Shown one piece after another: positions 1-32,000 of a stretch of 32,000 bases of DNA. The position numbers were made by a program, and so were the translations under genes. The first letter of the stretch is position 1; each line of letters opens with the position of its first letter. The notes beneath the pieces were generated by a model. That model worked only from the letters and a program-made list of their open reading frames with translations. It ran no database searches and was not told the origin of the DNA. The stretch is from Candidatus Heimdallarchaeota archaeon (GTDB taxonomy: Archaea > Asgardarchaeota > Heimdallarchaeia > Heimdallarchaeales > Heimdallarchaeaceae), in contig DAOVER010000009.1 in NCBI GenBank assembly GCA_030668875.1, forward strand, positions 54,597 through 86,596, in the 5' to 3' direction.

Positions 1-1
1 T

Positions 2-661
2 TTTAAGGCTAAAACACTGACACAGTTTGCAAGTATTTGTGTTAAGATGACACAGATGGCACTCAAACATGATTTGACACTTGTCGAAATCAATCCACTT
101 GTTATCACTCCAGATGATAAGCTAATAGCAGCTGATTCTAAGGTAGTAATTGATGGAAACGCTTACTTTAGGCAGCCTTCCATAGCAGCATTGCAATCCC
201 AAAGAGATCAACATACTGATTTGGAATTTGAAGCTACTCAAGCTGGAATTAGTTATGTTCAACTTGATGGTGACATAGGTATCATTGCAGGTGGTGCAGG
301 GTTATCTATGGCTACTTGTGATTTGCTGGAATTTTATGGTAGTTCTCCCGCTAACTTTCTAGATGTTGGTGGTGGAGCTAATGATGAGAAAGTCTACAAA
401 GCTCTTGAACTTATATCAAAAATGGATGTTAAGGGGATATTTGTGAACTTCTTCGCTGGTATCACTAGATGTGATGATGTAGCCAACGGAGTAGTTAGTG
501 CAAATAAAAAACTAAACATCAAAGTACCTATAGTTATTCGAATGATTGGAACAAAAGATGCTGAAGGTATAAAAATCTTGGAAGAAAACGGAATACACGC
601 TTACAATAAAATGGAACCATCAGCTAAGAAAATTGTTGAACTTGTTAAAGGAGGAAATTAA
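2..661 (+). CDS. sucC: Succinyl-CoA synthetase beta subunit, 5'-partial (C-terminal part)
   Basis: The frame is open from position 2, so the gene starts before the window. Motifs: VEINPL, ADSKVVIDGNAYFRQ, YVQLDGDIG, GAGLSMATCD, PANFLDVGGGA, AGITRCDDVA, VIRMIGT. Directly upstream of sucD. Confidence 0.95.
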   Translation, partial: FKAKTLTQFASICVKMTQMALKHDLTLVEINPLVITPDDKLIAADSKVVIDGNAYFRQPSIAALQSQRDQHTDLEFEATQAGISYVQLDGDIGIIAGGAGLSMATCDLLEFYGSSPANFLDVGGGANDEKVYKALELISKMDVKGIFVNFFAGITRCDDVANGVVSANKKLNIKVPIVIRMIGTKDAEGIKILEENGIHAYNKMEPSAKKIVELVKGGN

Positions 662-662
662 G

Positions 663-1535
663 ATGGCTGTACTATTAGATAAATCTACTGAAGTGATTGT
701 ACAAGGAATGACTGGAAAACAAGGTAGTTTCCATGCAAAATCAATGATAGAATACGGTACACAAGTTGTGGCTGGAGTAACCCCTGGTAAAGGAGGACAG
801 GAAGTTTTAGGTGTTCCAATATATGACACAATGAAAGAAGCTGTAGAAGCAACACAAGCAACAGCTTCTGTTGTTTTTATACCAGCCCCCTTTGTTTATT
901 CAGCTGCTCTTGAAGCAGTTGATTCAGGTATTGAACTTCTAACTATAATAACTGAAGGAGTACCAGTAAGAGACACAGCAAGAATCAGAAGAAGAGTATT
1001 TGAACAAAATGCAACTTTAGTCGGTCCAAATTGTCCAGGCCTCATAACTCCTGGTGAAGCAAAAATCGGTATCATTCCAGGGGCTATTTGTTCTAAAGGA
1101 AATGTTGGAATTGTAAGCCGAAGTGGAACTCTTACTTATGAAATCATCCAACATCTCACATTGAGTGGTTATGGGCAATCTACATGCATTGGGCTTGGCG
1201 GAGATCCTGTTAGAGGTATAGATTTCAAGGAAAGTCTTAGATTATTCGAACAAGATCCTGAAACAAAACACATTGTTTTAGTTGGAGAGATTGGTGGGAC
1301 AGGGGAACAAGAAGCCGCTCAACTCGTAATAGAAGAAATTTCTAAACCCGTTTATGCTTTTATCGCCGGAAATGGTACATGGGTTAAGCCTGGAAAGCAA
1401 ATGGGACACGCTGGAGCAATAGTACATGGTAAATCAGGAACTGCTCAAGAAAAACTTCGTATTTTGAATGAAGCAGGAATCTTAACAGCTAATACTCCTA
1501 GTGAAATTCCAAACAAAATTAAAGAAAATATGTGA
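663..1535 (+). CDS. sucD: Succinyl-CoA synthetase alpha subunit
   Basis: VQGMTGKQGSFH, VAGVTPGKGG, GPNCPG, SRSGTLTYE, GLGGD, GEIGG and the phospho-His motif MGHAGA. Start moved from the track's 633 to ATG 663, 1 nt after the sucC stop, with AGGAGG at 649-654. Confidence 0.96.
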   Translation: MAVLLDKSTEVIVQGMTGKQGSFHAKSMIEYGTQVVAGVTPGKGGQEVLGVPIYDTMKEAVEATQATASVVFIPAPFVYSAALEAVDSGIELLTIITEGVPVRDTARIRRRVFEQNATLVGPNCPGLITPGEAKIGIIPGAICSKGNVGIVSRSGTLTYEIIQHLTLSGYGQSTCIGLGGDPVRGIDFKESLRLFEQDPETKHIVLVGEIGGTGEQEAAQLVIEEISKPVYAFIAGNGTWVKPGKQMGHAGAIVHGKSGTAQEKLRILNEAGILTANTPSEIPNKIKENM

Positions 1536-1545
1536 TAATATCACA

Positions 1546-1573
1546 TTTCTTTTTCATCTTTTATTCTGTTTTA
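1546..1573 (+). terminator. Oligo-T-rich putative archaeal terminator after sucD
   Basis: tttctttttcatcttttattctgttttat lies just after the sucD stop, in the gap before the convergent signal peptidase gene. Confidence 0.4.
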
Positions 1574-1576
1574 TAT

Positions 1577-2803
1577 TTAGTAAGGTAGAGAAGCATTGAA
1601 TACATCTTCATATTCACCAGGAATATCAGAACCAAATCTATAATAAATAGTATAGGTTATTTTGATTGTCAGGAGTAATGAGCTATTGTACTCATCTACG
1701 TTGAATACTAACGTGCTTCCTATCAACAAATCCCCTTCTTTCTGATAGAACGAATACCAATACATGTGTCCTATTATTTTTCCATCTTGAATACCATATA
1801 GATCAAATGATTTCAATATTGCATCATATGAACCATCGTGTTTGAAATGAACATCCATTGGAAGATATACTATTCCTTCCCCTGAGAATTCATAGTTCAA
1901 AGGTTTAAGAGTAACACCATCAATTCCTGTTTCTACTCCAGGCGAGTTGATAATTGCATCTAGAATTGGTATTGCAATTATAATTGCTATGATTAATGAA
2001 GTGTATATAATTAGTTTAGTTCTTTTTTTCTTAACTGTAAACAGCTCAATAAAATTCTTCTTGGTTTTCTCCCACCATTTAATCATTATCTCCTTGAAAG
2101 CAACCACAAAGGATTTCTTAGATCCAGGTTTTTCCACTTTTTTATCTTCATCCTTTTCTGATGCTTCTTCTACAACTTCTGAAGATTTATTATTAGTTGT
2201 TTCTCTTTCTTTATCTTCATCTTCTTTCTTTTTATCTGGGACAAAGATCAAATAAAGAGCTACACCAATCAATAAACCTATGAGAAGATATCTAAAAACT
2301 GGGTATTCTATTATCCAAAGTCTAAGATAACCAATTTTTGGAATAAGGAAAACCGTTTTCCCTATAACACTTTCATAAGGAATCAAAGATGTAGTCAAGC
2401 TAAAATCATCTACCCAATCATTATTATCCCCACTTACTCTAAAGTAATATTGGTCTCCTTCTCCGCTTTCGACTATGGTGATATTCACCACGCGATGGAT
2501 AACTAAAAGCGATGAAACTTCAGAATCATACACGATTACATCTCCAAGTTCAATATCTTCTGGAGCAGATTTGAGAAGGAGAAACATATCTCCTTGATCA
2601 TATACGGGACACATTGAAGAATTAGGACATGGTCCATTTTCAATTACCACTAACGAGATACCAAAGATACCTCCAAACATCATCTTAACAAAGAAGAACA
2701 AGACCAGTGCCAAGACAATCATGTAAATGGATTCTTTAAGATTGATATTTTTCTTAATTTTATCTAGAGTAGAAGACATTGGGTGAGAGTAGGGGGAAGA
2801 CAT
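1577..2803 (-). CDS. Signal peptidase I, archaeal/SEC11-like (S26B), with C-terminal extension
   Basis: N-terminal TM; Ser motif SSM (canonical SGSMEP); LGDVIVY; IHRVV (His); GDNN; GKTVFLIPKIG. Followed by a TM, a charged linker, a further TM and a ~120 aa domain. Start may be Met9 (2779). Confidence 0.85.
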   Translation of the reverse strand: MSSPYSHPMSSTLDKIKKNINLKESIYMIVLALVLFFFVKMMFGGIFGISLVVIENGPCPNSSMCPVYDQGDMFLLLKSAPEDIELGDVIVYDSEVSSLLVIHRVVNITIVESGEGDQYYFRVSGDNNDWVDDFSLTTSLIPYESVIGKTVFLIPKIGYLRLWIIEYPVFRYLLIGLLIGVALYLIFVPDKKKEDEDKERETTNNKSSEVVEEASEKDEDKKVEKPGSKKSFVVAFKEIMIKWWEKTKKNFIELFTVKKKRTKLIIYTSLIIAIIIAIPILDAIINSPGVETGIDGVTLKPLNYEFSGEGIVYLPMDVHFKHDGSYDAILKSFDLYGIQDGKIIGHMYWYSFYQKEGDLLIGSTLVFNVDEYNSSLLLTIKITYTIYYRFGSDIPGEYEDVFNASLPY

Positions 2804-2885
2804 TCTAAAATATTTCTATTCAAAGAGAAGGGTAGTTTTTGTAAGAATTCTCAAAATAATCAAATTTATATGGTATTTTCACCTA

Positions 2886-3206
2886 ATGTCACCCATGAAA
2901 CCTCAATCACGATTAGCGAATGTAACTGAGATTAATGTGAAATCTAAAATTAGAGCTAAAAAAACCACCATTATAGAAATAAGAGGAAGACTAGGAGATA
3001 CGGGATGGCAGTTTTCGGAAGAAAAAGTATCAATTGATAAAAACAGCAATGTTCTTTCTATCACTTTAGGTATTTTCAAAAAGCCAGGCATGGCAGGAAT
3101 GGATGTTATAACTGAATTCGGAAGGGAAATTAATCTGATATTTCCACATAAAGGTAGTTGGAAAATTCGATGCAATAAACATGAAATTGATGTTGAAGTA
3201 AGGTAA
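2886..3206 (+). CDS. Hypothetical small beta-rich protein (possibly PrcB C-terminal-like/Ig-like fold)
   Basis: 106 aa ORF with alternating hydrophobic beta-strand patterns; the GRLGDTGW...PGMAGMDVITEF spacing recalls PrcB_C. TATA-like tttatat upstream. The fold call is weak. Confidence 0.55.
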   Translation: MSPMKPQSRLANVTEINVKSKIRAKKTTIIEIRGRLGDTGWQFSEEKVSIDKNSNVLSITLGIFKKPGMAGMDVITEFGREINLIFPHKGSWKIRCNKHEIDVEVR

Positions 3207-3238
3207 AATCATCACAAATTTAATGTTTCAACAAGCAA

Positions 3239-3616
3239 TTGATACAAACGTTTAATATCTGTCGCGATTTTTGCCGGAATATGGAACGTGATAAACCTCT
3301 AATGGAATTATCATTGGAATATCTGAAAAACTTCGGTACACTCTCACATGATTTGTCATTAATAGATGGACCTCCTAAACATTCCATTGAATTTCTTATC
3401 ATCATCAAAGAACTTCTAGTTGGCGTATGGATACTAGACTGGAAAAGAAGTGTTGGAACAGATAAAATAATACATATTGAAAGGATAATTCAAAGATCTA
3501 ACTTAAGTGGAGGTTTCATTATTGCTAACAATTTTTCACCTAATGCAAGAGAATTAGCTCTACAAACAGATACTCTTGAGTTGATAGAAAAGGCTGAAAT
3601 TCTTTATCATACATGA
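3239..3616 (+). CDS. Mrr-like restriction-endonuclease-fold protein (catalytic motif degenerate)
   Basis: VWILDWKRSVGTDKI...GGFIIANNFSPNARELA matches the Mrr_cat pattern (xK...VG...GiivT..FT..A..A). Real start may be Met16 (3284). Confidence 0.6.
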   Translation: MIQTFNICRDFCRNMERDKPLMELSLEYLKNFGTLSHDLSLIDGPPKHSIEFLIIIKELLVGVWILDWKRSVGTDKIIHIERIIQRSNLSGGFIIANNFSPNARELALQTDTLELIEKAEILYHT

Positions 3617-3624
3617 AAAGCTGC

Positions 3625-4347
3625 TTAATTCTGTTTACTCCCACAAAGAGGGCAATAGTAGGAATCTGAAGGAAGCCCATGTCCACATCTTACACAATAT
3701 ATCATTGAATCATCACTCTTTTGTTGAACTGATGAGAGAATTTCAAATGTACGATGGATTAAATCAATTAATGCGAGAAAAGCATTCAATATATTCTCTT
3801 GATAATTCTCGTTTTTTAGCTCTTTGTTATCTAGCTCAACTCTAGAAAAAGCGCAAAGATTAGTTGGTGTATTTGATATCTTAAGTTGTAATTCCTTTCT
3901 CAGCTTTGAAGGAAATTTGTCCCGATCACCAAGCATTACAGTCCCAAGAAACTTTCGATTAAGAAGAAGATCAGGATAACACGCATCAATAGTTGCATCA
4001 GATAGTAACTGATTCAAAAATGACTTAGAATCTGTTGATACATTGATTTTTGAGGATTTAGGTAGAAAAGTAACAAACTCATTACTTTCGATTTTTGAGT
4101 CATCGACCATCCAAATCATATCAATGATAGTGCTCTTCCCATCTTCATGTAACCTAGCAATTAATCTTGTTGGAATCACTTCACGGAGACGAAAACCATA
4201 GAAAGTATTTTTTTTATCATTATCATCAAAATACAAGGTTGGATAAAGAGCACTGCTGCTAATTGTTCCTTCATATATTGAGCTGATGGCTCTAAATATA
4301 ATATTAGCAGCGGTTTCCATTTGCTTCATATAGTTAAGGACATACAT
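3625..4347 (-). CDS. Hypothetical protein with C-terminal double zinc-ribbon
   Basis: The C-terminus YCVRCGHGLPSDSYYCPLCGSKQN is CxxC-x10-CxxC. The track start (4536) overlaps the pilin gene, so I trimmed it to Met64 (4347). Met70 (4329) or Met73 (4320) are also possible and fit the TATA-like TTTATATT at 4349-4356 (-). Confidence 0.75.
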   Translation of the reverse strand: MYVLNYMKQMETAANIIFRAISSIYEGTISSSALYPTLYFDDNDKKNTFYGFRLREVIPTRLIARLHEDGKSTIIDMIWMVDDSKIESNEFVTFLPKSSKINVSTDSKSFLNQLLSDATIDACYPDLLLNRKFLGTVMLGDRDKFPSKLRKELQLKISNTPTNLCAFSRVELDNKELKNENYQENILNAFLALIDLIHRTFEILSSVQQKSDDSMIYCVRCGHGLPSDSYYCPLCGSKQN

Positions 4348-4469
4348 CAATATAAACCATTGCGAATTTGCAAAAAGGGTGTTTTTAGAGAGGTTAAAAA
4401 TTACCACAAAAACAATCGCTATATTTTTAAACAATTTTCGACAAAGAGAAAAACAGTTCAAATAGTATA

Positions 4470-4898
4470 ATGGTGAATAAAAAAATGAAAAAGCGTGGTG
4501 TATCTCCAGTAATTGCAACAGTTCTTCTGATTGCATTAGTGACAGCTGCTGCTGCTATAGTATTTTTAGTAGTCATACCAATGCTTCAACCACCCCCCGA
4601 AGCAATTATTAAAGGTGTGACCTATAATGATCTAGGTGATGGTAACTTCTCAGTTGCTATTACTGTTCTTGCTCAAGGAGCAGATATAGTATTCAATGGT
4701 ACGGTAGAAGCCAATCCTACAGTAGTTTACCTTGTTGTTGACAGCACAACTCCGTTAAGTATTGGGAATGGTGTCCAAAAGATCATAACGGTCATAGGGT
4801 CATTCACTCCAGGACAAGCATATACTCTAACTCTAAGTTTTCTCGCTGGAAACAACGATGTTATAGGTATAGCTAGTTTCTCTCCTGTTGCAGCTTAA
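4470..4898 (+). CDS. Archaeal type IV pilin / archaellin-like protein with class III signal peptide
   Basis: KKRG|VSPVIATVLLIALVTAAAAIVFLVV is a classic class III (PibD/FlaK) cleavage site plus hydrophobic helix. It is followed by a beta-rich globular domain with N-glycosylation sequons NFS and NGT. Confidence 0.88.
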   Translation: MVNKKMKKRGVSPVIATVLLIALVTAAAAIVFLVVIPMLQPPPEAIIKGVTYNDLGDGNFSVAITVLAQGADIVFNGTVEANPTVVYLVVDSTTPLSIGNGVQKIITVIGSFTPGQAYTLTLSFLAGNNDVIGIASFSPVAA

Positions 4899-4904
4899 TT
4901 AAAG

Positions 4905-4926
4905 TTTTTTTCCTTTTCTTCTTTTT
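4905..4926 (+). terminator. Oligo-T terminator after the pilin gene
   Basis: tttttttccttttcttcttttt starting 7 nt after the stop codon. Confidence 0.5.
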
Positions 4927-4985
4927 CATTAAATCATATTCAAAAAGCACACCTTTATTTATAACAATAACATTTCTCATCAGCA

Positions 4986-5693
4986 ATGTTAAAGGAATTG
5001 TCGAAACCAGAAGCATCCACTGAACTAGAACAAATTGTAGCCAGACTGTATGGCGAACAAGTTTCTATCAAAGAGCTTATAGATTCAACAACTGCTTCAA
5101 AGAAAGCTTCTATTTCTCTTTTTTTGGAAAAGGAAGACGTTATAGGTTATTTAATTTGTATGCTAGAAATTGAAGTAGAGGAAGAAACAAAAGAAAAAAT
5201 CAAAACGTTGGTCATTGACGAAATTGTAATTCTACCTGATTTCCACAAACTTGAAACGGCTAAAGAACTAATAGTAGATATTGATAATCTATCAAAAAAC
5301 AAAGAATGTTCAATGATAGAGATGACTTTGCCTAGCCAATCTTTCTGGATCATACCTATTTTCATACAAGAAGGAGAATATGTTACATCAGCATTAAGAG
5401 TAACTAAAGAATTAGAAAAAAGAACGGAATTTGTTTCAATTTATAATAATGCAAATGAAAAAGTCAAACCAGAATTTACAGAAGTGATGGTATCTAAGAA
5501 TGGTGCATATCAGCTAGAGATTATTGAAGAACCAACAGATTACAGAAAACTTCTGGAACAAGGTTTTAATCCTGAAATCATCAGTATGGTATTTTATATT
5601 GAAGATGAAGCCATTGAGGAGAGTATGAAATTAATTAACAGTATAACAGAATGGCAAGAATATTCTATTTCATTAGTTAAAATGATAAAATAG
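4986..5693 (+). CDS. GNAT-like acetyltransferase-fold protein with extra C-terminal domain
   Basis: LFLEKEDVIGYL...LVIDEIVILPDFHKLETAKELIVDIDNLSKNKECSMIEM matches the GNAT beta4-alpha3 pattern, but the AcCoA motif (R/QxxGxG/A) is degenerate. Confidence 0.55.
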   Translation: MLKELSKPEASTELEQIVARLYGEQVSIKELIDSTTASKKASISLFLEKEDVIGYLICMLEIEVEEETKEKIKTLVIDEIVILPDFHKLETAKELIVDIDNLSKNKECSMIEMTLPSQSFWIIPIFIQEGEYVTSALRVTKELEKRTEFVSIYNNANEKVKPEFTEVMVSKNGAYQLEIIEEPTDYRKLLEQGFNPEIISMVFYIEDEAIEESMKLINSITEWQEYSISLVKMIK

Positions 5694-5697
5694 AGTT

Positions 5698-6429
5698 TCA
5701 TTGTTCTTTTGAATATAAGTTAATCATATCCCTCGTTTTTTTAGGACAGTCAGTAATTATTCCATCAACCTGTTTCTTAACAAGTTTTTGAATATCCTTT
5801 GGTCTATTTACAGTCCATGGATAAACTTTCTTCCCAAGACTGTGGTAATAATCTACATGAGAAGAAGACAATAAGCGATAATAAGGATTAATAGCAGAAA
5901 TGAAGGAGTTCTTAGCCATCCTCTTTCCTTTTTTTGCAGGAAATAAGAATAGATATGCGAGAGCATAATCTAAAGCAGAATCACTTAGTCCAAACATCAC
6001 ATCAGAGAGAAAAGAACTTACAACGATTCGGTTAGAATCTGCACCTATATTGTTAAGAAAATCATCGAATTGATTTTTTGTCACAGAACACTTTATTTCA
6101 ATATTAAACTTAATTTTGGGGAGAAAACTCACTAGTACATTTTCCAGAAGTGGTATGTCATCCCCTGAGGGAAGCTTCATATTCTGAATAGCTTCTAGCT
6201 TTGTCTCTGCTATGACATATTCAAATTCTTCGAACTTAATTACTGGATCGTGATGAACTATAAAATTTCCATCACTTGTTAGATGAGTATCTAACTCTAT
6301 CATATCTGCTTTTTGTTGAATAGCTAGTTCAAAGGCTTTCATGGAATTCTGATAAGCATCTTCAGAAGCACCTCTGTGGGCGATTACTATAGGAGAATTA
6401 TGACCTGACATCAAATTATATGAAATCAA
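5698..6429 (-). CDS. Glycerophosphodiester phosphodiesterase (GDPD, UgpQ-like)
   Basis: VIAHRGAS, ADMIELDTHLTSDGNFIVHHD, FNIEIK, WTVN, VDGIITDCP. Confidence 0.93.
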   Translation of the reverse strand: MISYNLMSGHNSPIVIAHRGASEDAYQNSMKAFELAIQQKADMIELDTHLTSDGNFIVHHDPVIKFEEFEYVIAETKLEAIQNMKLPSGDDIPLLENVLVSFLPKIKFNIEIKCSVTKNQFDDFLNNIGADSNRIVVSSFLSDVMFGLSDSALDYALAYLFLFPAKKGKRMAKNSFISAINPYYRLLSSSHVDYYHSLGKKVYPWTVNRPKDIQKLVKKQVDGIITDCPKKTRDMINLYSKEQ

Positions 6430-6523
6430 ACCATCTGATTAACTTTGTGCAAAATATCAAGTTTTTGTTTTTCTTATTCTCGATTCTCGACAGATTTTTA
6501 AAAAAATAAGTGGGGGAGTATAC

Positions 6524-7777
6524 ATGGAATATAAGATTAAAGACATTAATCTTGCCAATGAAGGCAGGAAAAAAATTGATTGGGCAGAATCAAGGATGCC
6601 TGTTATGATGGAGTTAAGGAAAAAATTCAGTGAAACAAAACCATTAGCAGGAATGAAAGTCGCTGGCTGTCTTCATGTCACAAAAGAAACAGCTGTTTTA
6701 GTTGAAACACTCGTAGATGTAGGTGCGGAAGTTGCTTGGAGTGGATGTAATCCGTTATCAACAAAAGATGATGTCGCTGCTGCTTTGGCTGAAGAGAATA
6801 TACCTATTTTTGCATGGTACGGAATGTCTACTGAAGAATTCTACTGGGCCATTGATAAAACACTTGAGATGAAACCAACACTAACACTTGATGATGGAGC
6901 AGATCTTATTTTTAGGGTTCATTCTGATTTTCCTGAGCAAGCTGAGCAGATAATTGGAGGAACTGAGGAAACAACAACTGGAGTTCACAGATTACGTGCA
7001 ATGGATAGAGCAGGCAAATTACTGTATCCAGTTATTGCAGTCAATGATGCTGAGACTAAAAGTGATTTTGATAATGTATACGGAACTGGTCAATCAACTC
7101 TTGATGGTATTTTAAGGTCAACAAACATCATTATAGCAGGCAAAATAGTTGTTATAGCAGGATATGGCCATTGTGGTAAAGGTCTAGCTAAGAATGCTTC
7201 GGGTTTAGGAGCTGACGTTATAATAACTGAGGTTGATCCCATTCAAGCTTTGAAAGCAGCTATGGATGGATTTCGTGTTATGCTAATGGATGAGGCAGCA
7301 AAGGAAGGGGATCTATTCATCACAGCTACAGGAATGAAAGATATTCTGGTTGAAAGACATTTCAAAGTTATGAAAGAAGGAGCTATTATCTGCAATACAG
7401 GCCATTATGATGCGGAAATTAGTATAAGTGATTTGGAGAAACTAACAAAATCTAAACGTGAAATACGAGAAAATAATGAAGAGTATATTCTTGAAAATGG
7501 AAGAAAAATTTACTTACTTGCTAAGGGGAGACTAGTGAATCTCTCTGCAGCCGAAGGTCACCCCTCAGAAGTAATGGATATGTCTTTTGCAAATCAACTT
7601 CTAAGTCTAATTTATTTAGCTCAAGAAGGCAAGAATCTTGAAAACAAAGTATATGACATTGACAGAAAGCAAGATGAAAGCATTGCTAGTCTAAAACTCT
7701 CACTTATGGGATATGTTATTGATATTCTAACAGAGGAACAAATCAGATATCGTGACGCCTATTATGAAGGAACTTAA
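6524..7777 (+). CDS. ahcY: Adenosylhomocysteinase (SAH hydrolase)
   Basis: CLHVTKETAVL, GCNPLSTKDD, LDDGAD, EETTTGV, VNDAETKSDFDNVYGTG, GYGHCGKG, NTGHYD, GRLVNLSAAEGHPSEVMDMSFANQ. Confidence 0.98.
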   Translation: MEYKIKDINLANEGRKKIDWAESRMPVMMELRKKFSETKPLAGMKVAGCLHVTKETAVLVETLVDVGAEVAWSGCNPLSTKDDVAAALAEENIPIFAWYGMSTEEFYWAIDKTLEMKPTLTLDDGADLIFRVHSDFPEQAEQIIGGTEETTTGVHRLRAMDRAGKLLYPVIAVNDAETKSDFDNVYGTGQSTLDGILRSTNIIIAGKIVVIAGYGHCGKGLAKNASGLGADVIITEVDPIQALKAAMDGFRVMLMDEAAKEGDLFITATGMKDILVERHFKVMKEGAIICNTGHYDAEISISDLEKLTKSKREIRENNEEYILENGRKIYLLAKGRLVNLSAAEGHPSEVMDMSFANQLLSLIYLAQEGKNLENKVYDIDRKQDESIASLKLSLMGYVIDILTEEQIRYRDAYYEGT

Positions 7778-7796
7778 TTCCTTTTCTTATTTTTTT
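7778..7796 (+). terminator. Oligo-T terminator after ahcY
   Basis: ttccttttcttattttttt directly after the stop codon. Confidence 0.45.
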
Positions 7797-7870
7797 ATCT
7801 CTAAAATAATGCCACAAGATTTTTAGGATAGAGTTTCCTATACAGAAATATAAGAAAAGGAGAATAAACC

Positions 7871-9205
7871 GTGATAAAGCATCTTCTAATTCTCACAACT
7901 TATGGTCAAATATTCTATAGTCAAGAATTTGAAAAAACAGAACAAACAGTTGATGTTGCTCTGACTGGAGGGTTAATGAGTGCGATTTACTCTATGACTT
8001 CTGAAACCCAAAAAGAAAATATCTCTGAGTTTGAACTAGTAACATCCAGAATCATTTTCCAAGAGGAAGACCAAGATTTACTCTTCGTCCTTACTGTCGA
8101 CAAAAGAATGGATATTAAGGATACAAACGAAATTCTAAAAGCGATCTCAAAAAGATTCTTCGAGAAACATGGAGAGCTAAGAATTGATGGGTTAATCCTA
8201 ACTGATTTCGAGAAAGATGCCACAGAAATAATATACAAGAAGCTTTGGTATCTAAATACACAAGATAGAAAGTTTAGAGTATGGGATTATTTAGCAACAA
8301 TATTTGTCACCCTAGCACTGTGTTGGTATTCTCTTCTCCTTTTTGGTTCTCCACAGATTGTAGGTATGCCTGAATTTGGTATAAAGACCTTTGTCTGGGA
8401 AAGCCTTCTGCAAAGGATAGATGATCCAGGAGGATTTATACTGCAGTTACTGTTTTTAGTGGCAGTCATCGCAGTTCCAGCTGTTGGAATCTACTTGCTG
8501 TTTAAATTCACACATGTTAAAGATATTTTTCGTTTTCCAAGAGATTATCTCTCAAGACCAAGCAGAGCAAGCTATTCAGAACTCCTGCCCAATTATTTCC
8601 TACTTACAATTCTAGTATCGTTCCTAATCTATGTGAGTTTCATGGCTTTTGGAGGAGGATATTTCTCTGAATTGACAGTTTATCCCTTATATGCTGGAGG
8701 GCTGTATTCTGATCTGAATCAACCTTTCGATTTAGGAAATATAGGTGCGAGTATACAAGTGAGTGATATAGGAGATCAAGTATTGATAGGAACAACATCT
8801 TGGTTAACATGGGTATTTGCCTTTCCACTAATTTATTCGCTACTAATAGGGGAAAAGAAATGGCTAAGAATCTATAAAAATTCAGTTTTCATTGCTTCAA
8901 TTACTATTTTCATTCTAATAATATGCTACATATTTGCTGGAGTCAAATATCTTGAAGCGGTTGGATTTCATCCTAAGGATCCTGCAACATTTAGAACGGA
9001 GCAACACTTGCTAAACTTTCAATTACTATCCACTATTCCGCTTAATATTTTCTTCTACGGATTCCTCTTGTTTTTGGGTATAGGCGTGAACAAAGTATCT
9101 CCTTCCAAAACAAGAATTCCTTCTGTAATTGCTTTAGGTATTGGAATTTATTCAACACTAATTATACAGAGGTTAATATTTTTTGCCTTGGTCGCACCTG
9201 CTTAA
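7871..9205 (+). CDS. Longin-like domain fused to a ~7-TM integral membrane domain
   Basis: The N-terminal ~125 aa show longin beta-beta-alpha-beta-beta-beta-alpha order (LLILTTYGQIFYSQEF; LTGGLMSAIYSMTSE; ISEFELVTSRIIF; LLFVLTVD; TNEILKAISKRFFEKH). About seven hydrophobic segments follow from residue ~140 to the C-terminus. Confidence 0.75.
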   Translation: MIKHLLILTTYGQIFYSQEFEKTEQTVDVALTGGLMSAIYSMTSETQKENISEFELVTSRIIFQEEDQDLLFVLTVDKRMDIKDTNEILKAISKRFFEKHGELRIDGLILTDFEKDATEIIYKKLWYLNTQDRKFRVWDYLATIFVTLALCWYSLLLFGSPQIVGMPEFGIKTFVWESLLQRIDDPGGFILQLLFLVAVIAVPAVGIYLLFKFTHVKDIFRFPRDYLSRPSRASYSELLPNYFLLTILVSFLIYVSFMAFGGGYFSELTVYPLYAGGLYSDLNQPFDLGNIGASIQVSDIGDQVLIGTTSWLTWVFAFPLIYSLLIGEKKWLRIYKNSVFIASITIFILIICYIFAGVKYLEAVGFHPKDPATFRTEQHLLNFQLLSTIPLNIFFYGFLLFLGIGVNKVSPSKTRIPSVIALGIGIYSTLIIQRLIFFALVAPA

Positions 9206-9295
9206 CGAAGGGTGGGCCCCCAATCTTTTTCTTATATTCTCTTTAGAAAGTTTTATATCAGAATTTTCCTCTTGTAAAAAAGAAAGTGATTTCCA

Positions 9296-10471
9296 GTGCT
9301 AAGATTCACTATACGCTTCTTCTTTCACAATAAAAAAAGAACATTACAAGCTACAATGACGCTTACCTTAGCATTGGTTATTTTCATTTCTACAACCCTT
9401 CTAGTGCGAGGATATGCAGGAAATATTGCAGGGATGGCATCAATTATTAGACCATCCCCTTATTATCTTATAACTGAATCTGATAAGAGTTTGTCAGAGA
9501 GCAGACTAGGCTTTGAGGTCTATGAGTTTCTTGAAAGTTATTCTATCGATACACCAAATGTCGATGTGGTAGTACCACAAATTTACATCCAAGTAACTGT
9601 CGAAGGGGAAACAGGAGAAAGAATAGATACGCATTTACGCCTACTTAATTTTACAGAATTTGAACTTTATCAAACTCATGCTTATACCTACACATTTTCT
9701 CAATTAGAATCAACCGAGCTAATTATGGGACAACATCTTGCATCATCACTCTCTTCAGGAGTTGGGGCAAATCTGGAACTAGAAAGCTCTGAAATTTATA
9801 TTAATGAGACATTCTCAATGGTCTATGCAAATAATCTAACTGTAGCAAATATTATCAAATCAGGTCAAGAGTATGACCTTGAAATATTAGGAGACATCAA
9901 TGAGTGGCTGCCAATATTAGGTTTAGATTATTATTCTTTTATTGAATTCAAGGTTCTAGATACGAGGGAAGTGGATAAAATCAATGAAGACATAACTGAA
10001 GAATTTAGTTATATAGAGATCACAGAAGAAAAGCAGACACAGAATTTCATCCTTTATGCGACAGAAGAAGTTATTAGAACTCTAACTCTACTTCAAACAT
10101 TGTTCTTCGTTCTGATGTTAGTGTCCATAAGTTATAGCATCTATACACTTGTCAAAGAGAGTGAGGAAGAAATTTTCATTTTAAGATCAATCGGAGCCAC
10201 GAAAGTTCATATCGTGATACTCTTCATGATGCAAGCTGTTCTCATCGGAATAATTTCTTCAATACTAGCAATAATAATCGGGTATCTCTCAGTTACTGCG
10301 ATTGTTGCTATAGTTTCATCGACTATTGGTTTACCCTTTTTAGCACTAAACTTTGAAATTAGTTTAGCAGGAATGATTTTCCTTTTTGCCATAGGTTTGT
10401 CATTGCTTTCTGGGATATATCCATCGTTAGAAGCAGCGAAAATTAAAGTTATCAGGAAGGATACTCAATGA
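9296..10471 (+). CDS. ABC transporter permease, FtsX/MacB/LolE (ABC3) family
   Basis: One N-terminal TM, a MacB-like extracellular domain (ELIMGQHLASSL) and three C-terminal TMs with the EIFILRSIGAT motif (canonical EIG.LRA.GA). Confidence 0.88.
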   Translation: MLRFTIRFFFHNKKRTLQATMTLTLALVIFISTTLLVRGYAGNIAGMASIIRPSPYYLITESDKSLSESRLGFEVYEFLESYSIDTPNVDVVVPQIYIQVTVEGETGERIDTHLRLLNFTEFELYQTHAYTYTFSQLESTELIMGQHLASSLSSGVGANLELESSEIYINETFSMVYANNLTVANIIKSGQEYDLEILGDINEWLPILGLDYYSFIEFKVLDTREVDKINEDITEEFSYIEITEEKQTQNFILYATEEVIRTLTLLQTLFFVLMLVSISYSIYTLVKESEEEIFILRSIGATKVHIVILFMMQAVLIGIISSILAIIIGYLSVTAIVAIVSSTIGLPFLALNFEISLAGMIFLFAIGLSLLSGIYPSLEAAKIKVIRKDTQ

Positions 10472-13400
10472 ATTTCCGATCAATTTTCCTCTATAATATC
10501 ATACCTAAGAAGAGAATGCTTATTGCATTCATTGGGTTTTTGATAAGTTCTACAATAATTACAGGTGGTGGAATACTTCTTACAAGCATTGTTGAATCAA
10601 CTACTTCATATTTAGGTGAAAGTGATGATGTTCTTGTAATTTCAAATCCAGCAGCATCAACACCTTATACAAGTGTTGTACCCTTAGAATTAGCTGAAAC
10701 TATAAGAACGATATATGGTGTTATAGATGTTAGTCCAGAAGTCATGACTGCTGCTGTATATAAGGATAAGGCAGTATACTTCAGAGGAGTAGATATAGCA
10801 AAATTCTGGGAGTTCACTGAAGTAACTTATTTAGAAGGGGGGCCTCTGAGTGAAAATGATACTTACGATGTAAGTGTAGGTAAAAATTATGCAGATAGAA
10901 ATGACTTAGAAATTGGAGAATTGATGACAGTATTTTCTACTAGGTCAGACGCTGCAGTAGAACTAAGAGTTAAGTCAATATTCATCACAAATACCTTGTT
11001 AGATGATGAAATCATCGCACCATTATGGATCGGTCAATTTTTCTCATTTGAAACATTCAATTTTATAACACACATTAGAGTAAAAATTGATTTAGATTTA
11101 ATTCCTTCGAAGGAAACAATAAGAGAGTTGGTAAACAGTGAATATGGCTTAACTACCATTATCAATACACCTGGAGGATCGACTGAACTAAATGCAACCA
11201 TCTATATCAGAACTGGTAAAGGAACTTCAGTTGAGGAAAGGATAATAATTAACAAGTATTTTGCAACGTTTTCTCTATTTTTTGGAGAGTATGAAATTCA
11301 AGCAGAAATCGACGGGATATTTTCTGATCCATTTAAGTTCATTCATGATCACAATACTACAATAGACATATTTGTAAACTATATTGAACGAGAGATTCAG
11401 TTTCATGTTATAACGGATGAGGATGAACCAATTAAAGATGTAAGTGTAACAGTTTACAATAATGAAGAAGGATTACGTCTTTTAGGGGTTAATACTCGAC
11501 GAATGTATACGAATCAAGATGGATATGCATCTCTAACTATTGGAAATGGAAGTTACACAGCGGAGTTTAGTTATGGTGAATATTGGAATTCCTTTAGCTT
11601 CGTGACTCAGGAAACAAATGATTATGAAATTACACTAATTAGTAGACATCCGCAAATAACAGTCAAATCACCTCTAAATTTTTCAACGATTATTGGTAAT
11701 GAGCTTAATATTTCAGTTATTGCAACTACTGGTTACTCTATTCACTTCTATCCCGATGGTGATTTAGGGAAAATTCAAGAATATCACTATAGCACAGTAG
11801 GAATGGTTCCGCCTAAAAGTATGTTGGTACCTTTCGAAGATGGTTTTCACAGCGTCACCATATTAGCTTACAATAATGATTATTTACAAGATTTTGATAA
11901 AAGCAAAAACTATGCGACAACTACTTTATACTTCACAATCTCAAGTGATTTTCCAACTACTATTGACTTCTTGAATGTTATGAATGGATCACAGATATAT
12001 CCTCTAACTATCTTAGAACTAAATGAGACAATATCTTTCAATCAAGGTTTATTGTATAAATGGAATAATGATGACTGGATAAAAGCCAATGAAGGTTATA
12101 TTGTCAGCCCTAGCGAGATAGGAATTCAAAAACTACAAATAAAAGCAGAAACAACCGAAGAAAGTAGAATCATCACTTACTATTTCATTACTAAAAACTC
12201 TCCTTACAAAATTGGTATCATTAATCCACCTGAAGGATTAAATTTCAAAGAAAATGACACATTACAAACATGGTTTAATCCTACATTTACGAATATTACA
12301 TATCACTGGGACTCTAATCCTAATACTCCTATTGCAAAAGATGGAGAGATTATTGTTCAAAGTTTGAGCGAAGGAAATCACACTTTATATTTAGAGATTT
12401 CTACTGGAAATTTCAGAAAATATGAGATAATGTTTGATAACACGTCACCTAACATAACAATGAGTGTTACAAATGGATCTTCAGTTGAAACAGGTAGTTC
12501 TTTATCTTATACAATCAATGAACTATTTACATATGTGATGTTTAGGTGGGACAATCAAGAGTATTCATATTCATATGACAACTCAATCCAAGTACCTGTA
12601 GAAAATGGTAACCATAATCTAAGTATCTGGATATGCGATCTTGCGGGTAATGTGAGAAAAGCAAATTATACATATAATGTAATCAAGTTCGTAGGTTTTA
12701 CCCCAATAGATTTCTACTTACAAAATGAATATTGGGGACTCTTAAACCAAAGTTACATTGATCTACAGATCATTACTGAACAATCATTATTTAAAATCGA
12801 TTACGAGATAGATGGACCTTCAATATTGTCCTTCTCACGAACAAACTTAGAAGAAGAAAGAGTATATCTGCACCCTGGATTATATAGTTTATCGGTTACT
12901 TATTACCTAAACTTATTTGAGAGCAGACAACGAACCTTTGAATTTCAAATCTGTGACGGACAAAATGCATCTGAACTATATGGTCCTGCACTAGATGTTA
13001 CCTATCCTTGGAGCATTATTGTAACATTCCCATACTTTGATGTTTCATTTACGATTAATAATATATCGAGTACATTTGTAACAGATGGAACTCATGATAT
13101 TTTTTATATGTTAACAACCTATCCAGGGGTTCAATACAATACAAAATACATTATAGATACAGAATTACCAGAGATAACTATAGTAACCCCCAATAAAGGA
13201 ATTGAAGTAACGGATGAATTTCTTGAAGTTGAAAGTAACGCTGTAGAGGTTTACTTCAAACAAGAACATGACTCAAGAATATTCTCTTACAGCAAAACAA
13301 GCGTATTTTTAGATTATAATCAAGAAGGTAGACAATTAATTACTTTCTTTCTAGTAGATTCTTATTATAATACAAAGACAGTGTCTTATGTGTTTTATAA

Positions 13401-14664
13401 TGGTCTTAGTTATGTTCCAGTAATTTTAGGGTTTCAGGTTTTCTTGTCTGGAGATATCTATAATATCTCCAATCTGGATGTATCGATAACGAGCGAATAT
13501 AATAGTACATCATGGTCAGAAAAAACAGATGGTGATGGAAAGTTGAGTATGCAAATTTATCCAGGCATGTTCGAGGTATACTTCGTATACAACGCTATAA
13601 CTTACAACTTCCTTTTGGATACTGGAGATGGATTAGATCAGACGATTTATATTGGAAACTCACTTGTTGAATTGACTATTCTTGATTATTATGCCGATAG
13701 TCCAATAAGCAATCAATATTGTGTAATTAGAGATCTTAGTGGTAATAGGATAGTTTTTCTTCAAACAAATTCACTCGGAGAAATAAGTACACAAATACCT
13801 GCTGGTGATTATATCATATACTTTAAGCGTTCATATGAACAGCTTAGTTTACCATTCCAAGTTTACTCACAAGGACAGCAGCTTCTATTTGAAATTCCAT
13901 CACTCAAAAAGTGGGTACGATTTGATTTTGTTTATGATAATGGTTCAAAAGTATATAATCTTCCAGTCAGTCTCCAAACAGTTCTAGATGGGAACATTAC
14001 AACGAATACCAGATTGCATTCCAGCATTTCTTTATGGACATCATATGGCGTTGTGAATATTTCATATATACAAATAGACGGGAATTTTGTAACATTAACA
14101 CGCTCCTTTGAACCAGGGAGAGAAGTGATAACTATAACTATCAAGAGTGAAACTGATTCTCCATGGGATAAGATACCATTCAAACCAATAGCTGGATTCC
14201 CCTTCATAGTATCCCTCGCTTTGGAATATATGGACTATTATCTAAGTGGTAGTCTTTTGTTTACATATACATTAGCATACACAGAAATTATTCTGATTTT
14301 ATTTGTTGTAATTGCAAATATGTACTCCATCCTTCAAAACGTGTATAAAGAAAGTAAAAGAGAAACACGAATTCTCAGAATGGTTGGAGGAACAGTTACA
14401 AATACATTAACAACAGTATTTTCCCGTCTAGGTCTGGTTGCAGTGTTTGCATCATTTATTGGGTATGCAATTGGGTTGTCTTTTCTAAAAGTCCTATCAA
14501 GTGCAAATCAAACAGTATTCTTTGGTCATACATTCTCTCCTTCTGGAGGATTGTTTATGTTCTTGATAAATAGTGTTTTAACAATTTTTATTGCAATAAT
14601 TGCAACCCTCATCATCACTAGAAATGCTAGGAAAGAAAGAAGAATTGTTCACTCAAAAAGATGA
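10468..14664 (+). CDS. Giant FtsX/MacB-family permease with ~1000 aa Ig-like/carboxypeptidase-regulatory-like ectodomain
   Basis: ATGA overlap with the upstream permease. N-terminal TM and MacB-type domain (VYFRGVD; VSVGKNYADRNDLEIG), repeated beta-sandwich signatures (TNQDGYASL..G.Y; DNTSPNIT; DLAGN; DTELPEITIVTP; TDGDGKLS; TNSLGEIS) and C-terminal FtsX TMs with ETRILRMVGGT. Confidence 0.85.
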   Translation: MNFRSIFLYNIIPKKRMLIAFIGFLISSTIITGGGILLTSIVESTTSYLGESDDVLVISNPAASTPYTSVVPLELAETIRTIYGVIDVSPEVMTAAVYKDKAVYFRGVDIAKFWEFTEVTYLEGGPLSENDTYDVSVGKNYADRNDLEIGELMTVFSTRSDAAVELRVKSIFITNTLLDDEIIAPLWIGQFFSFETFNFITHIRVKIDLDLIPSKETIRELVNSEYGLTTIINTPGGSTELNATIYIRTGKGTSVEERIIINKYFATFSLFFGEYEIQAEIDGIFSDPFKFIHDHNTTIDIFVNYIEREIQFHVITDEDEPIKDVSVTVYNNEEGLRLLGVNTRRMYTNQDGYASLTIGNGSYTAEFSYGEYWNSFSFVTQETNDYEITLISRHPQITVKSPLNFSTIIGNELNISVIATTGYSIHFYPDGDLGKIQEYHYSTVGMVPPKSMLVPFEDGFHSVTILAYNNDYLQDFDKSKNYATTTLYFTISSDFPTTIDFLNVMNGSQIYPLTILELNETISFNQGLLYKWNNDDWIKANEGYIVSPSEIGIQKLQIKAETTEESRIITYYFITKNSPYKIGIINPPEGLNFKENDTLQTWFNPTFTNITYHWDSNPNTPIAKDGEIIVQSLSEGNHTLYLEISTGNFRKYEIMFDNTSPNITMSVTNGSSVETGSSLSYTINELFTYVMFRWDNQEYSYSYDNSIQVPVENGNHNLSIWICDLAGNVRKANYTYNVIKFVGFTPIDFYLQNEYWGLLNQSYIDLQIITEQSLFKIDYEIDGPSILSFSRTNLEEERVYLHPGLYSLSVTYYLNLFESRQRTFEFQICDGQNASELYGPALDVTYPWSIIVTFPYFDVSFTINNISSTFVTDGTHDIFYMLTTYPGVQYNTKYIIDTELPEITIVTPNKGIEVTDEFLEVESNAVEVYFKQEHDSRIFSYSKTSVFLDYNQEGRQLITFFLVDSYYNTKTVSYVFYNGLSYVPVILGFQVFLSGDIYNISNLDVSITSEYNSTSWSEKTDGDGKLSMQIYPGMFEVYFVYNAITYNFLLDTGDGLDQTIYIGNSLVELTILDYYADSPISNQYCVIRDLSGNRIVFLQTNSLGEISTQIPAGDYIIYFKRSYEQLSLPFQVYSQGQQLLFEIPSLKKWVRFDFVYDNGSKVYNLPVSLQTVLDGNITTNTRLHSSISLWTSYGVVNISYIQIDGNFVTLTRSFEPGREVITITIKSETDSPWDKIPFKPIAGFPFIVSLALEYMDYYLSGSLLFTYTLAYTEIILILFVVIANMYSILQNVYKESKRETRILRMVGGTVTNTLTTVFSRLGLVAVFASFIGYAIGLSFLKVLSSANQTVFFGHTFSPSGGLFMFLINSVLTIFIAIIATLIITRNARKERRIVHSKR

Positions 14665-14680
14665 TACTGTCCGTTCTTCA

Positions 14681-17458
14681 TCAAACATAGACAAAACCAT
14701 AATATCCCTCAAATAACCATGAATTTGCTATTCTGGTAATATTAATTGAATTACCTTGAAATGCTTGCAGAGCATAGTCGTGATTTTCTACAATTCCTTC
14801 TAGATTTTCATACGCTATTTGAATTTCTATATTGTGTAAATATACTGTTTCATCTGGTAGAGTTAACAATGAAATTCGTAGAAAAGATTCTAGTTCAGGT
14901 TTTGAAAATCGGAAACTATTAGATTCTATTCTTACTGTTTCATTTGAAATAGTATTATATTCACTTCTAATAGTAACATTTATTGGTCCAGTTGTTTGAG
15001 CAGCTGTTAAATCTATTTCCGTTTCAATGGATCCTATATTTCCCATAATTTCTGTTGAACCTGGTGTCCTTGCAAGTAAACTTCCCTTATTCAGAGGCCC
15101 TACTAGTTGAATATCAACAGGTCCAACATATGGAGCGTAGCTGTTTGTAGTATACATTATGTATTCTTGATTCGAAAATCTCCATGTAAAGTAGTCATTA
15201 TTATTCATGAATCGATATACAAAGTAATCCCAATAGATTCGATCCAAATATGCAGGAAACCAATCATTGGATGTATTAAGAGCGACAAATATCGAAATAT
15301 CATATTGTTCGAAAAATTCAATCGTTCGCGTCACATTTTCGATTCCTAATGGAAAAGTAGAATTAGCTAACCCTGAATTTTCTATAAATCCAAGCATGAA
15401 TAGATCGATAACAGGTTGAGAGGAATAGTATTCAAGACCTGGTGTATTAATTGAAAGAATCACTAAATTATCTGCATATCCAAGACGGTTAATTGCGTCA
15501 ACTAGTTCTTGATATGATTCTCTTGTAGAATAGGAATACCTCATCTGAAATTCATCTAGATTAAATCCAGTGTCTATTAATAAAGCAAATTGAGCTAAGA
15601 ATGGCGTAAAAAACAGAATAAAGATAAGAAAACCAGAAATTATTTTTTGAAAATTAAACTTTTTATGAAAAATCTGTGAGTAGCTAATTTTCAATCTATT
15701 TTCTTGCCAGATAAGAAGGAAGGTTAGTAGGTTGAATAGGATGATATAACCTAACAACGACCAGATGTGGGTGTGAGCATGATACCACCGTAGATGGAAG
15801 TCTTCTGATACGACTTCAAATGGAATAACGGGATAAAGCGACAGGTACGCACTTGTTAAAATGAAGATACTAGCAAGAAAACCATCTCTCTCTTGACCGT
15901 CTCTTTTGTTGAAGAAAAAAACAACGGCTTCTATTCCTATTGCAAAAATAATTGCAATTGGAACAAGTATTGGGGAAAGGTATCTGATTGACCCATTTGC
16001 AAAGAATCCTTGCCAGAACACATAGAAGAATATTAACCAAAGCATCAACTCATTGTTCTTTTTGTGAGCTTTGATGAACCCAAATATCTTAAAGAACAAC
16101 CATGTTCCAGCAAACATTGCTGCAATTAAAATAGAAAAAGAGGAGGAAACAAAAGTTGCGATATGGGCATTTTCCAGATAAGTTGTTGTTTCAGGAAGAG
16201 CGATTCCTGGCCACGATAAGCTTATCTGATTCACGTGCAAGTTCACATAAAGATTAAGAAGATAATCTTGCACACCTGGGACAGATAGAATATGAATCCC
16301 CCATAATAATGCAGCTGCTAAGGGGAGAGAAAAGATGCCAAGAACAAATAACCAACGAATATACGAAAACTTCAACGTTTCACTTGATAAGATGAGATAT
16401 ATGCAAAATGCACATAAGAGGAAGATAAGAATACCCGTCCCCAAATATACCTCGAATATGGATTTTCGAATGAGCTGAAAAGCAAATCCAGCAACAATAA
16501 TCGAGCGAATAACTTTTCCTATCATATCTGAAGGCATTGCAACTAAAATTACTAATGGGATAACAAAACCACTGACTTTACTTAAAACACAACCACTTAG
16601 AGCTAATGACGCAAGTAGAGCATTATAGAGCTGTTCTTTGAAATTTTCACTTTTCAGAAATTTTTTGAAGAAGAAGTATGCTGCTGTTGTAAAGAATGTA
16701 ATGTAAATCTCTTGATAATATTGAAATTCATAAATTAAGAAAAAAGTAAAAGGAGTTGCTAATAAAGCAATTGAAGAAAGTAAAGAAGATTTCTTTGTTA
16801 ATCCTTCAATTTTTGCTATTTTATAACATAGTAAAACTACTCCAACAAGAAACAGCAAAGGAATCAGATGAATCATTTCTGATTGTGTTACAAAAAATCC
16901 ATACGCAAATAGAAGGATATTCACAGGTGGTTTGAATTGTGGCATAAAATTTAATTCATTAATAATTCCTAATTGCCCTGTAACAAATATTCTGAAAGAG
17001 TTAGGTAAATAAAAGTGCAAGAAATCCCATCCTCGAAGAGGATAAACTAATCCTTGAAGTGTGAAAAAGAAGATCATTAATCCTATTATAATTTGTAATA
17101 ATGTCTCAAGTCCTTGTGGGATTTTCTTCTTCTCCTTCAGAATGAGCATTGGAAGTTTCCTTCTTACCCAGAGATATATTTTGAAGACCAGATATGCAAA
17201 GGCAATTGATAAGTATACATATACAAATCGTTCTAAGATAGTTGTATTTTCTATTTTATCGGCAATTATTGCTATTATAAGCATGGGGACAACTAGAGAG
17301 ATTGTTCCAAAAATTAGAGATTCTACAAAATAATCTATATAGGAACTTGAAGAATCAATTTTCATTATTTTCTTCTTGAACACATCGACAATCAATAATC
17401 CCATTCCAAGTATTGAGACAATGGGTATTATGACCCTTATGTCAAGTTCTGTTCTCAT
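14681..17458 (-). CDS. GT-C fold membrane glycosyltransferase (ArnT/PMT/GT83-like), 925 aa
   Basis: More than 12 TM segments. First extracellular loop with WDFLHFYLP...KPP (acidic motif typical of GT-C), late IRYLSPIL (RY..P) motif, and a C-terminal extracellular domain (VILSINTPGLEYYS) with several N-x-S/T sequons. Confidence 0.75.
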   Translation of the reverse strand: MRTELDIRVIIPIVSILGMGLLIVDVFKKKIMKIDSSSSYIDYFVESLIFGTISLVVPMLIIAIIADKIENTTILERFVYVYLSIAFAYLVFKIYLWVRRKLPMLILKEKKKIPQGLETLLQIIIGLMIFFFTLQGLVYPLRGWDFLHFYLPNSFRIFVTGQLGIINELNFMPQFKPPVNILLFAYGFFVTQSEMIHLIPLLFLVGVVLLCYKIAKIEGLTKKSSLLSSIALLATPFTFFLIYEFQYYQEIYITFFTTAAYFFFKKFLKSENFKEQLYNALLASLALSGCVLSKVSGFVIPLVILVAMPSDMIGKVIRSIIVAGFAFQLIRKSIFEVYLGTGILIFLLCAFCIYLILSSETLKFSYIRWLFVLGIFSLPLAAALLWGIHILSVPGVQDYLLNLYVNLHVNQISLSWPGIALPETTTYLENAHIATFVSSSFSILIAAMFAGTWLFFKIFGFIKAHKKNNELMLWLIFFYVFWQGFFANGSIRYLSPILVPIAIIFAIGIEAVVFFFNKRDGQERDGFLASIFILTSAYLSLYPVIPFEVVSEDFHLRWYHAHTHIWSLLGYIILFNLLTFLLIWQENRLKISYSQIFHKKFNFQKIISGFLIFILFFTPFLAQFALLIDTGFNLDEFQMRYSYSTRESYQELVDAINRLGYADNLVILSINTPGLEYYSSQPVIDLFMLGFIENSGLANSTFPLGIENVTRTIEFFEQYDISIFVALNTSNDWFPAYLDRIYWDYFVYRFMNNNDYFTWRFSNQEYIMYTTNSYAPYVGPVDIQLVGPLNKGSLLARTPGSTEIMGNIGSIETEIDLTAAQTTGPINVTIRSEYNTISNETVRIESNSFRFSKPELESFLRISLLTLPDETVYLHNIEIQIAYENLEGIVENHDYALQAFQGNSINITRIANSWLFEGYYGFVYV

Positions 17459-19140
17459 GTTTGTTTGTCCTCATATTCTTTCTCGACATCATCTGCTGTT
17501 CTAGTAGCAGCAAAAACTTTCATTCTATCTATTTCTCTGAAATGTGTAATTGTTATGATTATAGGTATAGTTAGTGAGACTGCAGCAATTATAAACCATC
17601 CGAACAACGCATCACCTTTCCAGATGGTTTCCCAACTTGCGATATAATACAGAACTGCAAGTCCAAGTAATCCTATAGACCAAAGCGTATATTTAATTTT
17701 TGCACTCATTTTACCCATAGTTCGAGTTTTTTCTTTAACAGTTCGATCAAAATCTTTCTTAACACCTAGAAGAGCACTCAAGACAGCCCAAATGAGGAAG
17801 GATTGTGCTGTAAGCATGAGCATATAGAAAGCAGAAATAGTCCAATTCATTCCGAAGAAGCCACGAAGTTTGATCATTCTATCCTCTTTGCTTTCTCTAT
17901 ACCAAGAAACATAAGCCATTATCAAACTTGCAAAAGCAATAAGAAGTGGAGCAGCAAGTAGCAAGGGAACTGTATCGTTTAAAATTGGTCTAACAAAATT
18001 GAACTCTTCAATTTCATGTTTGGTTCTTAACATATACATAATATAAAGAAGAAGATTAACAAACCACATTGTTAACCCGATTATGGGTGTGAACAATGTA
18101 GACAAAATATCAACTTTGTTTATCACAGAGTTTTTACCTTTCAAAATTTTCCATAATCGTTTTCGTATGATTGATGTGATTCCATTAGTCCATCTCCACA
18201 CTTGGTTTATCATGCTTATAGGATTCCATGGAACTAACCCTCTAGAACAAATCTCATGAAGATAACGAGTTTTGTATCCCTTTGACATTAAAGCGAAGGA
18301 TGTATCAGTATCTTCAGCTAAAGTGTCATCATGAAATCCACCATACTCCAACAATAATTCAGTTCTAAACATACCTGTAGTTCCAGCAAAAATGACACCG
18401 TTCCTTGTTCCTCTACTTTTCTGATAAACATGGAAAAATTGTGTGTGGATATATGCACTGCTGCGCTGCAAATAATTATCTTGATTAACAAACATTGGCT
18501 TACCTTGTACTAATATTATATCATCTTCAGTAAAACCAGATAAGCAGGTACGGATGAAGTTTGGAGTAGGAATATGATCGGAATCTAAGATTCCGACAAA
18601 ATCACACTTGATATGTTTTAAAGCATTATTAATTGCTCCAGCTTTGAAACCTTTTCTTGAATCTCTATGGATGAATTTGACATTTCTTTCTTTGCAAAAA
18701 ACTTCAATATCAGTAGATTCTCCTGCAGGACTATCATCACAAACCACTACTTCAAAGCGATTTTTAGGATAATCAATATTTAATGCTCCATCAATTGTTT
18801 TGGAAACCACTGTGAGAGGTTCCTTATAGAAAGGGAGAAAGATAGCAACTTTGGGGAGAGGATCTGAAGATAAATATTTGTTTTTGTCATCCCTCAATAA
18901 GCGATATTCAGAAGAAGAACCGATATAATAGTATACGAACACAGAATAAAATGATGAGAATAATTCAATCAGCAATATGAGAAAATTTAGAATTAAACCT
19001 ACTATTGCTTTCCAACCACTTAGACCAAATTTGGTTGTATATTCAGTAACAATATAGATGCTACTTGTAATTGCATAGTAACCCAGAAAAGCAAATAAAA
19101 TAACCGCAAGTGAGTACCATAGTGTTTTTTTCCAACCCAT
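17455..19140 (-). CDS. Processive GT2 glycosyltransferase, cellulose-synthase-like (paralog 2)
   Basis: CDDS, FKAGAINNAL, LDSDH (DxD), VQGKP, IFAGT, LAED (TED-equivalent), QVWRW (QxxRW). Two N-terminal and about 5-6 C-terminal TMs; no PilZ domain. Confidence 0.9.
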   Translation of the reverse strand: MGWKKTLWYSLAVILFAFLGYYAITSSIYIVTEYTTKFGLSGWKAIVGLILNFLILLIELFSSFYSVFVYYYIGSSSEYRLLRDDKNKYLSSDPLPKVAIFLPFYKEPLTVVSKTIDGALNIDYPKNRFEVVVCDDSPAGESTDIEVFCKERNVKFIHRDSRKGFKAGAINNALKHIKCDFVGILDSDHIPTPNFIRTCLSGFTEDDIILVQGKPMFVNQDNYLQRSSAYIHTQFFHVYQKSRGTRNGVIFAGTTGMFRTELLLEYGGFHDDTLAEDTDTSFALMSKGYKTRYLHEICSRGLVPWNPISMINQVWRWTNGITSIIRKRLWKILKGKNSVINKVDILSTLFTPIIGLTMWFVNLLLYIMYMLRTKHEIEEFNFVRPILNDTVPLLLAAPLLIAFASLIMAYVSWYRESKEDRMIKLRGFFGMNWTISAFYMLMLTAQSFLIWAVLSALLGVKKDFDRTVKEKTRTMGKMSAKIKYTLWSIGLLGLAVLYYIASWETIWKGDALFGWFIIAAVSLTIPIIITITHFREIDRMKVFAATRTADDVEKEYEDKQT

Positions 19141-19142
19141 GT

Positions 19143-20792
19143 CTAAACCTCGATATCATTTTTTTTCCTTGGAGTAAAATAAGGTTTGTTATGTCTCGTT
19201 GTCACATAGAAAAACAGACTAACGGGAAATGTTGCAACAAGCGAAAGTCCTAGAAGACCCAACACAATCCATAAACTTTGACTACCAAAGAAATCAAAAT
19301 AAGCTAAAACTATTAACCCAGCACCGAGAAGGGATATAATAGCAGAAACTGGAATGAAAGGTACTTTCTCGTTCCATTGATCCCTCCTTCTATCTGGCTC
19401 TCTTCTTCTGAAAATGGTTTTTATCACTGCATAGACAGTAAATGGGTTTAGAGTTAGTGCAATAAGGAAAAATAAGAGTAAATCAAAAATATTAATCTTA
19501 AATTCCCTACCTTTTTTGGAAAATAGAACGGCAATAATTGCTGAAATCTGATAAGAGATAGCTAGTGCAACAGGCATAATGATCAGAGGAGGAAAGTTTT
19601 CAGTGGGAAGACGGATAGCTTTGCTTCCAGTAAAGAACATTATAACATAAAAAAAGATTGTCAGGTACATCGACGAGGCAATGAAGAACAATAGAGTACT
19701 AAAGGAAAGGTCAAGCTTATCAAATAAAGACATTCTTCCTTTTAGTATGTTTTTCCATCTCAATTTCAGTGTGTGCATGCTTCCTTTTGCCCATCGGAGA
19801 ATTTGAGAGAGCAAAAGAGGAAAATTTGATGGAACTAAACCAAAACTACCATATTCATCAACTAAAACACTATCATATCCTCTGGTTAAAATTTGAATAG
19901 TTAAATCAACATCTTCGGTGAACGTTGCAATGGGGACCCCTCCAACTTCATCTAGAACTCTTTTCTTGAAACACGCAGTAGAGCCATTAAAAATAACCTT
20001 TTTACGTTTATTTTTTGATCTCTCAAATACCTCAAAAAACTGAGCATACATCACTGCTTCCCATATTTGTAATTTCGATTTTATATTTCGGAAATTAACT
20101 TTGGCTTGTACAAATGCAATATTTTCATCTTGTACTAACTTGGAGATACTCTTTTTAAGAAAATTTGGAGTTAATCTGTGGTCATAATCAAGAAACACCA
20201 CATAATCAGTCTTAACTTGCTTAAGCATAATGTTCAGCATACCTGCTTTGAAGTTGTAATTCTCTCCATAATAGATGTAAACAGCTCCATGTTTTTCAGA
20301 AAGGAGAGAGATTTCTTTATCATACTCAGGAGACTTCTCAGAGTCATCTCCAATAAGAATGTGGACTTTATTATGTAGATAATTAGAATCGCGTATAGAT
20401 TGCAATGTCTCATGAAGTACATCAAGGTTAGGGGAATGAATTGGCACCAATACACTTACCATTGGAAAATCTTCTATTGAATCATTAATCTCTTCCTCTT
20501 TAGCTAAAGGTATAGAACAAGTTGTACTCATGTGTTTGAATAACATTACTGTGTAGAAAATGCTCATAGCTTCAACAATCAACGACAGGAAATTGAGAAT
20601 TGCTTGAACAACAATGAGGGTAACCGATGATTCCAAAGGGGGGGTAATTACAGATCCTATTATTAAAACTAGAGACCAGACAAAATAAATTATTCCAACA
20701 AGCAAAACAGCAATAGTAAAAACAAATAGAAAAAACCCTAGGATTTTCCATGTTTTTGATTCTCGTTTTGTGTTTTGTTGATTAAATCCCAT
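19143..20792 (-). CDS. Processive GT2 glycosyltransferase, cellulose-synthase-like (paralog 1)
   Basis: GDDS, FKAGMLN, LDYDH (DxD), VQAK, IFNGS, FTED, QILRW (QxxRW). Two N-terminal and about 5-6 C-terminal TMs; no PilZ domain. Confidence 0.9.
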   Translation of the reverse strand: MGFNQQNTKRESKTWKILGFFLFVFTIAVLLVGIIYFVWSLVLIIGSVITPPLESSVTLIVVQAILNFLSLIVEAMSIFYTVMLFKHMSTTCSIPLAKEEEINDSIEDFPMVSVLVPIHSPNLDVLHETLQSIRDSNYLHNKVHILIGDDSEKSPEYDKEISLLSEKHGAVYIYYGENYNFKAGMLNIMLKQVKTDYVVFLDYDHRLTPNFLKKSISKLVQDENIAFVQAKVNFRNIKSKLQIWEAVMYAQFFEVFERSKNKRKKVIFNGSTACFKKRVLDEVGGVPIATFTEDVDLTIQILTRGYDSVLVDEYGSFGLVPSNFPLLLSQILRWAKGSMHTLKLRWKNILKGRMSLFDKLDLSFSTLLFFIASSMYLTIFFYVIMFFTGSKAIRLPTENFPPLIIMPVALAISYQISAIIAVLFSKKGREFKINIFDLLLFFLIALTLNPFTVYAVIKTIFRRREPDRRRDQWNEKVPFIPVSAIISLLGAGLIVLAYFDFFGSQSLWIVLGLLGLSLVATFPVSLFFYVTTRHNKPYFTPRKKNDIEV

Positions 20793-20853
20793 TAGAGCAT
20801 CTACTCTGCGTCTACAACCCCTTATATGAGGCTTGCTATTTAGATTTTCTGTT

Positions 20854-20937
20854 TAATAGGGAACATTGAGATCAGTGTGAGCTGAGTAAATCATGGACTT
20901 CATAGGTTGTTCGCTATACATCATATCTATCATTCCC
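20854..20937 (-). ncRNA. Box C/D 2'-O-methylation guide sRNA (double guide), predicted targets LSU rRNA U2552 and A2577 (E. coli numbering)
   Basis: Minus strand reads GGGAAUGAUAGAU [C: AUGAUGU] AUAGCGAACAACCU [D': AUGA] AGUCC [C': AUGAUUU] ACUCAGCUCACA [D: CUGA] UCUCAAU GUUCCCUAUUA. Box order and spacing are canonical, and an AGA/UCU stem closes the C/D K-turn. Both guides are complementary to recalled conserved LSU rRNA sequences (AGGUUGUUCGC and GUGAGCUGGGU). The ends are approximate. Confidence 0.85.
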
Positions 20938-21018
20938 AGCTCAAATTATAAATGACTAAAATAAGATTATTGTTTGTAAAGAAAATATGAAAAAAGTTAG
21001 AAAAATTAAGAATCTTAG

Positions 21019-22065
21019 CTAAGATTCCTCTGTTGCTTCTTCAGTTTCAACTTCTTCTTGATCCGCTATTTCAAAATCTCCTTTGGAACTAACCAGCCCT
21101 TGTCTCTGCATTTGAAGGACTTTATCTTTTTGTTGTTTTAGTGCATCTATTGCACTTTTTGGCACAGGTGGAGGGTCATAACGTTTTATCAATGCAGTGA
21201 GAGCTTCTTTCTCCTTCTTCAAATTTAGTCTGTCACATACAGAGTAGAATAGTTCATCATAAAGGAAAAGCTCCTCTAATAGCTGATCATAATCTTTTCT
21301 TAATTTTTCATCCTTCAGATTCTTGATATCATCAGAAACAATCTCTTTGATGTAAATATGAATGATATCGTCATTTTCTGTAATTTCTCCTAGGTAGAAA
21401 ATGAATTTTGATAAATCTGCTTTAGCATCATGGACTGCAATATTGATAAGAAGAGTTCTAAAGTCATCAACAAATATTTTTGCTAAAGCTACCTCATCGA
21501 TTTTTAAATACTTAAGTAAATCTTCTTGCCAATTATCATCTAACTTGGAATAATTAAATAACAGGGCGGGTACCAAATAATCAAACAAAGGTTTTCTTAT
21601 TGCATCAATTTCCTCATCTGATAATTTCTTCAAGTTCTTAAGAAATATCTTGTAGAATTGAGCATTTCCACTAGCTTCAAAGTAACGTATAAGAGGCAGA
21701 ATCATTTGATGTTTTCCTAGTCCTTTGTAAGCGATTTTTGATAGTAGTTTATTACCACCAATAAGTAAACCAATCATTACAGGTATCAATATTAGAAATG
21801 CCCATAATTGGTTACTGTTTTCAGAAGGCACTAATACAAAAATGAGAATGACACTTGTCATTGTTATCACCATAGTTCCGATCTGGATATATTTTCTGAA
21901 TTTAGAAGCATTGGGAGAATTAAAGCAAAGAGCACAAATTTTCTTATCTTCAACTGTTCTAGCTTCCTCTGAATCACATATTGGTAAACCACAGAGAGCG
22001 CATTGACCTGTGGATTTATTGTGAAAATGAAAAGCACAAATCTCTTCGTTTGCAGTTTTGGACAT
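21019..22065 (-). CDS. Membrane protein with N-terminal B-box-like zinc finger, 2 TMs, helical cytoplasmic domain and acidic tail
   Basis: CAFH-x8-CALC-x4-C-x13-CALC, two hydrophobic helices at about residues 60-105, a long amphipathic helical region, and the tail EEVETEEATEES. Confidence 0.7.
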   Translation of the reverse strand: MSKTANEEICAFHFHNKSTGQCALCGLPICDSEEARTVEDKKICALCFNSPNASKFRKYIQIGTMVITMTSVILIFVLVPSENSNQLWAFLILIPVMIGLLIGGNKLLSKIAYKGLGKHQMILPLIRYFEASGNAQFYKIFLKNLKKLSDEEIDAIRKPLFDYLVPALLFNYSKLDDNWQEDLLKYLKIDEVALAKIFVDDFRTLLINIAVHDAKADLSKFIFYLGEITENDDIIHIYIKEIVSDDIKNLKDEKLRKDYDQLLEELFLYDELFYSVCDRLNLKKEKEALTALIKRYDPPPVPKSAIDALKQQKDKVLQMQRQGLVSSKGDFEIADQEEVETEEATEES

Positions 22066-22263
22066 AATTGAGAATAATAAGGTGTTTTTTTAACTTTATC
22101 GACCTTAACCTCTTTTGTTTTCTAATTAACTTGGAAACAGTTTGTATTAATAGAACAGAAATTAATCGTTATCGGTTAAATTCGTCTTCCCTATAAGCAG
22201 AATTTATAAGTTGAAACAAAAATATAAACTTGTAAGTAAATCCGATTAAGGTAGTGATGTTCA

Positions 22264-22869
22264 GTGAGCAGTGACGATACGGTTCAAATAATTATACGCG
22301 AAGCAAAAGATATTCTTGCAAAACAATCAGCTGAGGATTTCTTGAGTTATGTAGAAGGCAAGACCTCAGAGTTAGAAAAATTAGATCAGATTCTAGAATC
22401 TATTATTCTATGGCACTTTGTTGCAGAAACCATGGAAAATTTCGAAGAAGAAGACTATTTAGCTTACGCTTACAGCAAATTAATCAGCAGATATATGCTA
22501 GTTGATAATCTTAACAAAGCTGAGGAAATTTATGAAGATTCTGAGGATAAAAATCTTTCCAGTTTCCATTTAGACACTGTAAAAACAATTTTTGCTGGAA
22601 GACAACAAACTAAAGGAAATCGAGAAATCATTAAAATCCACCGTATGGATGTTTTTGGGGATCTTGAACTAATCCCAGCTAGTCCAAATATATATTTTGA
22701 GAATGTCTCAATAATCAGAAGGTATATTCATAATAATCTACCAGAAGGAACCTTTTCCATAGTTATCCTAAATCACAAGAATAACACTGAAGAAGAAATA
22801 GAGATTTCGACTGAAATTCTTTCAGAATACGAAGTAATATCAATGAACGAAAAAGTGAGGATGAACTAA
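22264..22869 (+). CDS. Hypothetical acidic protein, helical (TPR-like) N-terminal half
   Basis: 201 aa ORF with GTG start. LAYAYSKLISRYMLVDNLNKAEEIYE resembles a TPR helix pair. There is a 1 nt gap to the next ORF. Confidence 0.7.
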   Translation: MSSDDTVQIIIREAKDILAKQSAEDFLSYVEGKTSELEKLDQILESIILWHFVAETMENFEEEDYLAYAYSKLISRYMLVDNLNKAEEIYEDSEDKNLSSFHLDTVKTIFAGRQQTKGNREIIKIHRMDVFGDLELIPASPNIYFENVSIIRRYIHNNLPEGTFSIVILNHKNNTEEEIEISTEILSEYEVISMNEKVRMN

Positions 22870-22870
22870 G

Positions 22871-24433
22871 ATGCCAGAGAAACAAGCGATTTGGGGATCT
22901 GCCAGATATTTCATCAAAATTGACCCTTACACAAATGTTTTCAGTACTTCAATGAGTGCATTAGTATCATTCTTCGACACTCATGGACTAATTAATGAAA
23001 AGGAATGCAAAAATCTTCAGGAGATTGCTAGAACTGTGCAGGAGTTCTGGTCAACTATTCTAGCTCCTCACGAAACAAGAGTTGCTAGGTGGATAGTTGA
23101 ATATTTATCAGAGATAAATATCATTGGAAACTACGATTTACTCTTGCGTCTTCTTCGTTCTGATGAAGACATGGCAGAGGATTTGGACGATCTTATTAAA
23201 GATACAAAATCAGTTGCTACAGAGGATTTTGAAGAAGCCTTTAACATTCCAGAAGACACAAAAATAATCGGTCACGAGATTACCATTACAAGACTTCCTG
23301 AAGATGATTACTTGAGAAATGAACTTCTACAAAAAATCCTAGAAGACAACAAATATCAGGTTCCATTATCAATAAAAAGTAGAAGTCAATTTAAACTTCC
23401 TAATGGCGAAATTGCAACTGTTGAAAAGGAAAATACTTTAGGAATTGGAGAAACTCAAAGAGATGTTAAGCTGTTCTCTGTTTTGGAAAACGAATATGAT
23501 GAACCAATTACAGAAGTTGAAATTGTAGATGAAATCCCCTATTACTTTGAAATGGAAGATATGGGTATAGATAATTTGGAAATTGAGCCAACTAAAGAGA
23601 AAAAGGAGAAGGTTTTAGAGGTTATCTGGAAAATCCCAGAAATCAAACCAAAAGAAAAAGTTGAAATTAATTACAAACTTGCAAAACGAATAAATCGCAC
23701 AATTCTTGAAATCGTTCAAAATGAAGTTATAGCAGTTTTGAATGTTTTTGAAAATATCGAAGCTAAAGGATTAGAATTCCTCGCTCACACAGAATACATC
23801 AATATTCACAATAGACCTTTACATGAATTGCACATTGTTGATGAAATACCTCCCGAGTTTAATATTATAAGAACAAATCCTGAAGCCTTACCCCCAACAG
23901 GTGTTATAGAAAAAGCAAAGTTAAAAGGAATTAACATCCAATGGAAACAAAAGAATGTTAACGTAAATCAAACAATTGAAAAAAGCTATACATTAGATTA
24001 CTTCCCATATCTTTTCCGAGGTAAGAAAGTCATAGTAAATGAGGAAGGAAGTACACTATTCAAGATTGCCAAATTTATAATGCCTTCTGAAAAAGAGATG
24101 GGTTACACCGTGCTATATATCATAAAGAACGTGAAATCTGAAACTAGTGACTTAATTTCTTTGATGGATAAACTTCCAGTAAATCACACAATTGTTGGAA
24201 GAAAACCTGAAGAATCTCAAGTTATGGAGCAAATTGACGATGAAGGAGAGAAAATTATCACATGGATTGTAGAAGCTCCTACAGCTAGAAAAAGCACAAC
24301 TCTGAAGGTTTTTGTATCGGGTGATACACCGCCGGTATTTGATATATTCAAGGTTTTCATAGGAGATAAAGAGGAAAAGGAAGTGTTAGAGAAAGAGACT
24401 ACTATTAGAAGAGAGATGGTTAAATCTCCCTAA
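22871..24433 (+). CDS. Hypothetical cytoplasmic protein with three Ig-like (DUF11/TRAP-beta-like) repeats
   Basis: Three N...(V/I)xD(E/K)(I/L)P...(I)xW...Y repeats: VEIVDEIP/VIWKIPEIKPKEKVEINY, LHIVDEIP/IQWKQKNVNVNQTIEKSY and ISLMDKLP/ITWIVE. No signal peptide or TM is visible. Confidence 0.7.
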   Translation: MPEKQAIWGSARYFIKIDPYTNVFSTSMSALVSFFDTHGLINEKECKNLQEIARTVQEFWSTILAPHETRVARWIVEYLSEINIIGNYDLLLRLLRSDEDMAEDLDDLIKDTKSVATEDFEEAFNIPEDTKIIGHEITITRLPEDDYLRNELLQKILEDNKYQVPLSIKSRSQFKLPNGEIATVEKENTLGIGETQRDVKLFSVLENEYDEPITEVEIVDEIPYYFEMEDMGIDNLEIEPTKEKKEKVLEVIWKIPEIKPKEKVEINYKLAKRINRTILEIVQNEVIAVLNVFENIEAKGLEFLAHTEYINIHNRPLHELHIVDEIPPEFNIIRTNPEALPPTGVIEKAKLKGINIQWKQKNVNVNQTIEKSYTLDYFPYLFRGKKVIVNEEGSTLFKIAKFIMPSEKEMGYTVLYIIKNVKSETSDLISLMDKLPVNHTIVGRKPEESQVMEQIDDEGEKIITWIVEAPTARKSTTLKVFVSGDTPPVFDIFKVFIGDKEEKEVLEKETTIRREMVKSP

Positions 24434-24522
24434 TTTTCTTTACCTATCTTAGTGAATCATGATCAGAGCTCTTATTTTTTAAAAAGTGAAGTTGGATATG
24501 TCTGCCTCCACAGAATTTATTT

Positions 24523-25905
24523 ATGACTGATAATAGTTGTATTTCGAACATGAAAAGTCACTTTGATGTAATAATAGTAGGAGCGGGTCCAGCTGGTGTT
24601 AGTGCAGCAATATCATGTATTAACAACGAATTAAAGGTAGTTTTAGTGGATTCAAAGAAAAAGGAAAAAATAGGCGACAAAGTATGTGGAGAAGCTATCT
24701 CAAAAGAAACATCACATACAGCATCTGATTTATTAAAAGTGCAATACCCTCATGGAGAAGAAATAAACGCTAATGTAAAAGAATTGGTTCTTCAAACAGC
24801 GATAGATGAAGATCATATAGCTTTACCTGCAATTGGCTATATGGTAAACAGACACAAATATGGCCAAAGGCTACTACAAGACGCATTAGAGAGAGGAGTT
24901 AAATTACTTGACCAAACAAAAGTGATCAGAACTATAATAAAAGAGAAGAAAGTCACTGGAGTAGTAATTAAAACTTTAAACAAGGAGGAAGGAGAACTTT
25001 ATTCAAAACTGGTAATTGATTGCAGTGGAGTAAGGGGAGTTGTTAGAACAACAATAGATGAATCTCTTGAACCATTTCTATACACTAAATTAACAAAATC
25101 AGACTATGCTTCATGTTATAGAGAAATAATTGAATTAAACAAAGAGCATGATTTAGATGGAAAAATTATTCTCAAATATGAAAAAGACATCCCTGCACCA
25201 GGTTATATCTGGTTTTTTGCTGATGGGTGTAAAAGACTAAACTGTGGTACAGGGTTCATCAAAGAAGGTATAAATAAGGACAAAAGTGTAAAATCAGTCT
25301 ACTTCAATGCTATGGCAAAATACTATCATCCTGAAACATACACTGTTTTAGATGGTAGAGGGGGAAATGTTCCTATTCGTCCTCCATTATGGAGCGCCGT
25401 TGCACCAGGGTTATTAGTAGCTGGAGATGCAGCTTTTCATGCAGATCCTTTGACAGCAGAAGGTCATGGTCCTGCTTTATTAGCAGGATATTATGCTGGT
25501 CAAATTGCAAAGGAAGTAATTGATAGAAACGAATATTCTACACAAGCTCTGTGGGGATATAACAGACATATCTTCTCTAGTTTTGGTTCAGACAATGCCC
25601 GTAGCAGAATTTTGACTATAACATTGGAAAAACTAGGAGCAGATAATCTTGAATTTCTCCTCACGAGAAAGGTAATCAAGCAGGCAGATCTAACATCAGA
25701 AGGCATATTAAAGAAAAATTCACTTTTTAATCTTCTAATTCGAGCAATACGTTGTTTACCAAAAATAGGTTTGTTAGTTATAATTAAAAGAACAATTGAT
25801 GTAAGTAAAGCCGTTGCGGAATTGTTCGACGAATATCCAGAAACACCAGATAAATTCGGTGAATGGGTGGCAAAAATAGAAAACTTATATGCTAAATTAA
25901 ATTAA
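24523..25905 (+). CDS. Geranylgeranyl reductase family flavoprotein (digeranylgeranylglycerophospholipid reductase-like)
   Basis: FDVIIVGAGPAG, GDKVCGEAI, PGYIWFF, GGNVP, GDAA..ADPLTAEGHGPALLAG. Start may be Met10 (24550). Confidence 0.88.
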   Translation: MTDNSCISNMKSHFDVIIVGAGPAGVSAAISCINNELKVVLVDSKKKEKIGDKVCGEAISKETSHTASDLLKVQYPHGEEINANVKELVLQTAIDEDHIALPAIGYMVNRHKYGQRLLQDALERGVKLLDQTKVIRTIIKEKKVTGVVIKTLNKEEGELYSKLVIDCSGVRGVVRTTIDESLEPFLYTKLTKSDYASCYREIIELNKEHDLDGKIILKYEKDIPAPGYIWFFADGCKRLNCGTGFIKEGINKDKSVKSVYFNAMAKYYHPETYTVLDGRGGNVPIRPPLWSAVAPGLLVAGDAAFHADPLTAEGHGPALLAGYYAGQIAKEVIDRNEYSTQALWGYNRHIFSSFGSDNARSRILTITLEKLGADNLEFLLTRKVIKQADLTSEGILKKNSLFNLLIRAIRCLPKIGLLVIIKRTIDVSKAVAELFDEYPETPDKFGEWVAKIENLYAKLN

Positions 25906-25949
25906 CTTACATCATAATTCTTAAGTTAAATAAGAGGAGAAGCACGATA

Positions 25950-27587
25950 ATGAATCATATTGAAGAAAATGAAGAGTATACGTACAAACACTGGGCAACA
26001 GTGGTAAGTGAAGAAGCTGTGGAAAGATTTGGAAATGAACAAGTTGTTGCTACAGGTTGGGCACCTTCAGGATATTATCACGTAGGAAACTTCAAAGAAG
26101 CTGTAACTTGTAGAGCTATCCAAAAGGAACTAATCAACTTGGGAGCAGATTCCCGATACATACTTAACATAGATGACATAGACCCATTTGATAAAATACC
26201 TGCATTCTTCAAGAAAGATTATGGAAAATTGTTAGCACCATATTTGGGACATTCAATCAATGAAGTACCAGATCCTTTAGGGTGCCATAACTCCTACGCA
26301 GATCACTTCATTTCTGATGCTTTAGCCATAATGAATGATTTTGATGTTAATCCTGAACCAATCCATACATCTAAGTTGTATTTAGAAGGAAGATATGACA
26401 AGTACGCAAGACTATTTCTTGAGAAAAAGGAAGAAATGTACGAATTAACTGAGAAAATAACAGGATCACGTATGGAAGATTTCTTTCTTATTCAATGTCC
26501 TGAATGTAATAATCTAGCGGCTCCAAAAATAGTCAATTATGAGATTATTAATAATAAAATAAAAGTCGACTTGTTGTGTCAAAGAGAGAAACGTGGATGC
26601 GGACAAAAAACTTCTCTAATTTTAGGGGATACACTGTGGAAGATTAAATGGAGACTGGATTGGGCAGCTAGACAAGATTTCCTAGGAGTAACAGTAGAAT
26701 CTTCAGGAAAAGACCATGGCGTAGCAGGTGGGTCAATTGATTCTTCTTTAGCCATCCATAGAGACATATTTGGCAAGAAAAAATTGCCACTACTAATTCA
26801 ACATGGTTTTCTAACCTTCGGGGGTAAAAAGCTATCTGGAAGCAGTGGGAGCGGTATGCCAGTATCTGAATTTCCTAAGATTTTAGAACCACACACTTTC
26901 CTTTACAAAATCTATAGACACAATCTCAGAACAGATTTTGATTTTAAAGCAGATTATGATATTCCAAGTGTAGCAAGTGAATATGATAGAGCTGAAGAAC
27001 TATTTTATGACGAAGGAGAAATTGAGCACCTAAAAACAAGAGAAAAAACAGTTAAGGCTTATGAATTAGCTCAGATAGATGAAAAACCTACTAAAAAACC
27101 AGTAAGGGTTGATTATGGACACTTAGTTACAGTAATGCAGGTTTGTATGTTTGACAAGGAACAAGTAATTCAGAAATTAATTAAAGGAAATATATTACCA
27201 AAAGATATTTCGAATTATGATATGGATTTATTCAATAAAAGATATGAGAAATCGAAATATTGGATTAAAAATATTGCAAATGAAAATCTAAAGTTCAAAA
27301 TAGTTGATGAACCTAGATGTGAAGATGTTAAAACAATCGAGAAAAAGGTTTTGGAATATCTACTCAGTGCTATCAAAGAGATACCAGAAGGAGAACAGGG
27401 AGACGAAATTACTCAAGACCTTTATAACTCTGCGAAAGCAGTTGACCTTAAACCAACTCTATTCTTCAGAGTAATATACAAAATTATTTTAGGTAGAAAA
27501 TCAGGTCCAAGAGCTGGAACACTAATAGATGCCTTAGGAAAAGATGAAGTAATAAGGATTTTAGGAAAAGCCCTAGATTGTTATTAA
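25950..27587 (+). CDS. lysS: Lysyl-tRNA synthetase, class I
   Basis: HIGH-like PSGYYHVGN, DDIDPFDK, PDPLGCH, Zn-knuckle CPEC, KWRLDWAARQ, GKDH, KMSKS-like KLSGS, and C-terminal SGPRAG. GAGGA RBS upstream. Confidence 0.96.
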   Translation: MNHIEENEEYTYKHWATVVSEEAVERFGNEQVVATGWAPSGYYHVGNFKEAVTCRAIQKELINLGADSRYILNIDDIDPFDKIPAFFKKDYGKLLAPYLGHSINEVPDPLGCHNSYADHFISDALAIMNDFDVNPEPIHTSKLYLEGRYDKYARLFLEKKEEMYELTEKITGSRMEDFFLIQCPECNNLAAPKIVNYEIINNKIKVDLLCQREKRGCGQKTSLILGDTLWKIKWRLDWAARQDFLGVTVESSGKDHGVAGGSIDSSLAIHRDIFGKKKLPLLIQHGFLTFGGKKLSGSSGSGMPVSEFPKILEPHTFLYKIYRHNLRTDFDFKADYDIPSVASEYDRAEELFYDEGEIEHLKTREKTVKAYELAQIDEKPTKKPVRVDYGHLVTVMQVCMFDKEQVIQKLIKGNILPKDISNYDMDLFNKRYEKSKYWIKNIANENLKFKIVDEPRCEDVKTIEKKVLEYLLSAIKEIPEGEQGDEITQDLYNSAKAVDLKPTLFFRVIYKIILGRKSGPRAGTLIDALGKDEVIRILGKALDCY

Positions 27588-27633
27588 TACTGTAGCATGT
27601 TGGAAAAAAAAAAGGGAATATGAAAAAGTCTTC

Positions 27634-27957
27634 CTATTCTCTTGATTCTTCCTTTGTTTGAGGTTTTACAAAGTAAGGAGCATATTCAGGATCTTTTTTC
27701 AACAATTCCAACATATTTACACCTAATTCGGTTAGTGACCAACCCCTTTCCTCTTGTTTGATTAGTCCTATTTGATCGAGAGACGTGGAATGTTTTCCAG
27801 TCTTTACATGAGAGCGTATGGTGTCCAAACCTATTCTTAGTTTCTTTGATAGTTTTTTGTATCCAGCTGCTCCCATAGATAGTTCGATGAGGATAAGGCG
27901 TTTAGTTCTACCCAACCGCTCCACTAGTTCTTCAAGATTGTCTGTGGCATCTATCAC
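27634..27957 (-). CDS. Winged helix-turn-helix transcription regulator (ArsR/TrmB-like)
   Basis: KRLILIEL..G..GYKKLSKKLRIGLDTIRSHV...L.QIGLI.....WSLTELG is a wHTH pattern. GGTGG RBS-like sequence upstream. Confidence 0.8.
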   Translation of the reverse strand: MIDATDNLEELVERLGRTKRLILIELSMGAAGYKKLSKKLRIGLDTIRSHVKTGKHSTSLDQIGLIKQEERGWSLTELGVNMLELLKKDPEYAPYFVKPQTKEESRE

Positions 27958-27980
27958 TCATACCACCGGATTCGGTAAAA

Positions 27981-27999
27981 TGCTAATAAATTATTAGTA
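27981..27999. promoter_or_regulatory. Palindromic operator candidate in the divergent wHTH/DENN promoter region
   Basis: tgCTAATAA-a-TTATTAGta: perfect 7 bp arms (27983-27989 and 27991-27997), about 25 nt upstream of the wHTH start. Confidence 0.45.
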
Positions 28000-28113
28000 T
28001 AAAAATTAACCGCAATTTTCTATAAGCATTCTGATGATTTTATTATCCATTTGCGAGTAACGTCGTTTCCCTCAACAATACATTTAATAGAAACCGCAAA
28101 ATTATGTTTTCAA

Positions 28114-29214
28114 ATGGTTCACAAAGTATGTTTTAGTGTGTTTGATGACACTGTAGGAACCAGAGCAGTACACTATGAGAATCTAACCGAAGAAGAGGCT
28201 CAAAAAGTTTCTATTCGAATGCTTATGGGTGCAGCTGCTACAGATTTCCTAAGGGAATCAAGTGCCGTTATGCCTTTACATGATGTAGGTGGAGTTGCTT
28301 ATTCGTTTTTCTTTGGTGTTCCATGTAAAAGTAAACGCTCTCCTATTACTATGGCTTGTTTAACTTATATCATTCCAGAAGATTTACAATCACAACTTTA
28401 TACAAAAGTTCCGGTTTTTAATTATAACAGTTCAAATGTTTCTAAACAGATAACTGGTTTGCTACTTTATGAGCCAGGTTACGTGATGGACGATTCCCTA
28501 AGAGCAAGAATCACAAAATGGGGTGAAAACATCAGAACCATTCTAGAGTCAAAGCAAGATGATGCATCTGGTGTTCAGACAGTTGAAATTGATAGAACAA
28601 CCGCTTCACCTTACTTCTTCATGCGATTAGTGAACAAAGGGCAAGATAGAGTGGTTCATTCTCTTGTTAACGGAAAACCTATAGTTGTTATCTGTTCCAA
28701 AGAAATGGTCAAACCATTTTTAGCTTCTTTACAATCGTTTCAACCAAGGAGAGAACTTCTAGTATCCTTGTTCCCAGTCAATTATGTACCTCCTGATCAA
28801 TTCGATGTTCTATTCGCCACCCCTGATTTAATTTCAAATTATCCAAATAGTGTAATATGTGACTTAACTGTTGGCAAAGCTAAAGGAGGAGAAGAAAGTG
28901 GGTTTAGCAAGGAAATCCTCAGGAAATTGCAAGAAGATGTTGAAGCAAGTGGACATAATCATAAGAAGATCATTGGTTCATCTATACTCAAATTAGAAGG
29001 AGAAGTTATTAAAATCATAAGATATTCTGGGACAAGTATTATCTCTCAGTATTATGCTCTGACTACAAATCCAAAACAACAGTTTTCTTCGTTAGAAGAA
29101 AACGAAATTGATATGGCTTTCCAAATTGCCTATACAAGGTATCCTGAATATGCTTCTAACATAGATAAACTATACCAAGAAGTCACTGGAAATAAAAGAA
29201 GGTTTAGAATTTAA
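28114..29214 (+). CDS. DENN-domain-like protein (uDENN/longin + cDENN + helical dDENN)
   Basis: FSVFDDTVGTRAVHY matches the FD...GP start of uDENN. AYSFFFGVPCKSKRS..MACLTYI matches the y.F.i.d...RG...si..l pattern. VVHSLVNGKPIVVICS....FLASLQSFQP and VICDLTVGK..GG are cDENN-like. Start moved from TTG 28051 to the in-frame ATG 28114. Confidence 0.7.
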   Translation: MVHKVCFSVFDDTVGTRAVHYENLTEEEAQKVSIRMLMGAAATDFLRESSAVMPLHDVGGVAYSFFFGVPCKSKRSPITMACLTYIIPEDLQSQLYTKVPVFNYNSSNVSKQITGLLLYEPGYVMDDSLRARITKWGENIRTILESKQDDASGVQTVEIDRTTASPYFFMRLVNKGQDRVVHSLVNGKPIVVICSKEMVKPFLASLQSFQPRRELLVSLFPVNYVPPDQFDVLFATPDLISNYPNSVICDLTVGKAKGGEESGFSKEILRKLQEDVEASGHNHKKIIGSSILKLEGEVIKIIRYSGTSIISQYYALTTNPKQQFSSLEENEIDMAFQIAYTRYPEYASNIDKLYQEVTGNKRRFRI

Positions 29215-29221
29215 TTATAAT

Positions 29222-29245
29222 AAAAAGCTAAATATGAGCTTTTTT
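29222..29245 (+). terminator. Hairpin plus T-tract after the DENN-like gene
   Basis: AAAAAGCT-aaatatg-AGCTTTTT is an 8 bp inverted repeat, followed by further T-rich sequence. Confidence 0.45.
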
Positions 29246-29331
29246 ATTCTTTCAATTTTTTTCTATTCTCTATAAGGTTCTTTGATTCATTCACACACTA
29301 CTTTTTTATGCTAAAATGAGATTCATTAGTA

Positions 29332-30102
29332 ATGAGTATTGATTCCATTACAGATAGTTTATTAGAACTGGAACCAAAAATTGTTGCTATTGTAGGAGCA
29401 GGAATATCCAAAGCTTCGGGAATGCCTACTTTCAGAGGGGAGGATGGTCTTTGGAATCAATATCACGCTCAAGATTTAGCTACACCCCATGCATTTAACA
29501 ACAATCCAAATCTAGTATGGGAGTGGTATAGAGCTCGTATGAGAATCTTATTGGAAGCGAAACCAAATCCAGCACACGAAGCTTTAACGAAACTGGAAGA
29601 AGCAGGACTATTAACAGGTGTTATTACACAAAATGTAGACGGGCTACACGAAATAGCGAACACCAAGAAAATAGTGGAAGTGCACGGTAGAATAAGGTAT
29701 GCTCGATGTCAAGTTTGTGATTATATTCAAAGATGGGACAACAAAGAGTTTGCAGGGCAGAAGGACATCATCCCTAAATGTCCAAAGTGTAAAGAAAACT
29801 TACTTCGACCTGATGTAGTCTGGTTTGGAGAACCTTTAGATCAAATCAAATGGCAAGAAGCTATGCAATGGATTGGTCAAACTAATACTATGCTTATTAT
29901 AGGTACATCTGGAGTTGTTCATCCAGTCGCATCATTGCCCTTTTTTGCAAAGAAGAATGGGGCAGTTCTTCTTGAATTCAATATTGAAAAAACGCCCCTT
30001 ACAACTATTTCAGATCACTCTTTCTTTGGACCTTGTGAAACGATTTTACCGGAGTTCTCTGATGTATTAATCAAGAAATATATTAGTAGGCAAAAAAAAT
30101 GA
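29332..30102 (+). CDS. cobB: NAD-dependent protein deacylase, class III sirtuin
   Basis: GAGISKASGMPTFRG, TQNVDGLH, EVHG, Zn site CQVC/CPKC, RPDVVWFGE, GTSGVVHP. The WEWYRAR (YxxR) motif is typical of desuccinylase-capable class III enzymes. Confidence 0.95.
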   Translation: MSIDSITDSLLELEPKIVAIVGAGISKASGMPTFRGEDGLWNQYHAQDLATPHAFNNNPNLVWEWYRARMRILLEAKPNPAHEALTKLEEAGLLTGVITQNVDGLHEIANTKKIVEVHGRIRYARCQVCDYIQRWDNKEFAGQKDIIPKCPKCKENLLRPDVVWFGEPLDQIKWQEAMQWIGQTNTMLIIGTSGVVHPVASLPFFAKKNGAVLLEFNIEKTPLTTISDHSFFGPCETILPEFSDVLIKKYISRQKK

Positions 30103-30386
30103 CCGATAGTTCGATAAAAAGAGTAGAAATTATTGTTACAGGTATAGTTCAAGGAGTCTTTTTCAGAGCATCTACAAGAGATTATGCTATTAAACTAAAT
30201 GTGGTGGGTACAGTAAGAAATCTTAGAGATGGAACTGTAGAAATCATAGCTGAAGGTAAGGAAGAGAAACTATTAAGTCTCATAGGTTATGCAAAGAGAG
30301 GTCCTTCTTCAGCAAAGGTTTACAGTATTAATGTTAAATGGAAAGAATCAGAAGGAAAATTGAATGGGTTCAAGTTAATATATTAG
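30099..30386 (+). CDS. acyP: Acylphosphatase
   Basis: VTGIVQGVFFRASTR, GTVRNLRDGTVEI and GPSSAKV. ATGA overlap with cobB. Confidence 0.96.
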   Translation: MTDSSIKRVEIIVTGIVQGVFFRASTRDYAIKLNVVGTVRNLRDGTVEIIAEGKEEKLLSLIGYAKRGPSSAKVYSINVKWKESEGKLNGFKLIY

Positions 30387-30438
30387 TTCGAACCCAATAT
30401 TCAAAAAGCAAATAGTAAAAAATAATGAGACAAAAAAA

Positions 30439-31086
30439 ATGACAGTCGATATTGAACGTAGAATCAGAGAGAAAATTATCAAACTAGGTTTAAAGGACAC
30501 AGAACTGGTCCATTTTGGATCAATAGCAAAGTTACCTACAAAACACGGTGAATTTGACATTATTGGTTTTCTAAGTTTAAGAGACATGAAGGAACACACC
30601 ATTATCATAAAAGGAAATCCCATAGGAAAAGAAAATGTTCCTCTGCGAATTCACTCTGAATGCCTGACGGGTGATGCTTTCACATCCTTGAGATGTGATT
30701 GCAGGGAACAATTAGAATTTGCTATGGATTATATTGTAAAAGAAGAATATGGTATTCTTTTATATTTAAGACAAGAAGGAAGAGGGATTGGATTATTTAA
30801 CAAATTGAAGACTTACACATTACAAGAAATGGGATACGACACTAATGAAGCTAATGAATTACTAGGGTTCAATAAGGACGAGAGGTTCTATCTAGTAGCT
30901 ATTGATGCATTAAAAGCATTAAAAATCCAATCTGTTAAATTGATGACAAATAACCCAAGAAAAGTTGCTGGACTATGTGATGCAGGGACTGATGTTACAG
31001 ATAGAATACAAATCGCAATCAAGCCGAATGTTTACAATTTAAGATATTTAAATACAAAATCAGATGACGGGCATCTGATGGGATAA
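30439..31086 (+). CDS. ribA: GTP cyclohydrolase II
   Basis: RIHSECLTGDAFTSLRCDC (Zn ligands), YLRQEGRGIGL.NK, DERFY, LMTNNPRK and C-terminal YL.TK..GHL. Confidence 0.95.
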   Translation: MTVDIERRIREKIIKLGLKDTELVHFGSIAKLPTKHGEFDIIGFLSLRDMKEHTIIIKGNPIGKENVPLRIHSECLTGDAFTSLRCDCREQLEFAMDYIVKEEYGILLYLRQEGRGIGLFNKLKTYTLQEMGYDTNEANELLGFNKDERFYLVAIDALKALKIQSVKLMTNNPRKVAGLCDAGTDVTDRIQIAIKPNVYNLRYLNTKSDDGHLMG

Positions 31087-31122
31087 GGAGATTTATTTTG
31101 TCAAGACGAAAGTGAAGAAAGA

Positions 31123-31147
31123 ACTGAGGAATAGCCTCATTCCCAGT
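31123..31147. terminator. Hairpin between the convergent ribA and CxxCxxCC genes
   Basis: actg-a-ggaat-agcctc-attcc-cagt: about 9 bp stem with one bulge, followed by a T-rich run on the + strand. Confidence 0.3.
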
Positions 31148-31152
31148 AATTT

Positions 31153-31998
31153 TTATTCTTCGATGTCTTCTAAATCTTCAAAATCAACTGCATCTTTTTC
31201 AGCTTCATCAACTTTTTCAGCTTCATCAACTTTTTCAGCTTCATCAACTTTTTCAGCTTCATCAACTTTTTCAGCTTCATCAACTTTTTCAGCTTCATCA
31301 ACTTTTTCAGCTTCAGATTCTTTCATCAATTCATCTAGTTTTTTTCTATCTTCCTCAGACATGGCTTCCATTGCCTCTTGATTTCTTTTAATCATATTTC
31401 CAAGAATTAGAGAATAAATTAATGGAAGTATAGAACTGGTAGATGTAAGAGCTGAAAAATTGTCTTGTGCTTTCATTCTTGCTTCTGCTAAAGATTCTTT
31501 TGACATATTACCGGAACCTAATCCAGGTGATTCTGTGTCAACAAGATAGTATTTCTCACCATTGTAAGCCAAAGGATAAGCAGCACAATGTAAAGGCATT
31601 GAACTGTATAAATTGCAGATTTTATTCTCAAAATCATATAATGGACAACCAGAAGGATTGGGATCTTCACCTTCAACAGGTGCTTTCTTAAGAAACATTC
31701 GTACATATAAGGGGGGAGTTTCTTCCAATTTAATAAATGGTAGAACATATTTGATAGAGCCATCTTTAATCCATCGTTGGAGATCCTCTAGATAAAGGGG
31801 AATTTCAGACCATTTCTCACAGCATTTTCCACATTTAGTGCAATTGTGTATGTACTTTTGTGTTTTTTTTACTGGTTTTTCTTCAACAACTTCTTCTGAA
31901 GGTTTTTCTTCAACAACTTCTTCTGAAGGTTTTTCTTCAACAACTTCTTCTGAAGGTTTTTCTTCAACAACTTCTTCTGAAGGTTTTTCTTCAACAAC
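31153..31998 (-). CDS. YkgJ-family CxxCxxCC cysteine-cluster protein, 5'-partial, with acidic tandem repeats at both ends
   Basis: The frame stays open beyond the track start (31728 is an internal TTG) to the window edge: (VVEEKPSEE)n-VVEEKPVKKTQKYIHNCTKCGKCCEKWSEIPLYLEDLQRW...GCPLYDFENKICNLYSSMPLHCAAYP...(EAEKVD)6. Confidence 0.85.
   Translation of the reverse strand, partial: VVEEKPSEEVVEEKPSEEVVEEKPSEEVVEEKPSEEVVEEKPVKKTQKYIHNCTKCGKCCEKWSEIPLYLEDLQRWIKDGSIKYVLPFIKLEETPPLYVRMFLKKAPVEGEDPNPSGCPLYDFENKICNLYSSMPLHCAAYPLAYNGEKYYLVDTESPGLGSGNMSKESLAEARMKAQDNFSALTSTSSILPLIYSLILGNMIKRNQEAMEAMSEEDRKKLDELMKESEAEKVDEAEKVDEAEKVDEAEKVDEAEKVDEAEKVDEAEKDAVDFEDLEDIEE
31194..31315. repeat. Perfect 18 bp tandem repeat, about 6.8 copies (encodes EAEKVD on the - strand)
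   Basis: The unit ctttttcagcttcatcaa is repeated identically six times, plus a 14 bp partial copy. Confidence 0.97.
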
Positions 31999-32000
31999 TT
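31874..32000. repeat. Perfect 27 bp tandem repeat, at least 4.7 copies, truncated by the window edge (encodes EVVEEKPSE on the - strand)
   Basis: The unit ggtttttcttcaacaacttcttctgaa is repeated identically four times, plus 19 bp to the window end. Confidence 0.97.

Follow-up and report, generated by a model that had tools for sequence, protein, structure and literature searches.

A longin domain joined to a seven-helix membrane domain in Heimdall-type archaea: predicted structure, distribution and proposed role

The question raised by this locus is what a longin domain could do when it is built into the membrane of an archaeal cell. In eukaryotes, longin domains are central to membrane traffic, where Rab GEFs, coat adaptors, and SNAREs contain them. 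In the window, which here means the whole stretch of 32,000 nucleotides analysed from Candidatus Heimdallarchaeota archaeon (GCA_030668875.1 DAOVER010000009.1:54597-86596), one gene encodes a longin domain that runs into a membrane domain. This product, hereafter called the longin-TM protein, offers a concrete case in which it can be tested whether Asgard longin/GTPase modules act on membranes.

The gene and its longin domain

The longin-TM gene is an uninterrupted open reading frame at 7871-9205 on the plus strand, with GTG as its start codon, and its homologues share the same N-terminal start, M-I-K-H-L-L. Upstream of it, a T-rich stretch follows the S-adenosylhomocysteine hydrolase gene. 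The gene and the parts of its product are as follows.

7871-9205, plus strand: longin-TM gene (P0001), 444 aa, stop codon included in the coordinates
7857-7862, plus strand: Shine-Dalgarno-like AAGGAG, in which GGAG ends 8 nt 5' of the GTG; read directly from the sequence
7871-8254, plus strand: predicted cytoplasmic longin domain, residues 1-128, from the secondary-structure order of the model, Foldseek/VIA-align, and the profile match to Mon1 LD1
7967-7996, plus strand: GGLMSAIYSM, conserved core of helix alpha1, residues 33-42, with invariant columns and aligned to the Mon1 LD1 helix
8279-8509, plus strand: residues 137-213, predicted hairpin (TM1, external loop, TM2) that the short proteins of other Asgard lineages lack
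8510-8590, plus strand: predicted cytoplasmic juxtamembrane helices with R229-P230-x-R232-x-x-Y235, residues 214-240, with invariant columns and 5 K/R
8591-9193, plus strand: predicted five-helix membrane core TM3-TM7, residues 241-441, with invariant W314, P319, N392, G405, and Q433

A full-length AlphaFold2 model, obtained with a 27-sequence alignment of diverse homologues, has a pLDDT of 82.8 and a pTM of 0.82. Its N-terminal part begins with strands at residues 2-9 and 14-19, followed by a helix at 24-42, strands at 53-55, 59-66, and 70-77, and helices at 82-100 and 113-124. The resulting order within residues 1-128, beta-beta-alpha-beta-beta-beta-alpha-alpha, with a sheet of five strands set between helices, is the longin topology and not that of a roadblock domain. 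In a Foldseek search against the PDB, the best 50 matches are all longin domains or related roadblock-type (Ragulator/MglB) domains; longins rank best, among them AP sigma/mu, TRAPP Bet5/Trs23, Sec22b, VAMP7, COPI zeta/delta, and Mon1-Ccz1, and the TM-score by target is 0.6-0.72 for the longin domain. VIA-align, which is independent of Foldseek, superimposes the domain on the longin of VAMP7 with Z 14.9 and an rmsd of 2.2 Å over 115 residues, on that of Sec22b with Z 14.2, on that of Ykt6 with Z 11.4, and on that of Mon1 with Z ~10-10.6. Its first 33 matches are longin or SRX domains, with roadblock domains next at Z ~9-10. At the level of the fold, as modelled, residues 1-128 are a longin-superfamily domain. 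The earlier note had read a longin-like fold from this N-terminal part and had suggested a separate structure search with it; the topology, the Foldseek ranking, and the VIA-align scores agree on that fold. The stretch GGLMSAIYSM, which had been taken for a helix motif, indeed forms the core of alpha1 in the model and is nearly invariant in the homologue alignment, where G34, L35, S37, A38, and Y40 do not vary at all.

The sequence kinship of the domain is more distant than its fold might suggest. The best Pfam match is Fuz_longin_1 (PF19036), the first longin of Fuzzy/Mon1/HPS1, which residues 1-135 match at an E value of 0.0015 and 19.2 bits and the whole protein at 16.0 bits, both scores below the gathering cut-off of 26.1; Intu_longin_1 follows, also sub-threshold, at E 0.011. 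More distant relatives of the window's longin domain do exceed the Fuz_longin_1 cut-off. When a longin family profile built from 36 sequences, distant ones included, was searched against all PDB sequences, longin domain 1 of Mon1 was the best match at E 2.4e-4 (Drosophila Mon1 residues 117-200), and the GGLMSAIYSM stretch was aligned to the Mon1 LD1 helix; SRX, AP mu/sigma, a synaptobrevin-like longin, and TRAPP rank next. It can be deduced from the Mon1 match that the relation to Fuz_longin_1 is real but distant, and does not amount to membership by the Pfam criterion, and from the best PDB matches of the profile that the domain is closest, by sequence, to GTPase-regulating longins. The window's genome contains 28 matches to the longin profile in many architectures, of which only the longin-TM protein bears this membrane domain.

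The membrane domain and its family

Seven long hydrophobic helices, at residues 137-158, 186-213, 241-261, 300-326, 331-356, 381-409, and 418-441, follow the longin domain, and two large loops are found at 159-185 and 262-299. This arrangement, present in the AlphaFold2 models, corresponds to the seven helices with two larger loops described in the earlier note. Between the end of the longin domain, near residue 130, and the start of TM1 at 137 lie ~8 residues, too few for a SNARE coiled coil, whose absence had likewise been remarked on; no Synaptobrevin match was obtained in Pfam for the longin-TM protein.

Modelled alone with 32 sequences, the membrane domain reaches a pLDDT of 91.2 and a pTM of 0.89, and it has no counterpart among the structures and families searched. 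The best Foldseek match in the PDB has an E value of 0.46 with TM-scores of at most 0.23, and the best of 48,161 representative chains compared by VIA-align is a designed protein at Z 6.3, no chain attaining Z 8; the absence of a PDB match does not in itself establish a new fold. Rhodopsin or GPCR folds did not match the membrane domain in the PDB structure searches. At the level of sequence, Pfam gave no consistent family match at E up to 1 among 32 members, Pfam and NCBIfam searches with the membrane domain gave nothing, and PDB sequences gave nothing with either the single protein or the full-length profile. A feature search of the ESM Atlas returned no matches; the nearest shape there is bacterial DUF6574 (PF20214), with TM 0.46/0.51 over 191 residues, which is borderline. 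A known transporter or enzyme family, which might have explained the fusion and would have counted against the earlier note, was thus matched neither in Pfam nor among PDB structures.

Two specific candidates were considered for the five-helix core. A divergent CDP-archaeol synthase-like enzyme was dropped for want of structural or Pfam support. Yip1 proteins (PF04893) have a five-helix, N-in, C-out layout like that predicted for the core, but homology was rejected at an hhalign probability of 0.5-0.7% against 23 Asgard Yip1 domains. Neither Yip1 nor DUF6574 gave a Pfam match in longin-TM members, and the window's genome carries separate Yip1 genes.

The topology can be derived from the charges of the loops. 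The linker, the 214-240 segment, the turn at 327-336, and the loop at 410-417 hold ~13-15 Lys/Arg together, against 5 Lys/Arg and 11 Asp/Glu in the remaining three loops. Applied to this distribution, the positive-inside rule would place both the longin domain and the 214-240 segment in the cytoplasm and the C terminus outside. The short relatives described below fit this topology as well, in that they lack TM1-TM2 and their longin domain runs straight into the same basic segment.

Conservation is unevenly distributed along the protein. Compared with its most distant full-length relatives, the window protein shows 47-59% identity in the longin domain, 33-52% in the motif segment 214-240, 23-32% in the five-helix core, and 16-24% in the TM1-TM2 hairpin, which is the least conserved part. 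The mean column conservation is 0.73 for the juxtamembrane motif and only 0.42-0.43 for the external loops, the most variable regions, so that the longin domain and the juxtamembrane motif are the best conserved parts. A peak on the predicted cytoplasmic side fits a docking role. Within the core, W314, P319, N392, G405, and Q433 are invariant in the homologue alignment, and the polar ones placed inside the membrane (N392, Q433, W314) suggest that the membrane domain may do more than anchor. Conserved acidic or histidine residues typical of catalytic sites were not found in the alignment.

The homologue survey that the earlier note had called for found the full architecture in 64 protein clusters (at 90% identity), down to 32% identity, and short Asgard forms besides; the depth of the full-length set implies that the open reading frame is not a chance one. 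All named members come from Heimdall-type archaea. The full-length protein is present in 27 of the 30 sampled genomes of the window's order, which, to judge by the source names, is Heimdallarchaeales (19/20 in group f1, 5/7 in f2, 1/1 in f19, and 2/2 in f20), and in none of the other orders among 200 Asgard genomes sampled. The gene is single-copy in the window's genome, and elsewhere in the order one full-length match per genome is usual. No eukaryotic full-length relatives turned up among the 1.8 and 5.8 billion proteins searched.

An exhaustive profile search of the 1.8 billion representatives also retrieved shorter proteins of 328-427 aa, in which the longin domain is followed directly by an R-P-S/T-R motif and then by about five helices. 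They include a protein of Candidatus Ranarchaeia (P0081), those at the f12 loci (L062-L067, L085), and two further ones (P0075, P0090), and some short forms come from Heimdall-labelled MAGs. By hhalign (96.7%, E 3.9e-10, 202 columns), the membrane part of these short forms and TM3-TM7 of the window protein are homologous, and short and full forms have in common the R-P-x-R motif, a Trp-Pro in core helix 2, an Asn in helix 4, and a Gln in helix 5. This homology and these common invariants indicate that the ancestral unit consists of the longin domain, the basic motif, and the five-helix core; the TM hairpin would then have been inserted in the window's order. No fused or split forms were seen among longer proteins, and matches shorter than the short forms look like fragments; both are weak negatives.

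Gene neighbourhoods and proposed function

Two kinds of recurrent neighbours, FtsX pairs and membrane-lipid genes, had not been foreseen in the earlier note. In group f1, the gene order is a 235-aa open reading frame, GDPD on the opposite strand, S-adenosylhomocysteine hydrolase, longin-TM, an FtsX of 391 aa, and a giant FtsX of 1398 aa, after which a converging glycosyltransferase operon is found in the window and the rest of f1. The upstream synteny with GDPD is conserved within the group. The three context genes of the window are as follows.

9296-10471, plus strand: 391-aa FtsX-type permease (Pfam FtsX), downstream neighbour, given as context and not shown as a partner
10468-14664, plus strand: 1398-aa FtsX-type permease with a very large ectodomain, overlapping the 391-aa FtsX gene by 4 nt (context)
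5698-6429, minus strand: GDPD-family glycerophosphodiester phosphodiesterase (Pfam GDPD, E 1.4e-29), two genes upstream (context)

An FtsX pair also lies directly after the longin-TM gene in L002 (LC_2), L009, and L056, whose longin-TM proteins are 32-35% identical, so that the order longin-TM, FtsX of ~390 aa, and giant FtsX of 1300-1400 aa is found in f1 and three other lineages. Strict co-occurrence or adjacency does not hold. In f19 and f20, the FtsX orthologue is on another contig, away from the longin-TM gene, and in a genome that is 93% complete (G054) and has kept longin-TM, no full-length FtsX orthologue was found, the best match being partial at 36.6 bits. Short forms are never beside FtsX genes at the loci examined. 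The 90-nt spacer before the FtsX gene has a T-run and a TATA-like element, which suggests, from the sequence, that it may hold a separate promoter for that gene. Given the separation in f19 and f20, the search result in G054, and the apparent promoter, the link to FtsX looks like an old but dispensable adjacency. No ATPase gene lies beside the downstream FtsX/MacB-type pair. A complex prediction for the longin-TM protein with the 391-aa FtsX scored 0.00; it had no controls and is counted neither for nor against binding.

Lipid-synthesis genes adjoin the gene in other lineages. At all seven f12-type loci, from two genera, the short form comes directly after and is co-directional with a glycerol-1-phosphate dehydrogenase (NF002022, 477-494 bits, cut-off 413), and at three Ranarchaeia loci it is immediately 5' of HMG-CoA reductase. 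The full-length gene is immediately 5' of an archaetidylinositol-phosphate synthase in L007/L008 and L053 (NF040950, 191 bits, cut-off 180) and abuts a geranylgeranyl-reductase family gene in L054. These neighbours are mostly co-directional, with gaps of 80-150 nt. Four different lipid enzymes thus fill ~4 of 20 immediate-neighbour slots in ~10 lineages, compared with an estimated chance expectation of ~0.2 if lipid genes are ~1% of genes, an enrichment figure that is post hoc, the category having been chosen after the neighbours were seen. No lipid-synthesis gene is an immediate neighbour in f1, f2, or f19. The only lipid-related gene near the window copy is the GDPD gene, two genes away, and the G1P dehydrogenase-like and AIP synthase-like genes of the window's genome are on other contigs.

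Small GTPases occur within ~4 kb of the gene in 3 of ~10 lineages (L007/L053, L054, and L084). The window's genome has 35 Ras-family matches in 3.2 Mb, or 1 per 92 kb, at which density ~1 such case would be expected, and small GTPases are therefore not clearly enriched near the longin-TM gene. The same 35 matches, together with the 28 longin-profile matches, mean that candidate partners exist in the genome.

The reading to which we tentatively lean, while granting it somewhat less than an even chance, is that the longin-TM protein is fixed in the membrane as a docking platform formed by its longin domain, with a role connected to the biogenesis of the membrane or envelope. The membrane domain would keep the longin domain lying flat on the cytoplasmic side of the cell membrane, and the face of alpha1 together with the juxtamembrane basic motif would dock a cytoplasmic partner, likeliest one of the ~35 small GTPases or another longin or roadblock protein. 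Docking would couple this partner to sites of membrane-lipid/envelope assembly, and the activity of the platform could be recruitment, GEF, or GAP. Eukaryotic longin platforms for Rab and Arf GTPases could serve, by analogy, as the model for such coupling, and the link to membrane biogenesis is suggested by the immediate lipid-synthesis neighbours in other lineages. On the other side, eukaryotic longin GEFs act as dimers of longin domains, which may tell against a platform of this kind. The sub-threshold Pfam scores of the longin, the post hoc choice of the lipid category, the lone GDPD gene near the window copy, and the invariant polar residues inside the membrane weigh on the same side. The earlier note had proposed a membrane receptor or anchor that recruits a small GTPase or longin partner; the recruiting role gains from the GTPase-regulating relatives and from the cytoplasmic parts being the most conserved, but nothing found identifies the partner, and the genomic surroundings of the gene do not clearly favour a GTPase.

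The five-helix core could instead be the working part, which would scramble or flip lipids, sense them, or regulate ether-lipid synthesis enzymes, with the longin domain only a regulatory or dimerisation module. We regard this as possible but on the unlikely side. Four different lipid-synthesis enzymes adjoin the gene in four lineages, the residues N392, Q433, W314, and P319 and the surface R-P-x-R-x-x-Y are common to the short forms, and the membrane fold is confident yet unmatched. However, the core lacks conserved acidic or His residues of the catalytic type, the structure searches found it similar to no solved transporter, scramblase, or lipid enzyme (the best match, at Z 6.3, is a designed protein), it is the longin domain that is most conserved, and f1, f2, and f19 have no lipid-synthesis gene next to the longin-TM gene. 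This reading and the docking platform are not mutually exclusive. A bolder combination of the two, which we consider distinctly unlikely as a whole, is that a membrane-integral, ancestor-type Mon1-like platform directly recruits or activates a Rab/Arf-like GTPase where ether lipids are made and that its core is a new lipid-handling fold. If this is true, small-GTPase switching would be connected to membrane growth in a prokaryote, within the archaeal order closest to eukaryotes, and the arrangement might foreshadow the longin-based systems that give organelles their identity.

The remaining explanations fare less well. That the protein is a seven-helix surface receptor, passing an external signal through the cytoplasmic longin to a small GTPase switch with a GPCR-like logic, is improbable: seven helices, a cytoplasmic N terminus, two external loops of some size, and a GTPase-type longin would suit it, but the external loops are the least conserved by column (0.42-0.43), the ancestral core has five helices and not seven, rhodopsin/GPCR folds gave no match in the PDB searches, and a single-copy, near-universal gene is more like housekeeping than sensing. 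It is slightly more improbable still that the protein, as a subunit, assists or regulates the downstream FtsX/MacB-type permease pair. The FtsX genes of f19 and f20 lie on another contig, G054 showed no full-length orthologue, the short forms never adjoin FtsX, and the 90-nt gap suggests a separate promoter, and these points stand against a gene order that is kept in f1 and in L002, L009, and L056 at only 32-35% identity. A longin SNARE-like fusion protein, finally, has a negligible probability. The longins of VAMP7, Sec22b, and Ykt6 are the best structural matches (Z 11-15), but a spacer of ~8 residues, the missing Synaptobrevin match in Pfam, and seven helices in place of a tail anchor argue otherwise, and this explanation was rejected because the defining SNARE heptad region is absent.

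Comparison with known longin systems

In a structural survey that covers Asgard GTPase, roadblock, and longin proteins (PMC10933270), only soluble forms and fusions with GTPases are described, and in the searchable literature we found no description of a polytopic, membrane-embedded longin in Asgard archaea. What is new here is that a longin protein has a membrane architecture not described in that literature, together with a membrane fold unmatched in the structures searched. The protein thus supplies a confidently predicted membrane fold that has no solved counterpart among those structures, and a Mon1-type longin that, in almost all sampled genomes of the window's order, appears to form part of a membrane protein.

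Within the Asgard archaea, the nearest comparison is with the short forms, which contain the longin domain, the motif, and a five-helix core homologous to those of the window protein but are without the TM1-TM2 hairpin. Their genes adjoin those for G1P dehydrogenase or HMG-CoA reductase, whereas the window copy adjoins FtsX genes.

Among eukaryotic proteins, the longin SNAREs VAMP7, Sec22b, and Ykt6 are the best structural matches and are also membrane-attached longins. However, longin R-SNAREs have a ~60-residue heptad motif before the anchor, which is absent in the window protein, and longin SNAREs have one tail anchor or a lipid anchor in place of seven helices. Eukaryotic SEC22A and SEC22C consist of a longin domain and several membrane helices without a functional SNARE motif. 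Like the window protein, they proceed from an N-terminal longin directly to a multi-pass region; the likeness is one of layout only, no sequence link to SEC22A/C was found in the searches of 1.8 and 5.8 billion proteins, and the likeness may be convergent.

The best sequence relative of the window's longin, with the same fold, is the first longin domain of Mon1/Fuzzy/HPS1 (PF19036), which belongs to tri-longin Rab GEFs such as Mon1-Ccz1. The subunits of these GEFs (Mon1, Ccz1, Fuzzy, Inturned, and HPS1/4) have three longins, whereas the window protein has one, at residues 1-128, followed by membrane helices; and Mon1-Ccz1 is a soluble heterodimer that is peripherally recruited, whereas the window's longin is fused to a polytopic membrane domain. 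Judged by its sequence, the longin-TM protein would be a distant relative of the eukaryotic longin platforms, and it is proposed to work alike.

Surroundings of the longin-TM gene in the window

In both spacers beside the longin-TM gene (7778-7870 and 9206-9295), a T-run comes directly after the preceding stop codon, and 25-45 nt ahead of the next start there is a TATA-like element rich in A/T. Because these two elements are found in both flanking spacers, the sequence suggests that the longin-TM gene forms its own transcription unit. The genes that follow are these:

9296-14664, two genes for FtsX-type permeases of 391 and 1398 aa, overlapping by 4 nt
14681-17458, minus strand, 925-aa ORF of a glycosyltransferase operon
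17455-20792, minus strand, two GT2 genes of the same operon

The two permease genes are translationally coupled, and no ABC ATPase gene was found among the annotated ORFs of the window. The larger permease, whose ectodomain exceeds 1000 residues and carries a carboxypeptidase-regulatory-like repeat, is encoded convergently with the glycosyltransferase operon.

Longin and Ras-family matches and a protein with a partial match

In the window's own genome, 28 longin-profile matches were found in ORFs of 156-1190 aa (contigs C90, C88, C71, C19, and others), several of them in tandem, as at C19:6260-10824 and C44:11271-12137. The same genome has 35 Ras-family matches, three of which lie upstream of the window on the same contig (C74:39109-52942). 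A 174-aa protein, P0072, matches the longin-TM family only over residues ~182-353 despite its long contig (43.5 kb, Heimdallarchaeaceae); a frameshift or a split in this copy may be the reason.

Neighbours in other Asgard lineages

A gene for MoeA (molybdopterin molybdenumtransferase) adjoins the longin-TM gene in two lineages:

L003:3144-4358, MoeA gene at the locus of the relative P0075
L052:9903-11087, MoeA gene in genus g4 of family f2

The short form of family f12, which has a longin domain and five helices, is always encoded convergently with a conserved gene of ~1200 aa:

L062:8771-12370, minus strand, ~1200-aa gene
L063:2979-6635, plus strand, ~1200-aa gene
L064:8948-12634, minus strand, ~1200-aa gene
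L085:2378-5947, minus strand, ~1200-aa gene

Its product has no Pfam match and, with a signal-peptide-like N terminus and one C-terminal anchor, looks like a giant surface protein. At L085, a Sec23_trunk-like gene (6181-7797) lies directly beyond it.

The Heimdall LC_2 locus (L002, contig MDVR01000060.1) contains a 279-aa gene (3516-4355) with a precomputed Pfam match to CCDC47 (PF07946), and this gene may encode a eukaryotic signature protein; in eukaryotes, the CCDC47 family is an ER membrane-protein biogenesis factor.

Follow-up and report, generated by a model that had tools for sequence, protein, structure and literature searches.

The closest described relatives of the locus reported here belong to several different systems. 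The synthase BcsA (4hg6, 5ej1 and 9fnn) has a GT-A domain with the motifs DD, KAG, DxD, xED and QxxRW, followed by interface helices, six channel helices and an FxxTxK gating loop. In the BcsA-BcsG complex (9fmz), this synthase lies beside a pEtN transferase, a membrane enzyme that uses a membrane-lipid donor to modify the nascent chain outside the membrane. In the three-component systems GtrA/GtrB/GtrC, ArnC/ArnT and CsbB/GtcA/YfhO, a GT2 gene is found beside that of a GT-C enzyme, which works on the outer side of the membrane and whose substrate is a glycan, either complete or still growing (PMC11127046). The GT2s of these systems are short GtrB/DPM1-like polyprenyl-phosphate glycosyltransferases. 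Further GT-C enzymes are PMT (GT39), ArnT (GT83) and the PMT_2-type proteins, as well as AglB/STT3 (GT66), which combines a 13-helix GT-C core with outer alpha/beta and beta domains.

Among archaea, the Heimdallarchaeia are usually placed nearest to eukaryotes and, to our knowledge, almost nothing is known about their cell surface. Here we describe a tightly coupled operon from a Heimdall-group Asgard archaeon, which encodes two cellulose-synthase-like membrane enzymes, GT2-A and GT2-B, and a new kind of GT-C enzyme, gene 3 (Table 1). It lies in a stretch of 32,000 nucleotides, referred to as the window in the following, and probably builds a cell-surface glycan. Literature searches on cellulose synthases, O-mannosyltransferases and the cell envelope of Heimdallarchaeia, and on GT-C enzymes together with cellulose-synthase-like proteins, retrieved no description of this locus.

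Table 1. Features of the locus, in window coordinates
Feature	Position	Strand	Description
FtsX-type permease pair	9296..14664	(+)	391 aa + 1398 aa; convergent on GT-C, 16-nt gap
Gene 3, GT-C-fold glycosyltransferase	14681..17458	(-)	925 aa ORF
ATGA start/stop overlap, GT2-B/GT-C	17455..17458	(-)	same abutment in loci L002 and L003
GT2-B	17455..19140	(-)	561 aa ORF; BcsA-like synthase/translocase core
2-nt gap, GT2-A/GT2-B	19141..19142	(-)	GAGGT just upstream
GT2-A	19143..20792	(-)	549 aa ORF; BcsA-like membrane GT2
Spacer upstream of GT2-A	20793..21018	(-)	226 nt; AT-rich TATA-like stretches
P0107, zinc ribbon + 2 TMs + helical cytosolic domain	21019..22065	(-)	348 aa; conserved upstream neighbor of GT2-A

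The junction between GT2-A and GT2-B reads GAGGT-TTAG-AC-ATG, with the GAGGT overlapping the last two codons, and that between GT2-B and the GT-C gene, ACATGAGA, is an ATGA overlap with a GAGGA 11-15 nt upstream. The reading frames and junction letters agree with the initial annotation, which had described three coupled genes, 2 nt apart at one junction and overlapping by an ATGA at the other. All three genes are real, having full-length orthologs at 40-90% identity, and the GT2-B/GT-C abutment is not a chance arrangement, since it recurs in 27 other genomes. A domain search of all neighbors within the window returned neither a BcsB nor a glycoside-hydrolase domain, as had already been noted for the adjacent genes, and there is no gene for a Dol-P-sugar synthase or flippase in the locus. 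The spacer upstream of GT2-A has no Rfam match, and an Rfam search of positions 14000-23000 yielded nothing meaningful. The sequence is contained in five listed sequencing runs, all recorded as DNA; four are from marine sediment and are the likely source, and one, with a small share, is from a cold seep.

Both GT2s carry the processive motifs D, DxD, xED and QxxRW in a GT-A domain, and D136, D186, D188, E276, D277 and W317 are invariant in our GT2 alignment (A2). The complete but differing motif sets listed in the initial annotation are indeed present, namely GDD, FKAG..N, DYD, IFNGS, FTED and QILRW in GT2-A, and CDD, FKAG..N, DSD, IFAGT, LAED and QVWRW in GT2-B. Its statement that neither enzyme has a PilZ domain also holds, with no match to PF07238 in Pfam. 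In contrast to BcsA, the two enzymes come without PilZ, a BcsB partner, the extra N-terminal helices or a nearby hydrolase; the FFCGS of BcsA is replaced by IFAGT or IFNGS, its TED by AED in GT2-B, and GT2-A is devoid of the gating motif. Likewise, they do not reach the curated BcsA cut-offs (TIGR03030: 132.5 and 169.4 bits, cut-off 699.1; PRK11498: 87 and 141 bits, cut-off 992). The placement of these putatively processive enzymes among BcsA/CesA/HAS-type GT2s draws on HMM scores, on matches in structure and on database relatives that carry no family name.

For GT2-B, the likeness to BcsA extends from sequence (7lby, E 6e-33) to predicted structure. Its AF2 model (pLDDT 88.4) aligns over residues 1-561 with E. 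coli BcsA (VIA Z 30.2, 477 residues aligned, rmsd 3.2) and HAS (Z about 22), and more generally with BcsA structures at Z 27-30 over 477-488 residues (rmsd 3.1-3.3). It shares the interface helices and retains the gating-loop FxxTxK (F464/T467/K469), stops at the last channel helix with no PilZ beyond, and is predicted to comprise the whole BcsA channel core, helices included. These comparisons bear on an alternative in which the GT2s, rather than making polymers, attach a single sugar or a few sugars to a lipid of the membrane or to a lipid-linked oligosaccharide. Such a role has been proposed for PcManGT (6yv7), a minimal cellulose-synthase-like enzyme, and the GT-C enzyme would then transfer or extend that lipid-linked glycan. 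PcManGT does align to the GT2-B model (Z 23.9 over 331 residues) and the GT2s score above the Glyco_transf_21 cut-off; however, the BcsA matches are clearly better, and PcManGT lacks the six BcsA channel helices and the gating-loop motif that GT2-B has, which makes this alternative very unlikely in our view.

GT2-A shares 26% identity with GT2-B across about 500 aa and matches Pfam GT2 families as well as BcsA (4hg6, E 8e-24), while an Atlas search returned generic GT2 clusters only. Hydropathy predicts 2+5 TMs in the pattern of GT2-B; the gating-loop motif is lost and the loop degenerate (FRRREPDRRR). Of the channel-like TMs annotated initially in both enzymes, those of GT2-B are backed by its model, and those of GT2-A appear probable from the alignment to GT2-B and the matching hydropathy profile.

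In a tree of database-returned relatives, the two enzymes form sister lineages inside a single Heimdall clade (SH-aLRT 97) that neighbors BcsA-like proteins, with the FNGT-motif (CslA-like) group falling outside; forcing GT2-A to join that group costs 18.2 lnL (AU p 0.004). The CslA/CslC/NdvB-like branch suggested by the initial annotation is therefore not upheld in this sampling, which contains no named plant CslA/C or NdvB sequences, and such an affinity is rejected for GT2-A, which groups with GT2-B and other Heimdall paralogs. As judged from this tree, GT2-A and GT2-B are Heimdall-born paralogs beside BcsA.

The model of gene 3 clearly has a GT-C fold, as the initial annotation had proposed. 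In its VIA comparison, GT-C enzymes fill all of the top 42 rows (Z 18.4 to 10), with Pmt1/2 as the best match (Z 18.4) and STT3, ArnT, ALG9, AglB, PglB and Emb further represented in the range of Z 18.4-13. Foldseek finds AglB (E 9e-6), and the Atlas neighbors are the ArnT, PMT_2, DUF6077, RgtA-like and DUF2298 families. On the sequence level, gene 3 has no Pfam match of its own above threshold (PMT_2 scores 23.3 bits, below the cut-off), 4 of 22 homologs match PMT, and neither gene 3 (P0003) nor its family profile matches a PDB chain. Among the 300 genomes searched, this family occurs in Heimdallarchaeia-class genomes and one other only. Gene 3, which itself passes no Pfam threshold, is a member of a new Heimdallarchaeial GT-C family.

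Three extra N-terminal TMs precede the GT-C core, which starts at about residue 117, and residues 640-925 form a tail with an outer alpha/beta domain and a beta-sandwich. From its first core helix on, gene 3 has the fold of PMT (PF02366), ArnT and PMT_2-type enzymes; it also shares with them conserved basic residues and an acidic residue that opens the first outer loop, and has a weak PMT/PMT_2 sequence signal. It differs from them in these additional helices, the missing Pfam assignment, the absence of a MIR domain and an outer tail of another kind. The acidic residue, D145, is invariant throughout the class and lies in the string RGWD(F/A)LHFY, seven residues past core helix 1, and is kept in 18 of 19 aligned rows with 25-60% identity, the remaining row being a fragment. 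Together with K176, E429, K457 and R492, it is invariant across about 25%-identical homologs, and the positive-inside pattern places it outside. The first outer loop is a low-confidence part of the model. Sequons are enriched in the tail, with 6 in its 286 residues versus 2 in the remaining 639. An Atlas feature search with the tail gave only sub-0.9 leads, and its Ig-like matches (Z about 8, adhesin repeats, RhoGDI) are too generic to classify it as a carbohydrate-binding module.

The architecture of core and outer domains also resembles that of AglB/STT3 (Z 14-17), but gene 3 has neither the WWDYG motif nor an STT3 Pfam match; its nearest string is YWDYF, in which the D is not conserved (consensus N). 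Given also that the genome encodes a separate AglB, the only STT3-family match (contig C95), gene 3 is ruled out as the organism's oligosaccharyltransferase. The fold suggests that gene 3 would use a polyprenyl- or dolichyl-phosphate-linked donor, and a supply of lipid-P-sugars is plausible, since a GtrA/DPMS-type gene is found elsewhere in the genome. The three-component systems resemble the locus in the adjoining GT2 and GT-C genes, but here both GT2s are BcsA-like with a predicted channel, and no GtrA flippase adjoins the GT-C gene, the GtrA-type match being on contig C19 only.

Across genomes, the locus splits into three modules: P0107 with GT2-A, GT2-B with the GT-C gene, and the GT-C gene with the FtsX pair. 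GT2-B directly adjoins or overlaps the GT-C gene in 24 of the 28 genomes from the same family and in all three from a second one, and the two stay coupled even where GT2-A has moved off (L003). P0107 orthologs (40-42% identical) lie directly upstream of GT2-A in L002, L003 and L041-L043, and this link, too, persists where GT2-A is split from the other two genes; only 18 clusters among 1.84 billion proteins match P0107. The FtsX pair (Pfam FtsX and CarboxypepD_reg) adjoins a GT-C homolog in 15 of 20 sampled loci from five families, which makes it, and not the synthases, the oldest and most constant partner of the GT-C gene.

Co-conservation of the three genes, as expected from the initial annotation, is found within their own family, where they are coupled. 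An obligate three-gene unit or heteromeric GT2-A/GT2-B synthase, by contrast, has lost ground: GT2-A and GT2-B occur apart from the GT-C gene (G219), and an 89% complete genome (G086) has the GT-C gene without detectable GT2-A/B. In families f2 and f5, the GT-C gene is distant from every GT2; B-like GT2s stand alone among housekeeping genes in another family (L004) and are commoner than the GT-C gene in f5 (19/21 versus 6/21). No fused GT2/GT-C reading frames were found among the matches in the 300 genomes. Since each enzyme occurs without the other, neither generally needs its partner, and the coupling is a derived feature.

This pattern could also mean that the genes are co-regulated but functionally separate, with the GT-C enzyme acting as a PMT/TMTC-like protein glycosyltransferase dedicated to the FtsX stalk or to further proteins of the surface, the GT2s secreting a free exopolysaccharide, and the operon reflecting shared envelope regulation only. 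The top structural match to Pmt1/2 and the independent occurrence of both enzymes speak for this, as does the GT-C/FtsX link, whose age and spread far exceed those of the GT-C/GT2 link and which is co-directional in L051, a locus with a 4-nt overlap between the two FtsX genes. We nevertheless consider it somewhat unlikely: a stop/start overlap that is present in two families and survives rearrangement exceeds the usual loose co-regulation, and gene 3 has no MIR domain or PMT-family score.

A long GT-C form, with the extra outer beta-sandwich, occurs in the taxonomic order that shows the coupling (families f1, f3 and f4), whereas the short form of f2, f5 and f14 is uncoupled. It is conceivable from this that a dolichol-phosphate primer carries the polymer while GT2-B elongates and exports it, and that the GT-C enzyme then moves the whole chain from the lipid to an acceptor, either a protein or a lipid. 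The donors of GT-C enzymes have to be linked to a lipid phosphate, and the only nearby genes whose products might supply them are the GT2s. A synthase-dependent O-antigen route of this kind proceeds through WbbF and then WaaL. Yet BcsA-type initiation normally needs no lipid primer, the GT2-B sequence has no sign of lipid priming, and the correlation of form and coupling comes down to three lineages, with f3 showing the long form without adjacency, so that we regard this mechanism as improbable.

The explanation that we tentatively favor, as possible rather than established, is a cell-envelope glycan module in which the GT-C enzyme modifies the chain emerging from the GT2-B synthase. The folds, motifs, topology cues, gene coupling and conservation are established by the analysis above; processivity, donor, acceptor, any physical contact and the nature of the polymer are inferred. 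Decoration or anchoring of a polymer by the GT-C enzyme, as put forward in the initial annotation, is likewise a putative step. GT2-B would be a c-di-GMP-independent, processive BcsA-type synthase that converts a cytosolic nucleotide sugar into a beta-linked glycan and exports it via its own seven-helix channel. The GT-C enzyme, co-produced through the overlapping stop and start, would then act with its outward-facing active site, adding sugar from a dolichol-phosphate-linked donor to the chain as this emerges outside the membrane. The probable destination of the product would be the giant stalk of the neighboring FtsX pair, the ancestral GT-C partner, or the surroundings of this stalk, while GT2-A and the zinc-ribbon membrane protein P0107 may constitute a second, more derived synthase unit. 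BcsA-BcsG serves as a working analogy, without a claim of homology, since BcsG is not a GT-C enzyme and transfers phosphoethanolamine rather than a sugar; the O-antigen and teichoic acid modification of the three-component systems provides a parallel.

A bolder extension, which we consider doubtful, is a proteoglycan-like surface organelle, in which the BcsA-type synthase extrudes a beta-glycan, and the giant Ig-like stalk of an FtsX heterodimer without ATPase is the site where the new GT-C family grafts or elaborates this glycan. If this were true, the synthase/GT-C/FtsX machine would be without counterpart in bacteria, other archaea and eukaryotes, and would sit in the closest archaeal relatives of eukaryotes. 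Independently of this, the locus is conserved and lineage-specific and its parts have well-understood relatives; it thereby offers concrete, expressible candidates for a Heimdallarchaeial surface glycan, including a PilZ-less BcsA-type synthase and a GT-C family that profile libraries have missed and whose catalytic Asp is testable. A channel-forming synthase coupled to a GT-C enzyme would combine, in a new way, the two principal routes by which glycans are assembled outside the cytoplasm.

The feature described by the initial annotation is real. The positions it gave for three consecutive genes, encoding two cellulose-synthase-like (BcsA-type) membrane GT2 paralogues (GT2-A and GT2-B) and a GT-C-fold glycosyltransferase (gene 3), are exact, all three lie on the minus strand, and every motif it listed for the two GT2s was found; its interpretation, a c-di-GMP-independent exopolysaccharide machine, is supported in part. 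The genome was recovered from marine sediment, and the window has a G+C content of about 34%. Database homologues of the three genes carry Heimdallarchaeota/Heimdallarchaeaceae annotations, which identifies the source as an Asgard archaeon of the Heimdall group. GT2-A and GT2-B meet at TAG-AC-ATG, with a GAGGT that spans the final two codons of GT2-A, while GT2-B and gene 3 overlap by ATGA, with a GAGGA located 11-15 nt before it. As had been claimed, Pfam has no PilZ match for either GT2, and neither a BcsB nor a glycoside hydrolase domain occurs in any neighbour within the window, whose other products include a class I lysyl-tRNA synthetase and a geranylgeranyl-reductase-like protein.

Features of the locus and of a related GT2 array (window coordinates unless a contig is named)
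Feature	Position	Strand	Product or content
Multi-TM protein gene	7871-9205	+	444 aa
FtsX pair	9296-14664	+	two permeases, convergent on gene 3
Gene 3	14681-17458	-	925 aa
GT2-B	17455-19140	-	561 aa
GT2-A	19143-20792	-	549 aa
GT2-A upstream spacer	20793-21018	-	
P0107	21019-22065	-	348 aa, zinc-ribbon membrane protein
Three genes between P0107 and lysS	22264-25905	+	201 aa and 520 aa (no assigned function), geranylgeranyl-reductase-like flavoprotein
Two unannotated divergent genes	22264-24433		apparently soluble, cytosolic
GT2 array (L033, own genome G000)	C83: 5698-10383		three tandem membrane GT2s of 541, 543 and 402 aa

Both GT2s match general membrane-GT2 Pfam families, and the top NCBIfam match of both is the cellulose-synthase catalytic subunit, at 132 (GT2-A) and 169 bits (GT2-B) against an equivalog cut-off of 699. 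Among solved structures, they come closest to BcsA from Rhodobacter and from E. coli (E = 6e-24 for GT2-A, 6e-33 for GT2-B). In the residue alignment of GT2-B with BcsA, CDD falls on the UDP-binding DD, FKAGAIN on HAKAGN, DSD on DxD, IFAGT on FFCGS, AED on TED and QVWRW on QxxRW. An AlphaFold2 model of GT2-B, built with 27 homologues as input (mean pLDDT 88.4, pTM 0.87), scores Z 30.2 against BcsA of E. coli, over 477 residues with an rmsd of 3.2, and Z 28.3 against that of Rhodobacter, over 486 residues with an rmsd of 3.1; plant CesA and hyaluronan synthases come next (Z 20-23). The superposition on BcsA spans residues 1-561 and takes in the GT domain together with the interface helices and every channel helix, so the absence of a translocation channel, which the initial annotation had named as refuting its proposal, does not apply to the GT2-B model. 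Its single low-confidence loop, residues 464-476, contains F464-x-x-T467-x-K469, which is kept in the B lineage and aligns to the FxVTxK gating loop of BcsA. Judging from sequence and model together, we interpret GT2-B as a processive synthase-translocase that lacks PilZ; that the GT2 products are short and lipid-linked, as proposed for PcManGT, appears quite improbable. The closest relatives of GT2-B are beta-glucan synthases, but its acceptor-side motifs (IFAGT, AED) differ.

GT2-A is 26% identical to GT2-B over about 500 residues and has a matching 2+5 hydropathy pattern, yet carries FRRREPDRRR in place of FxxTxK at the gating-loop position. A CslA/CslC- or NdvB-like affinity had been suggested for this protein. 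We calculated a maximum-likelihood tree of 40 proteins, comprising the A and B orthologues, the genome's three other BcsA-like paralogues, and non-Heimdall proteins from two homology searches; among this last set, which holds no named reference sequences, are BcsA-like proteins that bear PilZ, as well as a group showing the signature FNGT...QxxRW...TPKF, characteristic of CslA-like enzymes. In this tree, the Heimdall sequences form a single clade (SH-aLRT 97), sister to the BcsA-like group, with the FNGT group outside, and constraining the A lineage to group with the latter is rejected (delta lnL 18.2, AU p 0.004). On this sampling, the suggested affinity is rejected, and the FNGS motif of GT2-A is thus no evidence for it. 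GT2-A and GT2-B are, as the tree indicates, old paralogues that arose within this archaeal lineage, with the A side having expanded more. Among the five BcsA-like GT2s of this genome is a second tandem pair, on contig C83, behind which comes a third GT2; the first two genes of this array are paralogues of recent origin within the GT2-A lineage, and one more paralogue lies on contig C71.

The protein encoded by P0107, the gene upstream of GT2-A, combines a four-Cys zinc ribbon at its N-terminus with two TMs and a helical cytosolic domain; close to its C-terminus, the motif YEPPxVPK is conserved. Its family is tiny (18 clusters in 1.84 billion proteins), and the members always lie immediately upstream of GT2-A; P0107 may serve as a regulatory or accessory subunit. 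In the spacer between the two genes, a TATA-like TTTATAATT comes before strings that resemble box C (ATGATG) and box D (CTGA); an Rfam search of this spacer gave no match. The three genes beyond P0107 occupy the same position in two of the compared loci (L041 and L042) and are missing at that spot in Ca. Heimdallarchaeum endolithica.

Gene 3 alone has no match in Pfam, NCBIfam or the PDB sequences, nor does a 22-sequence profile of its family match any PDB sequence. Pfam PMT is matched by four of the 22 homologues (best E = 3e-7), and in a whole-genome scan gene 3 scored 23.3 bits for PMT_2, below the 26.1 cut-off. For its AlphaFold2 model (mean pLDDT 75.6, with outer loops of low confidence), the first 42 rows of the structural alignment are GT-C enzymes without exception, among them yeast Pmt1/Pmt2 (Z 18.4), STT3 (17.1), ArnT (17.0), ALG9 (16.1), and AglB, PglB, Emb, AftD, DPY19, ALG3 and others (16.5 to 10). 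Foldseek and the ESM Atlas concur, the Atlas neighbours being ArnT, PMT_2, DUF6077, RgtA-like, Dpy19 and DUF2298 families. The GT-C assignment of the initial annotation thus stands, and its predicted fold assigns gene 3 to the GT-C enzymes, within a family that has gone unrecognised. We also considered an oligosaccharyltransferase; this is ruled out because gene 3 lacks WWDYG and a canonical STT3-family gene exists on another contig.

The structural alignments begin at residue ~110-119, which implies three extra helices ahead of the GT-C core. Seven residues past core helix 1 lies RGWD(F/A)LHFY, whose Asp145 is conserved in 18 of 19 aligned rows (the remaining row is a fragment), in homologues down to ~25% identity. 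Since the Lys/Arg-rich loops 28-39 and 99-116 fit the cytosolic side, Asp145 is probably located outside the membrane. Further conserved residues are K176/P178 (FKPP), Y248/Q249, E429 (YxENAH), K457 and R492 (SIRYL). The tail (640-925) is modelled as an alpha/beta part and an Ig-like beta-sandwich, and its 286 residues contain six N-x-S/T sequons, compared to two in the first 639.

When 300 genomes of the phylum were searched with a profile, the GT-C family turned up in all 27 genomes of the own family (f1), in 10/11 of f2, 1/1 of f3, 3/3 of f4, 6/21 of f5 and 2/2 of f7, as well as in 1/68 of f14, a family of another class; none was found in the remaining families searched. A long form (~900-990 aa, with the extra tail) occurs in f1, f3 and f4, and a short form (~730-840 aa) in f2, f5 and f14.

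The gene order of the window recurs in Ca. Heimdallarchaeum endolithica: a P0107-like gene, GT2-A, GT2-B and an overlapping GT-C gene are followed by convergent genes for the large and the small FtsX protein, a 428-aa membrane protein and an AdoHcy hydrolase. GT2-B abuts GT-C in the own genome and 19 of 21 others of the genus, the remaining two being interrupted by contig ends, as well as in both genomes of each of two more f1 genera and in all three f4 genomes. At one locus (L003), one strand carries the FtsX pair and, after it, GT2-B and GT-C, and GT2-A lies 5 kb off on the opposite strand with the P0107 orthologue still before it; in another genome (G219), GT2-A and GT2-B are together on a contig other than that of GT-C. 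Genome G086 (89% complete) has GT-C and the FtsX pair, and a search at E 1e-40 found neither GT2-A nor GT2-B there; upstream of its GT-C, at locus L044 (G086:C6, from one genus of f1), are an LRR protein and an ORF of >6000 aa. In f2, f3, f5 and f7, the B-like GT2 is located elsewhere in the genome than GT-C, and in f5 it is the commoner of the two (19/21 versus 6/21), with housekeeping genes on its flanks.

The FtsX pair adjoins the GT-C homologue in 15 of 20 fetched loci, from f1, f2, f3, f5 and f14, and four of the other five loci end at contig ends. In one f2 genome, GT-C, small FtsX and large FtsX share one orientation; a gap of 50 nt follows GT-C, and the two FtsX genes overlap by 4 nt. 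No ABC ATPase gene adjoins the pair among the neighbours scanned against Pfam in the window and in two distant loci, L051 and L054. The FtsX proteins (~390 aa and 990-1400 aa) have Ig-like and CarboxypepD_reg ectodomain repeats. Throughout f1, the 444-aa protein, which lacks a Pfam match and has a soluble N-terminal stretch of ~130 residues followed by many TMs, is kept between AdoHcy hydrolase and the FtsX pair (54-64% identity in L041-L044).

These counts therefore resolve the locus into three conserved units: P0107 with GT2-A, GT2-B with GT-C, and GT-C with the FtsX pair. A lack of co-conservation of the three operon genes, the second point that the initial annotation had named as refuting its proposal, applies at class level, where the parts occur apart, but not within f1. 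No neighbour accompanies the GT-C family more constantly than the FtsX pair, its ancestral link; the coupling of GT2-B and GT-C, found in f1 and f4, is a derived one. GT-C could accordingly have a function separate from the synthases and serve the FtsX stalk, which we consider unlikely; the stop/start overlap of GT2-B and GT-C survived a rearrangement, from which we infer that the two act in one pathway in this family.

Next to BcsA, BcsG draws on a lipid donor to modify cellulose as it is made. This is a precedent for modification beside the synthase, and the complex of the two (9fmz) belongs to the best structural matches of the GT2-B model. Likewise, three-component systems rely on GT-C enzymes to glycosylate polymers outside the membrane (PMC11127046). 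A synthase-plus-ligase route seems rather improbable for the present locus, which no paper found in our literature search describes. Overall, we see in it a pair of BcsA-type synthases, an enzyme of a new GT-C family and the two FtsX proteins. By analogy with these systems, our preferred, if tentative, reading is that GT2-B would act as a PilZ-less processive synthase exporting its own product, and that GT-C, facing outward and using a dolichol-phosphate-linked donor, would glycosylate the nascent chain outside the membrane.

Follow-up and report, generated by a model that had tools for sequence, protein, structure and literature searches.

We consider it likely that a 79-nt stretch on the minus strand of the window (the whole 32,000-nt piece of Candidatus Heimdallarchaeota DNA that was analysed) is the gene of an archaeal box C/D sRNA, probably with its own promoter, which guides methylation of the 23S rRNA at the equivalent of E. 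coli A2577 and, in this lineage, also at that of U2552. A preliminary description of this DNA had proposed a double-guide box C/D sRNA, and the proposal is borne out by the four boxes (C, D', C' and D), two guides for rRNA, the genes for the core proteins and conservation in the family. The genome assembly comprises 99 contigs (3.23 Mb, 33.8% G+C), and the sequencing runs listed as containing DNA of the window were all marine-sediment DNA metagenomes, with no RNA run among them. A search of the window against Rfam returned no family at the gathering threshold. Sub-threshold snoRNA-like matches (E-values up to 10: SNORD81, TtnuCD21, snR71 and sR52) were not counted as evidence.

Read along the minus strand, the gene (20937-20859) runs through GGGAAU, a short internal loop, AGA, box C, the D' guide, box D', a loop, box C', the D guide, box D, UCU and GUUCCC (Table 1). 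A terminal stem closes its ends and brings the C and D boxes together, as the formation of a kink-turn needs. The box-to-box core occupies 20924-20872 and is the element that the preliminary description had delimited; the coordinates and motifs given there for the boxes and guides were exact, but the gene is larger, at 79 nt with the terminal stem. The spacer between C' and D is 12 nt long and constant in the family, about 12 nt being the typical spacer of archaeal sRNPs, and that between C and D' is 14 nt here and 13-16 nt across the family. The sRNA is flanked by a 348-aa ORF (22065-21019) and by a GT2 glycosyltransferase ORF (20792-19143), the first of two GT2 glycosyltransferase ORFs, and all of these lie on the minus strand. 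Neither Pfam nor NCBIfam gave a match for the 348-aa protein encoded upstream of the sRNA. Further along the window, at 22264-24433 (plus), two ORFs of 201 aa and 520 aa are transcribed divergently, and neither has a Pfam match.

Table 1 Features of the box C/D sRNA gene and its upstream region, in window coordinates.
Feature	Sequence	Position	Strand	Remark
Candidate TATA-like promoter element	UUAUUUUA	20957..20964	minus	ends ~20 nt upstream of the first base of the stem; inferred from position
Terminal stem, 5' strand	GGGAAU	20937-20932	minus	pairs with 20864-20859
Internal pairing strand	AGA	20928-20926	minus	pairs with UCU 20871-20869
Box C	AUGAUGU	20924-20918	minus	6/7 matches to RUGAUGA
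D' guide	AUAGCGAACAACCU	20917-20904	minus	14-nt spacer
Box D'	AUGA	20903-20900	minus	variant of CUGA
D'-C' loop	AGUCC	20899-20895	minus	5 nt
Box C'	AUGAUUU	20894-20888	minus	degenerate; UGA core kept
D guide	ACUCAGCUCACA	20887-20876	minus	12-nt spacer
Box D	CUGA	20875-20872	minus	kept in 27/28 primary family homologues
Terminal stem, 3' strand	GUUCCC	20864-20859	minus	pairs with 20937-20932

Both guides were compared with the 23S rRNA of the genome itself. A whole-genome search with RF02540 and RF01959 returned no rRNA in this genome; a 23S fragment was located by pattern search and confirmed by cmscan. The start of contig C9 carries the 3' 1452 nt of the host 23S rRNA (RF02540, 809 bits, model positions 1963-2987), in which the target region reads GGGGUUGUUCGCCCAUUAAAAGGGAACGUGAGCUGGGUUUAG. 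The host 16S rRNA was not assembled, and a 16S from the same genus (G023) and a 23S from the family (G006) served as proxies in the off-target scans. Positions 2-11 of the D' guide form ten Watson-Crick pairs with the host sequence GGGUUGUUCGC and position 1 forms a G-U pair, while positions 2-12 of the D guide form ten Watson-Crick pairs and one G-U pair with GUGAGCUGGGU. The fifth position upstream of the box (N+5) falls on the U2552 equivalent for the D' guide (position 1066 of the fragment, L071; the second U of GGUU) and on the A2577 equivalent for the D guide (position 1091 of L071; the A of GUGAGC). Numbering was taken from an ungapped alignment to an E. coli 23S gene and from standard numbering. 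In that alignment, the D' site is the first A-loop U (C-U-G-U-U-C) and the D site, 25 nt away, is the A of GCGAGCUGGG. The aligned E. coli copy has 2906 nt and the sites read 2554 and 2579 in it, a two-base offset from 2552 and 2577 that is presumably due to the length of this copy relative to the 2904-nt reference.

The preliminary description had predicted these pairings from consensus rRNA sequence. On the host 23S rRNA, both guides do pair over 11 positions, the D guide with a single G-U, and both N+5 positions fall on the predicted nucleotides, 25 nt apart. The A-loop/H92 target given there for the D' guide, AGGUUGUUCGC, was slightly wrong for this host. The host has GGGUUGUUCGC instead and guide position 1 therefore forms a G-U rather than an A-U pair, which leaves the prediction unaffected. 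Each guide finds its single best rRNA match at its target, by a margin of 1.5-2 pairs; the next-best site has 8 pairs for the D' guide and, for the D guide, 9 pairs with a mismatch beside the target nucleotide. No tRNA targets were found for the guides, the best runs being 5-6 bp. The 23S fragment itself (G000:C9:1-1452) has 1452 nt for 1025 model positions, or ~430 extra nt in this third of the molecule, which is compatible with the large rRNA expansion segments reported for Asgard archaea.

UGAUGA-like and UGA motifs are frequent in a genome of 34% G+C, and the fold energy of the sRNA is no better than that of shuffled sequences (z = -0.23). Both points would suit A/U-rich motifs that arose by chance in AT-rich intergenic DNA, without an RNA gene. 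We regard such a fold energy as unremarkable, and uninformative, for RNAs of the C/D class. Only four strict C/D'/C'/D skeletons were counted in the 3.2-Mb genome (both strands, 6.4 Mb), and in two of them each guide has an rRNA match. Among random genomic 10-mers, 3.4% find 10 contiguous pairs (at most one G-U) in the rRNA set, and the joint matches of the two guides, 25 nt apart, are far below chance. Thus, given the number of skeletons, the rate per 10-mer and the spacing of the targets, chance is not a serious explanation. Moreover, the element is kept across five genera while the flanking proteins fall to 40% identity, and its stem covaries, as described below. Conservation and covariation effectively refute a chance origin, to which we give hardly any credence.

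The second strict skeleton with both guides on rRNA lies outside the window (G000 contig C36, plus strand, ~8467-8514). Eleven positions of its D' guide, AGUUGCAACGAU, pair with the decoding-centre sequence GUCGUUGCAAC of 16S helix 44, as read from the same-genus 16S, and this skeleton is probably a second dual-guide sRNA. Also outside the window, on the minus strand of G000 contig C34 (near offset 67204 of the reverse complement), is AUGAUGA-UACAACGGUCU-AUGA, a candidate C box, guide and D' box. This guide has 11 paired positions with the host 23S sequence AGACCGUUGUG and its N+5 is the C2591 equivalent, which lies 14 nt downstream of the A2577 equivalent.

Next, we consider the conservation of the sRNA. 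A BLAST search in relatives gave six clear homologues among many spurious 14-17-nt matches, and a covariance model was therefore needed. The model (R1), built from seven sequences, finds the sRNA in 28 of the 29 other genomes of the family and in all five genera, with E-values from 1e-19 to 3e-8 except for the divergent G005 (7e-3). In the other three families of the order, R1 gave no convincing match. All 28 homologues lie between orthologues of the same two genes and on the same strand, and the flanking proteins have diverged to ~40% (348-aa protein) and 44-60% (GT2) identity. The 348-aa gene (21019-22065, minus, in the window) stays beside the sRNA in all five genera, with 37-44% identity outside close relatives.

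In a 30-row alignment, the UGA cores of all four boxes are essentially invariant. The AUGA core of box C is invariant in the 7-sequence alignment and kept in 28/28 family homologues. Box D' is AUGA or CUGA in relatives, with an invariant UGA, the UGA of box C' is invariant across the family, and the CUGA of box D is kept in 27/28 primary family homologues. The D guide has the core AGCUCAC in 25 of the 28 family homologues, and three close relatives have GGCUCAC, with a G-U at position 8. Free variation is seen across the family at position 1 of both guides and in the D'-C' loop. Fixed guide cores and boxes beside a free position 1 and a free loop are the pattern expected of a working guide. 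Conservation in relatives had been named in the preliminary description as a check on the sRNA; the boxes and the D guide are indeed kept, but the D' guide is kept only in its six box-proximal bases.

In relatives, the terminal stem reads GAGAAUAnnnn/nnnnUAUUCUC (11 bp), and this genome has GGG/CCC where most relatives have GAG/CUC. Across 28 distinct sequences, 85.8% of the cells of the 11-bp stem are paired, compared with no more than 58.8% for a slid partner strand. Compensatory double changes occur in 5 of the 11 pairs (22 cells), a result that none of 500 shuffles reached. The tail GUUCCC (window 20854-20871) is also complementary to 23S GGGAAC, directly 5' of the target of the D guide. 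For this tail we favor a role in the stem over one in rRNA pairing, as the same bases covary with the stem and the GAGAAU/AUUCUC of the relatives would not match the rRNA; in the alignment, its role in the stem is the supported one. Two genomes carry a tandem second copy of the sRNA ~80 nt downstream of the first (L061:1666-1748 in G009; L062:1339-1421, minus, in G013). The D' guide of this copy, CACGAACA(A/G), fits the A-loop in another register (N+5 on the U2555 equivalent, 7 bp). With a degenerate D box, the second copy is probably a duplicate in decay.

All lineages of the family have a TATA-like A/T-rich motif ~20-30 nt upstream of the stem, within surrounding sequence that differs, and a second TATA-like element lies between the sRNA and the GT2 start codon. 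The positions of these elements suggest that the sRNA is an independent transcription unit. They also argue against a cis-acting role, in which an L7Ae-binding kink-turn would form as part of the GT2 mRNA leader or of the 348-aa gene's trailer and its complementarity to rRNA would be incidental. Such an element would fit the strictly syntenic, same-strand position next to these two genes in 28/28 genomes, and a terminator signal is not evident directly after the stem. However, the RNA has two independent 11-bp complementarities to adjacent, central rRNA sites, both with the correct N+5, and the family is constrained in the guide core with guide position 1 left free. In addition, archaeal sRNA genes that abut coding genes are common (PMC6009581). 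We regard a cis-acting element as very improbable.

The genome encodes the proteins with which a C/D sRNA would assemble. Fibrillarin (PF01269, 7e-92) and Nop5 (PF01798, 8e-63) are adjacent on contig C36, and L7Ae (PF01248, 1e-26) is on contig C58. The fibrillarin shares 89-96% identity with proteins of Candidatus Heimdallarchaeota MAGs and 74% with its AB_125 counterpart. An FtsJ-family protein of 203 aa aligns over the full length of the RrmJ/RlmE model TIGR00438 (1.8e-59) with 200 bits, short of the 300-bit equivalog cut-off, and orthologues of this RlmE-like protein are found in 30/30 family genomes. All three core proteins and an RlmE homologue had been listed in the preliminary description as genes to look for, and the genome has them all, the last as an RlmE-like protein that scores below the equivalog cut-off. 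The RlmE-like protein may make Um2552 alone, in which case the guide to U2552 would be redundant.

Comparison of the D' guides within the family bears on this point. The sole constant part of the D' guide in relatives is ACAACC (positions 2-7), and the divergent G005 has UUCAACC. The form GCGAACAACC, which makes 10-11 pairs with the A-loop, is found in this genome and in G021, G022 and G026 only. G018 has GAACAACC, while G014 and six further genomes have AACAACC. In the remaining members, three of the four other genera among them, the guide is GAAUUACAACC, which makes 6-7 bp with the A-loop (6 bp with the standard A-loop); the fourth other genus is the single genome G005. Since A-loop pairing of the D' guide is limited to 6-8 bp in most relatives, guidance of U2552 is not a conserved function of the family.

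In trees of the flanking genes (single-gene, midpoint root), the long-guide genomes form one crown group with the GAAUUACAACC forms outside it. The AACAACC forms surround this crown group in the GT2 tree, and the tree of the 348-aa gene lacks that nesting; the two trees also disagree on whether G014 falls inside or beside the four-genome crown group. With a midpoint root and discordant single-gene trees, the direction of change rests on the outgroup genera. Taking the other genera as outgroups, the full A-loop complementarity of the D' guide is read as derived. Two pattern searches across 399 genomes of the phylum located the dual arrangement in the same register in this genus only, plus one dubious match.

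The shorter GAAUUACAACC form was also searched for targets of its own. Its exact complement was found only in the sRNA gene itself and, at control frequency, in a few places without an Rfam family at the gathering threshold, and its best rRNA duplexes have seven Watson-Crick pairs and one G-U, with mismatches. The anticodon loop of tRNA-Thr(UGU) (7 bp, N+5 on U34) was considered as a target and rejected as being at chance level by our own estimate. On the rRNA side, the A-loop reads GGUUGUACGCC, with an A at the U2555 equivalent, in 6 of the 19 family genomes that have this 23S stretch assembled (G002, G003, G016, G023, G029 and G030; e.g. G002:C23:23787-23821). U2555 is a near-universally conserved U, and the six genomes fall into two separate clades in the flanking-gene trees. 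All six carry a U at D' guide position 8 that is able to pair with this A, and seven genomes with U2555 also have U8. The association between guide position 8 and rRNA 2555 is not independent of phylogeny and is suggestive only.

From these data, it could be argued that, although the C/D sRNA is real, only one of its guides is catalytic. The D guide would direct Am2577, the D' guide would tether or chaperone the A-loop or be redundant, and Um2552 would be made by the RlmE-like protein. The presence of the RlmE-like gene throughout the family and the short A-loop pairing of most D' guides agree with this, as do the non-canonical and variable C-D' spacer and the degenerate D' and C' boxes. Lui et al. 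also describe conserved dual guides in which the weaker arm, with <8 bp, may be a folding aid only (PMC6009581). Against this, the D' guide of this genome and three close relatives has ten Watson-Crick pairs plus a G-U with the correct N+5, and it matches that of Methanopyrus sR17, which Dennis et al. assigned to the U2552 site. Furthermore, a guide RNA and a protein enzyme share the U2552 equivalent in yeast (PMC5699541) and redundancy is thus no argument against function. We think it unlikely that the D guide is the only catalytic one here, and favor an sRNA in which, in this lineage, both guides direct methylation.

We compared the Heimdall sRNA to characterized archaeal and yeast systems. 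Methylation of U2552 guided by an sRNA was predicted in five of seven archaea by Dennis et al. 2015 (PMC4644070). In supplementary file 1 of that study, three guides that directly precede a CUGA are relevant here: the D' guide AGCGAACAACCG of Methanopyrus kandleri sR17, the D guide ACCCAGCUCACG of M. kandleri sR56 and the D guide ACUCAGCUCACU of Sulfolobus acidocaldarius sR127. The two Methanopyrus guides are in the same register as those of the Heimdall RNA and have the same predicted N+5 (the U2552 and A2577 equivalents), but they sit on two sRNAs, each with a different second guide, whereas the Heimdall RNA carries both. The Methanopyrus RNAs are also G+C-rich, come from a thermophile and lack the long terminal stem of the Heimdall RNA. 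The D guide of Sulfolobus sR127 likewise lies in the register of the Heimdall D guide and differs from it only at position 1, which need not pair; its D' spacer is A-rich and, unlike that of the Heimdall RNA, has no complementarity to the A-loop. In Pyrobaculum (110 sRNA families), 72% of the rRNA-targeting sRNAs aim both guides at sites <100 nt apart, and it is common for guide arms to degenerate into weak or orphan ones (Lui et al. 2018, PMC6009581). Thus, the Heimdall RNA shares with the archaeal double guides the C/D'/C'/D layout, nearby dual targets and divergence of guides within a family. It differs in its mesophilic, AT-rich Asgard host, its 13-16-nt C-D' spacer and degenerate internal boxes, and most members of its family have an 11-bp covarying terminal stem.

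Yeast methylates both nucleotides through separate factors, as the preliminary description had stated. In the 25S rRNA, snR52 directs Um2921, with Spb1 acting redundantly at this site, and snR71 directs Am2946 (PMC5699541). U2921 and A2946 are the equivalents of U2552 and A2577, with the same 25-nt spacing (ungapped alignment, standard numbering), and the yeast A-loop U also shows redundancy between RNA-guided and protein-only modification. Yeast employs separate snoRNAs, and the second guide of snR52 targets 18S A420, whereas a single RNA carries both guides in Heimdall. A comparison with Rfam for orthology to snR52 or snR71 gave no match at gathering level; the best, to snR71, reached 16.3 bits against a gathering threshold of 60 (E = 7). 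We attribute this match to the shared guide, and the likeness of the Heimdall and yeast RNAs lies in their target nucleotides.

The arrangement of both guides on one RNA had been offered in the preliminary description as possibly ancestral and related to that of eukaryotes. Our comparison does not support this idea, since the long A-loop guide is found in four close genomes only and pattern searches of 399 genomes located the arrangement itself in this genus only, apart from one dubious match. Each of the two guides also exists in non-Asgard archaea, nearby dual targets are the archaeal norm, and the RlmE-like enzyme is present in 30/30 family genomes. With these guides also present in Crenarchaeota and Methanopyrus and a young dual arrangement in Heimdall, the picture of snoRNA origins is unchanged.

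By analogy with the characterized archaeal C/D RNPs, we propose that L7Ae binds both the kink-turn (C/D) and the kink-loop (C'/D') of the sRNA and that two fibrillarin copies are recruited through a Nop5 dimer. Each guide would then pair with the nascent 23S rRNA, and fibrillarin would methylate the ribose opposite the fifth guide base upstream of D or D'. In this scheme, the D guide would direct methylation of the A2577 equivalent and, in this lineage, the D' guide that of the U2552 equivalent in the A-loop, 25 nt upstream, probably alongside the RlmE-like enzyme or as a backup to it. Simultaneous binding of both sites may aid the folding of helices 92-93. On the sequence evidence, predicted guidance of A2577 by the D guide is the conserved, primary function of the family-wide sRNA, while predicted guidance of U2552 by the D' guide is read as a recent refinement of this lineage, one that probably overlaps with the RlmE-like enzyme.

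The RNA is, as judged from its sequence and its relatives, a genuine but ordinary double-guide box C/D sRNA that had gone unannotated, and both of its target methylations are predicted. The papers covered by our literature searches include no catalogue of Asgard box C/D sRNAs. As a well-supported case, this RNA enlarges the list of rRNA-modification guides in the archaea closest to eukaryotes. It provides a concrete prediction for the 23S rRNA of Heimdall, with the A2577 equivalent as Am and the U2552 equivalent as Um. The comparison across the family, in which one guide arm turns over and the other is fixed while an RlmE-like enzyme co-exists, bears on how RNA-guided and protein-only systems share sites. 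We tentatively offer one possible, if doubtful, history, in which an old single-purpose sRNA, with its D guide aimed at A2577, extended its second guide stepwise within the Heimdallarchaeaceae, from 6 to 7-8 to 10-11 bp of A-loop complementarity, with the RlmE-like enzyme kept throughout. If true, this family would give a snapshot of RNA-guided machinery acquiring a site that bacteria modify by protein alone, and the stepwise extension would end in a redundancy of guide and enzyme like that at yeast U2921 (snR52/Spb1).
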